From: Rhodobacteraceae bacterium UBA3087
GTDB lineage: Bacteria > Pseudomonadota > Alphaproteobacteria > Rhodobacterales > Rhodobacteraceae
NCBI GenBank assembly: GCA_002367285.1
Contig: DFBF01000072.1
Coordinates: 1-35,301, forward strand
Length of the DNA stretch: 35,301 nt
Direction of reading: 5' to 3'
Part shown: positions 1 to 35,301 of the stretch, in pieces
How the letters are laid out: each line of letters starts with the position of its first letter
How positions within the stretch are numbered: the stretch's first letter is position 1
Notes under the pieces: model-generated
What the model saw: only the letters and a program-made list of their open reading frames with translations
What the model was told of the DNA's origin: nothing
Database searches by the model: none
Made by a program: the position numbers and the translations under genes

Positions 1-78
1 GCCAGGGTCAGCCCAAACGGGCAGACCGAGGCAGGCCGCCAAAACGGCGCTGCCAATCAGGGATTTCAGCAAGGGCAT
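1..78 (-). CDS. 5' end of a probable exported protein (partial, runs off the left edge)
   Basis: Manual translation MPLLKSLIGSAVLAACLGLPVWADPG...; GGAGG RBS (complement cctcc, 84-88) 5 nt upstream of the ATG at 78; Sec signal-peptide pattern with a likely VWA|D cleavage site. Confidence 0.6.
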   Translation of the reverse strand, partial: MPLLKSLIGSAVLAACLGLPVWADPG

Positions 79-118
79 TCGCACCTCCGGTTAGTTGCGG
101 CCAGTGCGCCGCCTTGGT

Positions 119-1624
119 TCAGGTTTCCAGCGCCGCGCTTACCTGTTGCAACGAGGCCAACGCATTGGCGCGGATGTTGGTGGTAACAAAACCATTATTG
201 TCCACGGCTTTGAAGAAATCCGTGTCCAGAACGCCGCGATAATCACCGATAATCTTGCGGGCCGCTGATTTCAGGTTTTCCTGTTGGTCGGCGTCCGATG
301 CGGATGCCAGTTGTTCCAGCGTATCTTCAAGGTTTGTGTCGATTCCGTTGAGATAATCAAGCAGCCCACCGGATTTTGCAGGAACCTGTTCCAGCCCTTC
401 AATTCCGGATGTCGCCTTGTCGATGGCTGCTTTTAAACCTTCCATATCCTTGCGCAATCCGCCCCGGGTTTCGACCCAGTTCAGGCGTGATTTGGTATAG
501 GCCGCTGCATTCCCGGGCGCGCCTTGTGCGACCTCGGGTGCGGCGGCGGCCTGCTTGATCAGGTCAGCCACCCGTGCGGCTGCCGCCATTGCCTTGTCGT
601 AAAGACCTGCCGCAGCCTGATCCTTGCCGAAATCGAAGAATTTGTTGATCGCGGCCAGATCGCCGCGCCCTTCTTGCACCAATTTGTCGACAGCCGCTTG
701 CAGCCGCGATTCTGCGGTCGCCCATTTGGCGGCTTCGGGGGAAGGCGTATCGTCGGTCGGGGCCGCAGCCACCTTGTTTACGGCGTCTTCGATGCGGGTC
801 AGCAGGGTATCAGCGGTCTCTAGTACGCCTGCCTTGATCTGTTTCACCGCATTGCCCAGCGCAGCGGTCAGCTTTTCCGCAGCCGGACCATTGATGTCGG
901 CAATCACACCCTTCAGTGCAGTGGCCCGCGCGGCCAGCGCCCGCACATCCGGCGCGGGGGCGGCTGTTGCCAGGTCTGCTGGGGCCTGGGGCCGAGCGGC
1001 TTGCCCCAGTTTCGCAGCAGCGCCTTCCAGTGCGGTTATAGTCTTGTCGGCGGCATCCATATCACTGGATTTGATCTGGGACACGGCCAGTTTGATGACT
1101 TTGGCCAGCTTGGCGCCTGCATCCGCAGGGGCAGCGGCAATAGCAGGCTGGACGGCCTTGATCCGCGCGGCAAGATCTGCGGCGCTATGGTTCGACTGGG
1201 TGGCTGCGGTGGGCAGATCGTCAGCCTCCGCATCAGCGGGATCATCGACATCCCAACTGGGGTCATCGGGCAGGTCTTCTTCGTCACTTTCCAGAACATT
1301 GCCTTGGGCATCCATGACCAGAACATTGACCATGACTTTCTGCGACTTCAGGTACTTCTTCAGAACCTTGGCCATGGCGGGCACAACCTTTTCGCAGGTC
1401 AGCTCCATGGTTTTGGCATTCATGACGAAGGTACCATAGGCAACCTTGGTCGCGCCGCTTTCGCTTTTGGCGGCCTTACCGATGATTTCAGGCCTTTTCC
1501 GCCGGTCAATCACAACCAAATGATCGTTCTGCTTACCCAGGCAAAAAGCAAACGATAGGCGTTTTTTCTTGCCCAATTTGACAAGCTTCTTCAGCGCTTC
1601 GCCTTCGACTTTCAGATCGGCCAT
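119..1624 (-). CDS. Hypothetical 501-aa modular protein: basic N-terminal domain, acidic linker, tandem helical repeats, C-terminal helical domain
   Basis: Long ORF. AGGAG lies 9 nt upstream of the ATG at 1624 (MADLKV), preferred over 1642. Divergent from tssA. No family recognised with confidence. Confidence 0.85.
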   Translation of the reverse strand: MADLKVEGEALKKLVKLGKKKRLSFAFCLGKQNDHLVVIDRRKRPEIIGKAAKSESGATKVAYGTFVMNAKTMELTCEKVVPAMAKVLKKYLKSQKVMVNVLVMDAQGNVLESDEEDLPDDPSWDVDDPADAEADDLPTAATQSNHSAADLAARIKAVQPAIAAAPADAGAKLAKVIKLAVSQIKSSDMDAADKTITALEGAAAKLGQAARPQAPADLATAAPAPDVRALAARATALKGVIADINGPAAEKLTAALGNAVKQIKAGVLETADTLLTRIEDAVNKVAAAPTDDTPSPEAAKWATAESRLQAAVDKLVQEGRGDLAAINKFFDFGKDQAAAGLYDKAMAAAARVADLIKQAAAAPEVAQGAPGNAAAYTKSRLNWVETRGGLRKDMEGLKAAIDKATSGIEGLEQVPAKSGGLLDYLNGIDTNLEDTLEQLASASDADQQENLKSAARKIIGDYRGVLDTDFFKAVDNNGFVTTNIRANALASLQQVSAALET

Positions 1625-1799
1625 GGCAATGAACTCCTGCATCTGGTTCGAAAATCAATTGACTTTGAGAAGACGATAAGGCTGACTTGCGGTCAAGGTA
1701 TTGTTTTATAACGGCGTGCGAAACGGCGACTAGCTTGCGTTCAAGGACGCGGGCAAACTCGCATAGAATAACCACATAGCCCAATATTGGAGGGAGCAG

Positions 1800-2846
1800 A
1801 TGGATTCGGCTGTGCTTTTGCAGTCCAAAGGAGATGACTCGCCCAGTGGCGAGAATCTTGAGTATGATCCCCTGTTTACCGAGATGGAGCTGGCAGGCCA
1901 GCCTGGTGAAGAAACCCAAATCGGTGACAAAATTACAGAAGCCGAAGATCCCGACTATCGCGATCTGGCGAAAACATCGCTGGCTGTTCTGGAAAAAAGC
2001 CACGATTTGCGCGCGGCGATCTTTCTGGCGGATGCGGTTTTACACACCGAGGGCCTGACCGGTTTTGCCGAGGCAACGACCTATATCCGGGGCTGTCTGG
2101 AACAGTTTTGGGACACCTGCCACCCAGAGCTGGACGAAGATGACGACAATGATCCCACCATGCGGATCAACGCAATTCAGGGTCTAAGTGGTCAGCCCGA
2201 CGGTCTGGGTGGCCCATCGCCGGTGTACCGTTCTGTCAGCCGCGCGCCATTGACCGACAGCCGCAGTTTTGGCCGTCTGTCGCTGCGCGAGATAGAGATC
2301 GCCGAAGGTATGATGACGGCCCCAGCGGGCATGGAAAATATCCCCGACACCGCAACTGTATCCGCTGCGTTTCAGGATACTGATGAGGCCCAGTTGGTGG
2401 AATTGCTGGAAGCGGCAAAAACCTCTGAAGAAAACATCAGGGCCATCAGCGCGGTGTTTGACGAACAAACTCCGGGGCAGGGCCCAGAGCTGGACGGGCT
2501 GATTAAATTGCTGATGCAGGTCAAGCGGCGCCTGGCCGACTATGCCGGGGCCGAAGTAGAAGCAGACGATGACGATGCAACCGAAGAGACAGCAGCGTCT
2601 GACGGCGCGCCTGTGGTTGGCGGGGGCAGGGCTGTTGGCGGTATCAATTCGCCAAGTGATGTTTCAAACGCGCTGGACCGGATCGTCGAATATTACAGGC
2701 GCAACGAACCCTCTAGTCCGATTCCGATCATCATCGAAAGGGCCAAGCGTCTGGTCAACGCGGATTTCCTGACAATCATGCAGGACATGGCGCCTCAGGG
2801 GGTTGATAATGTTCATCTTATCGGGGGCATCGACGACGATGACTGA
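1800..2846 (+). CDS. tssA: T6SS TssA (ImpA family, short form)
   Basis: ImpA-N motifs (PSGENLEYDP, SHDLR, FWDTCHPELD, MRINA) and C-terminal EPSSP motif; GGAGGGAG RBS. Confidence 0.95.
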   Translation: MDSAVLLQSKGDDSPSGENLEYDPLFTEMELAGQPGEETQIGDKITEAEDPDYRDLAKTSLAVLEKSHDLRAAIFLADAVLHTEGLTGFAEATTYIRGCLEQFWDTCHPELDEDDDNDPTMRINAIQGLSGQPDGLGGPSPVYRSVSRAPLTDSRSFGRLSLREIEIAEGMMTAPAGMENIPDTATVSAAFQDTDEAQLVELLEAAKTSEENIRAISAVFDEQTPGQGPELDGLIKLLMQVKRRLADYAGAEVEADDDDATEETAASDGAPVVGGGRAVGGINSPSDVSNALDRIVEYYRRNEPSSPIPIIIERAKRLVNADFLTIMQDMAPQGVDNVHLIGGIDDDD

Positions 2847-2945
2847 ACCCGCAACGCAAACCGGGAACCGGTCCGGATAGCATTGAAGATCTATGAATAC
2901 GTTGCAGTCACAACAAACAACAAGATTAGGATTAAGGAGCACTAG

Positions 2946-3455
2946 ATGGCGGATAGTTCACAGAAGTTCATAGCGCGCAATCGCGCACCCAGGGTTCAGA
3001 TCGAATATGATGTGGAACTGTACGGGGCTGAAAAGAAGGTTCAGTTACCGTTTGTAATGGGCGTGATGAGCGATCTGGCCGGCAAGTCCGAGGTTGAACA
3101 GCCCGCCGTCGCTGACCGCAAATTCCTTGAGATCGACGTCGACAATTTCGATGATCGGATGAAATCCATGGCGCCACGCGCAGCCTTTACCGTGCCCAAC
3201 ACGCTGACGGGCGAAGGCAATCTGGCGGTTGATATCACCTTTGAAAGCATGGACGATTTTTCGCCCGCTGCAATCGCCGCCAAGGTTGAGCCGCTGAAGG
3301 AACTGTTGGATGCCCGCACCCAGTTGAGCAACCTGATGACCTATATGGACGGCAAAACCGGGGCCGAGGATTTGATCAGTAAGATCATCCAGGACCCAAG
3401 CCTGCTGAAAACGCTGGCTGCCCAGCCCGCGCCCCAAGCTGACAGCGAAGAATAG
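2946..3455 (+). CDS. tssB: T6SS contractile sheath small subunit TssB
   Basis: RAPRVQIEYDVE...LPFVMGVMSDL...FLEIDVDNFD...DDFSP signature; AAGGAG RBS. Confidence 0.98.
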   Translation: MADSSQKFIARNRAPRVQIEYDVELYGAEKKVQLPFVMGVMSDLAGKSEVEQPAVADRKFLEIDVDNFDDRMKSMAPRAAFTVPNTLTGEGNLAVDITFESMDDFSPAAIAAKVEPLKELLDARTQLSNLMTYMDGKTGAEDLISKIIQDPSLLKTLAAQPAPQADSEE

Positions 3456-3464
3456 GAGAGCCCA

Positions 3465-4961
3465 ATGGCCGAAGAACAAGTCCAGGCAGAAGCTGGCGGT
3501 GAAGCCACAGCATTTGGTTCGTCCGAATTTGCGAACCTGTTGCAAAAGGAATTCCGCCCGAAATCCGATCAGGCCAAAACGGCCGTTGAATCGGCCGTCA
3601 AGACACTGGCCGAACAGGCGCTGGCCAACACGGCGCTTATTTCGGACGATGCGCTGCGGTCCATCGAAGGCATAGTCGCCGAGATCGACAAGAAACTGAC
3701 CGAACAGGTCAACCACATCCTGCACCACGCGGAATTCCAGCAGATGGAAAGCGCGTGGCGTGGTCTGCACTATCTGGTGAACAACACCGAGACCGATGAA
3801 CAGCTGAAAATCCGGGTGATGAACATATCCAAGAAGGATATGCACAAGACCCTGCGCAAGTTCAAAGGCACCGCCTGGGACCAGTCGCCGATCTTCAAAA
3901 AGATCTACACCGAAGAATTCAGCCAGTTGGGTGGTGAACCCTATGGCTCGTTGGTTGCGGATTATCACTTTGACCACTCGCCGCCCGATATCGAACTGCT
4001 GGGCGAGATGTCCAAGATTGCCGCTGCAGCCCATGCGCCGCTGATCACCGGGGCGCAGCCGTCGCTGTTCCAGATGGACAGCTGGTCGGAATTGTCCAAC
4101 CCGCGCGATCTGACCAAAATCTTCCAGACACCGGAATACGCTGCCTGGCGGTCCCTGCGCGAAAGCGAGGATTCCAAATATGTCGGGCTGGCCATGCCGC
4201 GGTTCCTGGGGCGCCTGCCTTATGGCTCCAAGACCGATCCGGTCGAGGCGTTTGCCTTTGAAGAAGACACCGATGGGACGGACGCCACTAAATACGGCTG
4301 GGTAAACGCCGCCTATGGCATGGCGATGAACATCACCCGGTCGTTCAAGACCTATGGCTGGTGTTCGCGGATTCGTGGCGTGGAAAGCGGCGGTTCACTG
4401 GAAAGCCTGCCCTCGCATACCTTCCCGACCACCGATGGCGGCGTCGATCAGAAATGTCCGACAGAGATCGCCATTGATGACCGGCGCGAGGCGGAGCTGG
4501 CCAAGAATGGCATGATGCCCCTGATCCACCGCAAGAACACCGATGTCGCGACCTTTATCGGCGCGCAATCGTTGCACAAGCCTGCGGAATATGACGATCC
4601 GGACGCATCGGCCAACGCCAACCTTGGCGCACGCCTGCCCTATCTGTTCGCCACCTGCCGTTTTGCACATTACCTGAAATGTATGGTGCGCGACAAGGTC
4701 GGGTCCTTCAAAAGCCGCCAGGACATGGAAGGCTGGTTGCAGGACTGGATCAACCAATACGTCGATTTCAACGCTGAAATCTCGTCAGAGAATGAAAAAG
4801 CGCGCAAGCCTTTGGCAGCAGCCGAAGTCGTCGTTGAAGAAGTCGAAGGAAACCCCGGATACTACTCGTCCAAATTCTTCCTGCGACCACACTATCAGCT
4901 CGAAGGGCTGTCAGTGTCTCTGCGTCTGGTATCGAAACTGCCGTCGGAAAAAGGCGGCTAA
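3465..4961 (+). CDS. tssC: T6SS contractile sheath large subunit TssC
   Basis: ILHHAEFQQMESAWRGL, PRFLGRLPYG, CPTEIAI, RFAHYLK and RPHYQLEG motifs. Confidence 0.98.
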   Translation: MAEEQVQAEAGGEATAFGSSEFANLLQKEFRPKSDQAKTAVESAVKTLAEQALANTALISDDALRSIEGIVAEIDKKLTEQVNHILHHAEFQQMESAWRGLHYLVNNTETDEQLKIRVMNISKKDMHKTLRKFKGTAWDQSPIFKKIYTEEFSQLGGEPYGSLVADYHFDHSPPDIELLGEMSKIAAAAHAPLITGAQPSLFQMDSWSELSNPRDLTKIFQTPEYAAWRSLRESEDSKYVGLAMPRFLGRLPYGSKTDPVEAFAFEEDTDGTDATKYGWVNAAYGMAMNITRSFKTYGWCSRIRGVESGGSLESLPSHTFPTTDGGVDQKCPTEIAIDDRREAELAKNGMMPLIHRKNTDVATFIGAQSLHKPAEYDDPDASANANLGARLPYLFATCRFAHYLKCMVRDKVGSFKSRQDMEGWLQDWINQYVDFNAEISSENEKARKPLAAAEVVVEEVEGNPGYYSSKFFLRPHYQLEGLSVSLRLVSKLPSEKGG

Positions 4962-5032
4962 CCGGACAACACCCGCTAGGGATTACGACCTACATTACCA
5001 CCCACCAAACTTTATCATGAGAGGAAAATATT

Positions 5033-5533
5033 ATGGCCGCTAATTTGTTTGTACAGATCTCCGACATCAAGGGTGATGGAACTGAAGATAAGCACAAAGA
5101 GTGGATTGTTGTGCAATCCGCCAGCTGGAACGTCGAACGCGCCGTTGAAATGACTGATCTGGGATCAACCCAGCGGGGTCACGCCAATTCGAACTTTGGC
5201 AAGGTTGAACTGACGTCGCAAATGGGTCTGGCATCGAACGATCTGATGGTTTCGGTTGCCAACGGTACCGTTCGCCCGGAAATCATCATGCACTGGTGCC
5301 GGTCCGGCGACAGCGCCTCTGAAGGTCTGCTGAACTATTCGACATGGACATTCAAGCATGTGATTATCGACAGCTATGCCATTTCGGCAAGCGAAGATGG
5401 CATTCCTGAGGAAACATGGTCCCTAGCCTATACGGCGATGGAGCATGAGTACAAGGCGACCGACCAGAAAACTGGCAAGCTGGCCACCAAGAATACCTTC
5501 AAGTGGAACGTACAGTCCGGCAAGGTTGAATAA
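5033..5533 (+). CDS. hcp: T6SS inner tube protein Hcp (TssD)
   Basis: IKGDGTEDKHKEWI and C-terminal FKWNV motifs, 166 aa, directly after tssC. Confidence 0.9.
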   Translation: MAANLFVQISDIKGDGTEDKHKEWIVVQSASWNVERAVEMTDLGSTQRGHANSNFGKVELTSQMGLASNDLMVSVANGTVRPEIIMHWCRSGDSASEGLLNYSTWTFKHVIIDSYAISASEDGIPEETWSLAYTAMEHEYKATDQKTGKLATKNTFKWNVQSGKVE

Positions 5534-5548
5534 GCCTGCCTTCTTCTT

Positions 5549-5586
5549 CTCCGGGCGTCGTTGCACGCCCGGAGTCCGTTTTTCCC
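5549..5586 (+). terminator. Stem-loop after hcp (attenuating terminator or mRNA-stabilising hairpin)
   Basis: Perfect 10-bp stem CTCCGGGCGT/ACGCCCGGAG with a 6-nt loop (5549-5574), followed by tccgtttttccc. Confidence 0.55.
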
Positions 5587-5613
5587 TGATCTCAAGTGAT
5601 CGGAGCCATCAGC

Positions 5614-6453
5614 ATGACACCCGAAGAGTACCTTAAAGCGGGGGAAATTGATCTTGCCCTAAAGGCATTGCAGGACAAAGTGCGCGCCGACCCGACCGAT
5701 GCTCGTCTGCGGGTTTTCCTGTTTCAGCTTTTGTGTGTCCTTGGGGACTGGAAGCGTGCGATTGCCCAGCTAAAGCTAAGCGCCGAGCTGGACGAATCCG
5801 CCACCATGATGGCCAAGACCTATCGCGAGGCAATCATTTGCGAAGTTTACCGCGAAAAGGTGTTTGCCGGCGAAAAGGAACCGCTGATTTTCGGCGAGCC
5901 ACAGGAATGGCTGGCCCTGCTGATAGAGGCGCAAAAGGTTCTGGCCAAAGGCCAGTCTGACAAGGCCGCGGAATTGCGCACCCGCGCCTTTGACGCCGCC
6001 CCCGCCTGTTCGGGCGAAGTGAATGGCCAGCGGTTTGAATGGATTGCAGATGCCGATATGCGTCTGGGTCCGGTTCTGGAAGTGATCGTGAACGGGCGCT
6101 ATTTCTGGCTGCCGTTCAGCGCGATTGACACCCTGACGATGGATCCGCCGCTGGATCTACGCGATGCGGTCTGGACGGCGGCGACCCTGAAACTGGTCAA
6201 TGGCGGTGAAATTGTCGCCCTTATCCCAACCCGTTACGCCGGAACTGTGGTCAGCGGCGATGCTGCGGCTCTTTTGGCGCGCGCGACCACATGGACAGAT
6301 GCCGGGGACGAGACATTTATCGGCACAGGTCAGCGCCTGCTGGCCACGGATCAGGCCGATATCGCACTGATGGACATTCGCAGTTTGAAAATGGACGACG
6401 CGGGCGAGGCCGGGTCAACAGACGCGGCCCGGGACGCGGCCGACGATGGCTGA
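5614..6453 (+). CDS. tagJ: T6SS accessory protein TagJ (ImpE/SciE/HsiE family)
   Basis: N-terminal TPR-like LFQLLCVLGDW; WIADADMRLGPVLE, LRDAVW and IPTRY motifs. Start placed at ATG 5614 after GGAG. Confidence 0.93.
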   Translation: MTPEEYLKAGEIDLALKALQDKVRADPTDARLRVFLFQLLCVLGDWKRAIAQLKLSAELDESATMMAKTYREAIICEVYREKVFAGEKEPLIFGEPQEWLALLIEAQKVLAKGQSDKAAELRTRAFDAAPACSGEVNGQRFEWIADADMRLGPVLEVIVNGRYFWLPFSAIDTLTMDPPLDLRDAVWTAATLKLVNGGEIVALIPTRYAGTVVSGDAAALLARATTWTDAGDETFIGTGQRLLATDQADIALMDIRSLKMDDAGEAGSTDAARDAADDG

Positions 6454-6943
6454 CAAAACCCTTTCCGAGCGATTGCAGCCGTCCCTTCTGGACCGGCTGA
6501 CCGATAACGAGCCCGGCTCCCAAAAGGAATCCCGCGACACGCGGGTGATCGACATCGTGCGCTTGCGCGAGATCATTCAGCGCGATCTGTCTTGGCTGCT
6601 GAACACCAGTAATATCGAAAACACCTTTGACACCGAGGCCCTGCCGCATGTGGCGCGATCCGTGTTGAACTATGGCCTTAGCGAAGTGTCGGGCGCTTAT
6701 TCCACGACCGAACGCGCCGAACGGATTCGCCGGTCGATTGAACGGGCGATATCCATCCACGAACCCCGCATCATCGAAGGGTCAGTGGATGTTTCCCTGA
6801 CGTCCGAGGATGACAACAGCGACATGACGGTGTCGCTGAATATCCGCGCCGATATGTGGGCCCAGCCGCTGCCGCTGGAATTGTATTTGCGCAGCCAGGT
6901 CGATGTCACCACTGGCGAAGTTTCCGTGGAAAGGAGCCTGTAG
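6446..6943 (+). CDS. tssE: T6SS baseplate TssE (gp25-like)
   Basis: PSLLDRL, RDLSWLLNT, SVLNYGL and HEPR motifs. Confidence 0.95.
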   Translation: MADKTLSERLQPSLLDRLTDNEPGSQKESRDTRVIDIVRLREIIQRDLSWLLNTSNIENTFDTEALPHVARSVLNYGLSEVSGAYSTTERAERIRRSIERAISIHEPRIIEGSVDVSLTSEDDNSDMTVSLNIRADMWAQPLPLELYLRSQVDVTTGEVSVERSL

Positions 6944-6946
6944 CTC

Positions 6947-8824
6947 ATGGATACCCGGCTCATGAAACACTACGAAAGCGAGCTGATGTATCTGCGGGAT
7001 ATGGGGGCCGAATTTGCGGCGGCCTATCCCAAGATCGCCGCGCGGCTGGGCATGGAAGGGGTCGAGGTTCTCGATCCTTATGTTGAACGCCTGTTAGAAG
7101 GCGTGGCGTTCCTGTCCGCCCGCGTTCAGCTGGAGCTGGAGCTGCAATACCCGGCCTTTACCAGCAACCTGCTGGAAATCGTCTATCCGCATTATCTGGC
7201 GCCAACCCCGTCGATGATGATCGCCGCGTTTGAACCGGACACGACCAATGCCGCCATCAAAGACGGCTATGTTTTGCCGCGCCACAGCGTGTTGCGCAGC
7301 CGTCTGATGGAAGGCGAGCAGACCCCGTGCGAATTCCGCACCGCTGCGAAAACGACGATCTGGCCAGTGGAAATCGCCGAGGCGGAATATATCGATGGCC
7401 GGGGCGAACTAGTGGCTGCTGGCGTCGCCGGATCAATCGAGGCCCGTGCCGGTATCCGCCTGCGCTTGCGCCGCAGCGACGGTGAGGCGATTGCCGATCT
7501 GGCAATGGACAATCTGATGCTGCATCTGAACGGCAGCGCGGGCAATAACTGGTTGTTGCTGGAACTTCTGTGTACGCAGACACGAGGGCTCGTCGGGCGC
7601 TCGACCGACCGGCGCGCCGACTGGACGCAACAGCTGCCCGATGGCGCGGTCGAGCAGCGCGGGTTTGAACAAGACGAGGCCCTGCTGCCCACTCCAAAGC
7701 AGTCTTTTGACGGCTACCGGCTGTTGCAGGAATATTTTGCGATGCCTGAACGGTTCCTGTTTGTGGAATTGCAGGGCCTGCAACCGGCGCTGAAAAAAGC
7801 CACCGGGTCGGATGTTGATATCTATATCCTGCTGAAGGAGGGCCGCCGCGAAGTGGCGCCGATGATCGCCCCTGATGCCTTTACCATGAACGCGGTGCCC
7901 GCCGTTAACCTGTTCCCAAAACGCTGCGACCGGGTGCAGGTATCGGCGCGCGACACCGAACAGCATGTGGTTGCCAACCGCACTGCGGGTATGGATTTTG
8001 AAATTTACGCGTTGCAAAGCGTGGTTGGCATCAGTGGCGAAGGCGCCGATGACATAACATTCCGCCCCTTTTATTCCGCCACAGATTTCACTGCCTCCGG
8101 CGAAACCCACCCGGCCTATTACACGATGCGCCGCCGGATGCGGCAACGGTCGGAAAAAGAGCGGTTGCGCGGGGTGCGTACATCTTATCTGGGGTCAGAG
8201 GTGTACCTGACTTTGGTGGACCGGGCGCAGGCGCCTTATGCTGCCGGAATGGAACAGCTGGCGGTGCGGGCGTTATGTACCAACCGGGATCTGCCGATGC
8301 TGCTGGCCTCTGGCGACGCCAATGTTTTTCAACTTCCCGAAGGCGGACCGATCAAGGCGGTTCGCTTACCGGTGTCGCCCACCCGGCCGCATCCAACTTT
8401 GGCGCAGGGCGATACCGCCTGGCGGCTGATCAGCCATCTTAGCCTGAATTACCTGTCGATTGCCAAATCCGGTCAGGCTGACGGGGCTGAAGCGCTGCGC
8501 GAACTGATTGGGCTTTATGCGCCATTGGGCGACCGGGTCACCGAAAAGCAGCTAGAGGGCATTGTGGCCGTCACCAGCCGTCCGATTGTCCGCCGGATGA
8601 GCGACGAAGTCCTATCAACCGCGCTGCGTGGTCTGGAAATCAAGATCAGCTTTGACGAAAGTTTTTTTGAGGGCACCAGCGTCTATGTTCTGGGCGCCGT
8701 GCTAGAGCGTTTTTTCCGACGCTATGCCACAATCAACAGTTTTACAGAAACCGTATTAACAACGCAAAAACGTGGGGAAATTGCCAGATGGCGACCGGAA
8801 AAAGGTCTGGGCCGGATGATCTGA
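6947..8824 (+). CDS. tssF: T6SS baseplate TssF
   Basis: YESELMYLR, DPYVERLLEGVAFL, GYRLLQEYFAMPERF, WRLISHLSLNYLS and INSF motifs. Confidence 0.97.
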   Translation: MDTRLMKHYESELMYLRDMGAEFAAAYPKIAARLGMEGVEVLDPYVERLLEGVAFLSARVQLELELQYPAFTSNLLEIVYPHYLAPTPSMMIAAFEPDTTNAAIKDGYVLPRHSVLRSRLMEGEQTPCEFRTAAKTTIWPVEIAEAEYIDGRGELVAAGVAGSIEARAGIRLRLRRSDGEAIADLAMDNLMLHLNGSAGNNWLLLELLCTQTRGLVGRSTDRRADWTQQLPDGAVEQRGFEQDEALLPTPKQSFDGYRLLQEYFAMPERFLFVELQGLQPALKKATGSDVDIYILLKEGRREVAPMIAPDAFTMNAVPAVNLFPKRCDRVQVSARDTEQHVVANRTAGMDFEIYALQSVVGISGEGADDITFRPFYSATDFTASGETHPAYYTMRRRMRQRSEKERLRGVRTSYLGSEVYLTLVDRAQAPYAAGMEQLAVRALCTNRDLPMLLASGDANVFQLPEGGPIKAVRLPVSPTRPHPTLAQGDTAWRLISHLSLNYLSIAKSGQADGAEALRELIGLYAPLGDRVTEKQLEGIVAVTSRPIVRRMSDEVLSTALRGLEIKISFDESFFEGTSVYVLGAVLERFFRRYATINSFTETVLTTQKRGEIARWRPEKGLGRMI

Positions 8825-9831
8825 GCCATTTTGAGCGACTTGTTCAAGAGCCTGAAAAGCACCATGTTTTTCAAGCGTTGCGGGTGCTCGAAGCGGCTTT
8901 TGCCGATGCTCCGCGTTTGGGGGAAAGCCGTCGGCCACGGCAGGATCATGTCCGTCTGGGCCAAGAGGCCGAGCTGGCCTTTCCGCCGTCATCAATTGCC
9001 GAATTTCGCCCTGGCACCAGCGGCCAACCCGCCCGGCTGACCAACCGCTTTTTCGGCCTGTTTGGACCGCAGGGGCCGTTGCCGCTGCATATGACTGAAT
9101 ATGCCCGCGACCGGTTGCGCAACCACCGCGACCCAACGCTTGTGGCCTTTGCCAACATGCTGACCCATCGAATGATGAGTCTGCTTTACCGCGCCTGGAC
9201 GGCTGGTCAGCCCGCCCCCAGCTTTGATCGCAACGACGATCCGATGTCGCGCAAGGTGGCCGCCCTTGCCGGCTATCACGCCGATAACCTGATGGGCCGC
9301 GATGCGATGCCGGATCTGGCCAAGCTGCATTTCGCCGGGCATCTGGCGCAGGGGCCGAAAAACGCTGAAGGGCTGGTTTCCATCCTGTCGGCCTTTTTTG
9401 ATGTGCCGGTGCGGGTGCAGCAATTTGTCGGTAGCTGGCTGGATCTGGAACCGGATGACCAGTGGAAACTGGGTGCGGCCGCGGGGTTGGGCCGATCCAC
9501 CAGCATCGGCCAAAAAGTCTGGAGCCGTGCAGCCAAGTTTCGCATCCAGATCGGGCCACTGTCGCTGGACGATTACGAACGGTTGTTGCCAGGTGGCCAG
9601 GCGCTTGACCGGTTGCGGGCGATCGTGCGCAATTATGCGGGGGACGCGCTGGATTGGGACGTCAACCTGGTGCTGGCCGGTGACGAGGTGCCGCGCGCCA
9701 GTCTGGGTGGCAGCACCCGTTTGGGTCACACCAGCTGGATCGCCAGCCGCAAGGACTTGGATGAAACCCCCGCCGATGTCGAGGATCTGTTCCTCTATCC
9801 CGGCGCGGGGGCACAACACGCGCCGCATTGA
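8788..9831 (+). CDS. tssG: T6SS baseplate TssG
   Basis: FFGLFGPQGPLPLHMTE, HRMMSLLYRAW and RLGHTSW motifs; overlaps the end of tssF. Confidence 0.96.
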   Translation: MATGKRSGPDDLSHFERLVQEPEKHHVFQALRVLEAAFADAPRLGESRRPRQDHVRLGQEAELAFPPSSIAEFRPGTSGQPARLTNRFFGLFGPQGPLPLHMTEYARDRLRNHRDPTLVAFANMLTHRMMSLLYRAWTAGQPAPSFDRNDDPMSRKVAALAGYHADNLMGRDAMPDLAKLHFAGHLAQGPKNAEGLVSILSAFFDVPVRVQQFVGSWLDLEPDDQWKLGAAAGLGRSTSIGQKVWSRAAKFRIQIGPLSLDDYERLLPGGQALDRLRAIVRNYAGDALDWDVNLVLAGDEVPRASLGGSTRLGHTSWIASRKDLDETPADVEDLFLYPGAGAQHAPH

Positions 9832-9865
9832 CGGCTTGAACAAAAAGAACAGGGAAGGATCAGGG

Positions 9866-12637
9866 ATGACCGAGATTAGCCGCGTAGCGCTGTTTGGCAA
9901 GCTGAACAAGCTGGGGTATCAGGCCGTTGAAAGTGCAACGGTGTTCTGCAAGATGCGGGGGAATCCCTATGTCGAGGTGGTGCATTGGATGCACCAGATC
10001 CTGAACGGGCAGGACAGTGATATCCACCGGATCATCCAGCATTACGATCTGGACCCGGGCAAAATCGCCAGCGAGATGACCCGCGCGCTGGATATGCTGC
10101 CACGCGGGGCCAGCACGATTTCCGACCTGTCTGATCATCTGATGGATGCGATGGAACGCGGCTGGGTCTGGGGTTCGTTGCTGTATTCCGCAAATCAGGT
10201 GCGCACCGGTTATCTGTTGCTGGGGATGCTGAAAACCCCGGCCTTGCGAAACATCCTGTCCGGTATTTCGACGGAACTGGCCGGCATCGGCCCAGACGAC
10301 CTGGCCGACAATTTCAACGCGGCCACCGATGGTTCCCCCGAAGAACGGCTGGTGCCGCAGGATGGCACGCAAACGGGCGGCGGGGCTGTCCCGGGCGAAG
10401 CCTCGGATGCGATGTCCGCCCAGATGGGCGAACAAGAGGCGCTGTCTCAGTTCTGCACGGACATGACCGAACAAGCGCGCAACGGTGAAATCGACCCTAT
10501 TGTTGGTCGGGACGAGGAAATTCGCCAGATTGTCGACGTTCTGATGCGCCGTCGCCAGAACAACCCGATCCTGACGGGCGAGGCTGGCGTGGGCAAAACG
10601 GCGGTGGTCGAAGGGTTCGCGCTGCGCATCGCGCGCGGGGATGTGCCGCCTGCCTTGCAAGGCGCTCGGCTTTTGATGCTGGACGTGGGTCTGTTGCAGG
10701 CTGGGGCCAGTATGAAGGGTGAGTTCGAGAACCGTTTGAAGCAGGTCATCGAAGAGGTGCAGGCCAGTTCGACGCCAATCGTGATGTTTATAGACGAAAC
10801 ACATACACTGGTCGGGGCGGGGGGGGCTGCCGGAACCGGCGACGCCGCCAACCTGCTGAAACCTGCCCTGGCGCGGGGTACTTTGCGAACAATTGGCGCA
10901 ACAACATGGGCCGAATACAAAAAGCATATCGAAAAAGATCCTGCCCTGACCCGCAGATTTCAGGTGGTTCAGGTTGATGAGCCTGATGAGCAAAAGGCCA
11001 TCAAGATGATGCGCGGAATTGCGGGTATGCTTGAACGTCACCACGATGTTCAAATTCTGGACGAGGCAATTGAGGCTTCGGTAAAACTCTCGGCGCGCTA
11101 TATTCCTGCACGACAGCTTCCGGATAAATCGGTTAGTTTGTTGGACACAGCGGCAGCTCGTGTTTCGATTTCTCAGCATGCCGTTCCAGCCGAAGTCGAT
11201 GATTCTCAGCGGCGCATTCAGTCGCTGGAAACCGAACTTGAAATACTTGGACGCGAAGATGACTCTGGTTACGATGTCGTCGAACGCAAGCGGTATGTCG
11301 AAGAACTGCTGTTTCAGGAAAAAGGACGGTGCGCCAAGCTGGAAGAACGATGGGAAATGGAAAAATCCATTGTTTCGTCGATCAAAGATTGGTGGTCAAA
11401 GGTTACGGGTGCGGAACTGCCTGTGACCGATGCCTCTGACGCAGGTGATCAAGATGTGGCGACAGATAAGGATGCCGCCGCAAAAAGCGAAAACCAAGAA
11501 TCCGTATCTGCCGACGACGCCAAAGCAAGCGATCAGGACAGGTCGCAATTCTTGACCGAGCTGCGAAAGAAACGCGCGGAACTTACAGAGTTCCAGGGTG
11601 AATCTCCGATGGTACAGCCTATTGTTGATGCTCAGGTCGTAGCATCCGTTGTCGGCGACTGGACCGGCATCCCGGTTGGCCGCATGGTCAAGGACGAGAT
11701 CGAAACCATCCTGAACCTCGAAGAACACCTTGCCAAGCGGGTGATCGGCCAGGATCACGCGATGCAGATGATCGTCAAGCGCATTCAGACATCCCGCGCC
11801 GGGCTGGACAACCCGTCCAAACCCATCGGGGTCTTCCTGCTGGCAGGCACCAGCGGCGTGGGTAAAACCGAAACCGCGCTGGCGCTGGCCGAGGTGATGT
11901 ACGGCGGCGAACAGAACGTCATCACCATCAACATGTCCGAATACCAAGAGGCGCATACCGTCAGTTCCCTGAAAGGCGCCCCCCCCGGCTATGTCGGCTA
12001 CGGCGAAGGCGGGGTGCTGACCGAGGCGGTTCGGCGCAAGCCTTATTCAGTGGTGCTGCTGGACGAGGTCGAAAAGGCCCACCCGGACGTGCACGAGATC
12101 TTTTTCCAGGTGTTCGACAAGGGCGTGATGGAAGACGGCGAAGGCCGCACCATTGATTTCAAGAACACCCTGATCCTGCTGACGTCGAACGCCGGGTCGG
12201 AATTGATCATGGATCTGTGTTCAGATCCTGATCTGCTGCCAGAACCCGAAGGCATCGCCAAGGCGCTGCGCGATCCGTTGCTGAAAATCTTTCCGGCGGC
12301 GTTGCTGGGGCGCTTGGTATCGATCCCCTATTATCCGTTGTCGCCCGATATGATCGCCAAGATCACCGTTCTGCAACTGAACCGCATCAAGAAACGCGTG
12401 ACCGAGGCACACGGTGTGCCGTTCGAATACTCTGACGCGGTGGTCGACAAGATTGTCGAACGTTGCCAGGAACTGGAAAGCGGTGGCCGGATGATCGACG
12501 CGATTGTCACCAATACCATGCTGCCCGATATCTCGGCGGAATTCCTGCGCCGGATGATGGAAAGTAAAGACATCAACCGCGTGGCTATCGATGTCCAGGA
12601 TGATGGGTTCACCTATTCGTTTGATGCAGTTGAGTGA
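9866..12637 (+). CDS. clpV: T6SS AAA+ ATPase ClpV (TssH), 923 aa
   Basis: Start MTEISRVALFGKLN at 9866 (the upstream ORF extension overlaps tssG). Two Walker A motifs (GEAGVGKT, GTSGVGKT), Walker B motifs FIDE and LLDE, and PPGYVGYG. Confidence 0.97.
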   Translation: MTEISRVALFGKLNKLGYQAVESATVFCKMRGNPYVEVVHWMHQILNGQDSDIHRIIQHYDLDPGKIASEMTRALDMLPRGASTISDLSDHLMDAMERGWVWGSLLYSANQVRTGYLLLGMLKTPALRNILSGISTELAGIGPDDLADNFNAATDGSPEERLVPQDGTQTGGGAVPGEASDAMSAQMGEQEALSQFCTDMTEQARNGEIDPIVGRDEEIRQIVDVLMRRRQNNPILTGEAGVGKTAVVEGFALRIARGDVPPALQGARLLMLDVGLLQAGASMKGEFENRLKQVIEEVQASSTPIVMFIDETHTLVGAGGAAGTGDAANLLKPALARGTLRTIGATTWAEYKKHIEKDPALTRRFQVVQVDEPDEQKAIKMMRGIAGMLERHHDVQILDEAIEASVKLSARYIPARQLPDKSVSLLDTAAARVSISQHAVPAEVDDSQRRIQSLETELEILGREDDSGYDVVERKRYVEELLFQEKGRCAKLEERWEMEKSIVSSIKDWWSKVTGAELPVTDASDAGDQDVATDKDAAAKSENQESVSADDAKASDQDRSQFLTELRKKRAELTEFQGESPMVQPIVDAQVVASVVGDWTGIPVGRMVKDEIETILNLEEHLAKRVIGQDHAMQMIVKRIQTSRAGLDNPSKPIGVFLLAGTSGVGKTETALALAEVMYGGEQNVITINMSEYQEAHTVSSLKGAPPGYVGYGEGGVLTEAVRRKPYSVVLLDEVEKAHPDVHEIFFQVFDKGVMEDGEGRTIDFKNTLILLTSNAGSELIMDLCSDPDLLPEPEGIAKALRDPLLKIFPAALLGRLVSIPYYPLSPDMIAKITVLQLNRIKKRVTEAHGVPFEYSDAVVDKIVERCQELESGGRMIDAIVTNTMLPDISAEFLRRMMESKDINRVAIDVQDDGFTYSFDAVE

Positions 12638-12646
12638 GGCACCGAT

Positions 12647-13870
12647 ATGGCAACCGTAAACATTCCCATTTGTACAAATGATATGAAGCGGCCGCTAAAG
12701 GCTGCCACCAACCTGAAACATACAGTTCTGCCCAAGACCCTGAAATTCGAAGTCTATCTGCAGGTCGACAAGGAACTGCAGGAACAGATCGAAAATGACG
12801 CGGTTCTGGCTGAAAAGTTATTCAAGAAGGTCAGCGTAGAATACAAAAAAACCGTGACCGATCTTGCGGCAGTGGCCACGGATATCGACCGCGAATTTGG
12901 TAAGGAACTGAAACCCAAAGGCTGGGTTGAAAAAGAATGGCAGAAACGCGCGCCAGAGGTTTTTGAAGATGCCGAGGCGCGGATGCTGACCGAGTCCCGC
13001 AAACTGATCAAGAAATGGCAACAGGTCCGCAAAGATCGTAAAAGCTATGTCATCAAGTCGGCGGTCAAGGTGACAATCGGGTCTTTGTCGGTGGCGACGG
13101 CCTCTTTGGGAACTGCAATTGCCATTGGTGGGGTCGCCACCACTGGCGGCGCGGCGGTTCCGGGGCTGGTCGCGGCGATTTACGCCAACGTCAAAGCGGT
13201 GATTGCGCTGGACAAGGTGCTGCGACGGCTAAAGCGGGACGTGGATGAGGCGGAACAGGAACTGTGGAAGCAGTTGCGCTATCTTCTGGACGCCTATGCC
13301 GACAACACAAAAGGCCAGGTTGCTACCAAGGAACTGGCCAAAGCCGCAGTAGAGCAGTTTTTTTCCGTGTCGATGAAAAGCATCTCGAACGGCGAAAACG
13401 CGATGTTCGATTTCAAAGGCAAGCTCGACAAGGTTGAAATCAACCTGTCGAAAATGGGGATCAAGCTGAACAAGGCATTGACGGATCAGGCGGCCCTGGA
13501 CAAGCAGATCGAAGACAAGATCGGCAAGATGCTGAAACAGGCCAATTACAAATCCAAGAAACTGCCCAAGCTGGTGGCCTCTAGTAAAAAGCTGAACACC
13601 GCCGTCAACGATCTGTTGACCGATATCCCGTTGGCAATCCGCAAGGTTGATGGCGCCCGTGTTCGGCATCGCACGATGTACAAGCCCGCGATGGTGAACC
13701 TGAAAGCCAAGAAACCCGAATGGGTGCAATATGGCGAGGCTGCGCTGAAACTGGGTGATTTGGCGCTGGGCGCTGGGTTCACAGATTTCAGCGCGCTGGA
13801 TAGCATTCTGGTTCTGGTTGATTCAATCGGGGTAGAGTTTGACGACGTCCTGGCAGAAAAGCTTTTGTGA
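12647..13870 (+). CDS. Hypothetical Lys-rich helical protein with a central hydrophobic hairpin (candidate membrane-active effector)
   Basis: 407-aa ORF 9 nt after the clpV stop, GAGG RBS, no signal peptide. Near-uncharged Gly/Ala/Val segment at about aa 140-188. Confidence 0.8.
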   Translation: MATVNIPICTNDMKRPLKAATNLKHTVLPKTLKFEVYLQVDKELQEQIENDAVLAEKLFKKVSVEYKKTVTDLAAVATDIDREFGKELKPKGWVEKEWQKRAPEVFEDAEARMLTESRKLIKKWQQVRKDRKSYVIKSAVKVTIGSLSVATASLGTAIAIGGVATTGGAAVPGLVAAIYANVKAVIALDKVLRRLKRDVDEAEQELWKQLRYLLDAYADNTKGQVATKELAKAAVEQFFSVSMKSISNGENAMFDFKGKLDKVEINLSKMGIKLNKALTDQAALDKQIEDKIGKMLKQANYKSKKLPKLVASSKKLNTAVNDLLTDIPLAIRKVDGARVRHRTMYKPAMVNLKAKKPEWVQYGEAALKLGDLALGAGFTDFSALDSILVLVDSIGVEFDDVLAEKLL

Positions 13871-13941
13871 GTGGGCCAGTAGGCAAGATGACATAGCATT
13901 GGATCGGCACAAGATGGCTCTGACAGTCGGGAATCGGGATC

Positions 13942-14796
13942 ATGGATGAGATGACGGAAAACACCTCACAGACGTCACGCGACAAAGCTCGGGCGTTTGT
14001 CGAACGCAAGGCGGTGACAAATTCGATCCTGGGTGTGATCATCTTCAACGCGATCACGTTGGGCATGTCGACATCCCACGTTATCATGGCAGAAATCGGC
14101 GGCCTTTTGAACGTGATCGACAAGGTGGTTCTGACGATCTTCGTGGCCGAACTGCTGGTGAAATTCTATGCCTATCGCTGGAGTTTCTTCAAAAACGCCT
14201 GGAACATTTTCGACCTGTTGGTCGTCAGCATCGGCCTGTTGCCGGACAGGGGTGGGTTGTCGGCCTTGCGGGGTCTGCGGGTGATCCGGGCGATGCGGCT
14301 GCTATCCGTTGTGCCGCAGATGCGCGCCGTTGTGCAGGCGTTGCTGGACGCGCTGCCGGGGATGGGCGCGGTCATCATCATGTTGTCGATCGTTTATTAC
14401 GTCTTTGCCGTCATGGCGACGCTGATGTATGGGCCGACCTTTGATGTCTGGTTTGGCACGCTTGGTCGATCACTGTATTCTCTGTTCCAGATCATGACGT
14501 TGGAAAGCTGGTCAATGGGCATTGTGCGCCCGGTGATGGTTGAACACCCGACGGCCTGGGCGTTCTTTGTTCCCTTCATCATCATCACCGCGTTTTCTGT
14601 TCTGAACCTGTTCATCGGTCTGCTGGTCAACACCATGCAATCCGCAGTGGAGGACGAGGCCGAGGCGGAATTTGAAAAGCTGCGCGATCTGGTAAAATCT
14701 GAAACCGATCTGGTGGACGAACACGTTCTTGCGATGCACCAAGAGATCAAGGCGCTGCGGGCAGAGGTGGTTGCGATGAAAGGTAACGGCACATGA
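13942..14796 (+). CDS. Bacterial voltage-gated sodium channel (BacNav, NaChBac/NavAb family)
   Basis: Six hydrophobic segments; S3 WNIFD; S4 LRGLRVIRAMRLL (14269-14298); S4-S5 linker PQMRAVV; filter TLESWSM (14497-14517); S6 NLFIG; C-terminal coiled coil. Confidence 0.95.
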   Translation: MDEMTENTSQTSRDKARAFVERKAVTNSILGVIIFNAITLGMSTSHVIMAEIGGLLNVIDKVVLTIFVAELLVKFYAYRWSFFKNAWNIFDLLVVSIGLLPDRGGLSALRGLRVIRAMRLLSVVPQMRAVVQALLDALPGMGAVIIMLSIVYYVFAVMATLMYGPTFDVWFGTLGRSLYSLFQIMTLESWSMGIVRPVMVEHPTAWAFFVPFIIITAFSVLNLFIGLLVNTMQSAVEDEAEAEFEKLRDLVKSETDLVDEHVLAMHQEIKALRAEVVAMKGNGT

Positions 14797-17700
14797 CGGA
14801 CAGCTCACAGAAATTCATTGCCCGCAACCGCGCCCCACGGGTCCAGATCGAATATGATGTGGAACTTTACGGGTCCGAGAAGAAAGTGCAGCTGCCCTTT
14901 GTCATGGGGGTGATGTCTGATCTGTCGGGCAGGTCAAAGGTTCAACAGCCAAGTATCGCAGATCGCAGTTTTCTGGAAATTGACGTCGATAATTTCGATG
15001 ACCGGATGCGCGCGATGCAACCGCGCGCGGCATTTTCGGTGCCCAATACCCTGACGGGCGAAGGCAATATCGCCATCGATCTGACCTTCGAAAAGATGGA
15101 TGACTTTTCCCCGGCGGCAATTGCGGCCAAGGTCGAACCGCTGCGCCCCTTGCTAGAGGCGCGCAGTCAGCTATCTGATCTGATGGCCTATATGGATGGC
15201 AAAGCCGGTGCCGAGGCGCTGATCGAAAAGATCCTGTCGGACCCGGCTTTGTTATCGGCGGTGTCCAGTGCCGCATCCGCAGACGGTGACCAAACCGCCG
15301 CGCTGGACAGTCTGCGCGCGCTGACACCAGAGGATCCGCCGGACACCGATAGTACAGGCGGCATTCTGGATGCTCTGAAGGGCAACGCACCCGAAGATGC
15401 GCCCATTCCGGATCGTAGTGCTGACGTTCTGTCCAACCTGGCCGCCCTGCCGGTTACGCAAAACCTGACACCAGATACATCCGACGCTGTCTTTGACGGC
15501 TTGCGGCAAGCTGCGCCCGAAGACACGCCGCAAGACAATTCCCAGAGCGACGCCCTCGCCGCGCTGCGCACCCAGACTCCGGTAGATCAGCAGGGGCCCG
15601 ACACCGCAACAGAAGACGCGCTTGCAGCTCTGGCGGCTCAAACCCCGCAGGCCGTTGAAGAGGTTGATACAACTTCTGCTGCTTTCGGCAGCCTGGCCGC
15701 AGTGGAAACGCCCGAGATCATGGACGAGTCTCCTGATGCTCTGCTTACTGACCTTGCCAGTTCCGCGCCCATCGCCGCGCCGGAACCAGATAATACAACC
15801 GCTGCGCTGGACAGCCTGGCCGACCTTGAAGTGTCGGCAGCTGTCGAAGACACGACGGACGACCTTTTGGCGGAGCTGGCCGAAACCGCGCCCACGGTTG
15901 CGCCGGAACCGGATAACACCGTTTCCGCATTGGATAGCCTTTCTGGCCTCGAAATACCCGAGGTTGCGCAGGACACGACAGACGATTTGCTAGCCGAACT
16001 CGCCGGATCTGTGTCCAAAGAACCGTCGGAACCAGACACTATATCGGCTGCATTGGACAGTTTGGCCGGACTAGACGTGCCTGAGCGCGCGGAAGAAACA
16101 ATAGATGATCTGTTGGCTGATCTCGCGGATGCCGCCCCCGAAGCGATCGCTGAGTCGGAGGATGCAGCGTTAGTGGCTTTTGACAGTCTTGCTGACCTGG
16201 AAACCCCCGAGGATGGGGGCGCGGATACGCTGGACGACCTGCTGGCCGAAGACACTGGTATCGACGACTTTGATGATCTGTTGGGCGATCTTGGGCCGGA
16301 CGATACAGATGTTGCAGCAGTTGCGGAAACAGAGCCTGAAGCAACCGATCTTGACGATCTATTGGCCGAAGACTCAGGTACCGGCGACCTTGACGATCTG
16401 TTGGGCGATCTTGGGATGGACGACGCAACATCTGACACTGCGGCGGAAACGGTGGAAACTGCGGCAGAGGCGGACGAATTGGACGATCTGCTGGGCGATC
16501 TGGAGGATGATGCAGGCGACGATCTGGACGACCTTCTTGGGGACCTTGACGATCTCGGTGACGGTGAATCGGAGCAGGCAAGTACCACCTCGGATCCGGT
16601 GGGGGCGTCCTTATCGAAAGAGCCGGAATTTGCCTATGGTCAGCTCAGCGCTGACCGGCCCAGCGCCGAGCGGTTGAACCGAAAACGGTTCCGGTTGGCG
16701 GTCTTGGGCGACTTTTCCGGTCGGGCGGCGCGGGGGCAGTTGGAAACCGGTGATGCGCTGGCGGCCCGCAAGCCGATCCTGCTGGATCCCGATACGGTCG
16801 AGGACGTGATCGAAGGGTTCGCCACCGATCTGGTGTTGCCCATCGGCAAGGACGGATCCGGGATTGCGGTTAAACTGGGCGGGTTGGATGATCTGCACCC
16901 GGACGAGCTTTATAAAAATGTTGAGATTTTTACTGAACTGGTGGCCCTGCGCAGGCAACTGAACAGTGGGGCCACGGCGGAAAACGCCGCCCGTCAGTTG
17001 CGGCAATGGGGTGAAAAATACGACACACATGTTGCGCCGACGCGCAGCCGGTCATCTGGCAACTCGGTGCCCGCTGACCTTAAACTCAGCGATTTCCAGA
17101 AGCTGATCGGCGACACATCAGCCACGTTGACTCTGGCGTCGCCCCTGGACGAGTTGATGGCGCAAATCGTCGGCCCGCATATCCGGACACTCCCCGATGC
17201 CGACATCGTGGCGATGCGCGGCGCGGTGGATCAGGCGCTGTCAGCCGCAATGCGACTGGTACTGCACCACCCGGAATTCCAGTCAGTCGAGGCGCAGTGG
17301 CGATCGCTCGACCTGATCGCGCGCAGTATCGAAGATGACGATACGCTGGACGTCATGCTGTATGACATTTCCGCCGAAGAGATTGCCGCCGATCTGGCAA
17401 CAGCGGATGATCTGTCGCAAACCGGCTTTGTGCGATTGCTGACCGAAGGCCCGCTGGACGAGAAAAACGGCCGCGGCGGCTATTCGGCGCTGATCGGGTT
17501 GTATACATTCGAAGAAACGCCGCCGCATGCGGAATTGCTGGGCCGGATCGCCCGGGTTGCGGCGCATGTGGACGCGCCGTTTATCGCCGCGATCACCCCG
17601 ACATTCCTGGACACTGACAAACAGAACCGTCACCCGTTGGTGGCCAATGCCTGGGACATCCTGCGCGACATGCCCGAGGCAGGGCATCTGGGCCTGGCGT

Positions 17701-18299
17701 CACCCCGGTTCCTGCTGCGCCAGCCTTATGGCGCAAAATCCGAACCTATTTATGAGTTCGAGTTCGAGGAATTCACCATGTCGGCGGGGCTGCGCGGCAT
17801 GTTATGGGCCAATCCGGTGGTTCTGGTGGCGATCCTGCTGGCGAAATCTTTCCGCCAGAACGGCGCCAGTATGGGTCTTGGGTCAATCATGTCGCTAGGC
17901 GGGATACCGTTCTATTTTGTCAATGACCGCTATGGCGATCAGGTGGCTCTGCCCTGTACCGAACGCAATCTAACACTGGATAAGGTTGAACAGGCCAATG
18001 GCCGCGGGATCATGTCGGTTGTGTCGATCAAGGGGCGCGATGAAATCCGGCTGGCATCATTCAATTCCCTGGCGGGGGCCGAAATTCTGGGCCCGTGGAG
18101 CGGCATAGAAGCGCCACCGCCATCGCCGCCAAAACCCAAACCTGCTGCCGCCGCACCCGAAACAGTGGACTCTGACGACAGTTCAGGCAACGATAGCGAT
18201 CTGGACGACCTGCTGGCGGGTTTCGGCGATGATCTGGATTTAGGCGGTGACGATGATGACACCGACGCTGATCTGGCTGCGCTGCTGGCAGATTTATAA
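14793..18299 (+). CDS. Sheath chimera: TssB + acidic repeat linker + divergent TssB-like domain + TssC N-domain + acidic tail (1168 aa)
   Basis: aa 1-154 are about 80% identical to TssB at 2946 (manual count, 29 differences). Second TssB-like domain RFRLAVLGDFSGR...LDDLHPD. TssC-like VLHHPEFQSVEAQWRSL, PRFLLRQPYG and LPCTE motifs. Confidence 0.9.
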   Translation: MTDSSQKFIARNRAPRVQIEYDVELYGSEKKVQLPFVMGVMSDLSGRSKVQQPSIADRSFLEIDVDNFDDRMRAMQPRAAFSVPNTLTGEGNIAIDLTFEKMDDFSPAAIAAKVEPLRPLLEARSQLSDLMAYMDGKAGAEALIEKILSDPALLSAVSSAASADGDQTAALDSLRALTPEDPPDTDSTGGILDALKGNAPEDAPIPDRSADVLSNLAALPVTQNLTPDTSDAVFDGLRQAAPEDTPQDNSQSDALAALRTQTPVDQQGPDTATEDALAALAAQTPQAVEEVDTTSAAFGSLAAVETPEIMDESPDALLTDLASSAPIAAPEPDNTTAALDSLADLEVSAAVEDTTDDLLAELAETAPTVAPEPDNTVSALDSLSGLEIPEVAQDTTDDLLAELAGSVSKEPSEPDTISAALDSLAGLDVPERAEETIDDLLADLADAAPEAIAESEDAALVAFDSLADLETPEDGGADTLDDLLAEDTGIDDFDDLLGDLGPDDTDVAAVAETEPEATDLDDLLAEDSGTGDLDDLLGDLGMDDATSDTAAETVETAAEADELDDLLGDLEDDAGDDLDDLLGDLDDLGDGESEQASTTSDPVGASLSKEPEFAYGQLSADRPSAERLNRKRFRLAVLGDFSGRAARGQLETGDALAARKPILLDPDTVEDVIEGFATDLVLPIGKDGSGIAVKLGGLDDLHPDELYKNVEIFTELVALRRQLNSGATAENAARQLRQWGEKYDTHVAPTRSRSSGNSVPADLKLSDFQKLIGDTSATLTLASPLDELMAQIVGPHIRTLPDADIVAMRGAVDQALSAAMRLVLHHPEFQSVEAQWRSLDLIARSIEDDDTLDVMLYDISAEEIAADLATADDLSQTGFVRLLTEGPLDEKNGRGGYSALIGLYTFEETPPHAELLGRIARVAAHVDAPFIAAITPTFLDTDKQNRHPLVANAWDILRDMPEAGHLGLASPRFLLRQPYGAKSEPIYEFEFEEFTMSAGLRGMLWANPVVLVAILLAKSFRQNGASMGLGSIMSLGGIPFYFVNDRYGDQVALPCTERNLTLDKVEQANGRGIMSVVSIKGRDEIRLASFNSLAGAEILGPWSGIEAPPPSPPKPKPAAAAPETVDSDDSSGNDSDLDDLLAGFGDDLDLGGDDDDTDADLAALLADL
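15288..16560 (+). repeat. Degenerate coding tandem repeats in the chimera linker
   Basis: About 15 units of 20-21 aa; CGGAACC recurs at 15781, 15904 and 16027 (123-bp period). Followed by DLDDLL units with a 120-bp period (16233, 16353). Confidence 0.9.
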
Positions 18300-18362
18300 T
18301 GAGCATTTTAAGACCAAAACCTATTTTCAAGCTTTACGCGACCACTCGCGAAAGGACATTCA

Positions 18363-20498
18363 ATGGCAGAGAGTAAGCCACATGAACACTCACTGGTCTG
18401 GATGTCTGGCGGATATCAGGCCCAGGATATTCTGCTGAAGCGCGCGATTGTTCGCGAAGGGCTTAGCAAACTTACCGAGACCACAGTTGAATTTCAGTCA
18501 AAAAACAAAGCGGTCAAGCTGGAGGGGTTCGTCGGACAGGCCATGAATGTGCACATCATGGCTGAGGGCGGCAAGGAACGAATGTTCACCGGTGTGTGTG
18601 TATCAGCTGAAAACCTTGGGTTTCGCGACGGGTATGGCCATTACGTGGCCGAAGTTCGGCCCTGGTTCTGGATGCTGACCCGCACCCAGGACTGCCGGGT
18701 GTTTCAGGAGATGCACGTCGTAGATATCATCACTCAAGTCTTAAAAGACCGCGGGTTTTCCGAAATTCAGAACCGGTTAAGCGACACCTACGAGGTGCGC
18801 GCCTATTGCGTTCAATACCGCGAGACAGATTATGATTTCGTCTGCCGCCTGATGGAGGAAGAGGGCATCTATTACTATCTGGACAACAAGATGGATGCCA
18901 ACAAAATTGAAAAGCTTGTCCTGTGTGATGGCGTGGGCGGACATTCACCGGTGTCCGGCAATTCGACTTTGGAATATCACGCGCGCGATAATAAAGACCG
19001 CAGACGCGAGGATCACATTGCCGAATGGGCCGCCGAAGAAAGCCTGACGAGGGGCAAGGTAACCCTGAACGATTTTGACTTTATGAATCCAACGGGTGAA
19101 CAGAAAGCCATCAGCACGATCGAAAATGGCGATCACAGATACTTTAAACACGAGGTTTACGACTATTCCGGCCACCATCACGGTGAAAACGCCAGTGTCA
19201 AACAAGCCAGTCCAGCTAAAAAAGTTGTAGCGACCAAGCAGGCGCAAGTCCGGATGGAAGCCGAGGCGATCCGCCACAAACGCTGGCGCGGGGCAGGCAG
19301 TGTGCGCACCCTGGGCACCGGCAATTGGTTCAAGCTGCAGGACCACCCGGATGCTGATGCCAACAAGGAATACCTGGTTACTGACGCCATCCACTATATT
19401 CAGGTCTCATCAGATTTTGCCGATAAGGATCTGCGCCACGATCTTGACGCGCGGAACATGGATTTCCCCGAAGAGATGAAGGGCGATGCCTATGCCTGCA
19501 CCTTTGGCGCGATCCCCAAACTGGACCAGTTTCGCGCCCCACTGACGACGCCATGGCCGGAAATATCCGGGCTGCACACGGCTATTGTTGTGGGCCCCAG
19601 CGGCGAAGAGATTCACACTGACAAATACGGCCGGATCAAGGTTCAGTTCCATTGGGACCGCAAAGGCAAGAAGGACGAAAAATCGTCCTGCTGGGTCCGC
19701 GTGGTCACGCCATGGTCGGGTAAGAACTGGGGCATGGTCGCGGTGCCGCGCATGGGCCAGGAGGTGGTCATTCAGTTTGAAGAGGGCGACCCGGACAGGC
19801 CGATCTGTTCGGGTATGCTTTACAATGAAGACACAATGCCGCCCTACAAGTATCCTGACGATCAGACGCAGGTCGGGATACGGACGGATTCGTCAAAGGA
19901 TGTCAATGACGCCAAGGCGTATAATGAGCTGATGTTTGACGACAAAGCGGACAGTGAAATGATGCGCGTGCAGGCGCAAAAAGACCATCAGATGCTGATC
20001 AAGAACAAATCAGTGGTCACCATCGGTCTGGATGAGGTTGATACCGGTGATCATGATGATGAAGGCAGTTTAAGCCAGGTGGTCCAAAACCATGTTACGG
20101 AGATGATCAAGGATGGTGATCACTACGTCACCATCGAAAAGGGCGACGAAGAGATCAAGATAGAGACCGGCAGCCAGCTGTTGGAGATCAAGAAGGACAA
20201 GACTCAGACGATAGAAGGCAAACACACCAAGACGATCACTGGAAATGACGCCACAACCGTCAAAACCGGCAACATGACGGTCGACGTCAAATCGGGCAAG
20301 ATCACGATGACGGCGGCGATTGAAATCATGCTTAAGGTTGGGGGATCATCGATCAAAATCGACAATTCAGGTGTGACGATCAAAGGCCCGATTATCAAAA
20401 TCCAGGCCGACGGCATGGCAGAAATGAAAAGTCCGGCCACCACAGTCAAAGGCGACGGAATGCTGACCCTCAAGGGTGGCATTACGATGATCAACTAG
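18363..20498 (+). CDS. vgrG: T6SS spike VgrG (TssI), no C-terminal effector extension
   Basis: YCVQYRETDYDFVCRLMEEEGIYY, DKYGRIKVQFHWDR, PRMGQEV and GDPDRP motifs; beta-repeat C-terminus. Confidence 0.97.
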   Translation: MAESKPHEHSLVWMSGGYQAQDILLKRAIVREGLSKLTETTVEFQSKNKAVKLEGFVGQAMNVHIMAEGGKERMFTGVCVSAENLGFRDGYGHYVAEVRPWFWMLTRTQDCRVFQEMHVVDIITQVLKDRGFSEIQNRLSDTYEVRAYCVQYRETDYDFVCRLMEEEGIYYYLDNKMDANKIEKLVLCDGVGGHSPVSGNSTLEYHARDNKDRRREDHIAEWAAEESLTRGKVTLNDFDFMNPTGEQKAISTIENGDHRYFKHEVYDYSGHHHGENASVKQASPAKKVVATKQAQVRMEAEAIRHKRWRGAGSVRTLGTGNWFKLQDHPDADANKEYLVTDAIHYIQVSSDFADKDLRHDLDARNMDFPEEMKGDAYACTFGAIPKLDQFRAPLTTPWPEISGLHTAIVVGPSGEEIHTDKYGRIKVQFHWDRKGKKDEKSSCWVRVVTPWSGKNWGMVAVPRMGQEVVIQFEEGDPDRPICSGMLYNEDTMPPYKYPDDQTQVGIRTDSSKDVNDAKAYNELMFDDKADSEMMRVQAQKDHQMLIKNKSVVTIGLDEVDTGDHDDEGSLSQVVQNHVTEMIKDGDHYVTIEKGDEEIKIETGSQLLEIKKDKTQTIEGKHTKTITGNDATTVKTGNMTVDVKSGKITMTAAIEIMLKVGGSSIKIDNSGVTIKGPIIKIQADGMAEMKSPATTVKGDGMLTLKGGITMIN

Positions 20499-20508
20499 GT
20501 GGTGTGTC

Positions 20509-21102
20509 ATGACTTATAAATTCGATAATCTGGTCAAGTTTCCCACAGATCCTGTGGCTAAACTGCTGTCCCATGCCAACGTTATTCTGAAAACTCCGCT
20601 GCAAGCGCCAGCAAGCGCGGGCGCTGAAATTGTGCTGGCCGAGCTGGCCGAAAAAGGAGCGCTGATTGATCTGCTGCGCCTTCTGGCCATCCTGTTGCCA
20701 CCACGCGAACGTGTCTGGTGGGCCTGCATGGCGGCGCGGGATTATGTTGGCCCGCGATCTGAAGCGGATCCGCTGTCACTGTCAACATCGGAAACCTGGG
20801 TGTTCAACCCGTCCGAAGAAAACCGTAACGCGGCGCGGAACTCTCTGGATCATGCTTATATTGATGATGACACGGTAAACTGTGCATTGGCGGTTCTTTA
20901 TTCTGACGGCACATTGGGGCCTGGTGATCTGGCAGAGTACCCGGCGCCTGCAGGTGCATCCGAGACTGCCGCGTTTGTCATGAATATGGTAGCGTTAGGG
21001 GAACTATCTGATAAGTTTGAAGAGCATGGCCAGATCTTGATCAACCGTGCCTTGAATATCGGGCAGGGCGGCAATGGCAAGACCCAGCTAAGCGAAACAT
21101 AA
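20509..21102 (+). CDS. DUF6931-like VgrG/PAAR-associated protein
   Basis: LLAILLPPRERVWWAC motif and position between vgrG and PAAR; family recalled from memory, not searched. Confidence 0.65.
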   Translation: MTYKFDNLVKFPTDPVAKLLSHANVILKTPLQAPASAGAEIVLAELAEKGALIDLLRLLAILLPPRERVWWACMAARDYVGPRSEADPLSLSTSETWVFNPSEENRNAARNSLDHAYIDDDTVNCALAVLYSDGTLGPGDLAEYPAPAGASETAAFVMNMVALGELSDKFEEHGQILINRALNIGQGGNGKTQLSET

Positions 21103-21120
21103 AACAGGGGAGAAAATCAG

Positions 21121-21420
21121 ATGGGTCAACCACAAGCCCGTGTATCCGACCTGCACTTGTGCAATGTGCCGGCCCCGACTGTGCCGCCGGTGCCGGCCCC
21201 GATGCCAATCATTCCGCCCTGTTGCCCGACAGTGCTGGTGGGCAAATTGCCTGCTGCGCGGGTGACAGATATGCACGCCGCTGCCCCTGCGCCGCATCCG
21301 ATTGTCAAAGGGTCGATGACCGTTCTGATCGGCAAAATGCCTGCGGCGCGGATGGGCGATCTGGGGGCCTGCGGCGGCGCGATCCTAAAGGGTGAATTCA
21401 CCGTGCTGGTCGGTGGCTGA
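21121..21420 (+). CDS. PAAR-repeat spike tip protein
   Basis: PQARVSD, PAARVTD and PAARMGD repeats with His/Cys candidate zinc ligands; 99 aa, no extension. Confidence 0.95.
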   Translation: MGQPQARVSDLHLCNVPAPTVPPVPAPMPIIPPCCPTVLVGKLPAARVTDMHAAAPAPHPIVKGSMTVLIGKMPAARMGDLGACGGAILKGEFTVLVGG

Positions 21421-21428
21421 AGGGTACA

Positions 21429-22898
21429 ATGACAGTCACGCTTAAATTCCAGTCCTCCGGTACGATCCCGGGCGGTGCCCAGCCGACGCAGATGCGCGGG
21501 GGCAGCCTGGCAATCGGGCGTGGCCCGGAAAATGATATGGTTTTGCCGGATCCCGACAGGATGCTGTCCAAGAACCATTGTGTAGTCGAAGACCATAACG
21601 GCAATGTGCTGGTGGTGGATCTGTCGACCAATGGCACCTTTTTGAATTATTCCAAAATCCCGCTGGGCAGGATTCCGACACCGCTGAACAATGGTGATAT
21701 TCTGTGCATCGGCACTTATGAATTGCTGGTCGAAATCGGCGGCGAGTTGCCTGATTTCGACGACAGGATAGCCGCTCCGACGACCCAGGCCCAGGTGTCA
21801 CCTGGCGTGGCCGAAAATGCGCCTGACCCGATGCGCCTGCTGGAGGATGCACAACCGGGCGGGGATTTCCTGGATGATCTGCTGGGCAGTGAAGGCGGGC
21901 CGACCGGACCATCGCAACTGAACCCCGTTGACCCGATTGACGAACTTCTGCCGCCATTGGGTGAAGACGAGGATCCGTTTTTTCAGAAACCTGAAGACGG
22001 GCGCGAAGGCACAGGCGCCAGTCTGGGAATGCACAGCTCGACTGCTCAGGACAGTTTCCACTCGCAGGCACCCTCAACCAGCCAGATCCCCGAAGACTGG
22101 GACGATTTGCTGGGCCCGCCAGTGTCATCACAACCCGTGCCCGAATTCTTGCCAGAGCCTGCGCAAGCACCCCGCGTAAAAACGCCCCCGGTGCTTCCCG
22201 TGGCAGATGGCATAACGGGCGCTACCCAAGTATCTGTCCCCGCATCTGCACCGGAAACTATACCGCAACCACCCGCCCCGGTGGCAGAGGGTCAAATCGC
22301 TGCCCCGACAGGTGACGGTGACGCGGCACGTGCCTTTCTGGCGGCTGTCGGGGCCGAGGATGCTCAGATTGCTGACGCAGATCTGACCGCGACGATGGCC
22401 CGGATGGGGCGGGTGATGAAGACGTTGGTTACCGGGCTGCGCGAAATCCTGATGACCCGCACGTCGATCAAATCTGAATTCCGCATCGAACAGACGATGA
22501 TCGGGGCAGGCAGCAACAACCCCCTGAAATTCTCGATTAGCCCGGAACAGGCGATTGACGCGATGGTGCGGCCAACCACCAAGGGCTATCTCAGCCCGGA
22601 AGCTGCTGCCGAACAGGCGTTGAATGACATCAAGGCGCATGAAATCGCCATGGTCACCGGGATGGAAGCGGCGCTAAAAGGCGTACTGACCAAGCTGAAC
22701 CCCGAAGTTCTGGCCGGTCAGATCGAAACCAGCGGCGCCTTTGGCAGCCTGTTGCGTGGGAAAAAAGCGCGGTATTGGGAAGTTTACGAAAAAATCTATG
22801 CCGAGATCTCGGATCAGGCCGAATATGATTTTCACGACTTGTTCAGCCGTGAATTCGCGCGGGCGTACAAGGAACAGCTGGACAAGCTGAAAGAATAA
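21429..22898 (+). CDS. tagH: T6SS FHA-domain protein TagH (Fha)
   Basis: FHA motifs IGRGPEND, SKNHC and DLSTNGTF; Pro/acidic linker; C-terminal NNPLKF, DIKAHEIAM and F..AY.EQ motifs. Confidence 0.95.
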   Translation: MTVTLKFQSSGTIPGGAQPTQMRGGSLAIGRGPENDMVLPDPDRMLSKNHCVVEDHNGNVLVVDLSTNGTFLNYSKIPLGRIPTPLNNGDILCIGTYELLVEIGGELPDFDDRIAAPTTQAQVSPGVAENAPDPMRLLEDAQPGGDFLDDLLGSEGGPTGPSQLNPVDPIDELLPPLGEDEDPFFQKPEDGREGTGASLGMHSSTAQDSFHSQAPSTSQIPEDWDDLLGPPVSSQPVPEFLPEPAQAPRVKTPPVLPVADGITGATQVSVPASAPETIPQPPAPVAEGQIAAPTGDGDAARAFLAAVGAEDAQIADADLTATMARMGRVMKTLVTGLREILMTRTSIKSEFRIEQTMIGAGSNNPLKFSISPEQAIDAMVRPTTKGYLSPEAAAEQALNDIKAHEIAMVTGMEAALKGVLTKLNPEVLAGQIETSGAFGSLLRGKKARYWEVYEKIYAEISDQAEYDFHDLFSREFARAYKEQLDKLKE

Positions 22899-22932
22899 GA
22901 GGCCGATAAAGGGCCACAAGAAGGAGAAGCAT

Positions 22933-24273
22933 GTGTCCTGGGACAGCAAGGTGCTATGGACCGAGGGGTTGTTTCTGCAACCCCATCATTTTCAGCAAGC
23001 CGATCGGTATACCGAGGCGCTGATTACCGGGCTGGCGCGGCGCGTCCGGCCCTATGCCTGGGGTGTCAGTGCGCTGGAAATTGATCATGACGTTCTAAAG
23101 GTCGGGCAGTTTGCGCTGAAGTCCTGCGCCGGGTTAACGCAGGACGGAACCGTGTTCCGGGTGCCAATGGCGGACAATCACCCGCCCGCGTTGGAAGTGC
23201 CGGAAACGGTCAAGGATTGTGTGGTGTACCTGACCGTCCCGCAGCGCCGTCAGGGCGCGATCGAGGTGGATCTAAGCGGCGCCGAAATGTCTGCCAGCCG
23301 GTTGCGGCCTTCCGAGCAGGAAGTGACCGACACGATGGGTCAGGACAAAAAGCCGGTGGTGCTGGGCGTCGGTAAGATGCGGCTGCAATTTGCGCTGGCT
23401 GTGGATGACCTGGCTGATCGGCTGGCCATCCCGGTGGCCCGGATTATCGAGGTACGCCCCGACAAGGAAATCATCCTGGACCAGTCGTTTATTCCCAGCT
23501 GTCTGGACGTGCGCGCCGCCCCGGCGCTGGATGGGTTTGTGCGTGAATTGGAAGGCTTGCTGTCGCATCGGATGCAGGCGCTGGCCGGGCGGATGTCCGA
23601 AGGCGGCGGCGCACGCGGTGCTGCCGAAGTGTCGGATTTCATGCTGCTGACCATCGTCAACCGGATGCTTCCAGTGATCCGCCACATGGCCAGCATCGAA
23701 AATCTGCACCCCGAGGACGTGTTTCGCACCTGCGTCGGGCTGGCGGGCGAATTGTCGGTGTTCATGACATCAGACAAGGAACCCCCGGTCTTTCCACCCT
23801 ATAAACACGATGATCTGACGTCCAGCTTTACCCCGGTGATCCGCACGCTGCGGCAATACCTTAGCTCTGTTCTGGAACAGACGGCGATTGCGATTGCGCT
23901 GGAAGAACGCAAATACGGCATCAGCGTCGGCGTCATTGCTGACCGCAAATTGCTGGGCAATGCCGGGTTTGTGCTGGCCGTAGATGCCGATATCCCGGCC
24001 GAGGACGTGCGCCGCCATTTTGCCGGACAGGCCAAGATCGGCCCGGTCGAGGAAATCCGCCAATTGGTCAACTCGGCCCTGCCGGGGATCACCCTGCGTC
24101 CGCTGCCGGTGGCGCCGCGGCAAATCCCCTATCATGCGGGCGTTGTCTATTTCGAGATGGACGCCGACAGCCCCTATTGGGCCAAAATGACGACATCGGG
24201 CGGCATCGCGGTGCATGTGTCAGGCCAGTATCCGGGCCTGAAGATGGAGCTTTGGGCCATCCGGAACACCTGA
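22933..24273 (+). CDS. tssK: T6SS baseplate connector TssK
   Basis: KVLWTEGLFLQPHHFQQ, LPVAPRQIPYHAG and ELWAIR motifs; GTG start after AAGGAG. Confidence 0.97.
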   Translation: MSWDSKVLWTEGLFLQPHHFQQADRYTEALITGLARRVRPYAWGVSALEIDHDVLKVGQFALKSCAGLTQDGTVFRVPMADNHPPALEVPETVKDCVVYLTVPQRRQGAIEVDLSGAEMSASRLRPSEQEVTDTMGQDKKPVVLGVGKMRLQFALAVDDLADRLAIPVARIIEVRPDKEIILDQSFIPSCLDVRAAPALDGFVRELEGLLSHRMQALAGRMSEGGGARGAAEVSDFMLLTIVNRMLPVIRHMASIENLHPEDVFRTCVGLAGELSVFMTSDKEPPVFPPYKHDDLTSSFTPVIRTLRQYLSSVLEQTAIAIALEERKYGISVGVIADRKLLGNAGFVLAVDADIPAEDVRRHFAGQAKIGPVEEIRQLVNSALPGITLRPLPVAPRQIPYHAGVVYFEMDADSPYWAKMTTSGGIAVHVSGQYPGLKMELWAIRNT

Positions 24274-24322
24274 GGGCCGGATGAAACAGGGGCCAAAAAC
24301 GGCTTAGGAATTGGGAAACAAG

Positions 24323-25747
24323 ATGTCTGATCAGGAAGACCCGTTTGCAGAGCCCAATGACACCGACAAAACGGTGATCAGGCCCAATCCAGGTGGGCGG
24401 CGCACGCCCGTAACGCCCGCGCCCGCAGCCCCGATTGCACCCCCGGCAGACCCGGTGGCGCCTGCGGCAGATATGGATTCCTTTGGCGTGCCGCAGGCAG
24501 CGGCCCCCGCCCCGAAACCCGGCGCCAGGCCGGGGGGTGGCAATGCCAAACTGTCGATGACCGGGATGAACCAGCTGACGGCCTGTGCCAGCACGCTGTT
24601 TTCGCTGATCTCGCGCATCCGCAACCGCGCGCAACACATGGATCCGGACAAGCTGCGCCAAAGCGTGGTGGCCGAGGTGCGGGCCTTTGAAAACCGGGCG
24701 TTGCAGGCCGGGATATCTGCCCAAAACGTCAAGGTAGCGCGCTATGCGCTGTGCGCGACGCTGGACGATGTGGTGTTGAACACGCCCTGGGGTGGGCAAT
24801 CCAGTTGGGGGCTGCAATCCATGGTGGGCACGTTCCACCGCGAAACGGTGGGCGGTGACCGGTTTTATGACCTGCTGGCGCGGCTGGAAAAGGAACCATC
24901 CGCCAATATCGACATGCTGGAATTCCTGTATATGTGTCTGTCGCTGGGGTTCGAGGGTCGTTTGCGCATTGAACAGGGCGGACAGGAAAAGTTGTTGCAA
25001 ATCCGCGCCGCCCTGGCCCGGATCATCCGCGCCCAGCGTGGCCCGCTGGAATGGGATCTGTCGCCCCATTGGCAGGGCGAGAAAAAGCCGTTCAAAGCAT
25101 TATCCGCCTGGCGTCTGGTCTGGATCGCCGTCGGCGTCACCGCACTGTTGCTGACCCTGCAGTTTGCCGGGCTGTCTTATGCCCTGTCCACCTCAACCGA
25201 GCGGGTGATTGGCCAGTTGGCGATTACCGACAGCGGGCCGGTGGCTGAACTGCACCGCCGCGCACCGCCACCACCCCCGCCGCCGCCCGCGCCAACGGCT
25301 GAACAACAGTTGAAAAAGGTCGAAGGCTTTCTGCAGGCACAGATTGATGACGGCACGGTCGAAGTGTTCCAGAAAGGCAATACGCTGATCATCCGCATCA
25401 AGGGTTCTGGTATGTTCGGATCCGGGTCAGACGCGCTGCAAAAGGCCTTTGTTGTGCCGGTGGATCAGGTGGCCAAGGCGCTGAATGACGAATCCGGGCC
25501 GGTGATTGTGGTGGGCCATTCCGACAATGTGCCGATCCGCTCGTCGCGGTTCCCGTCCAACATGCACCTGTCGCTGGCACGGGCCAAATCGGTGATGGCG
25601 GGCATGGCCTCTGTAATGGAAGACCCGTCGCGGCTGACCGCCGAAGGGCGCGCCGACAAAGAACCGATTGCCGATAATGGCACCAAGGCGGGCCGGGCAA
25701 GCAACCGGCGGATCGAAGTTTTGCTGGTGCAGGAGTCTGACAAATGA
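24323..25747 (+). CDS. tssL: T6SS TssL (DotU) fused to a C-terminal OmpA peptidoglycan-binding domain
   Basis: ARYALCATLDD, GGDRFY and CLSLGFEG motifs; one TM segment; OmpA motifs GHSDNVP, LSLARA and NRRIE. Confidence 0.96.
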   Translation: MSDQEDPFAEPNDTDKTVIRPNPGGRRTPVTPAPAAPIAPPADPVAPAADMDSFGVPQAAAPAPKPGARPGGGNAKLSMTGMNQLTACASTLFSLISRIRNRAQHMDPDKLRQSVVAEVRAFENRALQAGISAQNVKVARYALCATLDDVVLNTPWGGQSSWGLQSMVGTFHRETVGGDRFYDLLARLEKEPSANIDMLEFLYMCLSLGFEGRLRIEQGGQEKLLQIRAALARIIRAQRGPLEWDLSPHWQGEKKPFKALSAWRLVWIAVGVTALLLTLQFAGLSYALSTSTERVIGQLAITDSGPVAELHRRAPPPPPPPPAPTAEQQLKKVEGFLQAQIDDGTVEVFQKGNTLIIRIKGSGMFGSGSDALQKAFVVPVDQVAKALNDESGPVIVVGHSDNVPIRSSRFPSNMHLSLARAKSVMAGMASVMEDPSRLTAEGRADKEPIADNGTKAGRASNRRIEVLLVQESDK

Positions 25748-28700
25748 TCCGCCGCTTTATCTTTCCCCTGTTCAAGTCGATCTATTCGCTGCTGATCATC
25801 GTCGCCGCGATCCTGTCGGCCTGTATTTGGTATTTCGCCCCGCTGATCGGCGGAGAAACCTGGCGCCCGTTTGACAGCATCACCAGTCGGGTTGTCACCA
25901 TATCGGTGATCTGGGTGTTCTTCCTGTCCCTGATCATCTTCATCTTCTGGCGCCGCCGCCGCCGCGACAAGCAGATGACCGAAGAGATCGCGGAATCGGT
26001 CGAAGACATCGGCGACGATCTGATTTCCGAAGAATTCGGAGAGATGCGCGGCAAGTTCAAGACCGCCATGGCCGAGCTGCGCAAATCCAAGAACGGGCGG
26101 CGCCATCTGAACGAACTGCCGTGGTACGTGATGATCGGCCCGCCCGGCGCGGGTAAGACCACGGCCATCGTCAATTCCGGCCTGCAATTCCCGCTGGCCG
26201 AAAAGATGGGTAAATCTGCCATCGGTGGGGTTGGCGGCACCCGCAACTGCGACTGGTGGTTTACCAACAACGCGGTGCTGATCGACACTGCCGGGCGCTA
26301 TACCACCCAGGAAAGCGACGCCGAAACCGATAACGCCGCCTGGCTTGGTTTCCTTGGCCTGCTCAAGAAATACCGCAAGCGCCAACCGATCAACGGCGCG
26401 ATGATTGCCATCAGCCTGTCGGACCTGTGCTTGCAGGATGAGATCACCCAGAAAAGCCACGCCCAGGCCGTGCGCCGCCGCCTGAACGAGCTGCGCGAAA
26501 AGCTGGGCGTTCGGTTCCCGGTCTATGTGCTGTTCACCAAGGCCGATCTGATCGCCGGGTTCTCGGAATTCTTTGACAATCTGGGCAAGGATGACCGCGA
26601 ACAGGTTTGGGGTTTTACCCTGCCGCTGGACAACTCCAAGGCTGAATCGTCGCCCATGGCGGCCTTTGATCAGGAATTTGCCCTGCTGCTAAGCCAGTTG
26701 AACGCCCAGTCGCTGGAGCGAATGCAATCCGAAACCGATCACCAGCGGCGCGCACTGGTGGCTGGTTTTCCGTCGCAAGTGGCATCCATGCGCGGCGTGG
26801 CGCGGGAATTCCTGACCGAGGTGTTTCAGGACAACCGCTATGAAAAGCGCCACATGCTGCGCGGCGTCTATTACACGTCCGGCACCCAGGAAGGCACGCC
26901 GATTGACCGGCTGATGCTGGGTATGGCGCAGACATTCGGCATTGGTCGCCAGGCGATTGGCACCGGGCAGGGCACGGGCCGGTCATTTTTTCTGACCCGG
27001 CTGTTTGAAGGCGTGGTGTTCCCCGAGGCGGGGCTTGTGTCATCTGATGACAAGGTAGAACGCCGCTATCGCTGGACGCGGCGCGCCGCGATTGCCGCCA
27101 CGGTTTTGGTGGCCATTGGCACTGGCGCGCTGTGGGTGCGCAGCTATCTGGGCAATAGGGACCTTATTAAACAAGCCGCGGAACAGGTCGAACTGTATCA
27201 GGCCGCTGCTGCTACCCTGCCGCCCAGCCCGGTGGGCGACACCGATCTGCCGCCCGTTGTGGCCGCGCTGAACAACCTGCGCGACCTGCCCGCCAATCCG
27301 GTGCTGGACGATCCGGACCCGGAAACCCGCCTGACCTATGGCTTGTATCAGGGCGAGGTCATCGGCACCCAGGCCGCGCAAACCTATCGTGCGGCGCTGA
27401 ACCAGCGGTTCCTGCCCCGACTTCTGCTGCGGCTTGAGGAACAGATGGCCGCCAACCTGAACAACCCTGACATCCTGTATGAAGCGCTGAAAATCTATCT
27501 GATGCTCGGGCTTCAGGGGCCGATGAATACCGATCTGGTCAAGGAATGGATGCAGATCGACTGGTCGCTGGCCTATTCCGGTGTTGTGCGCCAACCGTTG
27601 CGTGATGACCTGAATGACCACCTGAATGCGCTGCTGTCTCAGCCGATGGAAGAGATCGCGCTGAACGGCCCACTGGTGGAACAGGCGCAGGGGTTGCTAT
27701 CGGAAATGCCACTGGCGCAGCGGGTTTATACCGGCATCGTCAACAGCCCAGCCGCCACCGCGCTGCCGAAATGGCGGATCAGCGATGCCGCCGGGCCTGC
27801 GGTAAAACGGGTGATGACCCGATCTTCTGGCAAGGCTTTGAACGAAGGGGTCGAGGGTATTTTTACCTATTCCGGGTTCAACGATGTCTTTCTGCCCGAA
27901 GCGGTCAGCGTCGCCGAACGGGTGCAAAGCGAAAGCTGGGTTCTTGGCCCGCGCGGCGAGGCCGAACAGACCGAAGGCGCGCTGCTGGCGCTTAGCCGCG
28001 ATGTGTTGGACCTTTATTACAACGACTTCATCGCGCGCTATGACAGCATCCTTGGCGACGTTGATATCATCCCGATGGAATCCCTGTCCCACGCGGTTGA
28101 GGTCACCAATGTGCTGTCCGGGCCGACGTCCCCCATCGTGAACCTGCTGACCGAGATTTCCAGGGAAACCCGCCTGACCGAGGATCGATCAACCCTGGAC
28201 GCGGAATCGCTTTCGGGAGGGGCGTCACAGGTGGCGGCGATCGAGGCGCGGTCGAACCTAAGTGTTCAGGGCCAGATCTTGATGGAGGCGTTGGTTAACT
28301 CTGCCACCAACAGTGGTGGCGAGCCGCCAAAGCCTCCGGGGTCGTATGTGGAAGAACGGTTCGAATGGCTGCACCAGCTTGTGGATCGCGTCGAAGGCCA
28401 GCCGTCGCAGCTCGACAGCCTGATGGGTGTTCTGACCGAGGTCTATCAAGAGCTGAACAAGATGTCCTTTAGCGGAGTCAGCAGCGGGGCCGAGGGCGGC
28501 CAGTCGCTGGTGCAGTTTCAGCAGGTCGCCAGCCGGATTGACGGGCCGGTCCAGCGCTGGGCGTCACAGATCACCACCGGGTCGTCCGGTATCGCCGCCG
28601 ACGGCACACGCGCGTCGATTAATGCCCGCTGGCAGGCCAGCGTGCTGCCATTCTGTCAGCAGGCACTGGATAACCGCTATCCGTTCAACCGGCGGGCACA

Positions 28701-29313
28701 GGCGGACGTGGCGATGCAGGATTTTGCCAAACTGTTTTCCCCGGGCGGCCTGATTGATGGGTTCTTTAACGAGAACCTGCAAAAATTTGTCGACACCCGA
28801 ACCCGCCCGTGGACATGGAAACGGCTGAACGATGTCGATCTGGGGATCTCGGCGGCCGTGTTGCAGCAGATGCAATACGCGTCCGAAATCCGCGATGCGT
28901 TTTTCTCGGCCGGTCCGGCCCCTGTGGTACAGTTTCAGATCACCCCCGAAGCACTGGACCCCAAGGCCAAATCGGTCCTGCTGGAAATCGACGGGCAACA
29001 GGTTGGGTTTGCGCATAAAGGCGGTCAGCCGGACCCGGTTGGGGTGACATGGCCCGGGTCGGTTGGCTTGGCGCGGGTGACCTTTCAGCCGAACAAGAAA
29101 AAGATCGAAAATTCGCTGTCGCGCAATGGTCCCTGGGCCTGGTTTCGACTGTTGGATGCCGCCGAAGTGCGGCGCACCAATGTGTCTGACCGCAAGCGGG
29201 TAATTTTCAACATCGGCGGGCGGATCGCCATTTTTCAACTGCAATCAGGGTCTGTGATCAACCCGTTTGCCCTGCCGGCACTGGCCAAGTTCAGCTGCCC
29301 CAAGTCGATGTAA
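25744..29313 (+). CDS. tssM: T6SS membrane complex TssM (IcmF)
   Basis: N-terminal TM segments, LPWYVMIGPPGAGKTT Walker A, DTAGRY, RGVYYTSGTQEG and GPWAWFRL motifs. Confidence 0.98.
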   Translation: MIRRFIFPLFKSIYSLLIIVAAILSACIWYFAPLIGGETWRPFDSITSRVVTISVIWVFFLSLIIFIFWRRRRRDKQMTEEIAESVEDIGDDLISEEFGEMRGKFKTAMAELRKSKNGRRHLNELPWYVMIGPPGAGKTTAIVNSGLQFPLAEKMGKSAIGGVGGTRNCDWWFTNNAVLIDTAGRYTTQESDAETDNAAWLGFLGLLKKYRKRQPINGAMIAISLSDLCLQDEITQKSHAQAVRRRLNELREKLGVRFPVYVLFTKADLIAGFSEFFDNLGKDDREQVWGFTLPLDNSKAESSPMAAFDQEFALLLSQLNAQSLERMQSETDHQRRALVAGFPSQVASMRGVAREFLTEVFQDNRYEKRHMLRGVYYTSGTQEGTPIDRLMLGMAQTFGIGRQAIGTGQGTGRSFFLTRLFEGVVFPEAGLVSSDDKVERRYRWTRRAAIAATVLVAIGTGALWVRSYLGNRDLIKQAAEQVELYQAAAATLPPSPVGDTDLPPVVAALNNLRDLPANPVLDDPDPETRLTYGLYQGEVIGTQAAQTYRAALNQRFLPRLLLRLEEQMAANLNNPDILYEALKIYLMLGLQGPMNTDLVKEWMQIDWSLAYSGVVRQPLRDDLNDHLNALLSQPMEEIALNGPLVEQAQGLLSEMPLAQRVYTGIVNSPAATALPKWRISDAAGPAVKRVMTRSSGKALNEGVEGIFTYSGFNDVFLPEAVSVAERVQSESWVLGPRGEAEQTEGALLALSRDVLDLYYNDFIARYDSILGDVDIIPMESLSHAVEVTNVLSGPTSPIVNLLTEISRETRLTEDRSTLDAESLSGGASQVAAIEARSNLSVQGQILMEALVNSATNSGGEPPKPPGSYVEERFEWLHQLVDRVEGQPSQLDSLMGVLTEVYQELNKMSFSGVSSGAEGGQSLVQFQQVASRIDGPVQRWASQITTGSSGIAADGTRASINARWQASVLPFCQQALDNRYPFNRRAQADVAMQDFAKLFSPGGLIDGFFNENLQKFVDTRTRPWTWKRLNDVDLGISAAVLQQMQYASEIRDAFFSAGPAPVVQFQITPEALDPKAKSVLLEIDGQQVGFAHKGGQPDPVGVTWPGSVGLARVTFQPNKKKIENSLSRNGPWAWFRLLDAAEVRRTNVSDRKRVIFNIGGRIAIFQLQSGSVINPFALPALAKFSCPKSM

Positions 29314-29993
29314 TGACGACCGGGTTTGGCGCATTCGGCAAGATGCCGTCGGTGGGTGACTTCTTTCGCTTCGCCGCGCCGCCGGGGTTTGTTGCCGCCT
29401 GGGATAGCTGGATTCAGCGCGGTATGCTGGACGTTCAGACGGCGCTGGGCGCAACCTGGGACGACCATTACATGTCGGCCCCGATCTGGCGGTTCTGCCT
29501 GTCGCCCGGACTGGCCGGGCCGCAAAAGGTGCTCGGTGTGTTGATGCCATCGGTGGACCGGGTCGGGCGGCGCTTTCCACTGACCCTGATGGCGGCCTTA
29601 CAGACACCTGGCCCGGCGCAGCTGGACCATTTCTGCGAAGAGCCGCTGTTTTTGCGGCTGGAAGACACCGCATTGGCCGCCCTTGATGACACGATGACCC
29701 GCGAGCGGTTGGAACAGGTCCTTGCCGCCGTCCCGCCACCGCAATTTCGCGGAAATGCCCCGGTGCGCGCCGCCGGGTCCAGTCTGATCCTGACACAGGC
29801 TGGTCCCGAAGGGCTGTTGCCCGATCTGGCCGCCGGTCTTTTGGCTGGTCGGTTTGTCCAGCCCAGTATCTGGAGTGCGCTGATCAACGACAGGCCAAGG
29901 CTGATGATCACCGAAGGTTTACCGCAAGGCCCTGACATGCAAGGTTTGTTCAACCTGAACGCGCCTGTATGGAACGAGGCCAAACCTGTATGA
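29313..29993 (+). CDS. tagF: T6SS post-translational repressor TagF
   Basis: FGKMPSVGDF, APIWRF and MPSVDRVGRRFPL motifs. Confidence 0.95.
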   Translation: MTTGFGAFGKMPSVGDFFRFAAPPGFVAAWDSWIQRGMLDVQTALGATWDDHYMSAPIWRFCLSPGLAGPQKVLGVLMPSVDRVGRRFPLTLMAALQTPGPAQLDHFCEEPLFLRLEDTALAALDDTMTRERLEQVLAAVPPPQFRGNAPVRAAGSSLILTQAGPEGLLPDLAAGLLAGRFVQPSIWSALINDRPRLMITEGLPQGPDMQGLFNLNAPVWNEAKPV

Positions 29994-30712
29994 CTGACCT
30001 GCGTGCAACCCGCTATAACGCCAAAACCCATATTGGCCTGAAACGCAAAGTAAACGAAGACGCGATCCTTGCGTTGCCGGATCATGATATCTGGGTGGTC
30101 TCTGACGGCATGGGCGGCCACGAGGCGGGCGATTACGCCAGCCGCCTGATCACCGATTCAATCGCCACCATCCCCCTCGGGCTGGACCCAACTGCGCGAA
30201 TGCACGCCCTGCGCGGGGCGATTCAGACAGCGCACCGGATTATCGTGCAAGAGTCCGATTCCCGGGGCCGGGGCGTGATTGGCGCGACGGTTGTGGCCCT
30301 GATGCTGGCCAACAGCCATTTTGTCGGCATCTGGGCCGGGGACAGCCGCATTTACCGGCTGCGGGATGGTCAGATCGAAATGCTGACCACCGATCATTCC
30401 GCAGTGGCCGATTTTGTGCTGACAGGTCAGATGACCTGGGACGAGGCCGAACAGCACCCGCAATCCAACGCCATCACAAGGGCCGTTGGCGTCGGCGACG
30501 AACTGGAACTGGACAAAGTGCGGGGCGAGGTGCAGCCGGGCGACCGGTTCCTGGTTTGCTCAGACGGGCTGACAAAATACGCCACGTTTGGCATCTTGCA
30601 GGACACGTTAAGTAATTATCCGATCGAAACAGTGTCTGACCGCCTGATCCAGATTGCCCTGACCGGCGGCGGCGGCGACAATATTTCGGTGATCGTCGTG
30701 GATATCCTGTAG
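29990..30712 (+). CDS. pppA: PP2C-type Ser/Thr phosphatase PppA
   Basis: RKVNEDA, SDGMGGH, GDSRIY, CSDGL and DNISV motifs; ATGA overlap with tagF. Confidence 0.92.
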   Translation: MTDLRATRYNAKTHIGLKRKVNEDAILALPDHDIWVVSDGMGGHEAGDYASRLITDSIATIPLGLDPTARMHALRGAIQTAHRIIVQESDSRGRGVIGATVVALMLANSHFVGIWAGDSRIYRLRDGQIEMLTTDHSAVADFVLTGQMTWDEAEQHPQSNAITRAVGVGDELELDKVRGEVQPGDRFLVCSDGLTKYATFGILQDTLSNYPIETVSDRLIQIALTGGGGDNISVIVVDIL

Positions 30713-30737
30713 CGGCTGGCAGCCCGACAGGGACGGA

Positions 30738-31031
30738 TCAGCGCAGCAAGTGTTTAAGTTGCCCGCGGGTAAATTCTAAATCCTTGGTCAGGGCCTTATA
30801 GTCTTTGGCGATACGCGCGCGCTCTTCTGCGGCCTTCTTACGCTCTGCATCCGTGGTTGCCTTTAGCTCTTTGCGAAAGGCATCATAAGACTCTCGCTGA
30901 TGCTTGCTAAGCGCCTTCATGACACCGCTGATGGCGCTATCGACCTCGGTTTTCAGGCGAGTATGACGGATTTCGGCATTCTTCATCCGCTCTTCCAGAT
31001 CCTTGATGCGCTTTTCTGGCGATCCGGGCAT
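30738..31031 (-). CDS. Small basic coiled-coil hypothetical protein (97 aa)
   Basis: AGGAG 7 nt upstream of the ATG at 31031; fills the gap after ppkA; heptad-like charged helix. Confidence 0.7.
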   Translation of the reverse strand: MPGSPEKRIKDLEERMKNAEIRHTRLKTEVDSAISGVMKALSKHQRESYDAFRKELKATTDAERKKAAEERARIAKDYKALTKDLEFTRGQLKHLLR

Positions 31032-31075
31032 GGCTGGTCTCCTCAATGGGTAAAATGCAATGGAAAGACCCTGTT

Positions 31076-33313
31076 TCAGGGCTTTGCGGTTGTCAGTATC
31101 CGGCTGTCCAGTGACAGGATATTGGTGGAATCTGCTGCAAAATACTCCTGCAGCGCCTTGGCGTATCCAACAGCAGATTCCGTTCCTGGCCGAAGCCCGT
31201 CAAACAGCGGCTGTGTGGAATGCAGAACAATCACTTTGCTTTTGCCCAAGGTGCTCTCGTCAACCGTGAATCCCAGCAAGCCCTTTTTGGCGACATCGTC
31301 CAAACTAAATGCCACACGGACAGCGACCGGGCCAACCCGACCGTCGCGTAGATGGGCGATGTCATTGTCCTGACGGTTGATGAAAGGCAACAGGTGATAC
31401 ACGTCGCCCGACACATCCAGCACAGAAACGGTCAGATACCCATCTTTCACATCCGCAGGCAGGGTCACGTCGATCACAGGGTTTTCCCCGACAAAGAACC
31501 GCCCCGACGGGTTGGGTTCGTTCCGATCACCAACGGTAAACACCACGTCGATGCCGCTGGTGGGGGCGCTGGGCAGATGGTTTTCGATCAGGCACAGGGT
31601 GGGGTTCAGAACCTCGACATCCAGCACGATCTTGCGTTCGTCCACCGCTGCGCGGAGCGCGTCGAACAAACCAACCCTGGTGGCAGTTTCGGCGACGCGC
31701 CCGGTCACAGTGACAGGGGTTTGCGGCCCATAGCCCATCGCTGGGGCGCCGGGCAGGTCCAGCGGGCCGCAATCAGCCAGGTCCTGGATAATCGGCTGCA
31801 GCTCGGCGATGGGCAGGAACAGCGGTTCCAACCGGAACGCAGCCTTGCCGTTCAGTGCGCCGGGCAAACCGTCGGCAAACGCACTGACCACCCGGTTATG
31901 AGTGTCACTGTCGGTTGCCACACCGCTCAGCTGGGCCCTGTTGCCGCTGATCGCCAGCCGCCATTCGCGCAACCCGCCCAGTTGCGCCAGGGTCGCAAGA
32001 ACATCTGCGCCCCAACTGTCAGCCACAGCCCCGCTGGCCAGTGTCAGTTCGGCGCTGCCGGATTGGTCGTCCATCAGGGCCACCAACCCATCACGCATCT
32101 CTTCCGAGGGCACATAGCCAACCGCGCGGGCCGGCCCGGTGGCGGGCTGTTCCACAATCAGCGAATAAGGGTCTGCAAGGGGGTATTTTGGCCCCATCAA
32201 CCCGTCAAACGCCCCAGACAAATAGCTACCCGCCCCACCGGCGACCAGCACCAGAACCAGCAGCGCGGCAATCAGGCCCCCACGAGACTTTTTCGGCTCA
32301 GCCGACACGGGTTGTTGCGGTGTTGGCTTGGGTGCCGGTCGCGGCGCTTTGGGCTCTGCTCTCGGCTTGGGCGCGGGTGTCGGCTCTGGCTCTGGCTCAG
32401 GGTCGGGTGCGCGGGCAAGCGGGACAATAACTGTGGCGTCTGGGTCAACAGGGGCAGGGGCGTCCGCCGAGATGTCTGCGGCGGTATCTGTGGGTTTTTC
32501 CAGAAAGGCCAGAACCTCGGCCGCGCTTTGCAGGCGGGCCGCAGGGTCGGGGGCGGTCATTCGGTCAATCAGATGTTTTAGCGGCTCGGGCACGCCTTCG
32601 GTGTCCAGCGGTTCGCTCTTTTTTTTGACCACCTCCATCGGGTTGCTGCCGATGTTTGGTGGCGCCCCGCGAAAATTAGCCAGCAACAGTGCGCCCAGCG
32701 AATATATGTCTGATCTTGCATCGGTATCGCCGCTAAGTTGCTCGGGCGCGGCATAAGCATATTTTCCGGCAAATTCATTGCCGACAATGGTCTCTGCCCC
32801 CGGATTAGTGTCTTTGGCGATGCCAAAATCAATAATCACCGCCTGCGCCGGATCACCGTCACGCAGGATGATGTTGTCGGGCGACAGATCGCGATGCACG
32901 ATGTTGTGGATATGCGCAGCCTGCAACCCTTCGGCCACACGACGGCAGACAGTCAGCAGATCTGCAGCCTCCATCGGGCCTTGTTGCAGCTTTTTGTCCA
33001 GGCCCGGCCCCTGAACATAATCCATCACCAGATAGACATGACCATCCGGTGTTCGGTGATTTTCCGAATATCGCACAACCGCATCATGCCGAACCTCGCG
33101 AATTTCTTCTTCGCGGGTCAGCAGGACAAGGTAATCTTCATTGCCGGAAAACTCAGACCGCAACACCTTTAGCGCGGCCAGCCGCCCTGAAATCTCGCTG
33201 CGGGCCTTGTAAACGTCCGAAGTGCCGCCGCGTCCCAGCAGCTCTTCGATCCGGTAGGTATTGTTAAGCAGTTCGCCGGGCTGAAACGCATCGCCGGGAC
33301 GGGGTTCAAGCAT
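31076..33313 (-). CDS. ppkA: Membrane-bound Ser/Thr kinase, PpkA-like, with a periplasmic C-terminal region
   Basis: Hanks motifs LGRGG, ALKVL, HRDLSPDN, DFG, APE and DIYSLG; Pro-rich linker, one TM segment, then a C-terminal region ending in a DUF4384-like domain (family recalled, not searched). Confidence 0.88.
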   Translation of the reverse strand: MLEPRPGDAFQPGELLNNTYRIEELLGRGGTSDVYKARSEISGRLAALKVLRSEFSGNEDYLVLLTREEEIREVRHDAVVRYSENHRTPDGHVYLVMDYVQGPGLDKKLQQGPMEAADLLTVCRRVAEGLQAAHIHNIVHRDLSPDNIILRDGDPAQAVIIDFGIAKDTNPGAETIVGNEFAGKYAYAAPEQLSGDTDARSDIYSLGALLLANFRGAPPNIGSNPMEVVKKKSEPLDTEGVPEPLKHLIDRMTAPDPAARLQSAAEVLAFLEKPTDTAADISADAPAPVDPDATVIVPLARAPDPEPEPEPTPAPKPRAEPKAPRPAPKPTPQQPVSAEPKKSRGGLIAALLVLVLVAGGAGSYLSGAFDGLMGPKYPLADPYSLIVEQPATGPARAVGYVPSEEMRDGLVALMDDQSGSAELTLASGAVADSWGADVLATLAQLGGLREWRLAISGNRAQLSGVATDSDTHNRVVSAFADGLPGALNGKAAFRLEPLFLPIAELQPIIQDLADCGPLDLPGAPAMGYGPQTPVTVTGRVAETATRVGLFDALRAAVDERKIVLDVEVLNPTLCLIENHLPSAPTSGIDVVFTVGDRNEPNPSGRFFVGENPVIDVTLPADVKDGYLTVSVLDVSGDVYHLLPFINRQDNDIAHLRDGRVGPVAVRVAFSLDDVAKKGLLGFTVDESTLGKSKVIVLHSTQPLFDGLRPGTESAVGYAKALQEYFAADSTNILSLDSRILTTAKP

Positions 33314-33358
33314 GGCGATCTTTCTGCCTATTAGAACCGGTAAGGGGTTTCAGTGGCT

Positions 33359-33940
33359 CTATCCCAGCGCCTGAAACTCTACCCGCCGATTGACGTCGCC
33401 GCGTGGATTGGCGCTGTCGTAAGGCGCGCTTTCGCCCAGGCCAACCGCCTCTAACCGGGTTTCGTCAATGCCGCAGGCAGACACCAGATGGTGCTTTACC
33501 TCCTGGGCGCGCAACAGGGACAGGCGTTCGTTATATTTTGCCTTGCCCGAACTGTCAGTGTGGCCAATGATCTGAAACATCGAAACATCAACCGCTTGCA
33601 TCGCCTGACACAGGGCCGCCAGTTTTGGCTTTTGGTCCTCGCGCAGGGCGGCGCTGTCAAAGTCGAATGCGATCTGGATGTTTACCTGATCTTCTTTTTC
33701 GACAGCCGCATAATTCGGCTGCGCCGCTGCGGGTGCGACCTCGGTCGTGTTGTCGGCACCGGCTGTTGCCTGCTGCGCAGATGGTACGATAACCAGACCG
33801 CGGGTTTTCTGCTTTTTGAAAGCGGTGGCCATTTCTTCGGCGGTCATTTCAGATTCGGACTGAGCCTGCCCGCTGGTTGGCATTGCAAAGCTGAACCCGG
33901 TGATAATGAGACATGTAAAAATAGTACTGAGACGGACCAT
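33359..33940 (-). CDS. Exported OmpA-family peptidoglycan-binding protein
   Basis: Signal peptide; FDFDSA, GHTDSSG, LSLLRA and NRRVEF motifs. Confidence 0.92.
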   Translation of the reverse strand: MVRLSTIFTCLIITGFSFAMPTSGQAQSESEMTAEEMATAFKKQKTRGLVIVPSAQQATAGADNTTEVAPAAAQPNYAAVEKEDQVNIQIAFDFDSAALREDQKPKLAALCQAMQAVDVSMFQIIGHTDSSGKAKYNERLSLLRAQEVKHHLVSACGIDETRLEAVGLGESAPYDSANPRGDVNRRVEFQALG

Positions 33941-34126
33941 TGTTCGCCCTTCCCTAAAGTTAAAAATGGAGTTGCAAGCAAAGCCTATACCACGGCTCTG
34001 TGTCTCACAACGATTTTGCGCGCTGCTGTGAACGCTCGGTATTTGATCATTTGCGGCAGCCCGGGCATAAAACGCTTTACGCAGGCCGGGTAAACGGGCT
34101 GAATTGACGATAGAAAAGGGTTTGAT

Positions 34127-34966
34127 TTGCGGTATTTTCCGGCTGTCATCATCGCTATTGCGCTAATTTTGGCCCCGGCAATCTGGGTAGGGCTGACCTA
34201 TTTTCTGTCAGAAGAAGATTTTCAAGGCTCGGCGGTTGATTCAGGGGCGCGGATTGAAATCGAGATGCTGCGCCAGCAGGTCGAGGATTTGCAGAACCGG
34301 TTGGAATCGCTGCAAAGCGAGGTGGCGCAATTGCCGACGGGCGGCCCCATGCAGCCCCAGGTCTCTGATGCCGATGCCGAAGACGCCATTCTACGGGGCA
34401 CCGGGCCAAATGATATCATTGACGCTTACGCCCAGGTTGTTTTGATCGCCGACCGCCGCAACGTGAACCGGGGCTTGGTTGTGGCAAAGCCAAGCTATCT
34501 TGAGGAAAGGCTGGGCCGCCCCCGCGAAACACTGTCTGACAAATGCGAGTCGATGACCAACGAGAAACTGGCCGACAAGCTGGTACTGGAACACGTCGGA
34601 CCGATCCGGGTGCGTATGTTGCGCCCGGCGGCAGAATCATTGGGGCGGGTGTTTGAAAATGTCCGCCGCGCCGATCCGGACCTTTATGCCCGGATCAACA
34701 CATCCGGTTCCTTGTGCGTGCGGCGCATCCGGGGCACGACCAACAGCTTGTCGACCCACAGCTATGGGCTGGCGCTGGACATCAACATTGATGGGCATCT
34801 GGACAATTTCACCGATGGGAAAACCCAGCTGGGTCTGACCATTCTGGCGGATTTCTTTCATGAAGAAGGCTGGGTTTGGGGCGCCGGGTTCAGCCGCGAA
34901 GACAGCATGCATTTCGAAGTCAGCCGCAAGCAATTGGACGAATGGCTGGAACAAGGGCTATTGTAG
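34127..34966 (+). CDS. Membrane-anchored M15-family zinc peptidoglycan peptidase
   Basis: N-terminal TM segment and coiled coil; STHSYGLALDIN (SxHxxGxAxD) and DSMHFE zinc-ligand motifs. The TTG start is uncertain. Confidence 0.88.
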   Translation: MRYFPAVIIAIALILAPAIWVGLTYFLSEEDFQGSAVDSGARIEIEMLRQQVEDLQNRLESLQSEVAQLPTGGPMQPQVSDADAEDAILRGTGPNDIIDAYAQVVLIADRRNVNRGLVVAKPSYLEERLGRPRETLSDKCESMTNEKLADKLVLEHVGPIRVRMLRPAAESLGRVFENVRRADPDLYARINTSGSLCVRRIRGTTNSLSTHSYGLALDINIDGHLDNFTDGKTQLGLTILADFFHEEGWVWGAGFSREDSMHFEVSRKQLDEWLEQGLL

Positions 34967-35124
34967 CCGACGGTTATGCGCAAACCGGAATATTGTTCGG
35001 GCCTTTTCAACCCCGGGGGGGGCGTCAAATCGGATCAGCGCAGGTTTTTCGTGATCGACGAAGGCAATAACGGCTCCCCAAACACCTGTTGCCCGGGATT
35101 GAAATGAAATGCCTGCCAGCAATG

Positions 35125-35301
35125 TCAGTCATCAAGCCCATAGGCCTTGCGGATGCTGCGCTTGGTGCCGGGCCCGAAATCACCGTCAATGGACCCCGAA
35201 TAGAAGTCGTATTTCCGTAACTGTTTTTGTAGTTCGCGGCGGGTTTCGCCGGTGAACATGTTGGGCCGTTCAGTCAGCAGATTCAGCACATCCGAACTGC
35301 C
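35125..35301 (-). CDS. 3' end of a protein with a C-terminal peptidoglycan-binding (PG_binding_1-like) domain (partial)
   Basis: Manual translation ...RRELQKQLRKYDFYSGSIDGDFGPGTKRSIRKAYGLDD*; matches the DGxFGPxT motif. Confidence 0.8.
   Translation of the reverse strand, partial: GSSDVLNLLTERPNMFTGETRRELQKQLRKYDFYSGSIDGDFGPGTKRSIRKAYGLDD

What the first reader, a model, noticed from the sequence alone, without database searches (positions are those of the whole stretch)
12647..18299. Three-gene insert in the T6SS core operon: candidate membrane-potential-coupled T6SS module
Seen: three co-oriented genes with short gaps (9 nt after clpV, 71 nt, then a 4-nt overlap) sit between clpV and vgrG. 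They encode a hydrophobic-hairpin protein, a voltage-gated Na+ channel and an acidic-repeat sheath chimera. Established: none is among the 13 core T6SS components, and some T6SSs fire in response to membrane damage (P. aeruginosa H1 via TagQRST-PpkA); no TagQRST is visible here. Inference: depolarisation opens the channel, and the cation flux is read by the very acidic sheath-incorporated chimera, altering assembly or contraction. An alternative is a toxin plus ion-homeostasis pair. I know of no description of such a module but cannot confirm novelty.
Basis: partly seen in the sequence, partly recalled or inferred. Interest (0 to 1): 0.92.

Follow-up and report, generated by a model that had tools for sequence, protein, structure and literature searches.

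The report
Sodium channel resident in T6SS operon
Many roseobacter-group bacteria keep their own lineage of voltage-gated sodium channel inside the gene cluster of their protein-injecting weapon (type VI secretion), where it likely acts as a sensor of membrane-voltage collapse, whereas the two neighbouring genes are an already described sheath fusion protein and a swappable, probably toxic cargo gene rather than parts of one fixed module.

Summary
Observation confirmed; the three-gene-module reading is not. The genes are separable. (1) The 1168-aa sheath chimera is TssCL, described in 2022 (PMC9515649), function untested. (2) The 407-aa lysine-rich protein sits in a swappable slot, and its family also occurs as orphan genes; likely cargo. 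(3) The channel is the real finding: an intact BacNav lineage, distinct from the ordinary roseobacter channel (SH-aLRT 98-100), under purifying selection (dN/dS 0.13). It lies inside a T6SS cluster in 35 of 35 family genomes and 15 of 15 metagenome contigs; 0 of 25 and 0 of 65 other channels do. One IS-flanked copy sits in a genome without TssC. All three genes occur together in only 10 of the 35; channel and TssB-headed TssCL each occur without the other. The lineage has lost the S1 glutamate (78 of 79) and has Ala/Ser at NavAb position 206 (78 of 79), predicting a high-threshold, slowly inactivating Na+ current. My best reading is a depolarisation input to the T6SS; no experiment supports it. 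I found no paper linking BacNav to T6SS. This scan noted the channel twice before on other DNA.

The parts
9866..12637 (+). clpV/tssH, upstream boundary; P. aeruginosa ClpV1-type N-domain (Arg6/Asp87, blocked groove class)
   Evidence: TIGR03345; alignment to 4uqw; R6 in 60 of 60 and D87 in 59 of 60 loci with the residue present
12647..13870 (+). ORFA: 407-aa lysine-rich helical protein in a swappable cargo slot; likely T6SS effector
13064..13216 (+). hydrophobic Gly/Ala-rich stretch of ORFA (about residues 140-190), candidate membrane-inserting hairpin; residues 147-169 unmodelled (pLDDT <50)
13942..14796 (+). BacNav voltage-gated sodium channel of a T6SS-resident lineage
14068..14070 (+). 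Ser43, in place of the S1 outer glutamate (NavAb E32); lineage-diagnostic loss
   Evidence: alignment to 24js_A; non-acidic in 78 of 79 lineage members, acidic in 51 of 53 other alphaproteobacterial channels
14260..14298 (+). S4 voltage sensor with four gating arginines (R110, R113, R116, R119)
   Evidence: all four in 79 of 79
14497..14517 (+). selectivity filter TLESWSM
   Evidence: 78 of 79 distinct lineage sequences
14590..14592 (+). Ala217 = NavAb position 206, where a small residue removes early inactivation
   Evidence: A 72, S 6, T 1 of 79; PMC6363407
14793..18299 (+). TssCL, 1168-aa TssB-linker-TssB'/TssC' fusion (described by Suria et al. 2022)
14793..15272 (+). TssCL head: complete TssB copy, 76-81% identical to the cluster's own TssB
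15273..16607 (+). TssCL acidic linker with about 41-aa repeats and repeated LDDLL / ALDSL motifs
16608..18107 (+). TssCL single-chain TssB'/TssC' unit; sheath fold, lacking the TssB N-terminal arm and the TssC C-terminal (VipB_2) domain
   Evidence: AF2 pLDDT 89.7; Foldseek 5n8n_B E 5e-18
18108..18299 (+). TssCL acidic tail ending in a conserved D-x-x-x-LAALL-x-x-L C-terminal motif
   Evidence: pattern met in 106 of 107 distinct complete tails
18363..20498 (+). vgrG, downstream boundary
   Evidence: TIGR03361
21429..22898 (+). fha/tagH; its linker also carries LDDLL-like motifs; candidate receiver pathway
29313..33313 (.). tagF, pppA (+) and ppkA-type Ser/Thr kinase (31076-33313, -): post-translational control set, candidate receiver of a channel signal

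Best explanation
The insert is three separable accessories of a roseobacter H1-like T6SS, and its unusual member is a T6SS-resident voltage-gated Na+ channel that likely works as a membrane-depolarisation input to the secretion system. Shown: the channel lineage is intact, under purifying selection, inherited with the core genes and almost confined to this cluster. Inferred: it is co-transcribed with the operon. Predicted from single mutations in other BacNavs: it stays shut at normal potential (loss of the S1 glutamate) and, once a puncture or pore-forming attack collapses the potential, passes a long-lasting Na+ current (Ala at NavAb 206). Inferred and untested: that current or the deepened depolarisation would raise T6SS assembly or firing, most plausibly through PpkA-PppA-Fha-TagF and not through the acidic linker. 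TssCL would join the sheath through its TssB head and trail a non-polymerising sheath-like unit and acidic docking motifs, as a scaffold for an unknown partner. ORFA is likely exchangeable helical cargo, possibly membrane-inserting and aimed at eukaryotes, and is not needed for the channel's role.
For: Channel-first survey: 35 of 35 lineage members in 400 family genomes lie in T6SS clusters, 25 of 25 ordinary copies examined do not. Independent sample: 15 of 15 against 0 of 65 metagenome contigs. One side of a branch, SH-aLRT 100 against 25 roseobacter copies and 98 with other alphaproteobacterial channels included (quick trees). At least 8 genomes hold both this and an ordinary copy. Open ORF of 275 aa or more in 86 of 86 loci; S4 arginines and filter glutamate in 79 of 79; median dN/dS 0.13 against 0.06-0.14 for eight other cluster genes; distances track ClpV (rho 0.77) as well as TssG does (0.74). 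Stays inside the operon after moving to hcp-tagJ in G283 and without TssC2 in G221. Stop/start overlap with tssCL in 67 of 73 loci at -4, -8 or -11. Gating residues; T206A abolishes early inactivation (PMC6363407); NavSheP E43 mutants activate at strongly depolarised voltages (PMC5071848). ORFA family in 18 of 400 genomes, all among the 45 with this accessory-bearing T6SS, 8 of them not in the profile; 11 orphan copies among non-T6SS genes.
Against: No experiment, expression data or interaction links the channel to firing. It is dispensable: absent from 7 visible TssC2-bearing loci and from 8 of 8 same-subtype clusters lacking TssC2. One intact lineage member is kept between transposase genes in a complete genome with no TssC match (G460), so it can persist without a T6SS. 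The association is one clade, probably one ancient insertion, so the counts are not independent events. A small residue at position 206 is not T6SS-specific: S in 16 of 26 other alphaproteobacterial channels, S or A in 33 of 65 other metagenome channels. T206A also shifts activation about 25 mV negative, against the predicted E32 effect; the net threshold is unknown. Na+ influx during collapse would deepen depolarisation, a cost. ORFA's likeness to ClyA-family toxins is below threshold.
Confidence: 0.42

Rival explanations
1. The channel is a co-expressed support gene, not a trigger: it supplies Na+ re-entry for pH or ion homeostasis in the surface- or host-attached, T6SS-on state, and the operon only provides the right timing.
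For: This is the one role shown for a BacNav (alkaliphilic Bacillus; passages of PMC4225499). The channel survives intact without a T6SS in G460. All 13 channel-less loci carry the short TssC2 and include Stagnihabitans and Rhodobacter records, which I recall as freshwater.
Against: Many carriers already have an ordinary BacNav. The lineage has fixed gating changes and is almost never found beside other genes. The freshwater link is confounded with ancestry.
Confidence: 0.3
2. The channel is a passenger: inserted once into a mobile T6SS island and kept for a benefit unrelated to secretion, locked in place by operon position and overlap with tssCL.
For: Single clade; several losses; Leisingera T6SS clusters are reported on plasmids (PMC4337385); IS capture of the channel alone in G460.
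Against: Only 1 of 51 lineage members found by channel-first searches (35 + 15 + G460) lies outside a T6SS cluster; relocation in G283 kept it inside the operon; no broken copy in 86 loci.
Confidence: 0.15
3. First reader's module: the three genes act together, and the acidic TssCL linker on the sheath reads the cation flux through the channel.
For: Channel directly upstream of TssB-headed TssCL in 48 of 48 visible loci and 27 of 35 channel-first loci; overlapping stop/start; 34 of 35 channel genomes carry some TssC2/TssCL. The TssB head is conserved as a sheath-competent copy.
Against: Channel without the TssB head in 8 of 35; TssB-headed TssCL without channel in 5 genomes; ORFA slot empty in 13 of 35. 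Linker length varies 343-1319 aa with unconserved sequence. The filter type excludes Ca2+; swapping Na+ for K+ changes ionic strength little (general knowledge).
Confidence: 0.07
4. ORFA is a pore-forming toxin and the channel is its immunity or compensating partner.
For: Adjacency in 22 of 35 loci counting any lysine-rich slot gene; weak ClyA-family rows.
Against: ORFA-family genes occur without the channel in 9 loci and as 11 orphans; the channel occurs with an empty slot or unrelated occupants; a depolarisation-opened Na+ channel would worsen a pore's effect.
Confidence: 0.04

Closest known systems
TssCL of roseobacter T6SS1 (Suria et al. 2022, PMC9515649; abstract, section 12, discussion passage and one supplement seen)
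   Same: Same protein: two VipA domains and one VipB domain, first VipA near-identical to TssB, in a group-3 H1-like cluster that also has TssB and TssC; my loci include that paper's Leisingera ANG-M7 and JC1.
   Different: The paper gives no function and has 0 hits for 'channel' or 'ion transport' in text and in the one supplement held as text. New here: the near-invariant C-terminal motif, the LDDLL repeats, the missing polymerisation elements and the upstream channel.
BacNav channels NavAb, NavMs, NaChBac, NavSheP, NavRosD
   Same: 6-TM Ion_trans fold by sequence, four S4 arginines, D60/E70/D91 countercharges, TLESWSM filter, C-terminal coiled coil.
   Different: Own lineage; lacks the S1 outer glutamate; natural Ala at NavAb 206; encoded in a T6SS operon. 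No characterised BacNav was found linked to a secretion system in my searches. Whether NavRosD belongs to this lineage could not be checked.
P. aeruginosa H1-T6SS with TagQRST-PpkA-PppA-Fha1-TagF (sensing role recalled) and TagJ-assisted ClpV1 (PMC4239648, passages)
   Same: Gene order, TagJ, ClpV1-type Arg6/Asp87 groove, Fha, TagF, PppA, kinase.
   Different: No TagQRST hit and no TssJ hit in the window; carries TssCL, a BacNav and a lysine-rich cargo slot.
ClyA/HBL-family alpha pore-forming toxins (XaxB, SmhB, AhlB, ClyA)
   Same: ORFA is a long helical bundle with a central hydrophobic stretch; these appear as weak rows (Foldseek E 0.02-0.36; ClyA pore Z 11.0, rmsd 3.8, 200 aligned; Atlas 0.83).
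   Different: No match passes threshold; ORFA has a small N-terminal alpha/beta part, 13% Lys, and no partner subunit gene.
Orphan anti-eukaryotic T6SS2 effectors of Vibrio coralliilyticus (PMC11371242, four passages)
   Same: Orphan genes without a neighbouring immunity gene; some protease-like.
   Different: No sequence comparison was made; ORFA secretion and target are untested.

Membership tests
BacNav | Single-domain 6-TM Ion_trans protein | tested here: met
   PF00520 133 bits, cut-off 25; ungapped or one-gap alignment to solved chains
BacNav | S4 with arginines at every third position and S2/S3 countercharges | tested here: met
   R1-R4, D60, E70, D91 in 79 of 79; S1 outer glutamate lost
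BacNav | TLESWSM-type Na+ filter | tested here: met
   78 of 79
BacNav | Voltage-gated Na+-selective current | not testable with these tools
   needs patch clamp
Ordinary roseobacter BacNav orthologue group | Groups with the stand-alone roseobacter channel | tested here: not met
   separate branch, about 50% identity
TssCL | VipA + second short VipA + VipB in one long chain, beside separate tssB and tssC | tested here: met
   definition
Canonical TssC sheath subunit | Both VipB and C-terminal VipB_2 domains | tested here: not met
   VipB_2 found in TssC 3465-4961, not in TssCL; model matches about 300 columns of 430-460-aa sheath chains
ClpV-docking LLDEII helix | LLDE[IM]-type motif paired with an uncharged ClpV groove | tested here: not met
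   LDDLL/LDELM motifs present but ClpV has Arg6/Asp87, the class reported not to bind this way
ClyA/HBL alpha pore-forming toxin (ORFA) | Significant sequence or fold match | tested here: inconclusive
   no Pfam, PDB or Foldseek match past threshold; weak rows only
T6SS effector (ORFA) | Confined to T6SS-bearing genomes, in cluster or orphan | tested here: met
   18 of 400, all among 45 carriers; 10 of the 18 contributed to the profile
T6SS effector (ORFA) | T6SS-dependent secretion and toxicity | not testable with these tools
   needs secretome and toxicity assay
H1-type damage sensing (TagQRST-PpkA) | TagQ, TagR, TagS, TagT encoded | tested here: inconclusive
   no hit among 25 window proteins; rest of the 75%-complete genome not searched for them
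H1-type damage sensing (TagQRST-PpkA) | PpkA, PppA, Fha, TagF encoded | tested here: met
Fixed three-gene module | The three genes co-occur | tested here: not met
   10 of 35

The most novel reading that the evidence does not exclude
Roseobacter T6SSs are electrically gated: a dedicated high-threshold, non-inactivating BacNav fires a Na+ spike when the inner membrane is punctured or depolarised, replacing TagQRST as the attack sensor, and this spike launches sheath assembly, with TssCL as a sheath-borne multivalent scaffold that loads a large undescribed family of lysine-rich anti-eukaryotic cargo proteins. It would be the first ion channel wired into a secretion machine and a direct answer to what opens BacNavs in living bacteria.
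Probability: 0.25. Interest if true: 0.92.

Novelty: new variant of a known kind. Interest (0 to 1): 0.66.

Why it matters
What opens bacterial voltage-gated sodium channels at resting potentials near -180 mV is stated as an open question (PMC4225499). A lineage that has stayed inside one T6SS operon across dozens of genera gives a concrete setting in which to test it, in cultured strains (Leisingera, Ruegeria, Sulfitobacter). If it controls firing it is a new kind of T6SS input. Even if not, it is a natural BacNav variant with two gating changes known only from engineered mutants, and the slot beside it points to a large unannotated candidate effector family (672 clusters at E up to 1e-10) in bacteria for which PMC9515649 reported no described T6SS function as of 2022.

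Tried and rejected
Literature: no paper held all of 'type VI secretion', 'voltage-gated sodium channel', 'Roseobacter'; none held all five terms; the one paper was unrelated by its listing; among listed papers none combined T6SS with BacNav (20 of 421 listed, 25 of 1,158); 'TssCL' occurs in one paper. Open-access library only; figure and PDF supplements of PMC9515649 beyond one spreadsheet were not seen and may label the channel. Irie et al. 2010 was not held. RNA runs: none was listed. Complex prediction of the channel tail with the TssCL C-terminal unit was not available, so no verdict. Promoter/terminator scan of 12400-18600: chance level (5 against 2.8 +/- 1.7; 4 against 5.6 +/- 2.2). PADLOC: nothing convincing. 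Gene conversion between tssB and the TssCL head: mostly not seen; a hint in G346 and G129/G275 only. ClpV-docking role for LDDLL repeats: considered, lowered because this ClpV is of the blocked-groove class. ORFA: no family in Pfam, NCBIfam, PDB sequence or Foldseek; VIA-align top rows are generic bundles. orf1-type N-domain: 0 of 145 ORFA-family representatives. The careful tree did not finish; quick trees are quoted. The support value printed was unreliable after re-rooting and was replaced. Wider reach: in 400 class and 370 phylum genomes the only lineage members outside the family sample were G460; divergent channels in other T6SS types were checked only in 25 fetched clusters (none).
Full report
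Setting. The window is contig C170 of a 75%-complete genome and holds a T6SS cluster: tssA B C, hcp, tagJ, tssE F G, clpV, the three-gene insert, vgrG, DUF6931, PAAR, fha, tssK L M, tagF, pppA and, on the other strand, a Ser/Thr kinase and an OmpA-domain gene. Related loci are Rhodobacterales. Each is single-copy in this assembly.

The chimera is known. The 1168-aa protein has a TssB head 76% identical to the cluster's TssB over 166 residues, an acidic linker, and a second weak VipA stretch fused to a VipB N-terminal domain. Suria et al. 2022 (PMC9515649; abstract, section 12 and passages read) named this TssCL and left its function open. What I add: the head is about 80% identical to its own TssB in 24 genomes while third positions are near saturation, so it is held by selection (dN/dS 0.09). 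The C-terminal unit folds confidently (pLDDT 89.7) as a sheath protein (5n8n_B, E 5e-18) but lacks the TssB N-terminal arm and the VipB_2 domain; from the recalled sheath architecture it should not polymerise. The linker is 343-1319 aa and 15-41% acidic in 72 loci (duplicates included), built here from about 41-aa repeats. The chain ends in a near-invariant acidic amphipathic motif (106 of 107), also in short forms of about 570 aa that lack head and linker. The LDDLL repeats resemble the LLDEIM ClpV-binding helix (PMC4239648, passages), but this ClpV has the Arg6/Asp87 groove reported to block that mode, so the partner is unknown.

The channel is a T6SS-resident lineage. In 400 family genomes, 255 have a BacNav match; identities split into 35 at 58-91% and the rest near 50% or lower. 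All 35 lie inside a T6SS cluster: 33 between clpV and tssCL/tssC2, one between a slot gene and vgrG with no TssC2 (G221), one moved to between hcp and tagJ (G283). The 25 lower-identity copies I fetched (of about 220 genomes) have no T6SS gene within 4-8 kb, apart from one weak OmpA-type hit. The lineage is one side of a branch with SH-aLRT 100 (80 against 25 rows) and 98 when 26 other alphaproteobacterial channels are included (20 of the lineage rows used); both are quick trees. It is intact (86 of 86 loci), keeps all gating arginines and the filter glutamate (79 of 79), has median dN/dS 0.13 over 251 non-independent pairs and tracks ClpV distances as closely as TssG does. From the other side, 101 of the 400 genomes match TssC or TssC2; 44 have TssC2/TssCL, of which 34 have the channel, 7 visibly lack it in the locus and 3 are cut by contig ends; of the other 57 only G221 has it. 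Outside the family sample, 400 class and 370 phylum genomes gave one further member: G460, a single-contig 99%-complete genome with no TssC match, where the intact gene is flanked by transposase-like ORFs (labels from my reading of the translations) and is sister to the Ruegeria conchae copy. These counts are of kin and probably reflect one insertion and several losses.

Predicted gating. Aligned to the NavAb chain 24js_A, Ala217 falls on position 206 and Ser43 on Glu32. Position 206 is A 72, S 6, T 1 in 79 lineage sequences, T in 23 of 27 ordinary roseobacter copies, but S in 16 of 26 other alphaproteobacterial channels and S or A in 33 of 65 other metagenome channels, so the small residue is not unique to the lineage. 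T206A and T206S abolish early inactivation and T206A shifts activation about 25 mV negative (PMC6363407, passages). The S1 glutamate is lost in 78 of 79 and acidic in 51 of 53 others; NavSheP E43 mutants activate at highly depolarised voltages (PMC5071848, passages; equivalence of E43 to NavAb E32 is recalled and fits the spacing to D60/N49). The filter type passes little Ca2+ (PMC12919392, passages). NaChBac is also reported as mechanosensitive (PMC10038658, abstract only). The prediction is a high-threshold, long-lasting Na+ current; the two changes pull the threshold in opposite directions, so it must be measured.

The first gene is slot cargo. Among the 35 channel-first loci the slot holds a lysine-rich gene in 22 (ORFA family in 13) and is empty in 13; among the 80 loci, 64 show the whole region, and of 48 with TssB-headed TssCL (all with the channel) 28 have a slot gene and 20 do not; of 16 without the head, 3 have the channel and 13 do not, 11 of those 13 having a slot gene. 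The closest relative found (91% channel identity) has no slot gene. Occupants fall into several lysine-rich families; one resembles EspS/peptidase C80 clusters in the Atlas (0.92, 0.91, a lead). A profile of the ORFA family matches 18 of 400 genomes, all among the 45 with TssC2 or the channel; 10 supplied profile sequences, 8 did not. Eleven copies in 7 genomes are orphans among non-T6SS genes with no evident immunity gene, though my ORF filter skipped genes under 90 aa. That pattern is the one reported for anti-eukaryotic effectors in Vibrio coralliilyticus (PMC11371242, passages). ORFA is the second most lysine-rich ORF of 200 aa or more in this assembly. Its model (pLDDT 75) is a helical bundle with an unmodelled hydrophobic stretch; ClyA-family toxins recur as weak rows but none passes. 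The family is large: 672 clusters at E up to 1e-10, 137 of 145 retrieved having a hydrophobic 19-mer; named members are 'hypothetical' (10 looked up), and their contexts were not checked.

Verdict on the module. ORFA family, channel and TssB-headed TssCL occur together in 10 of 35 loci; TssB-headed TssCL lacks the channel in 5 genomes; all three accessories are missing from 8 of 8 fetched same-subtype clusters without TssC2. The block is a set of accessories gained together or in turn, with a real but loose tie between channel and TssC2/TssCL (34 of 35; overlapping stop and start in 67 of 73).

Mechanism. Shown: residence, integrity, selection, separability. Inferred: co-transcription, sheath incorporation of TssCL, effector status of ORFA. 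Predicted: gating. Untested: any effect on firing. I put 0.42 on the channel being a depolarisation input within this three-accessory picture, 0.30 on a co-expressed homeostasis role, 0.15 on a passenger, 0.07 on the acidic-linker module and 0.04 on toxin-immunity.

Novelty. TssCL is published. I found no paper joining a BacNav to a T6SS (open-access library, listings only). This scan noted the channel in T6SS operons twice before on other genomes; those are unchecked AI notes, seen after I had stated the same reading, and are not counted as support. Searches of earlier notes with ORFA, the TssCL C-terminal part and keywords returned nothing. Other papers touched: PMC4337385 (one passage), PMC4225499, PMC5460948 and PMC5048182 (passages).

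Noticed in passing
window 119-1642 (-): 507-aa gene divergent from tssA with a lysine-rich 110-aa N-domain conserved upstream of tssA in many relatives and weakly shared (E about 1e-6 to 1e-9) with two orphan ORFA-family proteins and one other ORF in G175; possible effector marker domain.
   Followed up: partly
L241:18662-19597 / L242:662-1597 (G460): T6SS-lineage channel alone between transposase-like genes in a complete genome of another family with no TssC match; sister to the Ruegeria conchae copy.
   Followed up: yes
L006:7869-9077 and 4 relatives: Alternative slot occupant with a His...Cys motif pair; Atlas neighbours named EspS (0.92) and peptidase C80 (13% of a cluster); no Pfam or PDB hit.
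   Followed up: partly
window 18108-18299 and 21429-22898: The acidic LDDLL-type motif recurs in the TssCL tail, the TssCL linker and the Fha linker, suggesting a shared unknown partner.
   Followed up: partly
L102, L303, L304: T6SS-lineage channels with filter TLEGWSD in place of TLESWSM, which may change ion selectivity.
   Followed up: no
L216-L220 (G068, G236, G118, G224, G200): A third, divergent Ion_trans clade (about 40% identity) in five genomes that carry TssCL/TssC2 without the T6SS-lineage channel; no T6SS gene within 1.5 kb.
   Followed up: partly
L141:1866-2183 (-): A remnant of the TssCL C-terminal tail between clpV and vgrG in a cluster that has otherwise lost the gene.
   Followed up: no
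L075:9923-13639: Long TssCL form that keeps the acidic linker but has lost the TssB head, with the channel still upstream.
   Followed up: no
L007, L015, L053, L057, L059-L062, L065-L067, L070, L073: All 13 channel-less loci have the short TssC2; named ones are Stagnihabitans and Rhodobacter, recalled as freshwater, hinting at a tie to external Na+.
   Followed up: no
window 34127-34966 (+) and 33359-33940 (-): Membrane-anchored M15 peptidase and an OmpA-domain protein beside ppkA; possible cell-wall remodelling accessory.
   Followed up: no

Follow-up and report, generated by a model that had tools for sequence, protein, structure and literature searches.

Bacterial voltage-gated sodium channels (BacNavs) with a TLESWS filter pass Na+, and NavSp1, NavRosD and NavSulP are studied BacNavs of Rhodobacteraceae. 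To our knowledge, the H1 type VI secretion system (H1-T6SS) of Pseudomonas aeruginosa has no BacNav. According to PMC4225499, BacNavs open only at voltages much more positive than those of resting bacteria, and the stimulus that opens the channels is an open question. In the H1-T6SS, PpkA, Fha, PppA and TagF are driven by TagQRST (PMC11881912), and the accessible part of that paper is concerned with outer-membrane damage, with no mention of depolarisation. Suria et al. (2022) place group 3 of the roseobacter T6SSs near the P. aeruginosa H1-T6SS; their paper states that no function had been described for roseobacter T6SSs, defines TssC_L as one ORF in which a VipB domain is joined to a pair of VipA domains, and reports TssC_L as absent from the H1-T6SS (PMC9515649).

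The window, that is, the whole stretch of 35,301 nucleotides analysed here, comes from Rhodobacteraceae bacterium UBA3087 and contains a T6SS operon that is complete except for tssJ, which is absent. One co-oriented run leads from tssA to clpV, orf407 and the channel gene, and continues on the same strand through a fusion gene of 1168 aa and vgrG to pppA; ppkA is convergent with this run (Table 1). The placement of the channel gene inside a T6SS operon, as originally predicted, is therefore confirmed by the full set of surrounding genes. For clpV, the longest ORF begins at 9302 (9302-12637) and the true ClpV start is at 9866, the extra 188 codons overlapping tssG. Between 12400 and 18500 there are 5 promoter-like sites (2.9 +/- 1.6 expected) and 4 terminator-like sites (6.2 +/- 2.1 expected). 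A recent foreign origin of the channel gene was considered and rejected, its GC3 (0.74) being the same as that of its neighbours. The genome is 75% complete, and the window channel is the only BacNav found there; the one other Ion_trans gene has a potassium filter (TTVGYGD).

Table 1. Features of the window, with positions counted from its first letter.
Feature	Positions	Strand	Basis
tssA tssB tssC hcp tagJ tssE tssF tssG clpV	1800..12637	+	Pfam, ORF calls
orf407, variable-slot gene; Lys-rich, helical, hydrophobic stretch, putative cargo	12647..13870	+	no Pfam family
BacNav subunit (6TM, homotetrameric voltage-gated Na+ channel), 284 aa	13942..14796	+	ORF, Pfam, structure matches, clade membership
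S43 in S1, aligned to NavAb E32	14068..14070	+	structural alignment, clade counts
WNIFD motif, S3, W87-D91	14200..14214	+	sequence, clade alignment
S4 gating arginines R110, R113, R116, R119	14269..14298	+	invariant, 102/102 clade members
TLESWSM selectivity filter, T186-M192	14497..14517	+	kept in 101/102 clade members
A217 in S6, aligned with NavAb residue 206 / NavMs T207	14590..14592	+	structural alignment, clade counts
Neck and C-terminal coiled coil	14638..14793	+	clade alignment, predicted structure
ATGA, channel stop / tssC_L start overlap	14793..14796	+	sequence; conserved in related loci
tssC_L, 1168-aa TssB-acidic linker-TssB'-TssC' fusion	14793..18299	+	Pfam, fold; name from PMC9515649
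vgrG DUF6931 PAAR fha tssK tssL tssM tagF pppA	18363..30712	+	Pfam, ORF calls
ppkA, Ser/Thr kinase with transmembrane helix and periplasmic part	31076..33313	-	Pfam, downstream scan

Several genes flank this run in related clusters. Beyond ppkA lie an OmpA-family gene (33359-33940, minus strand), an M15 peptidase gene and a gene for a caspase-domain/Sel1 protein (window 33359-34966 onward; contig C170, 37826 bases), a set conserved in both channel-positive and channel-negative clusters. Of the 40 clusters examined, 20 have a divergently oriented cassette of exbB, two exbD genes and a DUF4384 gene upstream of tssA (L175:3375-6796; also L199-L238). This cassette was rejected as a partner of the channel, its presence being independent of the channel. 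On a plasmid of Leisingera methylohalidivorans, the T6SS is immediately followed by a cluster of chemotaxis genes (L321:2687-12082).

The channel ORF contains no internal stops, and its 284-aa product is a BacNav by every sequence test applied. It matches Ion_trans (E 9.7e-39), and Ion_trans/PKD_channel are the only Pfam domains on it. The nearest solved structures by sequence are NavMs (5hvx, E 4e-76) and NavAb (E 6e-68), and the top matches in a fold search with the predicted monomer (pLDDT 77.8) are all CavAb, NavAb and NavMs (Foldseek E about 1e-16). Like NavAb-like BacNavs generally, the protein is a single-domain 6TM subunit with a voltage sensor and a pore module, and it has the TLESWS filter of this group. 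The four S4 arginines, WNIFD, TLESWSM and the coiled coil are all present, as expected of the intact channel that had been proposed. The arginines are accompanied by S2/S3 counter-charges, with D60, E70, K74 and D91 invariant in 102/102 members of the T6SS-linked clade described below; the small S4 residues A108, G111 and A117 are specific to that clade. The C terminus carries a hydrophobic 4-3 repeat between residues 251 and 279 (V251/T255/V258/V262/M265/I269/L272/V276/M279), and residues 203-281 form one continuous helix in the predicted monomer model, consistent with the neck and four-helix coiled coil of BacNavs.

The gene that follows the channel had been described as a sheath gene. It does encode sheath-type domains; it is not tssB or an ordinary sheath gene, however, and the canonical tssB and tssC lie elsewhere in the window, at 2946-4961. 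It is a single long ORF with a VipB domain and two copies of the VipA domain, and canonical tssB/tssC are nearby, which identifies it as TssC_L. The order is TssB, acidic linker, a divergent TssB' and the N-terminal domain of a TssC'; over 151 aa the first TssB shares 81% identity with the canonical protein, and the gp25-like C-terminal domain present in canonical TssC has no match in the fusion. The TssB'-TssC' part is modelled with a confident fold (pLDDT 89.7) that resembles T6SS sheath subunits in a fold search (5n8n, E 1.4e-16), and it could be a sheath cap or terminator. TssC_L is a single ORF in 72 loci, with lengths of 1059-2048 aa. The linker (15290-16620) is very acidic and is made up of short recurring motifs, DDLL and ALDSL among them, and Fha has three D[DE]LL motifs like those of the linker. 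Since this acidic linker is encoded beside basic slot proteins (described below), it might act in docking or as a chaperone. The TssB'-TssC' unit (window 16623-18122) also occurs as a stand-alone gene of ~600 aa far beyond roseobacters, in metagenome loci at 35-50% identity (L239-L318) and in two other alphaproteobacterial families, so that, judged from these matches, its distribution is wider than that reported for TssC_L.

To investigate where this channel type occurs, relatives were collected from species genomes, and the best 80 of 234 confirmed relatives (70-91% identity) were examined. T6SS genes lie beside the channel in 80/80 of these loci, and the next gene has a TssB-like head in 79/80 and is vgrG in the remaining one. 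The condition named in the original prediction as refuting it, that the closest homologues lie in unrelated contexts, thus does not hold for the best 80 of 234. It should be noted that these loci were chosen by similarity, and for this reason 300 genomes of the family, sampled evenly with a single genome for each genus, were also searched. A TssC match is present in 82/300, at 71% identity or more (the subtype of the window) in 46. Any BacNav is present in 203/300, and a copy of the window type (58% identity or more) in 30/300, other BacNav matches being at 56% identity or less among the matches listed. All 30 copies of the window type are inside a T6SS locus, 27 of them placed on DNA sequence and three (G306, G138 and G134) from coordinates only; the arrangement is therefore not unique to one strain. 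None was found in the 36 genomes whose TssC matches are all of other kinds, nor in the 218 without TssC. Among the 46 clusters of the window's subtype, the channel is present in 30, absent from 15 and unscored at a contig end in one; of the 15 channel-less clusters, 7 retain TssC_L parts and 8 lack both. In its distribution the channel thereby behaves as a Tag-type accessory, with a conserved position, restriction to one subtype and non-essentiality (30/46, against none elsewhere in the 300 genomes).

Beyond the family, a class sample of 400 genomes (397 of other families) yielded one copy of the window type, at 76% identity (G366). In this complete genome of another family, an intact channel of the T6SS clade and a short remnant of the tssC_L start (L179:9743-10735) are flanked by IS66, IS1595 and other transposases; no T6SS was found within 10 kb of the channel, and no TssC match in the genome. 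The search for the clade outside the sampled genomes reaches down to about 55% identity. One Granulosicoccus record (L032) that would indicate transfer to Gammaproteobacteria was not counted, as it carries a conflicting Paracoccaceae label. On the Parasedimentitalea marina plasmid pW43D (L176:1317-2141) the T6SS channel is broken and tssC_L and vgrG are broken too, which suggests that the entire locus is decaying or that the sequence contains errors. Public records name the channel gene 'ion transporter'.

Phylogenetic analysis places the T6SS-linked channels apart from other BacNavs. A quick IQ-TREE analysis comprised 149 rows, 102 T6SS-linked (the stray G366 included) and 47 others, after 18 duplicates and 4 rows with stops had been left out. 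All 102 T6SS-linked channels lie on one side of a single branch (SH-aLRT 100) in a tree that was midpoint-rooted and has several long outside branches, and a 29-row clade of housekeeping BacNavs is separate from them. The phylogeny proposed as a check on the original prediction therefore returned the dedicated clade that it called for, distinct from the housekeeping copies. A second tree was reconstructed from the baseplate genes (tssF, tssG, tssE and tagJ; 46 rows, with three carrier genomes left out). On this tree the channel must have been gained or lost 5 times, each change being required by starred branches, and the earliest-branching ingroup rows have the channel; one gain followed by at least four losses is therefore the simplest reading, subject to the long outgroup branch of this tree. 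The codon comparisons indicate that the T6SS-linked channels are under purifying selection, with a median dN/dS of 0.16 (44 disjoint pairs, maximum 0.53). Pooled by part, dN/dS is 0.12 for the pore, 0.28 for the sensor and 0.25 for the C-terminus, making the pore the most constrained. Together with the near-invariant filter (101/102) and the invariant arginines and counter-charges (102/102), this points to channels that have kept the ability to conduct. Non-T6SS BacNav copies gave a median of 0.44 from 14 distant pairs in which synonymous sites are probably saturated, and no comparison is drawn with this value.

The clade also differs from the housekeeping channels at gating-related residues. 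A217 in S6 aligns with the position at which the NavAb chain used carries an engineered Ala206, and NavMs T207 is position 210 of its chain. In the clade (n=102) this residue is Ala in 97, Ser in 3 and Thr in 2, as opposed to Thr in 25 and Ala in 4 of the housekeeping rows (n=29). Ser is found in the four nearest outside rows and Ala in 8/47 non-T6SS rows, and the small S6 residue may be older than recruitment to the T6SS. In NavAb, T206A and T206S abolish early inactivation and make activation about 25 and 18 mV more negative, respectively (PMC6363407). In NaChBac, T220A leaves almost no inactivation and moves opening 20 mV in the negative direction (PMC3362524; also PMC6122921), NavPp T232A has been employed likewise (PMC7041947), and non-inactivating NaChBac is also mechanosensitive (PMC10038658). 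Since 100/102 clade members have Ala or Ser at this site, a long-open channel is predicted, with inactivation slowed or removed. The S6 Thr associated with slow inactivation is replaced by Ala, which marks a variant and not an exclusion from the BacNavs. In S1, position 43 is Ser or Gly in 99/102 clade members, as against Glu or Asp in 29/29 housekeeping rows, so that the S1 acidic residue is absent from the window channel, as it is from NavMs. Loss of this residue and the changes in S4 could counteract the shift in gating expected from S6. Position 236, which we take to be equivalent to NavSp1 H242, is Val in 102/102 clade members and His in 27/29 housekeeping copies. A search of 12 of the 19 supplementary files of the PMC7041947 sequence set did not find the clade motif.

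Sequence integrity, a dedicated clade, a fixed slot before tssC_L, co-inheritance with the baseplate, repeated loss, purifying selection and the small S6 residue found almost throughout the clade together make it quite probable that the channel is functionally linked to the T6SS. As to how, our preferred reading, offered tentatively and with something short of even confidence, is that of an inner-membrane alarm, a channel that would be opened by depolarisation, would remain open and would thereby trigger the T6SS. The channel would be shut at the bacterial resting potential. In seawater, a breach of the envelope or a contact-induced depolarisation would open it, and Na+ flowing in would both strengthen the depolarisation and prolong it. 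Sustained depolarisation would then feed the PpkA-Fha-PppA-TagF checkpoint, all four components of which the cluster retains, or sheath dynamics, and firing would follow. The channel would in this way fill the place held by TagQRST in the related Pseudomonas H1-T6SS. TagQRST-type genes were found neither in the window, nor in the annotated Leisingera cluster, nor among the 39 of 83 downstream ORFs scanned at 8 loci. A downstream check of three channel-less clusters found TagQRST absent there too, and the empty TagQRST place is therefore independent of the channel. Objections to an alarm are the dispensability of the channel (15/46 clusters are without it), the losses on the baseplate tree, the wider distribution of TssC_L, the possibly greater age of the small S6 residue, the changes in S1 and S4, the silence of PMC11881912 on depolarisation and the stray copy in G366. 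In its boldest form, which we regard as doubtful, the proposal would be that roseobacter T6SSs are electrically triggered, with a dedicated, naturally non-inactivating channel that responds to depolarisation, or to tension on contact, by setting off a regenerative Na+ spike, and this spike in turn discharging the weapon.

Much of the same evidence (T6SS context, clade and selection) would also be expected if the channel supported a Na+ cycle, letting Na+ re-enter for pH or ion-motive-force homeostasis in surface-attached cells with the T6SS switched on, with no triggering involved. This is the only established role of BacNavs, known for NavBP/NsvBa of alkaliphilic Bacillus (PMC4225499), and a long-open channel suits bulk Na+ entry; the tolerated losses and the intact copy of G366 outside a T6SS agree with it as well. 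However, 17/30 carriers have a second BacNav match elsewhere in the genome that could serve this purpose, the near-total confinement of the lineage to the operon is left unexplained, and the neighbouring ExbB/ExbD cassette is unlinked to the channel (14/25 channel-positive and 6/15 channel-negative clusters). We consider this explanation unlikely, while still deserving of attention.

The junction with tssC_L raises another possibility, namely that the clade-specific cytoplasmic coiled coil holds TssC_L (or Fha or ClpV) at the inner membrane or shifts it allosterically, and that the signal is movement of the voltage sensor and not Na+ flux. The overlap of the channel stop with the next start, correctly noted in the original prediction, recurs in 88 of the 101 related loci with a called start, 29 of them as ATGA. 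In the other 13 the downstream start is within 8 bases in 8 and across a larger gap in 5, some of which probably reflect mis-picked starts. Overlaps occur at 5/19 other junctions of the window operon; a stop/start overlap is thus ordinary there in itself, and its conservation across loci is more than chance. The C-terminal domain is longer in the clade (median protein length 284 versus 268 aa) and conserved within it (mean identity 0.61 versus 0.31), and only one of the 30 carrier family genomes, G219, has the channel without a TssC_L part. These observations would suit a scaffold. On the other hand, TssC_L is often free of the channel, in 7 family genomes and 25 metagenome loci, the most constrained part of the protein is the pore, and in G274 the channel has moved away from tssC_L to another slot of the same operon, after tssC. 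Co-loss of the two genes amounts to 5 independent pairs only (sign test p 0.25). Taken together, this makes a scaffold distinctly improbable. The metagenome figure comes from a reverse scan of 80 loci with TssB'-TssC', in which the channel is present in 12, absent from 25 and outside the reach of 43 that are too short; since 25 of the 37 informative loci have no channel, TssC_L is older and wider than its pairing with the channel, and all 12 channel-bearing loci are among the closer matches. One of the 80 loci (L301, contig Ga0214479_100018) has a different BacNav (6761-7654, minus strand; filter TLEDWTD; 30% identity to the window channel) head-to-head with a short TssC_L gene (7992-9791, plus strand), near a PAAR gene and a gene for a Lys-rich protein weakly like a slot family (23%, E 2e-6); this is either a second independent BacNav-TssC_L pairing or chance.

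The losses inferred from the baseplate tree and the frequency of overlaps in the operon would also be compatible with a passenger, that is, an ancestral insertion whose benefit is unrelated to secretion and which moves with the T6SS on plasmids or islands. Many clusters are indeed plasmid-borne, with 21 plasmid records of channel copies at 71-79% identity, one of which was inspected and is a full T6SS cluster. Distances between channels are correlated with those between baseplates (Mantel rho 0.81, n 28), a value that linkage alone would yield. Against this, the channel has been retained over baseplate divergences of about 36%, has been relocated within the operon in G274, and is found outside a T6SS only once among the 102 members of the clade, next to a slot whose genes are exchanged all the time. 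A passenger accordingly seems to us improbable also.

This slot, between clpV and the channel, holds 0-3 genes; their products fall into clusters of 52, 22, 11 and 5 and represent at least four families with no relation to each other. Its proteins are helical, of 300-530 aa and rich in lysine (median 15.7% Lys, net charge +20; 90 proteins), often with a hydrophobic stretch; no convincing Pfam matches were obtained among the 25 scanned, and an atlas search with orf407 gave a best score of 0.85, which is a lead only. By composition and position, the slot families are candidates for uncharacterised T6SS cargo. The original prediction had listed an immunity factor among possible roles, and the order slot gene-channel does resemble effector-immunity, with basic, possibly pore-forming proteins against which the channel would protect and no other immunity gene evident beside the slot families in related loci. 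The channel is, however, an unlikely cognate immunity protein because the slot varies, is often empty (gap <250 bases in 24/95 channel loci, some of them duplicates) and also occurs free of the channel (6 loci). A single conserved channel follows all of the slot families in place of a strict pairing with one of them, and an opened Na+ channel in seawater would be expected to deepen a depolarisation and not to repair it. Protection of this kind is therefore a poor fit and very unlikely. Least credible of all is the suggestion that the channel is itself secreted cargo, inserted into the membrane of a target cell and depolarising it there, since despite having clpV and vgrG on either side and putative cargo genes close by, and despite the precedent of the ion-pore T6SS effector Tse4 (PMC12169545), it has no VgrG, PAAR, MIX, Rhs or Hcp-linked domain, keeps a plain 6TM tetrameric architecture from end to end, has TssC_L and not an immunity partner as its next gene, and is far more conserved than the slot proteins.

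The inner-membrane alarm thus remains our preferred, if tentative, reading, and of the roles suggested in the original prediction a damage sensor would fit best. The clade joins two questions, namely what BacNavs do and what opens them in bacteria, and how a T6SS without TagQRST is triggered. Its carriers belong to the culturable, non-pathogenic marine genera Leisingera, Ruegeria, Tritonibacter and Sulfitobacter, in which the cluster is often plasmid-borne; natural channel-less clusters offer ready controls, and for channel biophysics the clade supplies some 100 naturally occurring variants of the S6 site that controls inactivation. An electrical trigger, if true, would be the bacterial counterpart of an excitable stinging cell, and signalling would for the first time be a role of a BacNav.

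Among the top papers listed by full-text searches of the open literature, none links BacNavs with the T6SS. The terms 'channel' and 'sodium' are absent from the main text and one supplement of PMC9515649, in which non-T6SS genes are drawn in grey, and from the searched text of PMC4337385 and PMC5014874, which describe these clusters. Term searches of a 2026 review of T6SS accessory factors (PMC13584744) returned no sodium, voltage, TssCL or roseobacter. BacNavs and the T6SS are both known; their combination, and a clade with a natural S6 Ala, appear to be undescribed.

Compared with known systems, the window channel is most like NavMs (5HVX; about 50% identity) and NavAb (3RVY, 5VB2; 40-45%, from structural alignments), with which it shares 6TM topology, four S4 arginines, WxxFD, TLESWSM and a C-terminal coiled coil. 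It differs from both in the natural Ala at the T206/T207 site, the small S4 residues, its own neck/coiled-coil signature and its place in a T6SS operon; at the position of NavAb E32 it has Ser, and NavMs has Leu. The housekeeping BacNavs of Rhodobacteraceae share the host family, the filter and the arginines, and 17/30 carriers have both kinds. They form a separate clade at 47-54% identity, with Thr217 in 25/29, Glu43 in 27/29, His236 in 27/29 and a shorter C-terminus, and no T6SS genes were found in any of their flanks examined. The cluster itself is the same as the group-3 T6SS1 of Suria et al. (2022), which likewise has no tssJ and has impE/tagJ, FHA, PAAR and TssC_L (PMC9515649). The P. 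aeruginosa H1-T6SS belongs to a related sheath group and has PpkA, Fha, PppA, TagF and TagJ in common with it; the H1 system has TagQRST, none of which was seen here, and its signal is outer-membrane damage (PMC11881912). NavBP/NsvBa of alkaliphilic Bacillus are BacNavs too, and Na+ entry through them matters to the physiology of the cell, but they belong to another BacNav group and context and serve motility and pH homeostasis, not secretion (PMC4225499).

What the first reader, a model, noticed from the sequence alone, without database searches (positions are those of the whole stretch)
14793..18299. TssB-linker-TssB'-TssC' chimeric sheath protein
Seen: a conserved TssB (14793-15254), about 430 aa of acidic repeats, a divergent TssB-like domain (about 16670-16960), and a TssC-like domain (about 17225-18075). 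The TssC-like part stops at the equivalent of AQSL and lacks the RFAHYLK/RPHYQL C-terminal region of TssC, then ends in a Pro/Asp tail. Established: sheaths polymerise from TssB/TssC heterodimers, and second TssC paralogues exist (Agrobacterium ImpC/ImpD). Inference: the N-terminal TssB could co-polymerise with TssC and tether a polymerisation-defective TssBC unit on a long leash, acting as a cap, length limiter, nucleator or inter-sheath crosslink.
Basis: partly seen in the sequence, partly recalled or inferred. Interest (0 to 1): 0.85.

Follow-up and report, generated by a model that had tools for sequence, protein, structure and literature searches.

The report
Leashed non-polymerising T6SS sheath mimic (TssCL)
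This gene in a bacterial type VI secretion cluster encodes TssCL, a protein already noted in print but untested, which joins a sheath subunit through a long acidic linker to a one-chain copy of the sheath building block that lacks the part needed to extend the sheath, and which likely acts as a stopper and recycling handle for the firing sheath.

Summary
The 1168-aa ORF is real and is TssCL, described in silico in roseobacters (Suria 2022, PMC9515649). It reads TssB copy, 450-aa acidic linker, TssB'C' module, acidic tail; 118 of the top 120 homologues share this. New here: the module is an old third sheath lineage, a single-chain protomer without the handshake domain (0 of 150 representatives have it). 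It stands alone in T6SS-bearing genomes of six or more phyla, is fused to TssA in one clade, and its ClpV-recognition helix matched the class of the partner TssC in 42 of 42 classed pairs, though only 1-2 are independent. The TssB graft arose once and was lost repeatedly; 7 same-type loci lack the gene, so it is accessory. Best reading (0.4): a sheath-tethered, non-extending protomer that plugs a free handshake slot and gives ClpV a grip. The scan found the stand-alone module before on other DNA (e1-2698734).

The parts
14793..18299 (+). tssCL, whole ORF, 1168 aa
14793..15272 (+). N-terminal TssB copy (aa 1-160); aa 4-20 match the HsiB1 peptide that binds TagJ/HsiE1
   Evidence: 76% to locus TssB; peptide in PMC4239648 passages; these copies form one group apart from canonical TssB, 96% SH-aLRT
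15273..16622 (+). acidic linker (aa 161-610): short amphipathic helices about every 21 aa, then LDDLL-type motifs; predicted disordered
   Evidence: composition; pLDDT mostly under 50 with 13 short helices; spacing 20-21 in 382 of 955 intervals over homologues; no long DNA-level tandem array
16626..16640 (+). module's own N-terminal aromatic-Gly motif (aa 612-616), candidate remnant of the TssB arm
   Evidence: G616 invariant; strand-like motif in 65 of 83 scored stand-alone relatives vs 12.8 in shuffles
16632..17009 (+). TssB'-like part of the module (aa 614-739)
   Evidence: hhalign to TssB 8-143, probability 96.7%
17046..18098 (+). TssC'-like part of the module (aa 752-1102), ends before the gp25-like domain 1
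   Evidence: hhalign to TssC 6-375; model aligns to TssC1 63-402 of 5n8n, Z 26.5, rmsd 4.0, 304 aligned
17085..17111 (+). helix matching TssC's ClpV-recognition helix, H1-type (aa 765-773)
18099..18296 (+). Pro/acidic tail with two short helices; the last 11 aa form a conserved terminal helix
   Evidence: terminal motif in 237 of 239 close homologues; absent in 53 of 125 full-length distant representatives
2946..4961 (+). canonical tssB (2946-3455) and tssC (3465-4961), the likely partners of the N-terminal domain
1800..2846 (+). short tssA; a TssA of this kind is fused to the module in another lineage
5596..6453 (+). tagJ/impE
9866..12637 (+). clpV, ClpV1-type N-terminus (Arg at position 6)
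   Evidence: class defined in PMC4239648 passages
13942..14796 (+). voltage-gated cation channel gene whose stop overlaps the tssCL start (ATGA)
   Evidence: Pfam Ion_trans E 1e-38; overlap; in 16 of 19 assessable module loci, 1 of 7 module-less loci
18363..20498 (+). vgrG, directly downstream

Best explanation
TssCL is an accessory protein of this type VI secretion system whose C-terminal module, a one-chain sheath protomer missing the handshake domain, likely docks on the sheath without extending it and likely gives the recycling ATPase ClpV a grip. Steps: (1, shown) the module has sheath domains 2 and 3 in one chain and lacks domain 1 and the TssC C-terminal strand. (2, inferred from sheath architecture) it could donate its N-terminal arm to a free handshake slot, which exists only in the last ring, but could accept no further ring, so it would act as a stopper. 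(3, inferred from covariation) its ClpV-recognition helix would let ClpV pull it off or start disassembly there. (4, inferred) in roseobacters the added TssB copy likely pairs with ordinary TssC and is built into the sheath, so the flexible acidic linker would hold the module close to the growing or contracted sheath; lineages without the graft would rely on the module's own arm or on fusion to TssA. Confidence by step: non-polymerising accessory 0.85; TssB copy pairs with TssC 0.75; read by ClpV 0.55; acts at the sheath end 0.45.
For: Fold: AF2 model pTM 0.86; aligns to TssC1 63-402 and, over residues 24-499, to the single-chain pyocin sheath 24-292 of 385 (3j9q, Z 15.3, rmsd 3.9, 234 aligned). 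No domain 1 in 0 of 150 representatives, control 19 of 19 TssC. Subunits link by two strands to the ring nearer the baseplate and TssE resembles domain 1 (PMC5813253 passages). Module clade 100%, apart from TssC and from tandem second TssCs. 27 of 30 genomes whose module gene has no tssC beside it hold a domain-1 TssC elsewhere. Arm-like motif in 65 of 83 vs 12.8 shuffled; in 6 loci of one lineage an acidic repeat linker lies between that arm and the module body, a second leash design. Module-linker-TssA fusions in 6 of 23 proteins scanned, one from a 6.6-Mb record of Planctomycetales 10988; TssA Nt1 binds TssBC (PMC11106082 passages). Recognition helix class agrees with the partner TssC in 42 of 42 strictly classed pairs. 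Gene order clpV-module-vgrG here and in 7 distant loci. Purifying selection on both folded parts.
Against: No binding was tested. The helix covariation rests on 2 changes on the module tree and 1-2 independent pairs, which cannot reach significance; 14 of 56 pairs were unclassed under the strict pattern and the 56 of 56 figure comes from a pattern fitted after seeing the data. For ClpV1-type systems such as this one, the TssC N-terminal helix was not required for the ClpV1 interaction (PMC4239648 passages). In the model the module's N-terminal motif makes a short bridge within the chain, not a free strand, and in fused forms it is short. The four TssA fusions placed on the tree form one clade, so they count as one event, and none was found in 301 genomes of the class searched. 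7 same-type loci lack the gene, so any stopper role is dispensable. No RNA or protein evidence of expression.
Confidence: 0.4

Rival explanations
1. Pure cap or stochastic terminator (closest to the first reader): the module plugs the last ring and sets when growth stops, in proportion to the TssCL:TssB ratio; ClpV plays no special part and the recognition helix is kept for folding.
For: Arm motif without acceptor domain; fusions to TssB and to TssA both place it where subunits are added.
Against: Does not explain why the helix follows the partner TssC class; sheaths already stop at the far membrane; location of short TssA is disputed.
Confidence: 0.2
2. Soluble decoy or buffer: the module mimics a free protomer and titrates ClpV, TssA or (through the TssB copy) TagJ away from the sheath, timing assembly or firing without sitting on the sheath.
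For: Self-contained confident fold; often an orphan gene away from the cluster; keeps the recognition helix; TssB copy keeps the TagJ-binding peptide.
Against: A decoy needs no leash, yet leashes arose three times; the TssB copy keeps its whole TssC-binding region invariant; module occurs in clusters where no tagJ was seen.
Confidence: 0.2
3. Multivalent scaffold: the LDDLL-type helices of linker and tail are the working part, binding the same partner as the matching motif in TagH/Fha, and tie the sheath to the membrane complex, to other sheaths or to the neighbouring channel.
For: Among the locus proteins checked, the motif occurs only in TagH and TssCL; kept in TagH of 12 of 14 loci; terminal helix in 237 of 239; channel gene coupled in 16 of 19 module loci.
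Against: 53 of 125 full-length representatives have no tail at all; no channel hit near any of 80 distant modules; 3 family loci with the module lack the channel.
Confidence: 0.12
4. Nucleator at the baseplate: the module binds TssE and seeds the first ring.
For: TssE is a domain-1 homologue that accepts arms; the module lacks exactly that domain.
Against: It offers no acceptor for the next ring and would occupy the TssE slot; 7 loci work without it on paper.
Confidence: 0.06
5. Assembly artefact or decaying duplicate.
For: Repeat-rich linker; a few loci are broken at assembly gaps or frameshifted (L029, L072).
Against: 118 of 120 homologues alike; one unbroken contig; dN/dS 0.07-0.34.
Confidence: 0.01

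Closest known systems
TssCL (Suria et al. 2022, PMC9515649)
   Same: Two VipA domains plus one VipB domain, similar identities to the cluster's TssB and TssC, in an H1-like roseobacter cluster that keeps tssB and tssC; module 73% identical to a Leisingera sp. ANG-M7 protein (P0133).
   Different: Shorter (1168 vs 1684 aa). The paper reads TssCL as a recent fusion of sheath genes; here only the TssB graft is recent and the module is an old family. In the passages read it does not discuss the missing domain 1, the linker or a mechanism.
TssB/TssC sheath protomer (P. aeruginosa H1, PDB 5n8n; V. cholerae VipA/VipB)
   Same: Domains 2 and 3, N-terminal recognition helix.
   Different: One chain; no domain 1, no C-terminal strand; separate clade.
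Tandem second TssC (Agrobacterium ImpD/TssC40 type)
   Same: Divergent extra TssC-like gene; ImpD is non-redundant with ImpC (PMC3702570 passages).
   Different: The 7 second-copy proteins examined keep domain 1, carry no TssB part and group apart. Agrobacterium ImpD itself was not fetched; the label is my inference from gene order.
TagA/TsmA, TagB/TsmB and TagJ firing coordinators (review PMC13584744)
   Same: Accessory, non-universal factors that tune sheath growth, dwell or recycling.
   Different: No ImpA_N or ImpE domain; built from the sheath fold itself; the review text holds no 'TssCL', 'roseobacter' or 'Leisingera'.
Phage/pyocin tail terminators (recalled, no call)
   Same: By recall, they close the last sheath ring by donating a strand.
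   Different: The module has the sheath fold, not a tube-like terminator fold; the paper I wanted for this was not held.

Membership tests
TssCL | N-terminal VipA domain highly similar to the cluster's TssB (86% in the paper) | tested here: met
   76% over 166 aa, 81% over 151 aa
TssCL | second, shorter, divergent VipA domain (26% in the paper) | tested here: met
   23%; two Pfam VipA stretches
TssCL | single VipB domain about 31% identical to TssC | tested here: met
   32% over 244 aa; no VipB_2
TssCL | separate tssB and tssC kept in the same cluster | tested here: met
   2946-3455 and 3465-4961
TssCL | roseobacter H1-like cluster without tssJ | tested here: inconclusive
   H1-like order, tagJ and ClpV1-type ClpV; PF12790 not found, but the genome is 75% complete
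canonical TssC (VipB) | VipB N-terminal domain | tested here: met
canonical TssC (VipB) | C-terminal gp25-like domain 1 and linker strand | tested here: not met
   TIGR03355 score 134 vs cut-off 271.5
ImpD-type second TssC | full-length TssC paralogue with domain 1 and no TssB part, next to tssC | tested here: not met
TagA/TsmA | ImpA_N domain | tested here: not met
   no PF06812 hit in this protein
FimV (a database label on 15 or so homologues) | FimV family domains and membrane anchor | tested here: not met
   no such Pfam or NCBIfam hit; the label likely comes from the acidic linker
sheath stopper / ClpV handle (proposed function) | binds sheath, ClpV or TssA | not testable with these tools

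The most novel reading that the evidence does not exclude
TssCL is the roseobacter form of an unrecognised third T6SS sheath paralogue, spread over six or more phyla: a handshake-less single-chain protomer that terminates the sheath and serves as ClpV's pull-tab, tethered three separate ways (TssB graft, TssA fusion, own arm on an acidic leash). It would be a dedicated T6SS sheath terminator made from the sheath fold, and would couple the end of growth to the start of recycling.
Probability: 0.3. Interest if true: 0.8.

Novelty: new member of a known kind. Interest (0 to 1): 0.55.

Why it matters
How a T6SS sheath stops growing and how ClpV is loaded in systems with short TssA and no TagA are open points. 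TssCL gives a direct test in culturable roseobacters: natural forms with, without and with half of the gene exist in otherwise identical clusters. The protein itself is published; its old, widespread core, the TssA fusions and the helix matching were not found in print by my searches (open-access library only). The family is also filed as TssB or TssC in databases, which can mislead T6SS typing.

Tried and rejected
Complex prediction of module with TssA Nt1 was not available: no verdict. No RNA holder listed: no evidence on expression either way. A single-sequence search of 401 genomes of the phylum found the whole module only in 3 genomes of the own family, but profile searches later found diverged modules in Gammaproteobacteria, so that blank reflects the query. 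No TssA fusion in 301 genomes of another class. No conserved unknown neighbour around 79 distant modules apart from Ser/Thr kinases (16 loci) and lineage-specific genes. Mean identity of other T6SS proteins does not separate loci with and without the module. TagJ dependence rejected: module sits in clusters where no tagJ was seen. Ruler role rejected. Promoter/terminator scan near chance (5 vs 2.8; 4 vs 5.6). Pfam Pardaxin hit (E 0.002, under cut-off) ignored as chance. First tree of the TssC-like core dropped 22 of 57 rows through a faulty pattern and was redone with all 57. Sedimenticola L096 looked like an independent helix switch but not, so I do not count it. Atlas look-up of the module gave only VipA+VipB clusters; the look-up for ORF 12647-13870 did not complete. 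Paper search for T6SS with bacterial sodium channels listed 15 of 59 papers, none holding 'T6SS'.
Full report
Observation. The ORF 14793-18299 is one frame of 1168 aa. It lies in a complete T6SS cluster: tssA, tssB, tssC, hcp, tagJ, tssE, tssF, tssG, clpV, an unknown ORF, an ion-channel gene, this ORF, vgrG, DUF6931, PAAR, tagH, tssK, tssL, tssM, tagF, a phosphatase and a kinase. Residues 1-160 are a TssB copy (76% to the locus TssB), 161-610 an acidic linker, about 612-1102 a TssB'-TssC' module, and 1103-1168 an acidic tail. The genome holds no other copy. One contig of run X1, possibly the source, spans the gene unbroken; a second strain in another study covers most of it in pieces without indels. 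118 of the best 120 of 408 homologues have the same architecture, the other two being partial; the linker runs from 164 to 858 aa.

Already in print. Suria et al. [quoted passage not shown] It is the only paper in the library with the word. A 2026 review of T6SS accessory factors has no occurrence of it (PMC13584744, passages). Searches for fused TssB-TssC wording and for T6SS sheaths of Planctomycetes or Acidobacteria gave nothing on the stand-alone module in the listings and passages seen.

What the module is. AlphaFold2 folds residues 609-1168 with pTM 0.86. The model matches TssC chains (5n8n 63-402, Z 26.5, rmsd 4.0, 304 aligned) and, from its start, single-chain sheaths (pyocin 3j9q 24-292 of 385). 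So it is a whole protomer in one chain, minus the inner gp25-like domain. In sheaths each subunit sends two strands to the ring nearer the baseplate and that inner domain, like TssE, accepts them (PMC5813253, passages). The module lacks the acceptor and the TssC strand, so it could not carry a further ring (inference). In the full-length model the TssB copy is of low confidence alone and the linker is a string of short helices of low confidence, spaced by about 21 residues.

History. In 301 genomes of the family, 33 have the module and 44 others only TssC-like matches. Of 20 module loci fetched, 12 are fused (one across an assembly gap), 6 stand alone, 1 has linker without TssB and 1 is cut by a contig end. 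All 13 N-terminal TssB copies group apart from 18 canonical TssB (96%), while stand-alone forms need 5 changes on a TssC+ClpV tree of 18 loci: one graft and repeated loss is the simplest reading, though the trees are unrooted. Seven of the 44 genomes have the same cluster type (TssC 71-89% identical) with no module between clpV and vgrG. Both folded parts are under purifying selection: dN/dS 0.07-0.12 for the TssB copy and 0.10-0.34 for the module in 7 pairs with saturated dS, 0.07 in one close pair.

Wider family. A profile search of 1.84 billion representatives returned 150 best hits, 125 covering the whole module, none with domain 1; 53 end right after the core with no tail. 22 of 43 long loci have tssC within 10 kb, and 7 loci repeat the order clpV-module-vgrG. 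27 of 30 genomes without an adjacent tssC hold one elsewhere. On a tree of 57 rows the modules (31), TssC (19) and tandem second TssCs (7) each form one side of a strongly supported branch. The module is therefore an old third lineage, which revises the paper's idea of a recent fusion.

Clues to mechanism. First, an arm-like N-terminal motif in 65 of 83 scored stand-alone proteins (12 of 95 not scored) against 12.8 in shuffles; in 6 loci it is separated from the body by acidic repeats. Second, fusions module-linker-TssA in 6 of 23 proteins chosen for scanning, one from a complete-size record; they are one clade. TssA's Nt1 domain binds TssB and TssC together (PMC11106082, passages). Third, TssC's N-terminal helix comes in two classes that co-evolve with ClpV (PMC4239648, passages). 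The module keeps this helix, and its class agrees with the TssC of the same genome in 42 of 42 strictly classed pairs, 14 of 56 unclassed, 4 loci dropped for lack of a full TssC; a looser pattern fitted afterwards gives 56 of 56. This is only 2 changes on the tree and 1-2 independent pairs, so it is a lead, and the same paper found the helix dispensable for the ClpV1 contact. Fourth, the TssB copy keeps the TagJ-binding peptide and the TssC-binding region. That TssB tolerates C-terminal additions on the sheath surface is recalled, not from a call.

Verdict. New member of a known kind (TssCL), with a wider family and mechanism that my searches did not find in print. Best explanation, 0.4: a leashed, non-extending protomer that plugs the sheath and gives ClpV a grip. 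Rivals: pure cap 0.2, soluble decoy 0.2, motif scaffold 0.12, nucleator 0.06, artefact 0.01. Interest 0.55: the architecture is published, but the locus offers a direct test of how sheath growth ends and recycling starts.

Noticed in passing
window 13942-14796 (+): Bacterial voltage-gated sodium-channel-type gene (Pfam Ion_trans; filter TLESWSM, family label recalled) inside the T6SS operon, overlapping the tssCL start; 57-78% identical copies in 16 of 19 assessable module loci and 1 of 7 module-less loci. Kin are not independent. No T6SS link in the 15 papers listed. Could tie firing to membrane potential.
   Followed up: partly
window 12647-13870 (+); same slot in L021, L023, L028, L031, L032, L035-L040, L069: Variable slot after clpV holding Lys/Ala-rich 300-410 aa proteins with no convincing family, several unrelated to each other; possible effector or adaptor slot.
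   Followed up: partly
window 21429-22898 (+), tagH: TagH's central linker carries LDDLL-type motifs like those of TssCL, kept in 12 of 14 loci with or without the module; the reader of this motif is unknown.
   Followed up: partly
P0291, P0305, P0307, P0326, P0333, P0335: Module-acidic linker-TssA fusions of 943-1517 aa; P0335 is QGJ71950.1 of Planctomycetales bacterium 10988. Genomic context not obtained.
   Followed up: partly
L170, L173-L177: Modules whose N-terminal arm is followed by 100-130 aa of acidic DPFAS-type repeats before the folded body.
   Followed up: partly
window 119-1642 (-): 507-aa Ala-rich protein divergent from tssA, no family; its first 130 aa match ORFs upstream of tssA in L073.
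   Followed up: no
window 31076-33313 (-), 33359-33940 (-), 34127-34966 (+): PpkA-like kinase with a long periplasmic part, an OmpA-like protein and an M15 peptidase close the cluster; no tssJ found in this 75% complete genome.
   Followed up: no
L031:16619-17690: Two tandem hcp genes in one related cluster; Hcp diverges far more (27-72%) than its neighbours across these loci.
   Followed up: no
L072:406-2695: A module split by a frameshift next to an assembly gap in G200; real break or assembly error not determined.
   Followed up: no
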